In this document: piece by piece, positions 1 through 64,000 of the stretch
Numbering within the stretch: position 1 is the first letter of the stretch
Layout: every line of letters begins with the position of its first letter
NCBI GenBank assembly: GCA_043228905.1
Contig: JBHGNT010000007.1
Location: 3,968,001 to 4,032,000 of the forward strand
Reading direction: 5' to 3'
From: Azolla caroliniana
Taxonomy: Eukaryota; Plantae; Polypodiophyta
Length of the DNA stretch: 64,000 nt
Made by a program: the position numbers and the translations under genes
The notes under the pieces: model-generated
The model's database searches: none
The model's input: the letters and a program-made list of their open reading frames with translations, nothing else
Told to the model about the DNA's origin: nothing

Positions 1-701
1 CCCACGTACATAAAAGTGTGTATGCCTCATATTTTGCCATATTCTTCTTCTTTGGCCTTATCTTCCAACCTTTTCAGATATAGTATGTGCAGCTTTGAGT
101 CAATAACATAAAAAATGTTTGACATCACAAAGTTGATGTGAAGGTCTAGGCAATCTTGAGACTTTTCAATGTAATGAATAGAAACTTAATGGGAATCTTC
201 CATCTACAACACAATGACAAATCAGTTTATGCAGTTTTCAATTCATGACTCCATTTTGTAGGTGTTTCAATGATTACATTTTTGTATGACATGCAGAATT
301 TGATAGAATGCATCGCATATATGTTGATAAATTCATCGCCATTCAAGAGAGTACATATATTTTGATAGTTTAGAATTTCAAGACCATTCAAAAGTCAACA
401 GAAAACCCAAAAATCAATTGTGGAATTCACTATCATGTGCATATATTTTGTAGCGTTGCTCTTTTTTAAACAAATAACAGTACATATTTATGCACCTCCA
501 CAACTAACATTCATCGAATATGTCGACCTTTGATGTGGATTATGTTGACCTTTGATGTGGATCCATGAAAATCATTCATACAACTCACGCACGAGTAATT
601 AAAGTGATCGATCTTTCACCAACTATGGCGAACAATGGACTTCAGTGATTGTAGACAAGATTATCATTATTTCCTATCCCATTAAGAATGAATTGTCATC
701 A

Positions 702-737
702 AACACGTTCGCGTTCACAAGTGGAAGGATTGCGCAT
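702..737 (+). repeat. Left TIR of element A
   Basis: 29-bp perfect inverted match to 9987-10015; begins AACAC like the TIR at 39124. Confidence 0.92.
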
Positions 738-1749
738 TCCACTTGTAGAATCTTCTTAAAACGAAGCAAATACACCCTCTCTACAAAAATTGGATGCACT
801 AGTATCACATGTTCCTCAACTTGATGAGAATTTGCAAATATAAAAATACATGATAGATCTACGAGTGGAGATCATTAGAAATCATGCAAGTTTAGACATG
901 TTGATAAGTTAATGTAGGCATAATAAAGTTCAACTATGGCTCAATATGTCACTACTGTGCGACAAGGGAAACACTAACTTAAAGACTTATATTAATTAGG
1001 TAAGTTTTACAAAAATATGAGGTGTACTTGTATCCATACTAATAAAATGAGATATAATTTATACTTTGACCCATACGTGCATGTATGTAATTGTGGAAAA
1101 TGTAGGATAGTGCACATTAGGATAAGTGATTGGAATAACTAACTTATTAAAGTATTCAATACTTGTATTTAAAGTTGATCTAATCTATTCCTCAGTTTGT
1201 TCATATGGGATCAAACCATATGTGTATATAATTGTGCACAATGTAAGGCAGTGAACTTTAGGATAATGTCGTGGAAATAACAAACCTATTAGGCTTTCAT
1301 ACCTGTATTTAAAATTGATCTACTCTATTGTTTAGGTGATTCACACAAGATCAAACTCCGAACGATAACGCAACTAGAACCATTATCAACACACTACACA
1401 ATCTAAGCAGCAATGGAATAGAAACATAATAGTTTTAACAATAGAAGACAAAGATCCATAATAACAACATGGACAGTCATGGCAACAATTGTAGGGCCAT
1501 GTTCTGTTAAGGTTAGCTTGGACCAAAATCAGCCTCCATTTAAACTAGTTCATGTTTCTCCATAAGTTTGGTAGTCTGCTATGCACGCGGTGAAACCAAT
1601 ATCATAAATCTACTAATCAAGTATATAAAAATAAAATTGAAACATATAGAAGATTATAAAGAATAGAATCCACTAGGTAAAACCCAAAATTTGTATTAAT
1701 AATGTGAAATCTTAACAAATCGTCAGTGTCATATTCTTCATAGAGTCTA

Positions 1750-4700
1750 TTACATAGCAATCAATTCATCAACGTCATTTTCTTCATCATCTTGTGTAGA
1801 ACTGTCTTCGGCTATACGTGCATTGGTTTCCCCTGTTAGCCGAGCCAATGAAATATCTTCTATAAGCTCATCATCAAGCTCTATTAGCTCCCTCGGTTCG
1901 CCGGCTAACGGAGGAATAGGCTCTCGCGAAATAGGTTGAAACCTTTCTGTATTGGCGAGGTTCTTTGCACCGACCTCCTCATCCTGGTCTGGGCACTCCC
2001 ACAAAGCCTTAATCCGCATATTAATAAATATAACTTGGTCCTCGTCCTTCTCCAATGCAACTGTATTTCTAAACAGCTTCAATGCACATGCTGACGTAGT
2101 TCCTGTGATGTAAGTAACAAGAAGATTTAGTTGTCAAACGAAAAAAAAGTGATTGGTTATCTCAAGATCGTTACCCTAGTTCGAGGAATACTTGTGCCAG
2201 AAAAGAGATCTAATATCCAGTCTCCTTCGACAGAAAACATCTCGATCAAGCGCATCATAAGTCGTTGAGGTTTTTGGTATGGGTTGACAAGTCCCCGTTC
2301 TGTCGTGGTGACATGTCGCAATTTTCGAGTCACTGTTGGATATACCAACAGATTTGAACCTCCCACTTCATTAGAATGCTCTTTGATTCTCTGTTTCTTA
2401 ATTTCATCGAAGTAGCCAACCGTTATGTATTCAATGGCATTAACGAACCGAAAAGTTGGCCATCTATTTACATTGGTCTTGATCCTATAAAAAATAATAC
2501 ATCGAGTTAAGAATAGATTCAACAACCTTAAGAAATGCAATATAGTGAAAGAAACCTATAAATAATCCTTACCATGCAAGGTTCTCGATGCCATGGCAAC
2601 GAGATCTCAAAGCTTGAGCTACCGAGTACCCTTGGTCCATACTATGAAAGACAACTATTCGCCACAACGATGCGGTCGTTAGCTCAGCGAAATCCTTGAC
2701 CATCTTCTCCAATTGTTTAAACCTAAACGGTTCATCGTCGTATGATGACCCAACCATTCGAAATCTGTAAGGAATATCCGCAATCATTAGCGTATATTCC
2801 TTCTTTGGCACCTTCTGGATCAAGTCGATGACATCACCGCAAACCACATTGTAGTAAAGATCTCTCGTAATATCTTTTTTGTGGCTAAAATTTTTAAACG
2901 AGCCATCTTCCTCCATTTCGTACGCCTTGACTAAGCGACGATCCTTTTCTTTTCTGGCTCGCTCGAGATGTGCAAGGAAGGATGTAGGGAAATCGTGTAT
3001 ATCCTTAACTTCTCCTTGTTTCTTGCCTTGACACGGTTTCTAATAGAAGCAATAGGACATCAGGTATTATTATACAAGCTCTACATATGATGAAAGGGTA
3101 ATGAAAAAACATGAATACTAACCCAATCCTTGAATGCAATAAAATACTCTGATAACGCCTTATACGAAGACGTTAGAGGATAATCCTTGGTCACTTGTTC
3201 CCAAGTTATACATCCAAGTTGTTTCATCATAACTTCTTGGATCTTCATGTACACCTTATGACTGTAAAATTAGAAATCAAGATTAGAACTTTGAATTACA
3301 CCAGATAGACTACAATTTCAGTATTTGAAAGACTTACTTATTGAACTCAGTGACCATTTCTTCAAGGCTTAAATCTTTCGCCACAACCCTTGACAAAACC
3401 GACAGAAGAAGCTGCTCGTCCTTAATACCTTGCATCGCTCTCCATAGAGACAACTTCATGTCATCTGCCGCTTCTTCAATTGTGAAGTCAATTTTCTTGG
3501 CGGTTTGTGACTTTAACTCTAGTTGAGGGTCAACCCTACATTTCTTTTGTCGTTGACCCTTTACCTCCTTATTCTCCCACATTGAGAAGATTTGATCTTG
3601 TAGGTCCCATACTTCTCCATCTCTAAAAGCCAATTGAAACCAAGACTCATACTTTCGAAGACCATCGGACCTAACATTATCATCTACCACAATGCCGACT
3701 TCATGCAGACATTGACGTCGAAGGCCTGGATGTAACTTCACACCAAACTTTTGTTTCACATCTAAATACTTGTGGTGGAAGAACCGTATACGCTCAATGG
3801 ACGACATTTTCTGCCTATAGTCATTATCATTATTATGGTCCCATGCCAACAGCTTAGCCTCTTCGGTTGTGAGCCCAACATAAATTTTGCACTCGGCATA
3901 CTTGAAGAAGAAAGTTGTTGGATGTTCTCTCACAAGTTGCCGACGTGCCTCTACTGAATGCGATCGACTAATGACTAAATAATTATATTGATCATGCTTT
4001 CTAATATCAAAATCTTCAATGGTTTCACATTCTTCAGGATCTACCATAACAATAAAAGGCACCACAGTGGCATGAGGATTAATTTTCATTTTTTTCTTGA
4101 GATTTTGAACTTGCATGCGGTGAGGCTCTCTAATCTCAAGTGGTCTTCGACCTGTTTTTTCATCAATAGGGGGCCGATGGATGTGTGTTATAGGCAAATT
4201 AAACACTTGCCCTTTCCTGACCAGCTTCCGTTGCATTAACTCTCTCCTTATTTTATTCTGCTCGGATGACAAAACACCCGAGGCCAGCTCAGCTCCTGGC
4301 GTCCCCTTATTATCCTCCTCTTCGTTTTCACTTGTTGAATCGGAGTCCGACATTTTGGTTGTCTTCTTCTTTGCTGGTCTTGACTAGACTTTGGATACCT
4401 TTTTTGTGGCCTTCAATGGGGAGGGCACTTCATCTCTTAGAGTTACATGGCCTTGTATATAAGGCCTCAAGGTAACGATAAGGTTTTGTGAGCTATCAAG
4501 TGCTTTTTTGAACACTTCTGGCCCACAAGATTCCTTTACTAAAAGGTCTTCTGAAAGGAACACTTTACGTACCCCCTTGGAGCACTCTATCATTACCAGT
4601 ATGTTTGCCGAATCTGCATCTTCGTAGTCAAATCGTAGAATACGGCCATACATAAATGGGGTTTCCTTTCTAAGCTGGCCCTCACCCTTCTTCTTTGCTG

Positions 4701-6061
4701 TATACAATACGACTTTTTTCTTTGAATCGACATATTGCATACACCATTCCTTGTCCGTTAGATCTCGGTCAGGAAGGTCTTCACCTCCAGTAGCGGCGAC
4801 AAGTTTCTTTTGGCTAACATCACTATGTGGCTGAGATTTTGTCTCTTCGTTAAATAGAAGCTTTTTTCCTCTCTTCATGGTCTCAAGAGCTACCTTGGTC
4901 TGGGCTTCGATTGGAGAACCTTGTATGCGAAGCTTTATTTTCTTCACGGGTCGGTCCGACAGGTTCTCAAACGACCTATTTAAGAAAGTATATGCAAAAA
5001 CATAAGTTAGGTAGTCACGTAGATTAAGGTTGTATATTATAATGAAGAACAGTTCCCAGGAGCAATCCTATATTCAAAAATCTATTATAGGCAGGGCTAT
5101 TCAACCTAGAAAATATATATCGTAATAAGTAAACAGGGTTATATATTCTTTTAAATAGTAGGTATGACTTATATAGATTCTAAACCTATATTGAGGAGAA
5201 TTTGCTACCGTAAAGGCAATTTGTGGATCATTTTCTACTATTTTAAGCTAAAGTAGGTCATAAAACACCTATAATTAGAGCATGTTTTTTTTTAAAAGTA
5301 AGGAAAGTCAACATAAAAAAGACTGATTTTGCCAGACAATTTGATATCTTTTCCACCCCATAATTATTTGTTACCCCAAAAACACAATTTTTCTCTCTCA
5401 AAGCCTTCTTATATACAGGAACTCGATACACCGTATCGAGTTCCTGTTTGAAACCTACACTTTAAACACGAACTCGATACGGCGTATCGAGTTCCTGTTT
5501 AAAATTCAAACTTTAAACAGTAACTCGTTACGCCGTATCGAGTTCCTGTTTAAAGTGTAGGTTTTAAACACGAACTCGATACGACGTATCGAGGTCGTGT
5601 TTAATGTGTAGGTTTTAAACACGAACTCGATACGGCGTATCGAGTTCCTGTTTAAATGGTAGGTTTTAAACAGGAACTCCATACGGCGTAGCGAGTTCCC
5701 GTTAAAAACCTACACTTTAAACAGGAACTCGATACGCCGTATCGAGTTCCTGTTTAAAATTGGATCGAGTTCCTGTTTAAAGTGTAGGTTTTAAATAGGA
5801 ACTCGATACGCCGTATCGAGTTCCTGTTTAATGTGTGGGTTTTAAACACGAACTCGATACGGCGTATCGAGTTCCTGTATAAAAAGCAAAAACAAATTAT
5901 GAACTCGATACGCCGTATCGAGTTCATGTATAAAGTTTGTATTGTATACATGAACTCGATACGGCGTATCGAGTTCTTGAGAAACGAAACATATTTACAA
6001 AAATGTCCACAGTGTCAGAGGCCTACTTGGAGTCCTCGCGCTCGATTCTCTTTGAAGACAT
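1750..6061 (-). pseudogene. Six-exon ParB/Srx-like domain + beta-class N6-adenine/N4-cytosine DNA methyltransferase fusion (~974 aa), one premature stop
   Basis: GT-AG exons 6061-6027, 4975-3338, 3261-3123, 3039-2573, 2484-2192, 2102-1750 sum to 2925 nt and join in frame. In-frame TAG at 4386-4384. Motif IV-like IADIPY precedes NPYQKPQRLMMRLIEMFSVEGDWILDLFSGT|(R)TTSACALKLFRNTVALE (motif X/I, beta order). ParB-like YLVISRSHSVEARRQL...LTTEEAKLLAWDHN...RQKMSSIERI. Confidence 0.85.
5416..5979. repeat. Array of 25-bp palindromes GAACTCGATACG-S-CGTATCGAGTTC at 51-bp period, in intron 1 of the MTase gene
   Basis: Copies start at 5419, 5470, 5521, 5572, 5623, 5674, 5725, 5799, 5850, 5901, 5952, plus a half copy at ~5763. 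Confidence 0.95.
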
Positions 6062-6185
6062 CGTTGATCGTGTGGAAGTGGAGGCGGAGATCGCGCTTTC
6101 GTGCTTTGTGCTCTGTGTGCTCTCTACGTTCTGTGTGCTCTGTACGCTCTGTACGCTTTGGTGAGTGAAATATGACGAGGTCTTC

Positions 6186-6600
6186 CTATTTATAGGGATT
6201 GAACACATTGGTTAAAGTAACCATAGTCACCTTAACCAAGGTTGGTAACTTTGAGGATAGTTAGTTGGTAACCATAGTCACATTAACTAGAGTAACTTAT
6301 GATTGTATTAATGATTACAAAGTCAAACTAACATATTGATCAATCTTTTATAGTCATAACAACCTACAATGACTTCAAAGGTTATGAAGGAGACAATGAT
6401 AGAGGTTCATGAATGTACCAATGATTGATTACTAAAAGCAACAAATTTTATGACTCTCAAATGCTATGTATTAAAGATGTTGGCATGAATTAACCAATGA
6501 TTGATAAGTCTAATATTTAAAATGGTGAGCATTAAAGAACCAATGATTGAGACGTTCTATATCAAAATGGGTGCCATTAATTAGCCAATGATTTTAACAT
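6186..6600. promoter_or_regulatory. Putative bidirectional promoter between the MTase and transposase genes
   Basis: TATAAATAG on the minus strand at 6194-6186, ~130 bp upstream of the ATG at 6061. Repeated (A)CCAATGATT boxes at ~6417, 6493, 6539, 6585; repeated TAACCATAGTCAC. Confidence 0.45.
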
Positions 6601-6877
6601 TAATCCAACATATTCATGGCTTGTTAATGATTAGTTTTATATTTTACTTGATTTAACTTCATATAGATCCAGTTTATATAATAATTGATATTTTAAGTAC
6701 AATTACTTTATTAAAAATAATTTTTTGATGTATTGTATTAATAGAATATTACATAATATATACATTCTACCCATTTGGCTTTTGTTTAGAGAGAAGTTTA
6801 TGTTTAGAGAGGAGCTTATTAGTTTTTTTCCTTACCCTAAGCACATAACTTAGAGAGCCCTATCTAGACCTTAAGCC

Positions 6878-9657
6878 ATGAGTGAAGATTCACCGTTCTC
6901 GATTGAAGAATATTGTTTGTCATCAGACCCATCGTTTTCTACTGAAGAGTATTGTTTGTCAACAGAGTCACCATATTCGATTGAAGAATATTGTCTGTCA
7001 ACCGACTCACCATATTCTATCGAAGAATATTGTCTGAGCTCATCTACAGGGAATGTAAATAATGACACATGTGAAGAGTTCTCTATTGAAGAATACGATA
7101 TTAATAAAGATACCGAGAATGAAGGAAGTGCCCAGGAAACATTGAATAACATTGGCGATGGTCACAACAGAGAATTAGACTGTAACAAGGTTACACCAAC
7201 CTCTATGCAGGAAGAGAAATCTGGGAGCCCTATGCATATTAGAAGAATCCCACGAAGAATTCGTCTGGCTAGATTTAGCTTGGTGACATCAGATAAACAG
7301 ATTGGATTTGATGTCAACAAAATATGTTGTGCCCGTGGTTGTATGTCTATGATTGGAAAATCAAAGTTGCGAGAATTAAGGCGATACTATTTTTCGATGA
7401 CCGGTGATGAGCAAGACACTTACCTCGGGTCACATATGCAACTAGTATCTGACAAATTTACAGGGATCAAAGTATCATTCGAGTATTATATCTTCCATGC
7501 GCAACAGATATGTAGAGTTGCATTCAAAATTGCGTTATGTGTTAGTAACATGCGGCTACATAGAGTACAACAACGTCTACTTAGCGGGGATCAGATGCTC
7601 AATTGTAAAGAGGTTCCAAGTATGAAAGGTGCAATTGTAAGACTAGCTATTGGCTGGATGAAAACTTACTTTCAGTTAAATTGTGAAGTAATGCCCACTA
7701 CAGGTAGGATGCATCTTTCTGATAATTATACACGTCGGGAAGTTTATGATGTCTATCGATCTGATATGCTGGGCTCACGTAATAAGTCTATCACCTATAG
7801 CCAATTCACAAGATTATGGAGAGCTCGGTTTTCAAATGTTATTATTCCTCGTAAGTACGTATGGGGTATTGCTCCATTTGTGCAAATCTTAAAAGTTTGG
7901 CTAAAGGTGCAAAGACATCAATGGAAAAGGATACGAGTAAGAAGTTACTACAAGAGCATCGTGAGGCACAATCCTTAGAATGAAGGAAGGCGATGCATCA
8001 TAGAGAGAAGTGTTTGAAGAGGCCCGAACAATACATGTGCTTAATGATAGATGGCATGGACCAGAAGAAGACATGCTTGCCGCATATGCGGCGGCTCCCC
8101 AAAGATGTCAATGATGAGTGCCTTGTTCAAATGCACTTGGTGGGATGCTTGGCTTATAATAGGTCTGTTCGACCTCACGTCTTCATTACTTACCCCAATG
8201 TTCACAATGACCCTAACCTAACAGTTACAGTGATTCACCGAGTTTTGATGTCTTGGGGACAACCTTTCCCCCCTGTTCTATACATTCAATTGGACAATAC
8301 TGCTAGAGAGAACAAAAATTCAATTGTATTTGGCTATCTAAGTATGTTGGTCAACCTAGAATTGTTTAGGAAAGTGAAAGTCAATTTCCTTTTGGTTGGC
8401 CACACACATGACCATATAGATCAGATGTTTAGCACATTCTCCAGACAGTTGTCTCGGCATGATGCTTTCACTTTACCTAAACTATTTGATGTCATTTGTG
8501 ATGCTTATACACCACGCCCAAAAGTGTTACACTTGAAGGAGGTATATGACTTTAAGAGATATATATTAGATGGGGGTGGTGGGAATGTTAAAGTGCTTGC
8601 TCAGTTAAACAATATAAGTTTCAATCACATTTTTTTGATAAAGAAAAATGGAATAAGTGGTTCTACACTTTTGTATGCTAAACAATATTCATCTTCTACA
8701 ACATGGGAACCTGAAGGTGGTTGCCAGTTATTACTTTGTATGCCGAGTACAATTGTCCATGGAGCTAAGCAAATGCCAATTGAGAAGAAAGGACAGTTGC
8801 AGAGCGACTTGGTATCAGAACAAAAACGGTCATGGGTCCAAGCCTTAGAAGAAAAAAGAAAGCATATTGAGGCCGCCAAGAAATATGCCGCACAACAAGA
8901 CACGTCATGGTGGGATGTATTTTATAGTGATCAGAAAGAAATTATAGACAATTGTGTATCTGTTGATAATTGGAATTTGGAAACGCCATTCACATGGTCG
9001 CTGCAACATGATCGCGTAAATAGAAGTCCGGAGCAACTAGTAAATGCAATTAATGACAGCTTGGTCCATCCACAACAAAGAGACATTTATGTGGGACCAA
9101 GGATGACGAAAGCAGCCGAAGCTAGATGGCAAGGAAATTTGCAAGAGCTCACCGCGGAGATGTTGATTGCAACGCCGGCTGATGAGAACTCACATGGCCA
9201 CCAATTTTGGGTTGGTAAAATTCTAGAAGTGCTAATGCATGAAATAGAAAACACGATCAAGTCTATAAATGTTCATTGGTACAACACTAGAAGTGCAAAT
9301 GCTTTTACAGGTAAGTATACATTGGAGATGATTGAATGCCAAACAAGAAGGGGAGGTAGGAAGAGGAAGCGAAACATTCGTAACACCTCGACCCTTGATA
9401 TCTCTGATGTGGATATCATCGTGTACGACTTCACACTTACAAAAGCCGGACGATTAAGGAAGTCAACAATAGATATAATAAAAGAAAAATTACCAGGTCT
9501 ACAAGGTGGCTCGAGTCAAAGGCAAACGAGATCTGCTACATATAATCTAGAGTCAAACCATTTGGTTTATGACGAAGATAATGCACTGATTGGTACATCC
9601 GAGGATGATGAGGAGGAATCGTCATTGTATATTAGTTATAGTAGTGATTCTCCGTAA
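6878..9657 (+). pseudogene. DUF7869/Sola-like DDD transposase (~926 aa) with one frameshift (~7855) and one stop (7981-7983)
   Basis: Restoring 1 bp at ~7855 gives PRKVRMGYCSICANL...EHREAQSLE*RKAMHHREK, continuous with ORF 7993-9657. Motifs CLMIDGMDQ, YIQLDNTARENKN and FLLVGHTHDHIDQMFS. Confidence 0.85.
6890..7045 (+). repeat. 39-bp coding tandem repeat (SPYSIEEYCLSTD x4) at the transposase N-terminus
   Basis: Four imperfect 13-aa units visible in ORF 6878-7978. Confidence 0.85.
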
Positions 9658-9979
9658 AGGAGTGATCATGAATGTATATTTGGCTATTAAGTGTAACTAC
9701 ATTCCGCTTGTAACAAATCGAGTAATATAAAATCATGTGTTTTGAATTCTTATGATTTCTAAAAAATTGTTTCTTATAAAATAACATTGGTTGTAAAGTT
9801 TGTGATATAAATTGAGAATGTATGTTTTTGAAATTCGTCTTTTTTTAGTTACTTCTAAATCACGAAAATAGTGGATTTTTAACCTTTTTCATAGTATGTT
9901 TGAACTTGTATGATACTGGTATCAATGTGTTTTGTAAAATCATTGAAAAACCCCTAAAATTTCCCTTATCCTTCCATTT

Positions 9980-10015
9980 ATGCGTGATCCTTCCACTTGT
10001 GAACGCGAACGTGTT
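9980..10015 (-). repeat. Right TIR of element A
   Basis: Reverse complement of 702-737; copia gag sequence starts immediately after. Confidence 0.92.
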
Positions 10016-13000
10016 GCCATCAAAACAACTCCACCCAGTGCGGATATTGTGGCAAATTTGGTCACTACAAAGTAGAGTGTCGAAGGAAGAAGATGAGTCG
10101 GCCTCCACAAGCCAACAACTCACCAACTACACCTCAAACTCCGATTACGAAGATTGTGGCACAATGTTTGTAATGAGGCATAGAGCAAACTCAATGATGG
10201 TCTCCAACCCGACCAACACCTCCAACTTAGAAGATGTATGGTTGTCGATTCGGGTGCATCCAATCACATGATGTCTCACAAAGATTGGTTCTGAGAGCTA
10301 CGAAAGCCCGATTGACCCGGCTATGTAGAAGTTGGGGATGACACAATTCACCCCATTCAACATGTCGGCAATGTCCCATTTGGGGAAGAAGGCAACCAAA
10401 CCTACATCAAGAACGTCTTGCATGTACCGACAATAACGAAAAATCTAGTCTCAATTGGCCAAATTGTGGAGCAAGGCATGCAAGTTCACTTCAACAACAG
10501 AGGGTGCTTCATCGAAAAAGAAGGTCGACTTATTGCTCGTGGTCGAAGAGAAGGTCGGATGTTCATCCTCGACTCTCACAAGATGAAATCGACAATGTTT
10601 GCCAAGGGCCATAGAGCCAATGCCGATATAGAGCTGTGGCACAAAAGGATTGACCACATCAATCTCCAGAAGCTCAAAGGAATGTAGTCAAAAGGAGTCG
10701 TCATTGGACGCCCAACCTTTATCGAGAAGGAGATTGCAAGCGCGTGCGCCCCGCGTGCGAAGCCTACCAATTCGGCAAACAACACCGACAACCGTTCCCA
10801 AATGAGAGGAACATGAGTAAATGATCCTGGATGTGATACATTCAAATGTGTGGGGACAAACCCAGATGGCAACATTTGGTGGCTGCCAGTACTATGTGAC
10901 ATTCATCGACGACTTCTCCAGGCACACTTGGATATTCCCTATGCGGCAGAAGAGTGAAGTGTTGTCGCACTTCCATAAATTCAAAAACGAAGTTGAAAAG
11001 GAAATCGGTCGCCATGTACAGTGCCTTCGATCAGACAACGACAAAGAGTACTTCTCCAACGCCTTCACAACATACCTTCATCAAGAAGGAATCTGGCGAG
11101 AGTTTACTTGTCAACACACACCTCAACAAAACGGAGTAGCTGAATGAAAGAATCAGCACATACTCAAGGTGGCAAGGGTAATGATGAATGAGAAACATCT
11201 GCCAAAATCATACTAGGCTGAAGCGGAAAACACGACCATCTATCTGATGAATCGTTGGACAACATTTGGAGTGCACGATATTAACCCCTACAAAAAGTTC
11301 TATGGAAAGAAGCCAGACTTATCCCATGTTAGGATATTCGGCTCTATTGCATTTGTACACATTCCCAATGAAATGCAACAAAAGCTTGATCCCAAGTCAG
11401 AGAAATGTATCCTCATAGGGTACTCGCTCGAACAAAAGGGGTATAAGTGCTTCAACCAATCTATCAGGAAGGTACGAGTGACTGGAGATGTCGTATTCGG
11501 TGAATCAACATGCTAGTACACAGTCGACTCGGCTCCATCCAACCCAATCGAAATCAATTTCGACATAGATACGGAGGAGGATGATCAACTAACTTGGCTC
11601 ACATCATAAGAAAGTCCAATCTCAACTAGGTTGAGTGAACCACAAGAGCCTCCAAGCGACCAAAGCACATCGCCGCCAAGTCTGAAGACGGACAAAGGAA
11701 AGGCCAAAATGCCTAAGTATGAAGACTCAAATGGAAACGAATCAACTCACTCACTCGAACGTGAGTATGGTGGATTGGATGTTCCCATCATGAGGACACT
11801 AGGAGCACCACCTAAGAGAAGAATGTAGTCAGCCGATTCGGCAACAATGACTACATGACATATCATTATGCATTCATGATGAAGGTGGCGACATTTCGTG
11901 AACCGGGAAATTTTTCTGAAGCCGCTAATGATCCACGATGGTTCGAAACAATGCATGAGGAGATGCAAGCACTCTCCAAGAATGAGACATGGGATCTCGT
12001 CCCCTTTTCACATCACCAAAAGGCAATTGGATGCCGGTGGATATTCAAAATGAATCACAACGCTGATGGCGCCGTCAATCGGTATAAGGCTCAACTTGTG
12101 GCAAAAGGGTATGCACAGACATATGGAGTCGATTATGAAGAGACCTTTGCACAACGCTGATGGCGCCGTCAATCGGTATAAGGCTCAGCTTGTGGCAAAA
12201 GGGTATGCACAGACATATGGAGTCGATTATGAAGAGACCTTTGCCCCGGTGGCAAAGATGACGACCATTTGAACAGTGATAGCGCTTGCATCAGCCTAAG
12301 GGTGGCACCTCCACCAAATGGACGTCAAGAACGCCTTTCTCCAAGACGAATTAGATGCGGAGGTGTACATGGTACAACCATCAGGTTTCAAGTCAAGCAC
12401 ACACCCGCAAGCAGTATGCCGACTCAAAAAGCCTCTCTATGGCCTCAAGTAGGCACCTAGAGCATGACATTCGAAGATAACCCAACATCTTCGTCAAATC
12501 AGCTTTAAAATGTCCAAGTTCGACAATTCTCTGTTCATCCGGAGTGACTCCAAAGGATAGGTATTTATGATAATATATGTGGATGACTTGGTCATTGGAG
12601 AAGAGAATTTAGCAGATATCGAACATATCAAAAAGCTACTCTCCGGCCGATTAGAAATGAAAGACGTGAAGGAGCTCCATTACTTTCTAGGGATAGAAGT
12701 AATTCAGACTCCAGATGGCATCATGATCTCCCAACGACACTATATCCTCAATCTTCTTTACAAGTTTGGGATTACAGATTGTAAGCCCGTCTCTACTCCT
12801 CCCAATTGAAATCTAAAGTTGGATGCCGATTCCGACACAGAAGAGTGTGAGCCTACATACTATCGGCAACTTGTCGAGAGCCTTATCTATCTCACCATTA
12901 CACGGCCAGACCTCAGCTACCCGGTCGACCTCCTTAGTCAATTTATGCATATACTACGAAACATTCACCTGCATTATGCTAAGCGAGTGTTACGCTATGT

Positions 13001-16000
13001 GAGTGGAATGATGGATTATGAAATCCTCTACAAATCGGCTACACCGATTCGTCTCAAAGGGTACACCGATGCCAACTGGGCTGGCTACAAAGCCAACAGA
13101 TGATCCACATCGGGCTTCGCCTTCTCCTTCGACAGTGGAGCCATATCGTGGAGCAGTAAGAAGAAACCGACAATCGCACTATTGGGCATAGAGGCCGAAT
13201 ACTGGGCGATTATTGCCGCATGTGAAGCCATTTGGCTAAAACGAATCTTGAAGGATCTGGGCGTTCCCATCAAGGATTCAATTCTCCTCTACTACAACAA
13301 CATGAGCATCATCCACCTGGCCCGCAACCCAGTGTTCCACGCTCGGACTAAGCACATTGAAGTGCATTATCACTTCATCCGAGAGCATGTCCTAAATGGA
13401 GATGTCGACCTACAACACATCAGCACGAATCTGCAAACTGCTGACATCTTCACAAAGGCCCTAGGGGCCGACAAGCTATGACATTTCACGACGAACTTAG
13501 GTCCTTTTTATTACCGACCAACCGAGCTTGAGGAGGAGTATGGATGAAGAACCGTTGAACGAACACAAGAGTGAGACAACTATAAGAAGTCGAGCTTCTA
13601 CTTGCATGTTTGAACACATAAATCTGATATCACACGAGCCAGGTATAAATATTCTCATTTACTCACGTGCTCTAGTCTACGCCTCCTCATCTTTTCTTTT
13701 CTCTTCATGTCTCTCGACCTGAGTTCCAAAATCTTGAATTTTCAATTGCATATTATAGGGTGCATCGTAAGCCTCCATTCACATGTCTGAACACAAAAAT
13801 CCGATATTACACGAGCCAAGTATGAACATTTTCATTTACTCACGCGCTATTGTCTACACCTTCCTCATCTTTGCTTTTCTCTTCACGTCTCTCGACCTGA
13901 GTTCCAAAATCTTGATTTTTCAATTCCATATTATAGGTGCATCATTAGCTTCCATTCGTATGTATGAACACAAAAATCCGATATCACACGAGCCAGGCAT
14001 GAACATTTTCATTTACTCACGCGCTCTTGTCTACGCCCTCCTTATCTTTGTGTTCAATTCCATATTATAGGGTGCATAGTTAGGATCCATTCGCATGTTT
14101 CAACTCAAAAATCCGATATCACACGAGCCATGTATGAGCATTCTCATTTACTCACGCACTCTTGTCTACGACCTCCTCCACATTGCTTTTTTCTTTATGT
14201 CTCTAAAGCTGAGTTTCAAAATCTTGATTTTTCAATTCCGTATTATAGGGTGCTTCATTACCTTCCATTCGCATGTTTGAACACAAAAATCCGATATCAC
14301 ACGAGCCATGTATGAACATTTTCATTTACTCACATGCTCTTGTCTACACCCTCCGCAACTTTGCTTTTTTCTTCACGTCTCTCAACCTGAGTTCCAAAAT
14401 TCTTTATTTTTCAATTCTATACTATAGGGTGCATCGTTATCTTCCATTCGCATGTTTGAACACAAAATTTCGATATCACACGAGCGAGGTATGAACATTC
14501 TCATTTACTCACCCGCTGTTGTCTACGACCTCATTTACTCTCGACCTGAGTTCGAAAATCTTGATGTTTCAATTCCATATGATAGGGTGCATCGTTAGCT
14601 TCCATTCGCATGTTTGGACACAAAAATCCGATATCACACGAGCCACGTATGAACATTTTCATTAACTCACGCGCTCTTGTCTACGCCCTCCTCAACTTTG
14701 CTTTTTCCTTCATGTCTCTCGACCTGAGATCGAAAATCCTTATTTTTCGATTCAGTATTATAGGTTACATCGTTGGCTTCTATTTGCTTGTTTGAACACA
14801 AAATCCCGATATCACACGAGCGAGGTATGAACATTTTAATTTACTAAAGCGCTCTTGTCTCTTCATTTCTCTCACCCTGAGTTCGAAAATCTTCAATTTT
14901 CAATTCCGTATTATAGGGTGCACCATTAGCCTCTATTCGCATGTTTGAACACAAAAATCCGATATCACACGAGCCCGTTATGAACACTTTCATTTAGTCA
15001 CGCGCTCTTGTCTACGTCATGCTCATCTTTGCTTTTCGTTTCATGTCTCCTGACCTAAGTTCCAAAATCTTAATTTTTCAATTCCATAGTCTAGGGTGCA
15101 TCGTTAGCTTGCATTTGAATGTTTGAACGTAAAAATCCGATATCAGGTATGAACATTACTCATTTACTCACGTGCTCTTGTCTACGACCTCCTCAATTTA
15201 CTCACGTATGAACATTCAAACATTACTCATCGTTAGCCAGGTATGAACATTCTCATTTACTCACGTGCTCTTGTCTACGACCTCCTCAATTTTGCTTTTC
15301 TCTTCATGTCTCTCGACCAGATTTCCAAAATCTTGATTTTTGAATTCAATATGATAGGGTACATCCGTAGCTTCCATTCGCATGTTTGAACACAAAAATC
15401 CGATATCACACGAGCCACGTATGAACATTTTCATTTACTCATGCGCTCTTGTCTACGCCCTCCTCAACTTTTCTTTTCTCTTCATGTCTCTCGACCTGAG
15501 ATCAAAAATCCTTATTTTTTAATTCAGTATTATAGGTTACATCGTAGACTTCTATTCGCCTGTTTGAACACAAAATTGCGATATCAAACGAGCCAGATAT
15601 GATTTTTCTTCACATCTCTCGACCTTAAATCGAAAATCTTCATTTTTCAATTCCATATTATAGGGTGCATCGTTAGCCTCCATTTGCATGTTCAAACACA
15701 AAAATCCCATATCAGACGAGCCAGGTATGAACATTATCATTTACTCACGCGCTCTTGTCAACTCCTTCCTCATCTTTGCTTTTCTTTTCATGTTTCTCGA
15801 CCTGAACTCCAAAATCTAGATATTTCAATTCCATATTATAGGCTGCATCGTTAGCTTCCATTCGTATGTTTGAACACAAAAATCCGATATCACACGAGCG
15901 AGGTATGAACATTTTCATTTACACACACGCTCTTGTCTACGCCCTCCTCATCTTTTCTTTTCTCTTCATGTCTCTCGACTTGAGATCGAAATTTTTTATT

Positions 16001-18737
16001 TTTCAATTCCATATTATAGACTGGCCCGTTAGGCTCTATTAGCATGTTTTAACACAGAAATCGGATATCACACAAGCCAGGTATGAACACTTTCATTTAC
16101 TCACGCGCTCTTGTCTACGCCCTCCTCATCTTTGCTTTTCTCTTCATGTCGCTCGACCTGAGTTCGAAAATCTTGATTTTTCAATTCCATATGATAGGGT
16201 GCATTGTTAGCTTCCATCCGCATGTTTGAGCAAGAAAATCTGATACCACACGGGCCAGCTATGAATATTATCATTTACTCACGCGCTCTTGTCTACGCCC
16301 TCCTCACCTTTGCTTTTCTCTTCATGTCTCTCTACCTGAGTTCCAAAATCTTGATTTTTCAATTCCATATTATAGGGTGCATCGTTCGAGTTCATTCGCA
16401 TGTTTGAACACAAAAATCCGATATCACATGAGCCAGGTATGAACATTATCATTTACTCATTCGCTCTTGTCTACGCCCTCCTCATCTTTTCTTTTCTCTT
16501 CATGTCTCTCGACCTGAGTTCGAAAATCTTGAATTTTCAATTGCATATTATAAGGTGCATCGTAAGCCTCCAATTGCATGTTTGAACACAAAAATACGAT
16601 ATTACACGAGCCAGGTATGAACATTTTCATTTACTCACGCACTATTGGCTACACCTTCCTCATCTTTGCTTTTCTCTTCACGTTTGTCGACCTGAGTTCC
16701 AAAATCTAGATTTTTCAATTCCATATTATAGGTGCATCGTTAGATTCGATTCGAATGTTTGAACACAAAAATCCGGTATGAATATTCTCATTTATTCACG
16801 CGCTCTTATCTACGCCCTCCTCAACATTGATTTTTTCTTTATGTCTCTCAACCTGAGTTTCAAAACCTTGTTTTTCAATTCCATGTCTCTCGACCTGAGA
16901 TCGAAATTTTTTATCTTTCAATTCCATATTATAGAATGGCTTGTTAGGCTGTATTAGCATGTTTTAACACAGAAATCGGATATCACACAAGCCAGGTATG
17001 AACATTCTCATTTACTCACGTGCTCTTGTTTATGACCTCCTCAATTTTGCTTTTCTCTTCATGTCTCTCAACCTGATTTCCAAAATCTTGATTTTTCAAT
17101 TCAATATTATAGGGTACATCGTTAGCTTCCATTCGCATGTTTGAACACAAAAATCCGATATCACACGAGCTACGTATGAACATTTTCATTTACTCACGTG
17201 GTCTTGTCTACACCCTCCGCAACTTTGCTTTTTTCTTCACGTGTCTCGACCTGAGTTCCAACATTCTTTATTTTTCAATTCTATACTATAGGGTGCGTCG
17301 TTATCTTCCATTCGCATGTTTGAACACAAAAAGCCGATATCACAAGAGCCAGGTATGAACATTCTCATTTACTCACCCGTTGTTGTCTACGACCTCGTCA
17401 ACATTGCTTTTCTCTTTATGTATCTCGACCTGACGTCAAAAATCATCATTTCTCAATTCCATATCATAGTGTGCATCGTTAGCTTCCATTCACATGTTTG
17501 AACACAAAAATCCGATATCACACGAGCCAGGTATGAACATTCTCATTAACTCACGCGCTCTTGTCTACGCCCTCTTCAACTTTGCTTTTTTCCTCATGTC
17601 TCTCAACCTGAGATTGAAAATCCTTATTTTTCAATTCAATATTATAGGTTACATCGTTGGCTTCTATTTGCCTGTTTGAACACAAAATCTCGATTTCACA
17701 CGAGTGAGGTATGAACATTCTCATTTACTCACACGCTCTTGTCTACGCCCTCCTCAACTTTGCTTTTCTCTTCATTTCTCTCCCCCTTAGTTCGAAAATC
17801 TTCAATTTTCACTTCCATATTATAGGGTGCATTGTTAGCCTCTATTCGCATGTTTAAACACAAAAATCCGATATCACACGAGCCACGTATGAACATTTTC
17901 ATTTACTCACATGCTCTTGTCTACACCCTCCGCAACTTTGCTTTTTTCTTCACGTCTCTCGACTTGATTTCCAAAATTCTTTATTTTTCAATTCTATACT
18001 ATAGGGTGCATCATTAGCTTCCATTTGCATGTTTGAATACATAAATCCGATATCACACGAGCCAGGTATGAACATTCTCATTTACTCACACGCTCTAGTC
18101 TACGCCCTCCTCAACTTTGCTTTTCTTTTGATTTCTCTCGACCGGAGTTTCAAAATCTTTCTCTTTCAATTTCATATCATAGTGTGCATCGTTAGCTTCC
18201 ATTCACATGTTTGAACACAAAAATCCGATATCACACGAGCCACGTATGAACATTTTCATTTACTCACGTGCTCTTGTCTACACTCTCGCAACTTTGCTTT
18301 TTTCTTCACTTCTCTGAACCTGAGTTCCAAAATTCTTTATTTTTCAATTCTATACTATAGGGTGCATCGTTATCTTCCATTCGCATGTTTGAACACAAAA
18401 TTTCGATATCACACGAGCCAGGTATGAACATTCTCATTTACTCACCCGTTGTTGTCTACAACCTCCTCAAAATTGATTTTCTCTTTATGTATCTCGACCT
18501 GACATCAAAAATCTTCATTTTTCAATTCCATATTATAGGGTGCATCATTAGCTTCCATTTGCATGTTTGAATACATAAATCCGATATCACACGAGCCAGG
18601 CATGAACATTCTCATTTACTCACACGCTCTAGTCTACGCCCTCCTCAACTTTGCTTTTCTTTTGATTTCTCTCGACCGGAGTTTCAAAATCTTGCTTTTT
18701 CAATTTCCCATCATAGCGTGCATAGTGAGCTTCCATT

Positions 18738-21700
18738 TGTTGGGATTACGGTCCCTCCGGATGGGATGGTCGGATGTCCGGAGATGAATGACGACAAGCC
18801 CAGTTGCGGTTTCGGAACCGGATGATGAAGACCCCGACTTCGGAGCCGGACGACGAATGTACCCGGAGAGAGATCCGGATGCGGGGACATATCTGTGAAT
18901 ATGTTTGCCAAGGGCCCTTGAGGCTATAGTTGTAAATAGCCCTAAAGTCATATGTGTATAAATATGACTTAGGGCAAACAGTTTTGATGTTGCTACTCAT
19001 TTTTCTGTTTTTCCACTCAAGAGGAGTGAAGAGAGAGCAGCCGTGAGAGAGATAGAGCGTGAGAGACGAAGAGGTCGACGCCTCTGTGTAATTCCGCCGC
19101 CTGTGGCGAGGACAGCGAGCTCAAGGTCGTCGCCTTGCAGCTCGCCATTGTATATTTCTCTGTGCATAGTTTTGGTTCGGAGTCTTGTACTCCCGTGGTT
19201 TTTTTCCCGTACAGGGTTTTCCACGTTAAATCGTGTGTCCACTTATTTACTTTTGCATTTCCCATTTTTTGCAACAACGATTCGTGTGTTTCCTTGGTTG
19301 TGGCCGAGAGGTGAAGTTTGGAAAGTGTCGATTATTTCCGTCAATTTGGTATCAGAGCGAGCTGCTGCAGAAAATGGAAGGCGGCGGCAGCGGGCAGCCG
19401 GGGATGATGGTGCTGAATGCGCAGAATTACGCCGACTGGAAGATCAAGATGGAGGATCTTCTGATTGTTCGGGACCTGTACGAACCGATTGACAGGTCGG
19501 AAATACCGAAGGGGGTACTTGAGTCGGAATGGAGGCTTCTGAACCGGAAAGCCGTTGCAACCATTCGGCAATACGTCGACGTGAGCGTTCTACAACATGT
19601 GGCGAACGACATCAACGCATATGAGATGTGGCGGAAGCTGTCGGGCCTCTACGAGAGGAAGAATGCGTTGAACCGGACCTCCCTGATGAGGAAGATAGTG
19701 AACCTCAAGTACCGGGACGACGAGAGTATGGTGGAACACGTAAGCACGTTCATGGGATTCGTGAACCAGCTTGCGGCGATCAAGTTCCCGCTGGAGGATG
19801 CAATGCAAGCCATCATTCTGATGTGTACATTGCCGGAAAGCTGGGAGAACTTGGTGGTGACTCTCAGCACCTCCTGCACGGAAGATAACTTGTCCCTACA
19901 AACGGTAAAGACAAGTATTTTGAACGAAGAAGCGCGTCGGAGAGATAAAGAACCGGCCTCCGACTCGAAGGCGCTGCTTACCGAATCGGAACGGGGAAGA
20001 CAATGGAACCGGAGTCCGCAAAGACGGGAGAAGTCGGGGACCCGGTCGCAGTCAAGAGGAAGACCCACATGCTTCCACTGTGGGAAGCCGGGGCACTTCC
20101 GGAAGAATTGTCGGCATTACCGAAAGGACAACGGAGCCGACGACACCGATTCGAAGAAGTCACCGGAGAGAAACGGTGCATACCGGGGAGCCACGGACCG
20201 GAGAGGTCCGGATTGGCGAGGGCAGGACCGGAAAGGAACGACGACACTCGCGGCAAGTGAGGAAGAAATCATGCTCATCACCGAAGAAGGTGAACTAAAC
20301 ATTGCCGGCGATGAGACGACCTGGGTGGTCGATTCCGGAGCATCGTTCCACCTGACCCCGGAGAGAAGATACTTCTCATCCTACACAGTCGGTGAGCATG
20401 GCTGTGTTCGGATGGGAAATGAACGTACGTGCCGGATTGCCGGCATAGGAGACGTGTGGTTGACAACCTCGACCGGATGCAAAATGCTGCTGAAGGATGT
20501 CCGACACGTTCCGGAGGTTCGATTGAACCTGATTTCGGCCGGGAGGCTAGACGATGAAGGCTACACAGGTAGCATCCGGAACGACGTAATGAAGTTCAGC
20601 AAGGGGAGCCTGATAGTGGCTCGGGCCCGGAAAGTCAACACACTGTACCTTATGAATGCCTGGCTGTGTCCGGAAGAGTTGAACGTGGCGGCCGACACTG
20701 CCGGTGAGCTGTGGCACAAGAGACTGTGCCACATGAGTGAGAAGGGGATGAAGAGGCTTGCAGAAGACAACCTTATTCCAGTGAAGCATGTGCACCTGGA
20801 GAAGTGCACCGATTGCCTGGCCGGTAAGCAGAACCGAACCTCCTTCCACTCAAGGCCACCGACGAGACGTAGCGCACCATTGGAGTTGGTGCACACTGAT
20901 GTGTGTCAGGTAGAAACGAAGTCACATGGCGGAGCCCAGTACTTCGTAACATTCATAGATGACCATAGCCGGAAGCTGTGGACGGCACCGTTGAAGACAA
21001 AGGACCAAGTATTGTCCGTCTTCAAAGAACTCCACGCGAGAGTGGAAAGAGAATCCGGCAAGAAGCTGAAAGCGATACGAGCGGATAACGGAGGGGAATA
21101 CCGGGGGCAATTCGCAGAGTACTGTCGCTCGAAGGGAATCCGGCTCGAGTTTACTGTGCCGAAGACGCCGGAACTGAACGGGCTGGCCGAGAGGATGAAC
21201 CGGACCATAATGGAGAGGGTCCGGAGTATGCTGGCGCATGCGGAATTACCCAAGGGGTTTTGGGCTGAGGCGATGTCAACGGCGACATACGTGATAAACA
21301 GATCACCCTCAGTACCTTTGGACGGAGACACGCCGCAGAGAGTGTGGACCGGTAGGGAAGTATCCTACCGGCATCTGAAGGTGTTCGGTGTCTCGCATAC
21401 GTGCATGTGGCAAAGGACCGGAGAGGAAAGCTAGATCCAAAGACCCGGCCATGCATATTCCTCGGTTACGGCGATGACGAGTTCGGCTACCGAGTATGGG
21501 ACCCGGTCGACAAGAAGATATTCCGGAGTCGTGATATCATCTTCATGGAGAACAAGACACTCGCCGACTGGGAGTCAGAGAAGAAGATGAAGAGCTCCAA
21601 GTCGACCGGTGAGGATAAACTCTATGAGGAGCAGTCCCGACCGGCAAGGGACCGGTTAACACTCGAAGATCCGGCCGAAGACGGTGAAGAAACAGAACCG

Positions 21701-24062
21701 GCCGAAGAAGATGAAAATGATACCGGAACCGGCCCCGATCCCGAAATGGATTCGGATGAAGAAGAATCGGAAGAACCGGTTACCGAAGCTCCGGAACGGA
21801 GATATCCTCTAAGAGAGAGAAGGGCGCCCCGGAGATTTCCGGAACCAGAGCACGTGCTGCTAACCGACGAGGGGGAGCCGGAGAGCTTTGAAGAAGCGAA
21901 GCATGACACCCATAGCCGCAGGTGGTTAAGTGCCATGCAAGAGGAGATGGATTCCCTGCATGAGAACCACACATATGAACTTGTGGAGTTGCTGAAAGGA
22001 AAACGAGCACTCCGTAACAAGTGGGTGTTCAAGCTGAAACCGGGAGATGCCGGAAACCCCCCGAGATACAAAGCCAGGATCGTGGTGAAGGGGTTTCAGC
22101 AGAAGAAGGGCGTCGACTTCGACGAGATATTTGCCCCGGTAGTGAAGATGACCTCCATCCGGACGGTGCTGAGCATAGCGGCAAGCATGGACCTCGAGAT
22201 AGAACAGATGGACGTGAAGACGGCATTCCTTCACGGTGACCTCGAAGAAGAGATCTACATGCAGCAACCGGAAGGATTCGAGAAGAAAGGGAAGGAGCAC
22301 CTGGTATGCCGGTTGAAGAAGAGCCTTTACGGTCTGAAGCAGGCTCCCCGGCAATGGTACCGGAAGTTCGACTCCTTCATGACAGACGAAGGGTACCACA
22401 AAACGCAGTCCGATCACTGCGTGTTTGTGAAGAAGTTCGAAGGAGGAGACTTTCTAATACTCCTCCTGTACGTGGACGACATGTTGATCGTCGGACGAGA
22501 CCAGGTCAAGATACGGATGCTGAAGAAGGCTCTTCACCGAACCTTCTCAATGAAGGACCTGGGTCCGGCGAGGCAAATACTAGGGATGCACATCATCCGG
22601 CACCGGAAGAAGAAGCAGTTGTGGCTGTCACAGGAGAAGTACGTGACCAAGGTGCTTCACCGGTTCAACATGTCGGAAGCAAGACCGGTCGGGTCAACAC
22701 TCCCGGCAAACTGCAAGCTGTCCAGCAAGCAGAGCCCCAAGACAAAGGCTGAGAAGGAGGACATGATGAAAGTACCATATGCCTCTGCCGTCGGGAGCTT
22801 GATGTACGCAATGGTGTGTACCCGACCGGACATAGGATATGCAGTCGGAGTGGTGAGCCGGTACATGAGCAATCCCGGCAAAGAGCATTGGAACGCGGCC
22901 AAGTGGATACTCCGATACCTGAAGGGCACAGCAAACGTGTGCCTCCGATTCGGCTCCGGTAAGCCCGAACTCGACGGCTTCACCGATTCGGATATGTCGG
23001 CTGATGCAGATACCAGCCGGTCCACATCAGGGTATGTGATGACGTATGCAGGGGGAGCTGTTTCATGGCAGTCGAGGCTGCAGAAGACGGTTGCGTTGTC
23101 AACCACGGAGGCGGAGTACATGGCGGCTGTTGAAGCCGGCAAGGAAATAATATGGATGAAGGACTTCATTAGAGAGCTCGGTATCCGGCAGGAGGAGTAC
23201 CGACTCTACTGCGACAGTCAGAGTGCAATCCACCTTGCGAAGAACGCGGCCTATCACTCCCGGACGAAGCACATCCAGCGAAGATATCACTGGATCCGGG
23301 AAAGGATAGAAGACAAGGAGTTCGTGCTGACGAAGATCCACACGGACGAGAACGGGTCGGATATGCTGACCAAGGTGCTCACACCCGACAAGCTGGAAGC
23401 ATGCCGGAAGAGGATCGGATTGGAGAGACATCCCATGCCGAAGTGAAGGGGGAGTTTGTTGGGATTACGGTCCCTCCGGATGGGATGGTCGGATGTCCGG
23501 AGATGAATGACGACAAGCCCGGTTGCGGTTTCGGAACCGGATGATGAAGACCCCGACTTCGGAGCCGGACGACGAATGTACCCGGAGAGAGATCCGGATG
23601 CGGGGACATATCTGTGAATATGTTTGCCAAGGGCCCTTGAGGCTATAGTTGTAAATAGCCCTAAAGTCATATGTGTATAAATATGACTTAGGGCAAACAG
23701 TTTTGATGTTGCTACTCATTTTTCTGTTTTTCCACTCAAGAGGAGTGAAGAGAGAGCAGCCGTGAGAGAGATAGAGCGTGAGAGACGAAGAGGTCGACGC
23801 CTCTGTGTAATTCCGCCGCCTGTGGCGAGGACAGCGAGCTCAAGGTCGTCGCCTTGCAGCTCGCCATTGTATATTTCTCTGTGCATAGTTTTGGTTCGGA
23901 GTCTTGTACTCCCGTGGTTTTTTTCCCGTACAGGGTTTTCCACGTTAAATCGTGTGTCCACTTATTTACTTTTGCATTTCCCATTTTTTGCAACAACGAT
24001 TCGTGTGTTTCCTTGGTTGTGGCCGAGAGGTGAAGTTTGGAAAGTGTCGATTATTTCCGTCA
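18738..24062 (+). mobile_element. Young full-length Ty1/copia LTR retrotransposon
   Basis: 606-bp TG...CA LTRs at 18738-19343 and 23457-24062 (one difference seen), CCATT TSD (18733-18737/24063-24067), PBS TGGTATCAGAGC (iMet) 19347-19358, PPT 23445-23454. Confidence 0.97.
19374..23446 (+). CDS. Copia gag-pol polyprotein with a single 1-bp frameshift at ~21390
   Basis: CFHCGKPGHFRKNC knuckle, WVVDSGAS protease, integrase core, YVDD RT, RNase H. KVFG|CLAYVHV is broken by a one-base deletion. Confidence 0.92.
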
Positions 24063-26094
24063 CCATTCACATGTTTGAACACAAAAATCCGATCTCACAC
24101 GAGCCAACTATGAAGATTTTCATTAACTCACGCGCTCTTGTCTACGCCCTCCTCAACTTTGCTTTTCTCTTCATGTCTCTCGACCTGAGATCGAAAATCC
24201 TTATTTTTCAATTCAATATTATAGGTTACATCGTTGGCTTCTATTTGCCTGTTTGAACACAAAATCCCGATATCACACGAGCGAGGTATGAACATTCTCA
24301 TTTACTCACACGCTCTTGTCTACGCCCTCCTCAACTTTGCTTTTCTCTTCATTTCTCTCCCCCTTAGTTCGAAAATCTTCAATTTTCACTTCCATATTAT
24401 AGGGTGCATTGTTAGCCTCTATTCGCATGTTTGAATACATAAATCCGATATCACACGAGCCAGGTATGAACATTCTCATTTAGTCACACGCTCTAGTCTA
24501 CGCCCTCCTCAACTTTGCTTTTCTTTTGATTTCTCTCGACCGGAGTTTCAAAATCTTGCTTTTCCAATTTCCCATCATAGCGTGCATAGTTAGCTTCCAT
24601 TCACATGTTTGAACACAAAAATCCGATCTCACACGAGCCAACTATGAAGATTTTCATTAACTCACGCGCTCTTGTCTACGCCCTCCTCAACTTTGCTTTT
24701 CTCTTCATGTCTCTCGACCTGAGATCGAAAATCCTTATTTTTCAATTCAATATTATAGGTTACATCGTTGGCTTCTATTTGCCTGTTTGAACACAAAATC
24801 CCGATATCACACGAGCGAGGTATGAACATTCTCATTTACTCACCCGTTGTTGTCTACAACCTCCTCAAAATTGATTTTCTCTTTATGTATCTCGACCTGA
24901 CATAAAAAATCGTCATTTTTCAATTCCATATTATAGGGTGCATCATTAGCTTCCATTTGCATGTTTGAATACATAAATCCGATATCACACGAGCCAGGTA
25001 TGAACATTCTCATTTACTCACACGCTCTAGTCTACGCCCTCCTCAACTTTGCTTTTTTATTTGGGTTTCTGGACCTGAGTTCGAAAATCTTGATGTTTCA
25101 ATTCCATATGATAGGGTGCATCGTTAGCTTCCATTCACATGTTTGGACACAAAAATCCGATATCACACGAGCCACGTATGAACATTTTCATTTACTCACG
25201 TGCTCTTGTTTACACCCTCCGCAACTTTGCTTTTTTCTTCACGTCTCTCGACCTGAGTTCCAAAATTCTTTATTTTTCAATTCTATACTATAGGGTGCAT
25301 CGTTATCTTCCATTCGCATGTTTGAACACAAAATTTCGATATCACACGAGCCAGGTATGAACATTCTCATTTACTCACCCGTTGTTGTCTACGACCTCCT
25401 CAACATTGCTTTTCTCTTTATGTATCTCGACCTGACGTCAAAAATCGTCATTTTTCAATTCCATATTATAGGGTGCATTGTTAGCTTCCATTTGCCTGTT
25501 TGAACACAAAATTGCGATATCACACGAGCCAGGTATGAACATTCTCATTTACTCACACGGTCTAGTCTACGCCCTCCTTAACTTTGCTTTTCTTTTGAAT
25601 TCTCTCGATCGGAGTTTCAAAATCTTTCTTTTTCAATTTCACATTATAGCGTGCATCGTTAGCTTCCATTCACATGTTTGAACACAAAAATCCGATATCA
25701 CACGAGCCAGGTATGAAGATTTTCATTAACTCACGCGCTCTTGTCTACGGAGTCGACTCAAAGCTGACCCGAAGACCAATGACTAGTTTGAACCGACCAT
25801 CCGATGACCGGATGTTGCGTTTGAAGGGGCATGTTGAGAATCAAACTCAACTTCCCTAGTGTGGGAACACACTTTAGTATACTTAAGTGTGTGAACACCA
25901 CACCTCCTAGTATAGTAACTAGTGTGTCATAGAACTTTAAGTTCTATGACATGTATATTTAATAGGTAGTTAAGTCTCCACCTCTTTTCCAAGCGGCGGT
26001 TGTAGTGAGAGAACAAAGAGAGAAGGTGACTACATAAGCACCGTCTCCTCCTCCTTGTAACTGTTGGTTCATTCTTGCTTCTTGTGTTCTCTCA

Positions 26095-26126
<32 letters not shown>

Positions 26127-26931
26127 TATCTATTCCGCTGCACATAATCACTCTCGATTCTTCACAATATATATATATATATGCATGGTTAGATGTGGGT
26201 TATACCAATCTAACTCGACTATTTATCAGGTTAGATCCTTATAACAGAGTTAGAATATATGGGTTAGAAATACGGGTTAGATGGAGATAGCTTGGTTAGA
26301 ATATACTTATTGCATATGTTCACGAGGTTAGAATACATTAATTGAGTTAGAGATAACATGCCTATTAGGCCTAACAATCGACAACGGTTCGGTTCGGTTT
26401 GAGAGGATCCAAACCGAACCATTTAAAATTTTTGAAACCTGAACCAAACCAAACCAAACCGCGAAACTATTAAATTGTTTTCAAACCATAAAAACTGCGG
26501 TTTCGCGTTTCGGTTTTGGTTTTCAACATAGGTCTAATTTTTAATTTTTTAAAATTTTTAATATTTCATTATTTAAAATTTTTAAGATGTTCCTAAAATG
26601 TGAGAATAAGGTGTAAAAAAAAAAGATTATATATTATAAGAGATGATGATAACAGATTATATATTATAAGAAGAGTAAGTACAAAAGGGCTATGAGGCTA
26701 AAGACTAGCGTTGAACCAATTTGGTTCAACATAATGCCTAGTGCCCTCTTTTATAGTGTTCTCAGGAGTAATCCTGAAGCTTCTAGAATGTTCCAGAGAA
26801 ATCTGGAATATACATTGATTTCCTATAACAAAATTTAAATGAAAATAATATCCTACATATTACAATAGATGATATAATAGTCAAGAGCTCGACCCATATA
26901 ACCTAAGGTCATGGGTTCGAGTCTTGCCATA

Positions 26932-28185
26932 TCATGACACTATCCCCCCTTTAAAACGACGAGTGTCACGAGTCGTTTTGGATGGAGGACCCGGTTTGTG
27001 TGGATATTGCCGATGGAAGTCTTCAAGAAGCGCACGAGCATTGGTCACATTCTCGATCGGTTCCCAAGTACGTTCGTTAGGACTATAGCCTAGCCAATCG
27101 ACTAGATAGTAGAGCTTGTTGCGAACAATCTTGGAATCAAGGATGGCGGCAACCTCGTACTCCGGTCCATCTTCAAGCTCGATCGGGGGTGGAGGTTGTA
27201 TAATACGCCTTGGGATGGTGCTCTCGTGATAGGGTTCAAGGAGAGAATTATGAAACACCGGATGTATCCGAAGTTGAGGAGGTAGATCGAGACGAAAAGC
27301 GACATCATTAATCTTCCCGATAATACGGAAAGGACCTAATCGCCGATAATCCAACTTCTCACATGGGTGAGTAGTCTTGATGTGTCGTCGTAGCAGTCAC
27401 ACCCGATCTCCAATGTTAAAACTAGATGGAAGTCGATGACGATCCGCGTAGACCTTGTGTGTTTGTTGAGCTTGCTGGAGACGAGTACATAAATCTGCTT
27501 GTATCTTGCGTAACTGCTCCAAACGATCCTCCGCGCAAGGATTTATGGACACCTCTGGGGTTTCAAGTACACTCCACCGAGGGTGACATCCCATATAAGC
27601 ATAAAATGGCGAAACTTTAGTCCATGATGCCGACATACTTCACGCATGACAACTTCGACGGTGTCTTCACTTGAGATTTCCTTAGTACATGGCAAGAAAT
27701 GAGCCATCTTCGTATATCGATCTACCATTGTTAGAATCGCATTCAACCCCTTAGAGACTGGAAGATCTGTGATGAAGTCGAGAGCAATGGATTGCCATGG
27801 CTTGCTTAGAATTGGTAATGGTTCTAATAAACCATAGGGATGATGCCTCAGCATTTTTGCTCTGCAGCATGTATTACAAGTCCGAACAAAATCTTCGACA
27901 AATTGTTGCATACGGGGCCACCAGAATGATCGTTGTACTAAATCTAATGTTTTAGTACTACCAAAATGCCCAACTGTATATCTGTCATGACAGTTTTGTA
28001 CTACTCGAAGGCGGCAAGAACCATTAGGAACATACAAAAGTTCTTTAAAGAAGAGTAATCCATCATGGTATTTGAATTGCCGATAGTCCGTACCTGGTGG
28101 TTGTGATTGTGAACACAATGCTCGAGAGGGATCAATCTGTGCTAGTATAGCTTGGGCGAAAGCATCTATCTTCAGGTCCGCACGT
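26932..28185 (-). pseudogene. Chromovirus integrase + chromodomain (with deletion/frameshifts)
   Basis: ORFs 27543-28262, 27397-27636, 26932-27354. Confidence 0.88.
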
Positions 28186-31100
28186 TGTCGTGAAGAAAAC
28201 CGTCCACAAGCGGAATCGGTGCACCGGAGCGTAGGAACCGGCTCTTCTTGCACGTTGTACATAGGAGAGAATGTTGTACATAGAAGATCCTAGGTAGGTA
28301 GAATCGGTAGGTAGGGAGTTAATAGGAAACGACTCCCTTTTTGCCTATAAGAGGAGGGAGACGAGGAGGAGAAAGGGGATCGCGGAGAGTCGAGGACGAA
28401 GTGCTGTCGGTTTGCGTGCGAAGGCTTCTCTCTCTCTCTCTAGTTCACAAACTCCATAGCTTCCATCTGTGCAGGTTTCGGGAGGCTCGCGCTGCTCTGA
28501 GGAATGCCCGAGTGCTTCCGGCAGCACCTCCAACCTGCTCTTGTCTTTCTGTGCGTTTACGAACAAGCATCGGCATCTGTTCGCCGGCCTGTTCGGTTGT
28601 AACCGACTTCGTGTTTTTTTGCTTCCGTGTTCTTGTTGTTGTCTTTGTTAATACATACATACATTCGTGTCTCTCTGTGTCGCTGTCCCACTCGCTTCTT
28701 TGTGTCGAAGGGCCGTGTCCCTGTGAATCTACTCTCGCACGTAGTGGGTCTCTTCTCCTTTCTCTCTTGCTCTTTGGTACAGGACCCCCGAGGTCCCGCC
28801 TCATTCCACGCATCCACGAGGATTACCTCGACATCTTTGGTGAACCCGACGTGAAGGAGGCGGTAGAAGAGTAGAAGATGAAAGGGTCGGATCTTGCAGA
28901 GGCCATGGCTTCGGCAGTGGATCGGATATTGAGTGCACGCGAGGGCACCGGCGCCCTCGACAGAGCCATTGAGGCGGTCGTCGGTACGATCGGCCGGTTT
29001 AGCGGAAAGGATGCCACGAAGTATCTGGCGTCCTACGGGGCAGAAATGCTAATGCGGGACATTCCGGAAGACAGGCGTCTTGCCGGGTTTCCTCGAGTGG
29101 CGATGCCGAGCATCCATGCGGAGGTGCTCGAGGTGCGGGCGGAGAGCCGAACCTGGGAGGAGTTCGAAGGCCGACTCCTAGAAAAATACGGGCTGGACGA
29201 CGCGCTCCGACTTTCGAAACGAGACTTCATGGAATGGGTGGAGTCCCCCAGCAAGGGAAGAAACGCGTCGGCACTCCTCCGGGAGTTCGAAGAACGCTTT
29301 GCGCGCCTTTCAGCGCTTGACCGAACCATTCTAGATACGAGCCGGGTCCTACTGTTCGTCAAGTCGGTGGACGAGCGGGACCGGGATCAAGTCGGCTCCT
29401 TGCGGTTAAGAGAGTCTGTGGCCGTTTCGACAAACGGCGAGAATGGGCTGATAACGGGGCGGCCGGTGCGGGGTCTGTCACAGCAAGGAGGCTTGAATCG
29501 GCACCGCAAGGGAAAAGGGAAGAAACCCGGGAATGGCTCGAAACCGGCCCGACTTCGACCGGCATGGTCAGTGGCTCGTCCGGAGGAGCAGCGCTGGAGG
29601 AGTTGACGCGGGCGATAAAGGATCTCCAGATCGCCCAGACTCGAAGGGAAGGCGGCGAACCGGCTCGTGATCGACGGCCGGCAACAGGGAACAGGTGCAT
29701 GTGGTGCGACGAGGTCGGCCACATCCGGAAGGACTGCGGTGATTTCGCAGAAGCGTTGAGGAACCGGGTGGTGTACCTGTGGGAAGGCCGGGTGCACGCC
29801 GGCGACACCAGGAGGGCCCTTAACCGAAACGACGGGCGAGGAGGAATGAAGAGACTGATGGAAGAGGCAGCGGCCCGACACGTGGAGGCCATCCACTACT
29901 CGGCGTCGGCCGGTATTTGGGTCGGGGGCAGCGAGGCTCAAAAGGAGAGCAAGGACGGGTTTTGGTCGGCAATGCTGGAAGGCCTTGCCGGCGTACGACT
30001 AAGGAAAGATGAAACGGACCGCGCTGAGAGACGGGTTCGGGAAATAACCGGGTGGAGCAATCCGGTCGAGGAGAAGACGGGCTTCGTAGAAGCCGCCTGC
30101 CGGAACTACGAGGCTCTGGTAGAAGACAAACGAGTGGGGAAAGCCGGAGCGGCCGGGCCCTCACAACGGTACGAGACCCGATTCGGGCAACGACGGAACG
30201 ATGTCGGTGGGTCCAGCTCGTAAGATAACCCCAGGAAGGGCGGATACCGACTGGGGACGGAAATAGAAAGGACTACGGACCTACGGAAGGTCCTAGAAGA
30301 ACGGATCCTCGACAGCAAAGTGGAGCTGTCATTGTGAGAGGTGCTAGGGATCGCAAAGAAGGATTTCCACGACTCCATTGTGGACCTGGTGAAACGGAAG
30401 AGGCTGTCGACGGAGACGGAGCCGGGAAGACCGGTGGAGGTGCGGACGACGCACATCGACGACATGGCGCTGGAAGATGAGTGGACGGAGAGCCACTATT
30501 CGAGGTCACACTGGGCCCGAGCGACCACGGAGACCCCGGTAAAGATCGGAGATGTTCAGGAACCGGTGGTGGCGTTGGTGGACCACGGTTCGGAAATAAA
30601 CCTAATGTCCATGGACTTCTATAAGAAGGGAAAGTGGCCGATCAACACCAGGCACGGGTGGAAGATACGGGCGGCGATGCGCACCACCGAGGAACTGCAC
30701 GGGGCCTGCCCGAATGTGCGAGTGAAGATCGGCGACGTCGAGATTGACCAACACTTCTTCGTACAGGAGACGTCCTCGCATCCGGTCATATTAGGGGAAC
30801 CATACATCACGGCGGCGAGAATGGAGACCAAGGTGCTAGACAACGGTTCGGCCTACGCGAGGGTCAAAAGCCAGGACGGGCGCCATTCGGTCCAATTTCT
30901 GACGGTGCGACCGAACCACGAGCGAAACCGCGAATCCCTCGGTGGCGAGAACCGGGAGGATTTTTAGAGAGGGCTGCCAAGGCGTGGGGCCGAGACAGTC
31001 CGGACACTCGGGAAAGACCCCATGATTGTACGATAGGTAGGAGATTTTGCTTCTCCGACAACGGAGGGTGTATGATAGTCGGCATCATTGGCTGAGAAAA

Positions 31101-34100
31101 GACAAGGGCGGAAGTGCGACTTCGAGCGTGCGGAGTTCTCGGCCCGAACGAGGAAATCAGCGGGGCCGTGGAGGCGGTCTCCTTCGACGACACCTTGGGG
31201 ATGCTGAGGAAGGTAGCCGGAGAAGACCTTAACGAAGACCGGACGATACCGGTATGTTCCGAAGAGATGTACGAAGTCATCGCGAACTTCAGTCGGGGGC
31301 TCGGGTCGGATCGGACGGCCTGGGTTAGCACGAAGTATAAGACTGTGGACCGGAAGGTAAGGCCAGTCGCGGCACCCTTACCGGAGGATAGCGAATCCCG
31401 AATCAGAGGGGTTGCGTCGGACCCCAGTTTACGAGATCCGGTCTGCATAGGGCACACCTTCACCGACGGGACGCTACGGGAGCTCAAGATCGGTGGGGGC
31501 GGGTTCCTGCTGCCGGCGGAGGAAGACCGGTTTCGGAGGATGCTCGGAAGGCACGGGAAAGCCTTCGCATTCTCACCGGAAGAGATAGGGTGCGTAGACC
31601 CGACGATCGTGGAGCCGATGGTGATATTCACGGTACCGCATGTGCTGTGGAATCTCAAGCCGATTCCGGTACCGAGAGCTCACATCCCAAAGTTGATGGA
31701 GCTATTGAGGCAGAAAGTAGAATGGGCATTCTTGAACCGTCGAGTGCCCCATACTCGAACCGATGGTTTACCGTACCGAAGAAAAACGGAACATTGCGCT
31801 TCATTCAAGACCTGCAGCCGGTCAACAGAGTGACCATTCGGAACACAGGAATCGGACCGACCATAGACGAGTTCGCAGAGGCCTTCGCCGGAAGGTCGAT
31901 TTACTCGGTCGGTGATCTGTACTCAGGGTACGACCAGTTCCAGCTAACCGTGGAGAGCAGAGACATTACGACGATGCGAATTCCCCTCGGCCTGGTGCGA
32001 ATGTGTACCCTGCCACAAGGAGGGACCAACTCGGTAGCCCACATGGTGAATGCAATGAACAAGGTACTGAGGGATTGCATCCCGGACATCACCATGCCGT
32101 TTCTAGACGACATCCCGATCAAGGGGTGCCCGGTGGAGGAGAAGGACGAGACAGTCGGGCCGGACGGATGCCGGCGATTCGTGGCGACACACATCAACGA
32201 CTGCGAGAAGGTGCTACAAAGGCTAGAGGATGCGAGGCTCACCTTCTTCGGGGAGAAATCGGCCTTCGGGCAATCGGAAATCCTAGTGGTCGGACACCTA
32301 TGTGGACCTTATGGCCGGAAGCCGTCTCCGGCAAAGGTAGAAGCCATCTCCGCGATGAAGACCGATTATAGCTCGGTTACGGAAGTTCGGAGGTTCCTGG
32401 GGGCATGCGCGTTCTACCACATATGGATCCCGCATTACGCCCATGTTGCGGAGCCGCTATACGGGTTGCTGAAGAAAGGGCGAAAATTCGAATGGCGAGA
32501 CGAGCACACGGAGTCGGTCCGGAAGCTGAAGGAAGCTCTTGCGGCAACACCGGCGCTCCGAAAGGCTGTCTACGAGAAGGGTACCCCGGTATACATAACG
32601 GTGGATACGAGTCCGACCGGGATCGGATGGGTTGTCAACCAAGAAGACGGGGACGACATTCGGTTCCCGATCCAATTCGGCGCGAAGGTCCTCAGTGAGC
32701 AACAGCGAGGGTACACCCAGGTTAAACGCGAACTCTGGGGTATCGTTTCGACAGTAAAGGCCGACAAAGACTACCTGATCGGGACAGAAGTGATTATCGA
32801 GACGGATTGCCTGCCAATTCTCGGCATGGTTTCCGGATGCGCGACACTGGACCTGGCGATGCTTAGGTGGATAGCGTACATCAAGTCCCTGGACCCGGAA
32901 ATACGGCACATTTACAGAAAGGACAACGCCATGTCCCTGGATGGTAGATCTGGTGACGATGCCGATGGGCGTAGGACAGATGCGGTATCTGGTCCTGGCT
33001 CGGGAAGATCTGACGAACTAGGTGGAAGGCCGAGCCCTTCAGAACAAAACGACCGCGGCCGTATGTCGGTTCCTGATCGAGGACGTGATATGCCGGTACG
33101 GGTGTGTCGGGAAGATCGTGGCTGATCGCGGGGAGTTGGACGCCGAAGAGGCCGAGGAGCTGTTCGACTGGCTAGGAGTCAAGCTCTCGCTTACCACTGC
33201 GTACAATCCGGAGGCGAATGGGAAGGTGGAGCGCGGACACGGACCGATCGTCAAGGCATTAGTTCGGGCATGCGGAGGGCAAGTCGGGAACTGGCCACGG
33301 CTGCGACCTTACGCGTTGTGGGTTGACCGTACTACGCACAGTTCGGTAACCGGATTCATGCTGGCAGAGCTCATGTTCGGGCAGAAGCCGATCATGCCGA
33401 TGGAACGAACGATCTCCTCATGGGCAACCGTGGACTGGAGAGACGAGATGAGCCGAGAGGAACTGTTGACAGCGCGCATACGGCAGCTCGAGCGAAGACC
33501 GGAGGACGTGGAGCAGGCTGCGGAAAAGCTTCGGGTGGCAAGGACGAGGAACAAGGTCCGATTCGACCGAACGCACCGGCTCCGACCAAAGAAAATCGAG
33601 GAAGGCGACTGGGTGTTAGTCTACGACAGCAGCCTCGACAACCAACACCGAGCGACACGGAAGTTCGCAAGAAGGTGGTTCGGGCCTTACGTGGTACAAA
33701 GCGCCAACGACAACGGGACGTACCATCTGGCGGAACTCGACGGTACGAGAATGGCGATACCGGTAGCTGGGAAGCGGATCAAAGCGTTCAAGAAGCGTCA
33801 CGACGACGAGCCGGATCCGGTTGGCCTGGACCGCGACGACAAACGATCCGAAACCGAGGAAGAACCGACGGGCGGGGAATGAAGGCTGGACCGGTTTTCT
33901 CCGTCCCGACTCAATTTGGCGCATGCCGGTGGATGCGCGGTTAGGTGGGGGCAGATGTCGTGAAGAAAACCGTCCACAAGCGGAATCGGTGCACCGGAGC
34001 GTAGGAACCGGCTCTTCTTGCACGTTGTACATAGGAGAGAATGTTGTACATAGAAGATCCTAGGTAGGTAGAATCGGTAGGTAGGGAGTTAATAGGAAAC

Positions 34101-34603
34101 GGCTCCCTTTTTGCCTATAAGAGGAGGGAGACGAGGAGGAGAAAGGGGATCGCGGAGAGTCGAGGACGAAGTGTTGTCGGTTTGCGTGCGAAGTCTTCTC
34201 TCTCTCTCTCTAGTTCACAAACTCCATAGCTTCCATCTGTGCAGGTTTCGGGAGGCTCGCGCTGCTCTGAGGAATGCCCGAGTGCTTCCGGCAGCACCTC
34301 CAACCTGCTCCTATCTTTCTGTGCGTTTACGAACAGGCATCGGCATCTGTTCGCCGGCCTGTTCGGTTGTAACCGACTTCGTGTTTTGTTGCTTCCGTGT
34401 TCTTGTTGTTGTCTTTGTTAATACATACATACATTCGTGTCTCTCTATGTCGCTGTCCCACTCGCTTCTTTGTGTCGAAGGGCCGTGTCCCTGTGAATCT
34501 ACTCTCGCACGTAGTGGGTCTCTTCTCCTTTCTCTCTTGCTCTTTGGTACAGGACCCCCGAGGTCCCGCCTCATTCCACGCATCCGCGAGGATTACCTCG
34601 ACA
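28186..34603 (+). mobile_element. Nested non-chromo gypsy LTR retrotransposon, tRNA-Trp PBS, 4-bp TSD
   Basis: 648-bp LTRs at 28186-28833 and 33956-34603, ACGT TSD, PBS TGGTGAACCCGACGTGA. gag (CMWCDEVGHIRKDC), PR (LVDHGSE), RT (FLDD), RH and INT with stops and internal deletions (~29400, ~32935). Confidence 0.95.
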
Positions 34604-36661
34604 ACGTATGATATTGATAACGTGGGAATCCATGGGCATGCCAAAAACCTGTGTTGCTTGCAGTCGTGCCGGTTCCAAGATTACTTGCTTTTGGTTATCA
34701 AAAGCTGGCTCACCGAGACGCGGTGTTAGATACGAACGCCGTGATAATACATCTGCCTTCCCTTGGTGCTTCCCCGGACGATATGTAATTTTGAAGTCGA
34801 AACGCGTGAGGAAGTGGGCCCATCGAGCTTGACGTCGATTTAACACTCGAGCATCCTGAAAGTAGGCAAGGTTTTTATGATCATTGAATACGACGACTTG
34901 ATGAGAGGACCCCTCTAAAAAATGCCTCCATTGCATAAACGAGTCCACTATTGCCAATAGCTCCTTATCATGAATTTCGTAATTGATTTCGGCGGCGTCA
35001 AACTTGCGTGAGTGAAAAGCCACAGGATGTAGCTTCTCATCATTCCCTTGTTGTGACAGAATGCTCCCCAATGCGAAATCCGATGCGTCAACTTCGATAA
35101 TGAATGGTAGTTCCGGATCGACATGAGCTAGAATTGGAGCCGATGTGAATACCTTTTTAAGACTCTCGAAAGCCATATCTGCTTCTTCAGACCAAACGAA
35201 CGATTGTCTCTTCCTGGTAAGCTGTGTGAGAGGCAGAACGAGCTTTGAGTAATCTTGTATAAACTTCCGGTAAAAATTGGCAAACCATAAAAAGCATTGC
35301 ACATCCCGCACCGAGCGCGGAACCTGCCATTCTACCACCATCTTGACCTTAGCTGGGTTCATGGAGATGCCTTCTGAGGAAATGACGTAGCCGAGAAATT
35401 CCACCTGGTTGCACCCAAAACTACATTTTTCTAGCTTTGCGTAAAGGCCATGTTCTCGAAGTCGTTTTAGTACTAACAGTACATGAGAATCATGCTCTTC
35501 TTCGGTCTTTGAATAAACCAGTAGATCATCCAAGTAGATAATCAGACACACATCCAAGAGATCTCGGAATATATCATTTTCCATGTGCTGGAAGACGGCT
35601 GGCGCATTAGTGAGGCCGAACGGCATGACCGTATACTCGAAGTGCCCATATCTAGTGCGGAATGCGGTCTTCCATTCATCTCCTAGTCGGATCCGTACGA
35701 GGTTATAGGCCCCCCGTAAGTCGATCTTTGTGAAGAACCTGGCACCATTGATCCGTTCTAAAAGACTTGAGATAAGGGGAAGTGCATATCTATTGCGGAT
35801 TGTAACTTTATTCAAGCCACGGTAGTCTACCACCAAACGAAGTGAGCCATCCTTTTTCTTGACGAAGAAAATGGGTGCGCCGGCTGGAGATTTCGAATGT
35901 CGAATGAATCCATTCTCCAAGTTCTCCTCTATATAGGCTCGAAGGACTTCTAGCTCGGTTGGTGACAAATTGTAGATCGGTCCCCATGGTGGCTCTTTCC
36001 CCAGTTGTAAATCGATGGGGCAATCATATGGTCGATGGTGAGGAAGTGTATTGGCTCGTACTTTATCGAATACATCGGCATAATGATGATACTTCTTTGG
36101 AAGTTGAACGGTGGACTCCTCTTTAATTGTGTCGGAGGGTTTTAGTGATATTGCGAAGAGAAACATTTCTTCCTTGCATCCTTCTTCCCGCAACTAATGT
36201 AGTGAAATGGTGGCAATCTTCTGAGTAGATCCTCGGGTTTGTCGACACTGGATTTCTCTTGTTCTCCAATCTATGTCTGGGTTATGTAACTCGAACCATG
36301 GTAATCCCAAAACGATGGGATGTTCTGGGATACTAATAATGTTAAATGATACTACACATGCTAAGTTATCTAGGACAATATTAACGGGTTCTGACTCTTC
36401 TATGATATTTTCGGAAGCAATGGGACGACCATCAATGACGACTACAGAGGCTGGACACGGAAGTTTTCTAAGAGATATCTGATGAGCTTGGGCAAAATTC
36501 CTATCCATAAAGCAAGAATTAGCTCCGGAGTCTAGAAGTGCTAAGACGTGTACTGGAGGGGTACTTTTAGTACTAACTGTTACTTGGGCTACGAACACAT
36601 TGCTAACATGCTTAGAGGGAATGGAACCACTAATGGGTTGCACATATCTAGGGCTATCCAA
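34604..36661 (-). pseudogene. Chromovirus pol (PR-RT-RH), N-terminal part
   Basis: ORFs 36194-36661 and 34571-36193; the frame continues at 28185 after the nested insertion. Confidence 0.88.
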
Positions 36662-38034
36662 CCAAACGGCTCCTATTTTGGCTGGACTTAGTCATTTAAC
36701 TCTTCTTCTAACTGACTAAGGACATCAAATTTGTTCGCTAGATCTAGGCTATTAGTACTATTAGTACTATCAGATATCCCTACTGTAATAGGCTCAGGTT
36801 TAGTACAATTAGAACTAACAACTATTTGGTTTACCTGTCTTCTTGGCCTATGGGGACAATTGATTGCAATGTGTCCTGGTCCACCGCAGTAGAGACATAG
36901 TCGATTTGTTCGGCGTCGCTACTTTTCTTCTTCGGATAATGGTCCTCGACGACGTGTAGTGTCAATCTCCATCGGAGTCGGAGTATTCACTAGAGGCGCA
37001 TTATAGTACTCCCTGGATAAAGGTTTTGCTACCATTGAGGCGTAGGTGGGTTCTGATCTTGCTCTCAGCATTTGTAGCTGTCGTTCCGAACGTCGCTCAA
37101 AGAGGCGGTTATCACATCTTACCGCGCGACTGATTGCTTCTGTTAAGGACTTTGGCTCTTCAGGGAAAGTCAAGAGTAAATCCTTGACATCGTTGCGTAA
37201 ACCATAACGAAATTGCTCCATCAGCGCTTGATCATCCCAAGGGATGTTAGCGGCAAGTAGACGGAAATCTGCAGCATATACAGAGGCTGGACGGTCTCCT
37301 TGGCGTAATCGCCGGATTTTGTTGATTGCGTTCCTCATGCTGTCAGTATCCCCAAAGCATGCTTTAAACTCACCTATAAACTCTTCAAAGTTGTTGAGTA
37401 ATGGAGATTCCTTTTCCAACAGTGGAGTGAACCATGCCAACGTTGAGCCACTTAACAGCGTCCCTACTAAACCCACTCGCGATGCATTGGTGGGATATCG
37501 GGAAGGATGCATTTGAATAACTAATCGTACCTGATTAAGGAACCCTTTAAATTGCGATCGTGTTCCATCGAACTTCATGGGAAGGCCAATCTTGGGTTCC
37601 TTATGAATCCCTTGTGTTCCAGGGCCTTGTTGTTGCATCGCTACGATGGTTGCTTCGAGTTGTTGCACGCGTAATGCAAGTTCCCCATGTTGTTGTTGGG
37701 TTTGCTGCTTTTCTAAGGAGATTTGTTGAAGATCCCCCAGCAACCGTTGATTTTCTTGTTCCAAAGCAAGGAACTTCTCTTTTAGGCATTAAAACTCCGA
37801 GAAAACAGATTGATATTCCTGTGCACTAACTGTGGCCATGGGATGAAAAGAAAAGAGAAATAAGAGATTAGTATGAAGGGATAGAGACAGAAGGAAAATT
37901 GGTTCAAACTGTCAGGAATAGTACTAAACAGAGATAGGATTAGTACTAAACAGAGAGAGAATTAGTACTAGAGAAGGGAAGTACTATTAGAACTAAGGGG
38001 ACGGGACTGCATAAGACTCCCGAGAGAGGAAGAG

Positions 38035-38084
<50 letters not shown>

Positions 38085-39484
38085 GACGAGAGATGATGAT
38101 AATAGATTATATATTATAAGAAGAGTAAGTACAAAAGGGCTATGAGGCTAAAGACTGGCGTTGAACCAATTTGGTTCAACATAATGCCTAGTGCCCTCTT
38201 TTATAGTGTTCTCAAGAGTAATCCTAAAGCTTCTAGAATGTTCCAGAGAAATCTGGAATATACATTGATTTCCTATAACAAAATGTAAATGAAAATAATA
38301 TCCTACGTATTACAATAGATGATATAATGGTCAAGAGCTCGACCCATATAACCTAAGGTCATGGGTTCGAGTCTTGCCATATCATGACAAAGTCAGCATT
38401 CTGCCCTGTTTCTCCATCAACTGCTTCCTTATCATTCAGAGTGTGATACTCCCAATTCTGAATGTATGCTTTGTTTAGACAATATCTCCAATTTCCTTGC
38501 ACACAATGGAAGTAAAAACAAGTCAATTCTCTAACCGCAATACAATGACCATCCAACCTGGAATAACCACGAACAGCATGCAGAGATCGCAATTCGGGAA
38601 TTCCTTAGCACTCCTAGGTCTTCTCCCTATTTACTTCATCTATCTTCACTTCCCAAAATTCACGTTTGATATCTCGGACTTGCGAGGAATAAACACCTGT
38701 TGCACTCGTTGACATATTTGTTCTTAAAAATTCAACTACATGTGATGAACAATTCATGTGCACACCATCTGTCTTTAGTTGTTCATGGGTAAGTGCCCGC
38801 TTTATAACAATCCCTGCACCATCATGTTCACCTTTACCATGGCCAGACCCAAAAAAATTCCATCTCATCTCCAAACCTGTTATAGCAGGATACCTCCCCA
38901 CAAAATAAAATGGGCGTCGAGCCTTGATTTGTGACGCAGCTCCGTCAGACCAGACCCAATGTTGAGTAAGCTCCAAACGTTGAGCTAATAACCACAACCA
39001 ATGTAACTTAAAACAGTGTTGGACGAACAAGGTATCATGCTTCTTATCATCAGAAATAAAGAAATGAATTACTTTTTTATCACCTGAAACTCGAAAATAT
39101 GTTATATGCACAAAAATGGTTACAACACCGGGACATTTGAAACAGGTAATATGTCGCATTTTGAGAACTGCCCATCAAAAAATGACACAAATTAGGGTGA
39201 TTCACAAAAAGGGGTGCCGCATGCGTAAAGGAATTTTAAAAATGACCCAAAAATATATTGATTTTTAACATGTACGGAAATTTAGGTGTTCAAAAAAATG
39301 CCTAAATAATGGACATGCCAAACTTACAAATGAATGTCCAAAATGACTAACCCCAATATTTATAGAAATTCTGAATCCAAATCTTGATGTGCAATACAAT
39401 ATTTATAGTTAACGTATCAGGACAATCATTTTTCAAGTTTATTTCATCATCTTCATACCCATTAGATGAACTAGTACGAGTTTA

Positions 39485-39785
39485 TGAGGTCTCATCCTCA
39501 TCATCAATGGCAACTAATGCATTGTGTTGATCCAATTGCAATCCAACCTCATCGAGTTTATGAGTCATGCTTCTTGTTTGTCCTTGTGTTGTGTCTGAAG
39601 CCACATTCTAGATCCTCTTTTACTATCTTCATTGTGGTCTGTCACAGATAACTTGTTCTGGTCAAAGATAAGTCATACACTAATATATAAACATAATCCA
39701 ATGTAAGAGTAAATGTGCTTGATGGATCTTTCCTCCTCACTTTTTGGTTATGATATTTCATTATGTACTTTCCATTTACAAGATT
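39485..39785 (-). pseudogene. C-terminal remnant of an element-A-type transposase
   Basis: Translates GKY...TLTLDYVYILVYDLSLTRTSYL*QTTMKIVKEDL / QGQTRSMTHKLDEVGLQLDQHNALVAIDDEDE, aligning with STLDISDVDIIVYDFTLTKAGRLRKSTIDIIKEKL...QRQTRSATYNLESNHLVYDEDNALIGTSEDDEE. Confidence 0.85.
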
Positions 39786-40209
39786 TGATTATGTGAGAGA
39801 AACTTTCTACCAAAATCATTAGAATCTAAAAAATGTCTTAAAGATGTTTTCCATTTTTCTTAGATTCTCATAGTAAGCCTTTGATGTCGTACAGAAATCC
39901 AATTCATTCCATCTAGATTTGACACAACATGTCAAATTTTACTCTATACATCTAGAATTGGATATAATGCATCAGATTCTTATAAGTCTTGGAATTTCTT
40001 TAAAAATTTCCATTAAAAAAATACTCTTGCATTTTAATGCATTGCATTGAATTCTAGCTACATAGACTAAAATATGATACATTGCATGGATTTCCCAAAA
40101 ATACATAAATAAATACAAATTGAAAAAATAAAACATTTTCCCATAAATAAATAAATAAACATTTTTTATTTTACTCGTAAATAAATAAATAAAAATTGAA
40201 AAATTAGAT

Positions 40210-41875
40210 TTCAATGGAAATCCAATTTCGTGCATCGGATTCAATTGAAAATCCAATTTCTCTTATTTTTTTGAAAGCTTTCTTATTTTTTGAATTGTTT
40301 TTGAATTTGTTTTTATTTTTCCCATAAAAAAATAAATAAAAATTGAAAAAATGGATTTTCAACGGAAATCCGATGCACTGCATCAGATTTTGGTTGAAAG
40401 TCCACTTTTACGTATTTTTTTCCAAATTTGCTTTTTTTTTTGAATTTTTTTGAATTTTTTCTATAAAAAATAATTAAATATTGAAAAAATAGATTTTCAA
40501 TGGAAATCCGATGCACTGCATCGGATATCCGTAGAAAATCCACTTTTTCTTTTTTTTTTCCAAATTTTCATATGTTTTAGAATTTTTTTGGTATTTTGTT
40601 TGTCTATTTTCTCATAAATAACTATATAGAAATTGAAAAAATGAATTTTCAAAGGAAATCCGATGCATTGCATCGGATTTCTATTGAAAGTTCACTTTTT
40701 GCTATTTGTTACCAAATTTTCATATTTTAAAATATGTTTTTGTATTTTTTAAATTTTTTTTTATTTTTTCCCATAAATAAATAAATAAAAATTGCAAAAA
40801 ATGGGTTTTCAACAGAAATCCGATGCACTACATCGGATTTCTATTGAAAATCCATTTTCTCTTATTTGTTTCCAATTTTTCAGATATTTTGAATTTGTTT
40901 TTGTATTTTTTTGAATTGTTTTTGTTTTTATCATAAATAAATATATAGGAATTGAAAAAAAATGGATTTTCAACGGAAATCCGATGCACTACATCGGATT
41001 TCCATTGAAAGTCCACTTTTTCTTGTTTGTTTACAAATTTTCTTATTTGTTTATATTTTTCTCTAAAAAAGTGTTAAAAATAAACAAATTGTGATTTTCT
41101 CCATTTAAAATGATGTGTTTTCAACGGGAATCCGATGCAGTGCATCGGATTCCCGTTGAAAACAGATCATTTTCAACAGGATTTTCAATGGAAATCCGAT
41201 GCACTGCATCGGATTTCCGTTCAAAATCACTGAGTTTCAACAGAAATCCGATGTAGTGCATCGGATTTCCGTTGAAAGTCCAATATTTTTCTTATGTTTT
41301 TTCATAAAACATTAATTTGCAATTGAAATCCGACTCAATGGTTCAGATTTTGTTGAAAATGTAATATTTTTTTATTATCTCATTGTTTTATGAAAAACCT
41401 AAAAGAAATTTGGATTTTTAATTGAAATTCGATGTAGTGCATTAGATTTCAGTTGGAAATCCACTTTTTTAATATATTTTTATTTATTTTTTGAAAAAAT
41501 GAAAAACAATTGAAAAGCAAGAGGATTGCCAGCTAAAATCTGATGCAATGCATCAATGTCTAGCTGTATAGACTACGATCTGATGTAGTGTATCGGATTT
41601 CAGTTGAAAAGCCGTTTATTATTTTTTTATATGGAAAATAAATAAATAAATAACATTGGAAAAAGAAAAAAGAAAAATGGATTTTCGACTCTAATCCAAC
41701 GCATTGCATTAGATTCTAGCTATATATACTAAAATATAATGTAGTGCATAGTATTTTAGCTGAAAATCCATTTTATATTTTTTAATGGAAAAAATTTTAA
41801 AAATTACAAAAAAAAATAAACTTGGATTTTCAACTGAAATCTAGTGCATCACATTGGATTCCAATTAAAAATCCA
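40210..41875. repeat. Array of ~16 palindromes GAAATCCGATGCA-S-TGCATCGGATTTC in element B
   Basis: Perfect 47-bp palindrome at ~41118-41163; further copies at ~40365, 40502, 40654, 40814, 40975, 41191, 41243, and decayed copies to ~41870. Confidence 0.9.
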
Positions 41876-41917
41876 AGATTTTTTATTTTTTCAAATTTTA
41901 TTGTTTCAAATTTTCAA

Positions 41918-42358
41918 TGGGTTTTAGATTAGTTTTCTGACACAGGTATATAATATAAAACTTACATCAATTTAGATTAACGTTATATTTTATTCTTCAG
42001 TTTGATGTTATCTGTGCAATTTCATTCTACTGTCATGTACTACTAAAACATACGCCTTAAAGATTATCAGGAACTCTGTTGCATTAGAGAAGGACCTTGA
42101 GCAAGTTAATGTCATCAAAATGAGGATCCAAGGTATCTGGGGTTGTCCTGATCAAGACCAAGAAGTTGGGGCAAAGCATATCAATAAAACTTAGATGTTC
42201 CAGATGACTTTTAGAAAACTTGTGGAACTATAGATGAAGACGCAGGGCAACTTGTTGAATTAGAAGACGTTTCAGAGTCTGAACATACTAACAATTCAAC
42301 TTAGCGTACTGACGAAGCCAATGAGGACGATCCTGATGAAAGAGCTAATCCTGAGTAG
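41918..42358 (+). pseudogene. Remnant of the MTase gene (motif I exon end, intron, last exon)
   Basis: WVLD*FSDTG|gtatat...intron...|TTKTYALKIIRNSVALEKDLEQVNVIKMRIQGIWGCPDQDQEVGAKH matches WILDLFSGT|..TTSACALKLFRNTVALEKDEDQVIFINMRIKALWECPDQDEEVGAKN. Confidence 0.88.
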
Positions 42359-43124
42359 ACGGCGACATATTACCTGTTTCAAATGACCCGGTGTTTTACC
42401 TGAACTGAACACCAATGCATAGATTGAATTTCATTCTGCTGCTTGAAAGTATAATTCTCTGTGAAATCTACTACTGAGACTATTACATCATTTGGGAAAT
42501 CAGATATGCAAGTCTTAAACTGATGGGCCTGCCATGAATAAATGAAGTTGTGTTTAATGAACTTTCCTAGAGATACTACAAACAGAGACACCAAGTCCCT
42601 TGGTTTAAGCATCTTCCGAACTAGATCCTTTCTTTTACACACCTTTCCTTCGAAATTGGTGTTCACTGACTCAATTAACTTCACAGAGATAAATATTTCA
42701 CTACTCAATTCATTTGGACACCACCTAAATCTAGTAGGGCCACAATCTTGACATAAACCCATGACACATTTATACCTATGGAAGACAGCGTCAGTTTCTC
42801 TCGGACACAATATTGAATCTAATACATAACTCATTGAAGAGATAACGTGCTCAGATGATTTACACTCCTCTTGTGGGCTTGATCGACAGATTGGGCACCC
42901 ACATGTGCAAACTGTATTAGTTAGGGATGCGCTATGGTGACGTAGTAGATTAACATAGTCCTTCAGAAAACCCATCTGTACATGGTAAATGCAACAACAT
43001 GTATATCGATCCTTTAAGCATCTCACAAAGTGTGGCTTAAGAGACTCGAATGTTCGTAGTTGAACTTTGATATTTGGATGCATTCGTTTGAACCTAATAA
43101 ATAAATCGACGTGCATAATAAAGG

Positions 43125-43670
43125 GGAATTAGTTATTCTCGTAACTAGCTAACTATCCTAGTAGCTAATTAGTTGTCCTAGTAGCTAATTAGCTATCATG
43201 GTAGCTAATTAGCTTTCCTAGTAGCTAATTAGCTGATAATAACGAAATTAGTTATCCTAGTAGCTAATTAGTTGTTCTAGTAGCTAATTAGCTATCATGG
43301 TAGCTAATTACCTATTCTAATAGCTAATTAGTTAATTACCTATTCTAATTAGCTATTCTAGTAGCTATTTAGCTATCATGGTAGCTAAAACCCTATTCTA
43401 ATAGCTAATTAGCTATTCTGGTAGCTAATTATCTGGTAATAACTAAATTAGCTATTGAGAATAGCTAATTAGCTATCATGGTAGCTAGTTAGCTATTTTG
43501 GTAGCTAATTATCTAGTAGTAACTAAATTAGCTATTGAGAATAGTTAATTAGCTATCATGGTAGTAGCTATTGAGAGTAGCCAGTTACCTATGTAGTAGC
43601 TATCCTAGTAGCTAACTGAGGTAAATGTAACTTATAAGCTAATTAGCTTTTCTGCTAACTGAGCTAATTA
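43125..43670. repeat. TAGCTAATTAGCTA palindromic minisatellite in the Sola2-like transposase intron
   Basis: About 20 imperfect copies at ~20-bp spacing; the same motif occurs at 45220-45253. Confidence 0.85.
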
Positions 43671-45277
43671 ACTTTCCGTGTACAGTCAAAACAAATGTTG
43701 AGATAAATGTAAATACCTGAGGTACATCAAGAAGATGAATTGGATGCTCCTCGTATTGATTTCTTCCAACACGTTTCCTGCATAAATCCTTTTTATTGGG
43801 TGAAACCCTACTCTCATTAGTCCAAAACATTGTGATTACATCCTTGATTTCTGATGTTATGGTTGTCATTGGCTTACATCTTGTAGTTAGCTTTAGTAGA
43901 CTAGTTCCTTCACCCGAGGAAATTATACGGTTCAATGTATTATACACTGTTTTTCTACTAACACCAATTACCTTAGATAGCTCACTGATGTTTATATCGT
44001 CAACATCACTATTAAGTAACATCATTAGACTAGACCTTTTTAAGACAAGATCATCTTCTGACCTGCTCATGGATACGAAACTATTACGAAGATTATTTAC
44101 TAAAATAGATGATATGTTTGCATTAAGACCATCACAATCAACTAAGTCCTTTATCGATGGATCATTTAATATTCCATAAAGTACTACCTTCTTTTCTTCA
44201 TTGTTGATGTGCTTGGTTTGAACATTGAAATAATCTACAACCTTTCTCTCTATGATGGTAGTCGCATTACTTACATTCTCAGCTAAACTATCCTTACCTT
44301 TACTGAGTGTGGCTTTCGTATCCTTCAACAATTGACGATGTTTCCTTTTTTTTGTTGCCCAAGTTGTGTCCTGATAGCATCATCCCTATCCTTATAATCA
44401 TTGAGGGGTAATTCTAAACACCCTTCTTCCCCTTCCATTTGGTTGGACATATTAAAACCCTAAATTTCCAGGAAAAAAAAACAAGTATTTAAGATGGCTA
44501 TGGGCAACAACAATACACAAGATTAGACACAACAATACACAAGATAATCAATAGACAAAAAAATTATTGCAATCCAAGACCGAACAATTGAGGAGTTCAC
44601 TCCATTGGATCGAACAGTTGAGGAGGCGATCCAGGACAGACCAATGGCGACAACTGAGTGTAGAATGTTGTCGTTGGATGAGTGAACTCCGTCAAATCCA
44701 AATGTGGAAGCAATCCAGGACTGGACAGTAGCGGCAACTGAGTGTAGAATGATGGCAATGGAGGAGAGAACCCCGTCAAATTGAACAGTTACCGATGATG
44801 CTTGGAATGCACAAAGAAGGCAACTGAGAGTAGAATGGCGGCAGTGGAGTTGTTAACGCCGTCGGGTCGAAAAGTGGCAGCAATACACGACCTTCACAGT
44901 AGCGGCCCCTGAGTGTAGAGTGGCGGCAGGTGGACTCAATAGGGTTTAGCAACAGTGGTAGCAACTAACCCACAATACTCAACTAGAGATGGCCTACATG
45001 ATGTGGCAAAGGATCATGCATAATGGTCCTAGGAATTCGATATATAATTTATGGTGCACATATCAATTTATGTTGCACGTTTATGTTGCACGTTTATGGT
45101 GTTCATTTACATATGTAATTAAAACACTCTAGTATTTTCAATGGTAGTTTTTTGCATAGTTAATTTATTAATGATGGCTTTTTGCTAAAATGACTATTTA
45201 TCAATGGTAGCTTTTTGCATAGCTAATTAGCTATGTCAAGGACATAGCTAATTGTTTCCACTCTCATGCTTTCACCC

Positions 45278-46419
45278 TTGGGCGTTCCTATCAAGGATTC
45301 AGTTCTCCTCTACTACAACAACATGAGCATCATCCACTTGGCCCGCAACCCAGTGTTCCACGCTCGGACTAAGCATATTGAAGTGCATTATCACTTCATC
45401 CAAGAGCATGTCCTAAACGGAGATGTCGACCTACAACACATCAACACGAATCTGCAAACTGCTGACATCTTCACAAAGGCCCTAGGGGTCGACAAGCTAC
45501 GACATTTCACGACAAACTTAGGTCTTTTTTATTACCGACCAACCAAGCTTGAGGGGGGAGTATGGATGAGGAGCCGTTGAACGAACATAGGAGTGAGCCA
45601 GCTATAAGAAGCCAAAGCTAGAGTCGACTCAAAGCCGACTTGAAGACTAATGACTAGTTTGAACCAACCATCCGACGACCGGAAGTTACGTTTGAAGGGG
45701 CATGTTGAGAATTGTTGAGAATCAAGCTCAACTTGGTCTAGTGTGTGAACTCACCTTGAGAGTGAATAGACACTCCAACGGTCAAGAGTCACCATTATGT
45801 CACCACTTTGTATTCTAGCATTTAGTATGAGTCATAAAATCATATTCTATGACACATAACTTATGAGCTTTCACATTCCCCATACTCCATGAGTCTTGTA
45901 GTTAATGAAGAGAGAGGGTGACTATATAAAGCACCCTCCTCCCACCTTGTATAATGTTGAGTCTTTCTCCTTTGTTAATATACTTTACCTTGTGTATTCT
46001 TTGTGTCTTACTCCTTGTCTCTCTCTCTCTCACACACACACAGTTCATATCTATTCCGTTGTACAAAATCCATCTCTTGATTCTTTACAAGAATCAAACT
46101 CAACTTCCCTAGTGTGGGAACACACTTTAGTATACTTAAGTGTGTGAACACCACACCTCCTAGTATAGTAACTAGTCTGTCATAGAACTTTAAGTTCTAT
46201 GACATGTATATTTAATAGGTAGTTAAGTCTCCACCTCCTTTCCAAGCGACGGTTGTAGTGAGAGAACAAAGAGAGAAGGTGACTACATAAGCACCTTCTC
46301 CGCCTCCTTGTAACTATTGGTTCATTCTTGCTTCTTGTGTTCTCTCTCTCTCTGTCTCTCTCTCTCTCACACACACACGTATCTATTCTGCTGCACATAA
46401 TCACTCTCGATTCTTCACA
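45278..46419 (+). mobile_element. Copia 3' fragment (RH end, UTR, PPT, 3' LTR 45703-46419), paralog of 13258-13596/25750-26166
   Basis: Near-identical RH peptide LGVPIKDS...ADIFTKALG and LTR. Confidence 0.9.
45713..46089 (+). mobile_element. Solo LTR of a related copia nested in the LTR
   Basis: TGTTGAG...TTTACA flanked by AGAAT TSD (45708-45712/46090-46094). Confidence 0.85.
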
Positions 46420-48025
46420 ATATATATATTTCTAACCCATATATTCTAACTCTACTATAATGATCTAACTTGATAAATAGTCGAGTTATAGATTGGTATG
46501 ACTCACATCTAACCATGCATACATATAACAAGTTAGAATTGCCATTTGAAAGGGGTATTGGGGAAATAAAGAAAAACATGTATAATTCAAAGTTTTTGCC
46601 TAATTAATATATTTACCACCCATTCACCCACCACCACCTTTTATCTATTTTTTGTAGGAAGATGGGGCAATGATGAGTAGCATCATGCAAGCCGCCCTAC
46701 TTAGCACACATTATTTTTGTGCTATTTTTGCTCGTATGGCATATTGTCCTTAGATTTTCAATGCATCTTTTGCTTATATGCTTTTCATGAGTTATTCTCG
46801 TTTTTTTTTTTTGTATAGCATGTAGATTTAGTTAATGTTTAATGCATACATGTCTAGAGACATCTGTAGAATGATAGCTTTAGACTACAGTTTACTAGTT
46901 AGCCAGTTCTTTGAATATATGGATGGATGGTATATGCATGTGTTTTTTACCTACAAAAATAGCTATATGGCTGTGAATTTTCTCAGGCATGCATGTTGGG
47001 ACAGGAGTTTCTTCATATTCTTCTTTATCAACGAGCATTAGGTAATGGTGGATGGAGCTGGTCTTTGACACGAGGGGATTCATTTATTGAAGACACTAAT
47101 ATCAGTATACAGAGTTGGTATCCGAAGTAAGGATTCTTGCACCTAAGGTTTCCAAATATTAATCAAAGTTGAAAATGATGAACACCATCATGTAATCTTG
47201 TTGGCTTGGCTCATCACGTGTCCCCTGGAATGTTTGGGTGTTGTTTAAAAGCTTGCTATGAAAAGGAAATATCATAAGCAAGTAGGAACTAAAAGTGAGC
47301 ATTTATTGTATTTGAGAGCCATGGATGAGCAATATTCTATTGAAGATTTTCTGGCATATTATCTTATGGCTATTTATACATGTGTATGAAAAGAGTTTTT
47401 TTGGTTTTTAAATCCTTGAAACAAATGGATGGATGGATGGATGGTATGTGTGAACTGAAATATCTTTAAAAGATTGGCCAAACCCTTGACAACCCTGTTA
47501 TGCTGAAGTCAATTTTGTAAGACATGTTGTGTCAAATGAATGGTCTTCCTCGTAAGGATTGAAGTTGATGATAAAAAAATATGCAAGTTAAGAGTGTAGA
47601 GCTAGTAAGAAAAAATTGGAAAATCTTAATGTATTTAACATGCAAAGAAAAATAATTTGTAGCAGTGCTATTTAAGCGGGGTTGTGATGTCACATTAGTT
47701 ACATGCTATATCTTGATATTTACAAATCCAGCTTACATTTGGAATGTCTTTAGGTATGATTTGATTTATCTTTAACAATCTATGATCAGTTCTTTTGTAG
47801 TTAACTGTTGAGAATTGAAACCAACTTCCCCATTGAAATGGCTACCACACTAGCAATGGACACACTAGGCTAGTTTGGTAAATAGCAAAAAGGGTAGTTG
47901 CCCTAGGTTAGTTGGTATTTAAACCAACCTTTTGTAACTTGGTTATTGTTGGATGTATTTTTATTTTGGATTAATACAACTTCTTATTCTTTGTCTTTAA
48001 GCTTGTTCCCTTTCTCTCTCTCTCT

Positions 48026-50533
48026 CACTTAGGAAAAAATGGTTTGATAAAGAATGTCGTGAAGCTCGAAAGTGCCTTATGATTTTGGATGTAGTTAAGG
48101 ATAAAGAGAATTACCAAAAGCATTTGCATGAGTATAAAAGGCTTATTCAAAGAAAGAGAAGAATATGGGAAGTTACTCAACAATTTATCCAAACGCAAGA
48201 GAAAGCACATGCATGTGCTAAATTTTGGGGAAATCTAAAGGGAAAACATGTTGAGAGTTATGGTGACTTAACTCTTCACGACTTGTCTATGTATTGTAAG
48301 AATTTATATGAGTTATCTCTTGCCGGAAAGATGATGTGTTATGGTTCTCTTTCACATATGTCTCCCTTCTTTACAATTGAAGATATATGCATAGGACTTA
48401 AGAAGTTGGCCTCTCGAAAGGCAAGCGATCTTCAATGTATAAAGGCTGAAATGCTCAAATGGACAGGAAAGGAAGCACATATATGGATAAGCGATATGTT
48501 TAATGATGCATTGCAACATGGTATGTCGTACGATTGGACTACAAATTGGATCAAACCTTTACATAAAGGTGGAGATATAAATAATGTAAACAACTATCGA
48601 ACCATTATGGTTGGCTCATTAATGGCAAAACTATTTGGATGTATAATGGAATCAAAGATAAGTGTATGGGATGAAAAAAGTGGTAAGAGAGCTTATGGAC
48701 AAGGTGGCTTTCAGAAACACCATAGCACCATTTATCACCTTATCACCCTTCGAGTATTAATGGAGGAAAGTCGCCTTAGAGGTAAAGGTTTATATTGTAA
48801 CTGCTTTGTAGACTTCAAGAAAGCTTTTGATATGGTACCTCGTGAGCATCTTTGGAGGCGAATGGAAGAACTTGAGGTGCCAAGTGAATATATGCTTGCA
48901 ATTTCCCGAATTTATGAGAAGGCTATATGTTGTGTGCGCATGAGAGATAAACTTTCAGATTTTTTCAAAAGCACTATTGGTGTTAAGCAAGGATACCCAC
49001 TCTCACCAACACTGTTTGGTCTATGCATTGATGAATTGGAAGAAATGGTTGCCAAGTTTGCAAAGGAAGAATGTGTTGAAGAAGTTGCCATTGGGAATGT
49101 TGTGATTATGCTTTTGCTATATGCAGATGATGTAGTGCTTTTTGCAAATACTTTACAAGATGCACAAAAGCTTATGAAGGCATTGGAAAAAATTTGCATG
49201 CATACTAAATTAAGTGTCAATAGCTCTAAAACAAAGATTATGCTTGTGAAGAGCCAAAAAAGAGATAAACCATGCATTATGTACAACAATGAGCCACTTG
49301 AATGTGTGGAAAGCTTCAAATATCTTGGCCTTAAAGTTCCTTCAAATCATAGATGGAATGAATGTGGTACACGCCGCTTAGAGGCGGGCAAGCGAGCATA
49401 CTATGCATTTGAGAACACATGCAATCTTGGAGATATTAAGTGTTGGGTCCTCAAGAAATATCTTTTCAACACTTTGGTGACACTGGTTCTTCTCTATGGT
49501 GTGGAAGTATGGGGCGGTAGCATCCCTAAATCTATGTGGAAAGAGTTTGAAAATGTCCAAAAGCATTTTCTTACCAAGTTTCTACAAGTTAAGAAACAAA
49601 CGCCCTACACCCTCCTCCTCCTTGAGACGGGATCGCTTCCCATTGAGATCATGGCCATGGAAAGGTTTGTTGAATACATGCTTAAGGTTCAAAAAAGTTC
49701 CTCACATCGACTTCCTAGAATTGCGTGGGAAGCAAGCAAAAAGATCCAAAAGACGCATAAAAGCAAAATTTTGTGTTCCGGTTGGATGCAAGATATAGAA
49801 AAATGGTTTGGTAGATGGGATGCGAGACACTTGCTTCATGATGCATCATTAGATTCCTCTGTAAATGAGGCATTTTTGCAACACCAATGATCATGACATG
49901 GGACAAATGTGGAGGCTCACGCTTCACACATTATACTACACATGTTGCACCTAACTACAAAACCATATTCTTTGCCTCTGTAAATGAGGCATTTTTGCAA
50001 CACCAATGATCATGACATGGGACAAATGTGGAGGCTCACGCTTCACACATTATACTACACATGTTGCACCTAACTACAAAACCATATTCTTTGCGGAACG
50101 GGGAAATCGTACACATCCATACATGTTAGAGCCCATACCGTTATCTGTCATTCGAACCATTGCTTCCATGCGAGTTAGCTCACATGCATTGCGATGTGAA
50201 ACAGGGCATTGGGGTACAAGTGATGAGAGTGGTGGGCTATGCACACTTTGCCCTAAACAAGTTCGCGAGTCTGAGTATCACACTTCGATACAATGCTCTG
50301 CCTTTGATCATATTCGACCATGCTTTCCACATCTCTTCGATCGAGCCCAATCTTTGCATGAATTCCTCTCACAACCACAATGTGCACTCTCGATTGCAAC
50401 ATTCATTGGTAAAGTTCTTGAACATCGAGAGTCAGTACTTACTTTTACACGTATCACGTGAAATGTAATATTTTTGGTCTCATAGGTCATACTTGACCTC
50501 CGAAGACGATAATATAATCTATCTATCTATCTA

Positions 50534-50540
<7 letters not shown>
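48026..50540 (+). mobile_element. 5'-truncated non-LTR retrotransposon (LINE, RTEX/CR1-like) with (ATCT)n tail
   Basis: RT ORF 48079-49890 (FVDFKKAFD, GVKQGYPLSP, YADD), C-terminal CTLC...H...C finger, 119-bp duplication at 49856/49975, tail running into (CT)n. Confidence 0.88.
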
Positions 50541-50599
<59 letters not shown>

Positions 50600-52046
50600 T
50601 TCACACACACACACAGTACCTTCCGCTACATAGAATCACTCACGATTCTTTATATGGTATCATAGCATGTGGTAGTCTAATTCACTCAACTGTGTTGTAT
50701 TGCTGCTCGCCGATTATTTACACAACCAACTCAACTACAGAGGAGAAAAATGAACACTTATATGGGAAGTACTTTGCCCACCGAGAAACTTGATGGATTG
50801 AACTTTGCATCTTGGGAATACAAGTTGCATCAATACCTTGTCAATCAAGGCTATTGGAGCTATATCGAAGGAGCTCACAAAAACCAACCCAACCTAGCAC
50901 ATATTAACTACCTAGGATGGGAGCAAGCGGTCAGTCGTGTGTTGTATTGTCTAGCATCATGGGTTCAAGATCACATGCTCGGCTATATCTAAGAGGCAAA
51001 AACGCCAAAAGAAGCTTGGGGCAACCTCAAGAAGATTTTCACAACCAACATGATCGCACGCAAACTTCAACTCTGCCAGGAGTTGAACAATATACAACAA
51101 AGGGATATGTTGATCACTGGCTATACCTTGAAGATCAAGGAGTTGTGTGATGCCCTCAGATTGATTAACATCATCATCGACGATGAAATGGTGCAAATAT
51201 GCCTCAGCGGCTGGCACCAAGATTCAGCACGATCATATCGGCCATTCTTGCAAGGGAGAATCCTCCCTCTTTTTTCGACCATCAGTCGATACTATTGGTC
51301 GATGAAAATCACATCCGACAAAGGAGCAATGCGCTCGATGGTCAGATGCTCTACTCTCAATCGGATGAGGGAAGAGGATTCGGCCGAGAAAACAGAGGCC
51401 AATTCGGTCAAGGTCAACAAGGTCAGCCAACCCGAGAACGCAGTTCCCACCATTGGGATGACGCCAAGAACACCCTTAGGGAGTTCGGCAGAAGGAGGAG
51501 TCATCCTACCGAACCAAGCCACCAAAACCGCATGATCGAATGCGGGTACAGTAGAAAACTCGGCCACTACAAAGAGGAGTGCCGAAAGAAGAAACGAGAA
51601 TCGATTTCGACCAGCCAACAACTCATGAACTATGCGACGAATTCCCATTATGACGACCACGGAGAAATGTTCGTAATGAGGCATAGAGCACACTCAATGT
51701 CAGCACAAGGTTTGACCGATAACTCTCCTTCATAGAATGTATGGTTTGTCAACTCTGGAGCATCCAATCACATGACGTCTCATAAAGATTGGGTCTGAGA
51801 GTTGAGGAAGCTCGATCGACCCGGCTATGTTGAAACTGAGAATGACACAACTCACTCCATTCAACATGTCAAAAATGTCCCATTCGGGAACAATGGCAAA
51901 CAAACCTACCTCAAGAACGTACTACATGTCCCAACCATCACGAAAAACCTGGTCTCAATCCGCCAAATAGTAGAACAAGGCATGCAAGTGCAATTTAACA
52001 ATGAATGGTGCTTCATTGAAAAAGACGATCAACTCATAGCTCACGG

Positions 52047-55000
52047 TGTCGCGAAGTTTCGTGCTCGTGTGTTACTTGAGCGGGACCACGGGGGTCTTGG
52101 ACTAGGGAGTACTCAAGGGATAAATAATAATTTATTTATTTATTTTAAATCTTATAAATATAAAGCACTCTTCGAACCCACTCTACGAATCCTCACACTA
52201 CGAATCCTCACTCTACGAATCTTCACTCTACGAATCTTCACTCTACGAATCTTCACTCTTCGAATCTTCACTCTACGAATCCTCACTCTACGAATCCTCT
52301 CATCGAATCCTCACTCTACAAATCTTCACTCTATGAATCCTCACTCTACGAATCTTCACTCTACGAATCCTCACTCTATGAATCTTCACTCTACGAATCT
52401 TCACTCTACTAATCCTCACTCTACGAATCCTCACTCTACGAATCTTCATTCTACGAATACTCACTCTACGAATCCTTTCTACGAATCTTCATTCTAGAAG
52501 TACAAGGAAGACACGAACAAGACAGAAAGAAAGAAGGAAGGAACACGAATGATATTGGCCAAAGGAGTAAATACGTGTTCGATTCCAACGCAAGAGGCCC
52601 CTTTATAAATAGGGTTTGATTACAATAGCAATTTCTAGCTAACCACCGGCTCAATCAAAACATAAATACTAAATGCCCTTAGAGACAAGAGCAAAACCAA
52701 CCACGGCGAAGATGAACACACGAGCACCATCAAAATGCCAACCCCAACGAACCACGACCACCCGAACGGCAAGCACACGGGCTCGCAACGACGAACGAGG
52801 CGAAGCAACGTCGAACGGGGCGAAGCAATGTTGAACCAATGAAGCTTGGGCTCACGAGCACTTCGAGTGCCGACGCAAAGAAGACGAGCACGTGGTGATG
52901 AGGGGATGAAGGGGTATGAGATGAAGAGAAGTGGTGAAGAAGAAGATGAAGAGCTCCGAAGGAAAAATGATGATAGTCTCCTCCTCCAAAAACGTCCTCC
53001 CGAATGAGCCCCCCTCGACCTCCTTTTATAGAAAAAAAAAGAAAGGGGGGTCGCCAATTTCGTCTTTAATGCAAAAAGGAATAAATTTCCTTAAATCACG
53101 CTACACAATAAGACTAGATTTGAACCGTGCACCTCTAGCTAAAAGTCAATGTAACTATCCACTAGCCCATTAACTCTCTCTTATATAATATATAATTCTA
53201 TCTCCCTCTACCTTTTATCTCTCCTCTCTCTTACTTTTTGCACGAGCTTCTATACATCCTTTTCACCCTTTCTTTTCCCTTTTATTTTGCATATGCACAA
53301 CTAACCGGCATTGTGTGCACACACATTGCACATGCACATTTTTGACCCCGCCCCCCCTTTCGTCGGTTTTTCCCACTCTCGAGCACGCCACATCACGACA
53401 TCCACCCCCACCAAACCGCACATCCTCCAGTATGTGCCAAGAATGGCGGGCTGAGGGTGGTCAATAGTTCATTTCCTCCTCCTCATTGACCCTGCGGCTT
53501 GTTGTTTGCTCGCCTTTATCTTCGTCAAGGTCATCGAGGCTTGGCTCCCTGTCGTGTCTCTTTTTGAAGATTTTGACCCGCTTCCCTGCTATTAGTATTG
53601 CCAGCTTAATCCCATCGAGTTCAGCGAGATGGTAGGTAGCATTATCGTTTGCACTCGTTACCACGTACGGCCCGAACCATCGCTTTGCGAATTTCCGCAT
53701 CGAGCTATGTTGATTGTTGAGACTACTATCATATACAATCACCCTGTCTCCTTCTTCGATCTTGCGAGGGTGTAGTTGGTGCATCTTGTCGAACCGGGCT
53801 TTGTTACTTAGCCTAGCCGCTTCTAACCTCTCCTTTGCCAACTCCAAATCTTCGGGTCTTCTCTCAAGTTGCCTTATCCTTGTTGCTAGAAGTTCTTCTC
53901 GACTCATCTCGTTTTCCCACGGCATCGCTACCCATGAAGCGATCGTGTCTTCAATGGACATCGCCGGCTTTTGTCCGTACATGAGTTCAGCTGGCATGAA
54001 ACTGTAATTGAGCTATGAGTTGTTCTGTCAGCCCACAAGGCATAAGGTAGTAACCAAGGCCAATTCCCGACTCGCCCATCGCAAGCTCTTACAATGGCTT
54101 TTACGATAGGCCTGTGTCCGCGTTCTATCTTTCCATTAGCCTCTAGGTTATAAGTGGTCATGAGAGAGAGCTTCACTCCAAGTCGTTCAAAGAGCTCTGT
54201 AGCTTTGTGAGCGTTCAACTCTCCTCTGTCGGCCACTATCTTTCCCACAGTACCTACAGATGACATCCTCGAGTAAGAATTTACACACCCCCATCGTCGT
54301 TTTGTTTGCCAAGGCTCACCCTTCTACTTGGTTTGTTAGGTCTTCTCTTGCTAGCACCAAATATTTCATTTGGCTCACTCCGATCGGCATCGAAACCAAA
54401 TCCACCATCCATTTGAAGTGTATGGTGAGTGGGTAGGTCGGGTGCAACTCGTCCCTATGGCGTATGTTGGAGTGTATCTGGCAGCTTTCACACGTCCCCA
54501 CGAAATGGGTGACATCCGTGTACATTCCCGACCACCAATACTTCTCCTTTAACTTCTCGAATGTTGCCCACATTCCTCTATGGCCCGCCCAAGGACTCTC
54601 GTGGAACTCAGACACCAATGTTGTCTGGTCCTCTTCCTTTATGACGACTCGTTGTGGCATCCCCGTCCTTCTCTTCGGGTGCCTCCAGAGGAATCCCCCT
54701 CGTAGGAAGTACTTGTACGCTTTCTTTCGGACTCTCTGAGCTTCCTCCTTCGACCATGAACTATCCACCGTCATTGAGCTTAAGAACTTGCCAATGTTTA
54801 GCCACTCCCCTTCGTATTCACTTTCGTTGAAGGCGTGGAGTACTCGCACATCTCAATCATCTATAGACGCTTGGGCCGTCTTAAAGAAGTCAAGAGTGAC
54901 ATCCTCATCTTCAGACACCATGTCGTTTTCGCCCTCGAATCTTGCCCTCGATAACATATCTGCCATGACATTGTTCTTCCTTGAAATGTGGTGAATCTCC

Positions 55001-58000
55001 GGGTTCATTGATTTGATGTAAGCAATCCATCTTAGCATAGCTAGGTCAGGTGTTGCACACCTCGAAACCATCCCTAGGATTGGAAGGCAATCCGTCTCTA
55101 TTACCACCTCTGACCCGATTAGATAATCTTTATCCGCCTTCACTACGGACACAATACCCCAAAGCTCACGTTTTACTTGGGCGTATCCTCGTTGTCGCTC
55201 GCTTAAGACCTTGGCTCCAAACCGAATGGCGTAGCGTGTACAATCCTCTCCTTCTTGGTTGATGACCCATCCGATCCCTGTTGGACTCATATCTAACGTC
55301 ACGTAGATGGGCACCCCATCCTTGTATACGGCTTTTCGTAAAGTTGGTGCCGCTACCAACATTCCTTTGAGCCTCATCATGGCCTATGTGTGCTCTTCCT
55401 CCCACTTGAACTTCCGCCCCTTCTTGAGTAGCCCATACAAGGGCTCGGCTAGGTGAGCATAGTGTGGGATCCTGATGTGGTAGAATGCACAAGCACCAAG
55501 AAATCGCCTCACCTCTATTTGCAATTTACATTCTTCCCTCATGTTTGTGATGGCGTCCACCTTTTCCGGGGATGGCTTCTATCCGTACGCCCCGCACAAG
55601 TGTCCAACCACAAGGATCTCTTGTTGGCCGAATGCCGATTTCTCACCCGAGAAGGTCAAACGTGCATCTTCGAGTCTTTGTAGAACCTTCTCGCAATCAG
55701 AGATATGATATGCCACAAAACGTCTGCACCCATCCTCGTCCAAGGTTTCATCTTTCTCTGCTTTAGAGCACCCTTTTATGGGGATGTCATCGAGGAATGG
55801 CATGGTGATGTCGGGGATGCAATCTCTCAATACCTTGTTCATTGCATTTACCATGTGGGCTACAGAGTTAGTACCTCCTTGTGGCAAGGTACACATTCGC
55901 ACTAGGCCGATAGGGGTCTGCATCGTCGTGATGTCCCTACTCTCCACAACTAGTTGGAATTGATCATACCCCGAGTATAGATCACCAATCGAATAAATAG
56001 ACCTTCCAGCAAAGGCCTCAGAGAATTCGTCAACGCTCGGTCCGACCCCTGCATTTCGAATTGTCACTTGATTAACATGTTGTAGGTCCTCGATGAAGCG
56101 TAAGGTGTCGTTCTTCTTTGGCACAGTGAACCACCGATACGAGTATGGGGTGCTTGATGGCTCGAGGATGCCCATCTCGATCTTTTCCTTGAGTAGGTCA
56201 ATCAACTTCGGGATGTGAGATCTCAGAACCGGGATTGGTTTGATGTTCCACGGTACATGCGGCACCATAAAGATCACCATTGGTTCCACGATCTTAGGGT
56301 TTACACACCCTATCTCACCCGACGAGAAGGCGAAAGCCCTTCCGTGGTTTTCGATCATCCTTCTAAATCTTTCCTCCTCCCTAGGCAAAAGAAGCCACCC
56401 CCACCAATCCGGAGCTTCTGTAGCGTCTCGTCGATGAACCGGGTCCCGCAAGCTAGGCAAGCTAGGATCAACCGCTACCCCCTTTATCTGATCCCAACTA
56501 TCGTTAGGCAATGGGGCAACCACAGGCTTCACCTTCTTGTCCACGGTCTTGTACTTCGTTTGCACCTTGACCTTCCTCGCTTCCTCAATCAACCGCTCAA
56601 GCTCTTCGATGGTGGTGTACATGTCAACTGAGTTGACTGGAATTACCTTTCTTCCTTGAGGCCCGAAACGACTACCCTCTCCATCTCTCTAAGAGTGTCG
56701 TCGAACGAGACCACCTCCATGGCGCCGCTTATGGTGTCATCTTCCCCCAATAAATTACATTGTTTGAGATACCTTTCGTATCTCTTGGCCCTAGACTTAT
56801 CTCTATCACTTAAACTAGTAATTTTACAAGCTCCATTTTCGGAGAACCAAAATTGTTTCCTATTACATTTAATAGTTTTACAAGGGTTTAGGGTCTTAGT
56901 TTGCCTCGCTTTAATAGCCCGTATCAAAAATCCTCTCGGCTCTCCCCTTTGAGGGAGGCTCGATTGCGCTCATGGTTGGGCCTCACCGTAAGGAATTGGA
57001 CCGAATGCTTCCCATCTTGGCTCTTGACCCTCGCATATGCCGACCCGTTGTCTAGCACCTTCGTCTCCATGTGAGCTGTCGTGATGTATGGTTCACCCAA
57101 GATGACCGGGTGCGAGGACATCTCTTGAACAAAGAAATGTTGATTTATTTCTACGTCCCCCACCTTCACACGTACATTCAGGCAAGCCCCGTATAGCTCC
57201 TCGGTTGCTCGGGTCGCCGCTCTAATCTTCCACCCGTGCTTCATGTTGATCGGCCACTTTCCCTTTTTATAAAAGTCCATGGACATAAGGTTGATCTCAG
57301 AGCCATGTTCAATCAATACTACAACCGACTCTTTTACATCCCTGACCCGTATCGGTGTCTCCGTTGTCGCTCTTGCCCAATGCGGCCTCGTGTAGTGACT
57401 GTCTGCATAGTCTTCGTCTTCCTCAGGAACCTCAGTTGACAATGCATTTACAATCGCGGGCTTTGCTACTTCTTGCTCCGTCGAGAGACGCTTACTCTTC
57501 ATTAGGTCGATGATGACCTCGTGGAATTCTTTCTTGGCAATTCCGAGGACCTCTCGCAGAGTAAACTCTACACGACTATCGAGAATCCTTTCCTCCACTA
57601 CCTTCTTCAAGTCCGTTGCTTGTTCAATCTTCGAGAAAAGCTTGAAGTTGGGGGGGTTCCCCTTCTCTTTCTTGATGGACCGGCTCCCTCGTCATTTCCT
57701 ACCTTCTTCTCTCCTACCATTACTTCATAGTTTTGGCAAGCGGCTTCCACTAAGCCTGTCTTTTCTTCCACCGTATCCTTCCACCCGGTTGCTTCTTGGA
57801 CCCTTCTTTCCACTTCGTCCGCTTCTTCTCTTTTGAACTTTCCCTTAGAGAGGCTTCCAAGGATTGACGGCCAAAAGTCAAACTCTTTCTCCTCTTGCCT
57901 CCTCACCTCTTTGCCCACTCGGATCCCAGCCGACGCCGAGTAGTGGACGGCTTCAACATGTCGTGCTTCAGCCTCCTCCATTAGCCTTCTCATGCCCCCT

Positions 58001-60431
58001 CGGCCTTGATTCAATCCCAAGGGGAGCCTTGTCTCCGTCGAATAGACCCTATTGTTCCAAAGATAGACAACATCCCTTTTTAGGGCCTCTTGAAAGTCTC
58101 CACACTCCCTTTGTAGGTGGTCGGGATTGTCACACCACATACATCTTTGCGCGAACGGGAGACGTCGATCTTGAGGGCCGCCACTCTCTCTCCTAGCTTG
58201 TGCTATTTGGAGATCTCACACCATCTTTGTGAGCTCGTCTATTGCCGACCCTCCCGACAGTGCTTCAACCACGTTTCTCTCGGCGACGAACCTTGCATTT
58301 GCTTTCTCTCTTTCTTGAGGTATTCTATCACCCATGGGTTCGTGTGTCTCACTAATGGAGCCTGTGGATGTTTGGCCGCTCAACGGAGACCCGTCGTTCC
58401 ATTCCCTTCTCTTATCGAAGCAACTACAAACCCATTTTACCATAGCCCAATCCATCGTGAGCCCATCATCAGGTTCGAGGAGGGACCCGACCTTCTCTCG
58501 GTCTCGTACATCAACAGCCTTTATGAATAGTAGGACCTTGCTTGTGTCAAGCACCGTCCTATCGAGAGCCGAGAGTCGTGCAAAGCGCTTCTCAATTTCT
58601 TATAGAATTACCATAGTATTTCTCCCCTTGCCGAGAAGCTCAACCCACTCCACTAGATCCCTTTTCGAAATTCTGAGTGAGTCATCAAGGTCGTACTTCT
58701 CGAGGAGTCTTTCTTCGAACTCCACCCAATTGCAACAGTCCGCTTAGATCTCAAGTACCTCTGCGTGGATACTCGGCGTTACCACTCTAGCGAATCCGAT
58801 TAGCCGCCTATCTTCAGGGACGTTTCACATAAGCATCTCGGCCTTATAGGCATCCAAGTAGCTCGTGATATCTCTTCCATTGAACCGACCCGTTGTGCTA
58901 ACCACCATCTCTATGGCCCGGTCTAGGCCGGTGATGCCTTCTCGAGCATTTACCAAGCAGTCCACCACCGCCACCATAGCTTCAACGAGTTCTCCTCCTC
59001 GCATATTGGTTCTCCCTTGCCGCCGTTTCACGTCGGGTTCACCAATTTATGTCGCGAAGTTTTGCGCGCATGTTTTACTTGGGCGGGACCACGGGGGTCT
59101 TGGACTAGGGAGTACTCAAGGGATAAATATTTATTTATTTATTTATTTTAAATCTTATAAATATAAAGCACTCTTCGAATCCACTCTATGAATCCTCTCT
59201 ACGAATCCTCACTCTATGAATCCTCACTCTACGAATGCTCACTCTACAAATCTTAACTCTACGAATCTTCACTCTACGAATCTTCACTCTACGAATCCTC
59301 ACTCTACGAATCCTCACTCTACGAATCTTCACTCTACGAATCCTCTCTAAGAATCCTCTCTACGAACTCACTCTACGAACTCTCTCTACGAATCCTCTCT
59401 ACAAATCCTCTCTTCGAACCCACTCTACGAATGCAAGAGGACGATAACACAAACACAAATGCTCGTACGTCTTTATGAGGAGGAGAGGTGCATGGGCACG
59501 CCCGAAACGCTCCCTCGTCACAAGACGGTTGAACGTACAAGGAAGCCACGAACAAGAAAGAAGGAAGGAAGGAACACAAATGATATCGGCCAAAGGAGTA
59601 AATACGTGTTCGATTCCAACGCAAGAGGCCCCCTTATAAATAGGGTTTGATTACAATAGCAACTTCTAGCTAACCACCGGCTCAATCAAAACATAAATAC
59701 TAAATGCCCTTAGAGACAAGAGCAAAATCGACCACAGTGAAGATGAACACACGAGCACCATCCAAATGCCAACCCCAACGAACCACGACCACCCGAACGG
59801 TGAGCACACAGGCTCACAACGACAAACGGGGCGAAGCAACATCGAACCAATGAAGCTTGGGCTCACGAGCACTTCGAGTGCCGACGCAAAGAAGACGAGC
59901 TCGTGGTGATGAGGGGATGAAGGGGTATGAGATGAAGAGAAGTGGTGAAGAAGAAGATGAAGAGCTCCGAAGGAAAAACGACGATAGTCTCCTCCTCCAA
60001 AAACGTCCTCCCGAATGAGCCCCCCTCAACCTCCTTTTATAGAAAAAAAAAGAAAGGGGGGTCGCCAATTTCGTCTTTAATGCAAAAAGGAATAAAATTC
60101 CTTAAATCATGCTACACAATAAGACTAGGTTTGAACCGTGCACCTCTAGCTAGAAGTCAATGTGACTATCCAATATCCCATTAACTCTCTCTTATATAAT
60201 ATATAATTCTATCTCTATAAATTCTTAGCTAGTCTCCCCTTTACCTTTTATCTCTCCTCTCTCTTACTTTTTGCACGAGCTTCTATACATCCTTTCCACC
60301 CTTTCTTTTCCCTTTTATTTTGCATATGCACAACTAATCGCCTTTTGTGCACACACATTGCACATGCACATTTTTACCCCCCCCCCCCTTTTCGCCGGTT
60401 TTCCCACTCTCGAGCACGCCACATCACGACA
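52047..60431 (-). mobile_element. Gypsy LTR retrotransposon related to 28186-34603, older
   Basis: LTRs 52047-53400 and 59050-60431, PBS (Trp) 59044-59026, PPT ~53410-53401, TSD ACGG/ACGA. Homologous gag-PR-RT-RH-INT with many stops. 15-bp ACTCTACGAATCCTC arrays in both LTRs. Confidence 0.93.
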
Positions 60432-60454
60432 ACGATCGACGAGAAGGCCGAATG

Positions 60455-61451
60455 TGTTGGGAGACAGGTCCCTCCGGATGGGAAGAGAGAAGAATAGTGC
60501 CGATGAACAAACTCGGCCGAGGCCGATAGGTCGAGGCCGAAACCGGATGAGGAGTACCCGGCTACGGAGAGCCGAATGACGCAGACCCGGTGAGAACTGG
60601 ATGAGGAGTACCCGGCTACGGAGAGCCGGATGACGGAGACCCAGTGAGAACCGGAGTCCCCGGCTACGGAGAGCCGGATTGCGCAGACCCGGTGAGAACC
60701 GGATGAGGAGTACCCGGCTACGGAGAGCCGGATGACGCAGACCCGGTGAGAACCGGATGAGGAGTACCCGACTACGGAGAGCCGGATGATGCATACCCGG
60801 TGAGAGTCAGATGAGGAGTACCCGGCTACGGAGAGCTGGATGACGCAGACCCGGTGAGAACCGGATGAGGAGTACCCGGCTACGGAGAGCTAGATGGCGT
60901 AGACCCAGTGAGAACTGGATGAGGAGTACCCGGCTACGGAGAGCCGGATGGCGCAGACCCGCTGAGGAATGCCGAAACCGGATGAAGAGACATATTCGTA
61001 AATATGTTTCTGAGAGTCCATCGAGGTTATATTTATAAATAGCCGAAAAGTCATATTAGTATAAATATGACTTAGGGCAAACTTTTAACTGGTGGTTGTC
61101 ATTCTTGTTGGTGCAAGAAGCGAGAGCACGTAACAGTGTATAGAGAGAGAGAGAGAGAGAGAGAGAAAGAAAAAGAGGTCGTTGCCTCTGTTGTAACCAC
61201 CGCCTGTGGCGAGGATCGTGAGCACGAGGTCGTTGCCTCCGTGAACTCACTGTTGTACATTCTAACATAGCGATAGTTTGCAGCCTGTGGGCTGCCGTGG
61301 TTTTTCCCTTAGTTTGGGTTTTCCACGTTAAACATCTTGTGTACATTTTCCTCTCCTTTGTGTCGTGTGTTTTCTTTTCCCGTTTTCTGTGTATGATTCT
61401 AAGCTCGGTTGTGGCCGAGCGTTGCGTATAGGGAGCGTGCAGTTCCCGTCA
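60455..61451 (+). mobile_element. Copia solo LTR (related to the LTRs of 18738-24062) with a 54-bp tandem array
   Basis: TGTTGGG...CCCGTCA with GAATG TSD (60450-60454/61452-61456); ~8 copies of a 54-bp unit at 60540-60985. Confidence 0.9.
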
Positions 61452-64000
61452 GAATGTTCATCCTCGAGTCGAACAAGTGAAGTCAGTCATGTTTGCAAAA
61501 GGCCTCAAAGTCAAAACTAACTTGAAATTGTGGCACAAGAGAATCGGCCACATCAATCTCTAGAAGCTCGAAAACATGCAATCGAAAGGAGTTGTCATCA
61601 GACTCCCGAACTTTACAGAAAGAGAGAGCATTGGCATACGTGAGGTGTGCCAATTCAGCAAACAACAGTGACTTCCATTCCCGAAAGAGAGGAATGTGAG
61701 CAAAGGAGTCCTGGATGTAGTCCACTCTGATGTTTGAGGACCGGCAAAGACAACCACATTCGGCGTATTCCGATATTATGTCACGTTCATCGACGACTTC
61801 TCTAGGCACACCTAGATCTGCCCTATGCGATAGAAGAGCGAAGTGTTCGAACACTTCCAGAAATTTAAGAATGAAGTCGAAAAAGCCACAAGTCGGCATG
61901 TCCGATGCCTTTGATCCAATGGGGGTAAAGAGTACTTCTCGGCTGAATTCACAGCTTATCTCTGAAAGGAATTCGACGAGAGGTCTCATGCCAACACACA
62001 CCTCAACAAAATGGAGTGGTCGAACGCAAGAATCGGCACATATTAGAGCTGGCAAGAGCAATGATGAACAAAAAACACCTACCAAAATTGTATTGGGCAG
62101 AAGCGGTCAACACAACCATCTACCTCATGAATAGGTGTACAACCTCCGGAGTGCACGACGTAATGCCCCATGAGAAGTTATTCGGGAAGAAGGCAGACTT
62201 ATCCATATTAGGATATTCAGCTCAATCGCCTATGTACATATTCCTGACGATAAGAGACATAAGCTCGATCCCAAGTCGAAGAAATATATCCTCATAGGGT
62301 ACTCAAGTCTCGAACAAAAAGGGCACAAGCGTTATAATCCATCTACCCGAAAAGTTTGAGTGAGCCGTGATGTCGCCTTCGACGAGTCGGCATCCTGGTA
62401 CGAACCAGAGACGACTTCAACCTTAGCCCCGGTCGACCCGGATTCGGCCGACCAAGAGATAGAAGACAAAGATTGACTCAGGCACATGTTCGAAGAAAGT
62501 CCAAATACAACTAGATTGAGTGGACCTCAAGAGCCTCCGAGCGATCAAAGCACACCTCAGCCGAGTCCGAAGCTAGACAAAGGGAAGGCCAAAATGCCAG
62601 AATATGAGGACCTAGTCGACAACAAATTGACACACTCACTCGATAGTGAGCTTGAAGGCCTCGATATTCCTATGATCCAGACGAATGGAGCGAAGAAAGT
62701 GATTATCGTTGCAAACGAGAAACTTCGTCGCTCTACCCGAGAGAAAAACCCGATTAGCCGATTCGGCTACGACGACTATATGGCATATCACTATGCCTTT
62801 ATGATGAAAGTGGCGACCATCCGAGAACCGGAAACATTTTCCTAGGGAGCCAATGATCCACTATGGATTGAAGCAATGAACAAGGAGATGCAGGCGTTAT
62901 GCAACAACAAGACATGTGATCTCATCCCCCGTTTTCCACACAAGAAAACGATCAGATGTAGATGGATATATAAAATAAAATATAATGCCAACGACTCAGT
63001 GAACCGCTACATGGCACGACTCATAGCTAAGGGGTATGCTCAAATACACAGAGTTGACTATGAGGAGACCTTTGCCCTAGTGGCAAAGATGACAACTATT
63101 CAAACAATCATTGCTCTCACAGATGCTAAAGGGTGGCATCTCCATCAAATGGATGTAAAGAACGCCTTGCTACAAGGAGAATTAGAGGAGGTCTTCATGA
63201 TTCAACCACCCGGTTTCGAATTGATCAAGCATCTAACCGCAGTCTACCGACTCAAGAAGCCATCGTACGAACTCAAGCAAGCACCGCGTGCGTGGCACTC
63301 GAAGATCACTCAGTATCTTCACCAAATCGGCTTTCGAATGTCGAAATCGGATAACTCTCTCTACATCAGAAGCAAGTCGGACAACCCGATTGTCATCATC
63401 CTATACATGGATGATCTGGTCATCGGGGGAAAGAATCTAGCCGACATTAGTAAGATCAAATTACTCCTATCCGGCATCTTCGAGATGAAAAATATGCATG
63501 AGCTCCATTACTTCCTCGGTATCGAAGTAATTCGGACATCAATCAGGACACTAATCTCCCAACGACACTATATCCTCACCTTACTCTACAAATTCGGGAT
63601 GATTGAGTGCAAACCTATGTCAACCCCTCTCGATCGAAACCTCAAACTCGATGCCGACTCTAGAACAGAAGAGTGCGAGGCGACTTAGTATCGTCAACTG
63701 ATCGGCAGCTTGATATATCTTACCATCACCCGACCTGATCTCAATTACTCGGTCGGCCTCATTAGCCAATTCATGCAGACTCCACGTGACATTCACCTCA
63801 ACTATGCTGAGTACTAAGGTATGTGAGTGGGATGTTGGATTTCAACATCCTCTACAAATCGGCCACACCGCTTTGGCTCGAAGGGTACACTGATGCCAAA
63901 TGGGCCGGTTACAAAGCCGACAGACGATCAACTTCAAGAATTGTCTTCTCCTTCGGCAGTAGAGTCATCTCCTAGAGCAGTAAAAAGTAGCTGACATTCG

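Follow-up and report, generated by a model that had tools for sequence, protein, structure and literature searches.

A decayed transposon in the fern Azolla caroliniana has lost both genes of its subfamily and retains, in many copies, the palindrome that lies between them

Within the 64,000-nucleotide stretch of Azolla caroliniana DNA analysed here (contig JBHGNT010000007.1, positions 3,968,001 to 4,032,000; hereafter the window, to which coordinates refer unless another source is named), an insertion at 39124-42395, which we call element B, is almost certainly a decayed, non-autonomous derivative from a second subfamily of fern transposons. Element A is the other ParB-methylase transposon in the same window. 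Element B is of the cut-and-paste type, is 3,272 bp long and has lost both genes by at least two internal deletions, not one. What it has kept is a palindrome that intact members of its subfamily carry once, between the two genes, and that B carries many times over. We consider, with good confidence, that the best explanation overall is a decayed derivative mobilised in trans, in which the palindrome may serve as a docking site for a ParB-methylase and site-bearing copies may be favoured.

The boundaries of element B are clear. Its terminal inverted repeats (TIRs) are 34 bp long, the left one (39124-39157, plus strand), which begins AACACCGGG, matching the right one (42362-42395, minus strand) at 33 of 34 positions, and they are flanked on the left by TTAC at 39120-39123 and on the right by a matching copy at 42396-42399, a target-site duplication (TSD). 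Removing the element together with one TTAC copy (39124-42399) restores the host reading frame, fusing the two minus-strand flanks into a 408-codon open reading frame with zero internal stops, as counted with a local script. Element B was inserted, with a 4-bp TTAC duplication, into a coding exon of a multicopy transposase-like gene, and the original prediction of a 3.27-kb insertion with AACAC-starting 34-bp TIRs and a clean TTAC TSD is upheld. Element B is the only one of the elements in which the TSD can be checked, the flanks of element A (ATCA/GCCA) and of an intact relative on public contig L020 (ATTG/GCCA) being mismatched, so that no TSD was found in the flanks of L020 itself. The 4-bp length of the TSD fits the Sola superfamily.

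The interrupted gene runs on the minus strand, the upstream half of the exon (42400-43116, with a Cys-rich stretch and a DFTENY motif) flanking the right end of B and the downstream half (38614-39123, with the motifs SDDKKHD, WSDGAASQ and GHGKGEHDG) flanking its left end. It belongs to a multicopy fern family of 46 clusters and has an upstream HTH exon and DDE-like motifs, features that speak for the proposal that B splits another transposase gene. The two halves were searched separately, the joined frame being used for the stop count only. Searches against Pfam, at E values up to 10, and profile-profile comparison with the DUF7869 alignment, both as a single sequence and as a 16-sequence profile, returned nothing, and because of these blanks we call the host gene a likely transposase and go no further. 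The suggested kinship with DUF7869 has as its sole basis the gene's language-model neighbours, part of which carry that domain. The host element also has a palindrome array of its own, unrelated to that of B, a caution against taking every such array as a sign of ParB.

The intact relative on L020 occupies positions 180-7773 of that contig, a length of about 7.6 kb, and has the same ends as B: the left end of B matches it at 33 of 34 positions and the right end, compared with the left end of L020, at all 34. A second copy of the L020 element, 98% identical, is present on contig L001. The L020 transposase ORF (507-3179, 890 aa) is intact, and the divergent ParB-methylase gene is represented by ORFs at 3739-7010. 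A single palindrome at 3629-3671 lies between the two genes and upstream of both: the first long methylase ORF is 68 bp away, the transposase ATG approximately 450 bp. Intact members of the B subfamily are therefore elements of about 7.6 kb in which a DUF7869-type DDE transposase stands head to head with a spliced fusion of a ParB-like module and an N6/N4 methylase, with one lineage-specific palindrome between them. The transposase of the fern family matches Pfam PF25273 (DUF7869) at E 4.5e-52; no mention of DUF7869 was found in the literature searched. That B represents a subfamily distinct from that of element A, as had been proposed, is supported by its ends, which share only AACAC with those of A and are exactly those of L020, and its transposase remnant groups with proteins about 57% identical to the A transposase.

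The ParB-like part of the fusion was recognised in element A, B itself having lost the corresponding sequence. Neither Pfam nor a profile search of PDB sequences detected a ParB domain in the exons of A. An AlphaFold model of the 339-aa exon of A (pLDDT 78.5) gave, in Foldseek, ParB and Noc structures as its 17 best matches, with PadC, KorB and sulfiredoxin lower (E from 4e-5, probability 1.0), and both a ParB N-terminal domain and a helix-turn-helix fold are found in the model. The exon of A thus carries a predicted ParB-like fold that is visible by fold search alone. The methylase part is seen directly in sequence: the A ORF at 2157-2540 matches PF01555 with 32.0 bits, against a cut-off of 26.7, and homologues match at up to E 7.6e-18. 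Canonical N6_N4 methyltransferases have (D/S/N)PP(Y/F/W) as motif IV and FxGxG as motif I. In the fern genes the sequence at motif I is DLFSGTG for L020 and DLFSGT for A, and at motif IV both have DIPY, conserved and non-canonical, a departure that counts against the main reading. Element B has lost motif IV, and its motif I is interrupted by a stop.

Remnants of both genes are still found at the ends of element B. The first 626 bp of B align to positions 180-807 of L020 at 67%. Next to the left TIR lies the transposase 3' untranslated region of the B subfamily (39158-39424, minus strand), collinear with the transposase end of L020, followed by the decayed C-terminus of a DUF7869 transposase, the last ~120 codons of the protein (39425-39788, minus strand). 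In tblastn, the best matches to this remnant, P0016, P0017 and P0024, are 58-63% identical to it and reach their final residue, with a single frameshift in B around 39609-39616; element A matches less well (36-43%, E 5e-5 and 2e-4), collinearly with A 9382-9624. Past the transposase-side deletion junction is a linker (39790-40196) with degenerate palindrome copies, weak ones starting at 39957, 40032 and 40072, and this linker is 92% common to contig L059. At the other end, the methylase-side deletion junction lies just upstream of 41916, and the sequence that follows on the plus strand comprises the final ~30 nt of the exon that encodes methylase motif I, with a stop inside (41916-41945), a 91-nt remnant of the last methylase intron (41946-42036) and the decayed last exon of the ParB-methylase gene (42037-42358). 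A four-way DNA alignment of A, L020, L032 and B supports the exon end and the intron, which has the same codon position as in A (2191-2103, 89 nt), L020 and L032; its donor GT at 41946 is intact, and its acceptor has mutated from AG to AT. The last exon contains a stop at 42192-42194 and then a later frame change, and the natural methylase stop codon sits 3 nt from the right TIR. Translated, 42030-42218 (plus strand) is 54% identical over 63 aa to the last exon of A (2109-1921, minus strand; E 3e-19), and the last exon is 65% identical over 74 aa to that of L020. The alignments to the element A proteins are thus significant at both ends, and the predicted remnants were all recovered: a transposase C-terminus at one end, closer to P0016, P0017 and P0024 than to A, and at the other the end of the motif-I exon, an intron of about 90 bp at the position seen in A, and the last exon. 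With ends that match an intact partner and remnants that carry stops and a frameshift, B is a non-autonomous derivative.

The centre of element B is occupied by the palindrome array (40197-41890), which scans and alignments resolved into palindromes of about 45 bp with the core AATCCGATGCA-N-TGCATCGGATT. When mismatches are scored over 20 specified core positions, 12 copies are found at four or fewer mismatches and 19 at six or fewer, ranging from about 39957 to 41860. They are spaced 138-161 bp apart on the left and 52-156 bp apart on the right, and six of the palindromes fall into tandem units of 138-161 bp. The spacers are low-complexity A/T runs, the GC content over the 40001-42000 composition window is 24.5%, and the outer palindrome copies are decayed. 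In an alignment of five of the tandem units, with 40732-40776 masked, the palindrome columns are more conserved than the spacer columns, and B, L012, L003, L020 and L002 share a conserved core. The number of palindromes per element is one in L020, two in L055 and in L062, 7-12 in L006/L012, 11 in A, 12-19 in B and at least five in the liverwort locus L064. A central array is thus present in B as predicted, and the palindrome was indeed kept through the deletions; the array itself was not spared by them but is a later amplification, since intact L020 has a single palindrome, and for the same reason an array is unnecessary for autonomous copies.

The arrangement of the two genes is not peculiar to the B subfamily. 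A transposase head to head with a ParB-methylase gene, with palindromes between, is found in three fern subfamilies (A, L020 and L062) and also in the liverwort Riccia sorocarpa (L064), and in L001, L062 and L064 the called genes are the transposase and the methylase gene only. Related half-sites (GGAA-N-TCGAT-R-C) occur at the same place in the three fern subfamilies, and Riccia has a different, 16-bp palindrome at the corresponding place. Terminal repeats were looked for briefly at L062 and L064, and none was convincing; at Chara loci, where ParB-methylase copies are present, there is no DUF7869 transposase within 10 kb. The shared layout supports the earlier suggestion that the methylase cargo is an old and integral part of the transposon family.

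A search of public contigs with the B TIR identified 60 further loci with unrelated flanks at which the terminal 30-mer of B forms an end, divergence beginning directly outside AACACC. These contigs are short-read assemblies of repeats, and their joins could be chimeric. Two other gutted elements were joined from contig ends. One, from L006/L012 and L011 (96-99% overlap), is 2.5-2.9 kb long, and in it exon 1 of the methylase gene breaks off at residue ~152 and continues directly at residue ~77 of the last exon; the other, from L055 and L046 (95% overlap), is about 1.4 kb long and contains two palindromes. Together with B these are three structurally independent non-autonomous types, with different breakpoints, each of which lost both genes and kept the palindrome, at 2 to 14 copies by one count. 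In five end-bearing contigs (L017, L029, L057, L058 and L059) the palindrome is absent within 1.1-2.4 kb of the end, and the interiors of these contigs are unrelated sequence.

We suggest that intact relatives with matching 34-bp ends supplied the transposase that mobilised element B in trans, and that the palindrome may be a docking site for the element's own ParB-methylase, in the manner of parS for ParB, the Noc-binding site for Noc and the operator for KorB. The docked protein would mark or regulate the element carrying the site, and gutted copies that keep or multiply the palindrome would be favoured because they could still attract it. Only the position of the palindrome and its lineage-specific variation point to docking, a role to which we give even weight for and against. 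The proposed cis-requirement for the array survives in altered form: three independent derivatives kept the palindrome, and intact L020, with its one copy, shows that no array is needed. As far as sequence comparison can tell, a cis-requirement is favoured that would concern the palindrome and not the array as such; that the palindrome is truly required in cis for spread is possible, with our judgement leaning somewhat against it. Rather doubtful, in our view, is the more specific idea of a cis-acting "passport", in which the palindrome would recruit ParB-methylase supplied in trans and the resulting 6mA or 4mC mark, which sliding of the ParB kind might extend, would either permit transposition or protect the element from host silencing. 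Any copy, autonomous or gutted, would then have to carry the palindrome, and non-autonomous copies would compete for the ParB-methylase by multiplying it.

Other histories and other roles must be weighed against docking and trans mobilisation. That B was never mobilised as a derivative, a full-length copy having inserted here, decayed and lost its genes in place, would fit its age, evident from its stops, its frameshift and the loss of a splice acceptor, and also its methylase-side junction and missing 3' untranslated region, which were not found in any other copy. The transposase-side junction, however, is the one junction of B that recurs at a second locus: L047/L059, which has other flanks, agrees with B at 92% identity for the first 1,104 bp, a stretch that takes in this junction and the linker. 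At least the transposase-side deletion therefore predates transposition, and decay in place is very improbable. A neutral origin of the array, by contrast, concerns the palindrome and not the history of B. Internal tandem arrays form readily in non-autonomous DNA transposons, and a hairpin-prone palindrome might seed tandem amplification and attract deletion breakpoints with no selection involved, as the free variation in copy number from 1 (L020) to 12-19 (B), the decay of the outer copies and the A/T-rich spacers of B would allow. Yet in each of the three derivative types a 7.6-kb element must have suffered deletions to either side of a site of 45 bp, the core is conserved both between elements and, relative to spacers, within the B units, and the position of the site is kept across subfamilies and, with other sequence, in the liverwort, so that we regard a mere by-product as quite unlikely.

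The palindrome might also be functional in another way: instead of offering a landing site for self-methylation, it would be a regulatory operator, or a site bound by the transposase, within the divergent promoter region that the two genes share. Its task might be autoregulation, as with KorB or P1 ParB, or the enhancement of transposition from within the element, and the arrays of gutted copies would then be decoys or enhancers. The closeness of the L020 palindrome to both the methylase ORF (68 bp) and the transposase ATG (~450 bp) is what an operator would lead one to expect, the fold search returned KorB, which is a repressor of the ParB family, and the host element carries a palindrome array as well. 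Half-sites are absent, however, near the ends of L020 and B, where transposase binding is expected, and among the proteins that the element encodes the ParB module alone is predicted to bind palindromes in a sequence-specific way, which makes an operator or transposase site unlikely.

Docking by a ParB-like protein has precedents in bacteria and plasmids, where the sites of the ParB family (ParB-parS, Noc-NBS and KorB-OB) are short palindromes, often in several copies, parS measuring 16 bp. The fern module resembles these proteins in its N-terminal domain and helix-turn-helix fold; it differs in being fused to a methylase within a eukaryotic transposon, and the palindromes are about 45 bp long. 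No fern observation here suggests segregation of the ParABS kind. As a derivative, B is comparable to Ds of Ac and to dSpm, which likewise have the ends of an autonomous partner, a deleted interior, no remaining coding capacity and a transposase acting in trans, but unlike them the three independent fern derivatives have retained, and multiplied, a single site that is central rather than terminal.

The overall design, with ParB-domain accessory genes and adjacent inverted-repeat arrays in transposons, was already published for algae in 2025. For Sola1-1_Ec32 of the brown alga Ectocarpus, the authors propose an accessory protein that acts on its own element, by binding and modifying it (Dinatale et al., Genome Biol 2025, PMC12477816). 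That element is 21.5 kb long, compared with 7.6-9.3 kb for the fern elements, and the portion of the article available to us does not mention binding-site palindromes or derivatives, both of which are present in ferns. In Plavaka, an EnSpm/CACTA-type transposon of the red alga Bostrychia, PAG3 combines a ParB-like N-terminal domain with a DNA-modifying enzyme, inverted-repeat tandem arrays adjoin the gene, and again the proposal is that the protein binds to, and modifies, the transposon that encodes it (Petroll et al. 2025, bioRxiv 10.1101/2025.02.11.637652). The fern family shares with it the ParB-fused modifier, the adjoining inverted-repeat arrays and the logic of self-binding; it belongs to another transposon superfamily and has an amino-methyltransferase in place of a 2OG-dependent oxygenase. 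Non-autonomous derivatives that retain the repeats, which ferns have, are undescribed in the accessible part of that preprint.

ParB-fused DNA-modifying genes of transposons have so far been known from the annotation of algal genomes, and their role, to bind and mark their own DNA, has only been guessed. Ferns offer many datable copies, including gutted ones, and three derivatives that discarded the genes yet kept the putative docking site amount to a natural experiment. Docking predicts subfamily-specific binding of ParB modules to their palindromes, amino-methylation centred on the palindrome, and mobility or silencing of mini-elements that depends on the site; should these predictions fail, the arrays would be another instance of satellite growth in dead transposons. 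If the passport reading is true, a eukaryotic transposon would have borrowed its means of self-recognition from bacterial parS-ParB, and the selection acting on its non-coding derivatives would make that system visible.

Element B occupies positions 39124-42395 (3,272 bp), ends in inverted repeats (39124-39157 and 42362-42395) identical at 33 of 34 positions, and is flanked directly on both sides by TTAC (39120-39123 and 42396-42399). Its two flanks are parts of one minus-strand exon of a multicopy transposase-like gene, and excision of 39124-42399 regains a 408-codon frame with no internal stops, the join reading ...HWCSVQV-TIFVHITYF.... Together, the matching ends, the TTAC pair and the restored host frame establish a genuine insertion with these exact limits and a 4-bp duplication, confirming the predicted 3.27-kb insertion with 34-bp terminal inverted repeats and a TTAC target-site duplication. 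The window is plant-like and rich in transposons, and GC content is 24.5% at 40001-42000, a composition window covering most of B's palindrome array, versus 36-58% nearby. The minus strand at 26639-38390 holds a Ty3/gypsy-type retrotransposon, with gag, protease and RT-RNase H at 34571-37764 and 301-bp repeats (26639-26939 and 38089-38389) that are 97.7% identical; ~225 bp separate its end from the exon of the host gene, and it may truncate the interrupted host element.

Element A, at about 702-10015 in the window, carries a DUF7869 transposase and a ParB-methylase gene. Compared with it in six frames, B gave two collinear minus-strand matches of 39485-39785 to the C-terminus of the A transposase (9382-9624; E = 5e-5 and 2e-4) and a strong plus-strand match of 42030-42218 to A's last methylase exon (54% over 63 residues, E = 3e-19). 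The transposase remnant, which has one frameshift, matches three related transposases (P0016, P0017 and P0024) at 58-63%, reaching their last residue; this subgroup, its closest kin, is only ~57% identical to A. A four-way DNA alignment places the final ~30 nt of the motif-I exon at 41916-41945, a 91-nt intron that keeps its donor GT at 41946-42036, and the last methylase exon at 42037-42358, all on the plus strand, with the intron at an identical codon position in A and two relatives. The original prediction of a transposase C-terminus, motif-I exon end, shared intron position and last exon in B was borne out in every detail, with significant translated alignments at both ends. One stop now interrupts the motif-I stretch and another the last exon (42192-42194), and the intron acceptor has changed from AG to AT. 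B is dead and non-autonomous.

Look-up of one transposase of B's subgroup identified a contig, L001, that ends in B's terminal repeat (33/34) and carries a transposase and a divergent ParB-methylase gene. It is inserted in an intron of an A-like ParB-methylase gene (its flank, 6127-6268, is 94% identical to window positions 3099-3205 in A), so that an intact element of B's subfamily lies within an A-like gene; the two subfamilies thus occur together and nest within each other. Scanning metagenome contigs with the terminal 30-mer yielded 60 further loci, all from one ENA assembly series, and the sequence beyond AACACC differs at every one, so the family is mobile, has inserted at many sites and does not require a strict target sequence. 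L020 holds a complete element of 7,594 bp (180-7773), 98% identical to L001, with an intact 890-aa transposase ORF, methylase ORFs at 3739-7010 and, between the two genes, exactly one palindrome (3629-3671); no half-sites were found near its ends. B's subfamily thus has the predicted transposase, palindrome and methylase layout, but its intact element carries one site in place of an array. Element A is flanked by ATCA (698-701) and GCCA (10016-10019), without a clean 4-bp duplication, and the right flank of L020 also starts GCCAT; this may reflect chance, decay or a misplaced boundary. Assembly coverage is 50-111x for contigs of element sequence (L020, L001, L048, L006, L012 and L015) and about 1.5-5x for most unique-flank contigs, which suggests, roughly and across differing samples, tens of copies each of the intact and the 2.5-kb gutted forms in the sampled plant.

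Pfam assigns the A transposase ORF to DUF7869 (E = 4.5e-52). Among the 46 database relatives of this transposase, those that are named come from ferns (Ceratopteris, Adiantum) and one liverwort. The A methylase ORF matches N6_N4_Mtase, a domain found at the C-terminus of database homologues. Its large 339-aa exon had no match by Pfam or PDB sequence search; in a Foldseek search with its AlphaFold model (pLDDT 78.5), ParB and Noc proteins took the top 17 places, aligned over about 290 columns, and PadC, KorB and sulfiredoxin came lower in the list (E from 4e-5, probability 1.0). This is the fold of a ParB N-terminal domain plus helix-turn-helix. In the predicted methylase, motif I is canonical and motif IV reads DIPY in both A (2569-2916, minus strand) and L020 (5722-6264), conserved between them but unusual, in place of the common (D/S/N)PP(Y/F/W).

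Between its coding remnants, at about 39957-41860, B holds a ~45-bp palindrome in 12 good and seven weaker copies; its core is AATCCGATGCA-N-TGCATCGGATT. Six copies lie within 138-161-bp tandem units, and a comparison of five units shows much stronger conservation in the palindrome columns than in the A/T-rich spacers. Other gutted derivatives carry an identical core; they come from short-read assemblies of repeats, and the contig joins are provisional. One type, joined from L006/L012/L015 (methylase end) and L011 (transposase end) across overlaps of 96-99%, spans 2.5-2.9 kb, has 7-12 palindromes and almost no transposase coding sequence, and fuses the first methylase exon at residue ~152 to the last exon at residue ~77. 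Another (L055 plus L046, overlap 95%) is about 1.4 kb with two palindromes, and L003 combines a decayed, internally deleted transposase gene with three. Breakpoints differ among B's type and these two gutted types on both sides of the palindrome, and by sequence comparison the three appear to have arisen independently. None of five other end-bearing contigs (L017, L029, L057, L058 and L059) has a palindrome within 1.1-2.4 kb. Unrelated sequences fill their interiors, which may stem from nested insertions, truncations or forks in the assembly, and these contigs are neutral on retention, neither for nor against.

That B simply decayed in place is improbable: L047/L059, whose flanks are unlike B's, is 92% identical to B's first 1,104 bp, including the transposase-loss junction, so at least that deletion predates transposition. 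Intact relatives, whose ends are identical, would have supplied the transposase that moved B. The observations behind the original prediction were confirmed; its interpretation holds in part. Retention and multiplication of the palindrome in three independent gutted lineages favours a role in cis, but intact L020 has one site and no array, and a true requirement in cis is a tentative proposal. We regard it as an even call that the palindrome is the docking site of the ParB-methylase, given its position in a divergent promoter region, its lineage-specificity and its standing as the only plausible site for the element's one sequence-specific palindrome-binding fold. The protein would then mark or regulate whichever element carries the palindrome. 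Arrays as such are no proof of docking, since an unrelated array of short TAGCTAATTAGCTA-type palindromes, in both orientations, is present in the element that B interrupted (43127-43620). On one side of this host array is the host HTH exon (43639-44331, minus strand), on the other the exon that B split. The palindrome being an operator or transposase-binding site is a less probable reading, and somewhat less probable again is neutral satellite growth with deletion breakpoints biased to the palindrome.

The layout also extends beyond these two subfamilies. The head-to-head gene pair recurs in L062, a third fern subfamily with about 60% identity to A, where two palindromes of a related form, GGAAGTCGATGC...GCATCGACTTCC, separate the genes; 4.5 kb of complex inverted and tandem repeats (99-4633) adjoin its methylase gene's 3' end. 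The liverwort Riccia sorocarpa (L064) also has the transposase and ParB-methylase pair, and here a different palindrome, 16 bp long (TGTATKCSSGMATACA), is present at least five times between the divergent genes, with more copies near both genes' 3' ends, possibly close to the element's ends (sites at 8374-8541, 4686-4701, 10221-10255 and 14569-14603). The proposal that the cargo is old and integral to the family is therefore supported for land plants. In GCA_003427395.1, which from the accession prefix we take to be Chara braunii, two loci (L065, L066) hold several ParB-methylase homologues within long gene models, with no DUF7869 transposase within 10 kb.

The overall design is already known. 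A Sola1 element of Ectocarpus encodes an N4C/N6A methyltransferase with a fused ParB-like domain, which its authors propose binds and modifies its own element (Dinatale et al., 2025, PMC12477816). Plavaka elements of a red alga carry a ParB-oxygenase gene with adjoining tandem inverted-repeat arrays, and self-binding and self-modification are proposed there too (Petroll et al., 2025, bioRxiv 10.1101/2025.02.11.637652). ParB-HTH-fused Dam-type methylases are listed in chlorophytes and chytrids (Iyer et al., 2016, PMC4738411). For the fern family a Sola1 label is tentative, the 4-bp duplication being the feature that fits. To this the B locus contributes a subfamily from land plants, together with evidence from non-autonomous derivatives.
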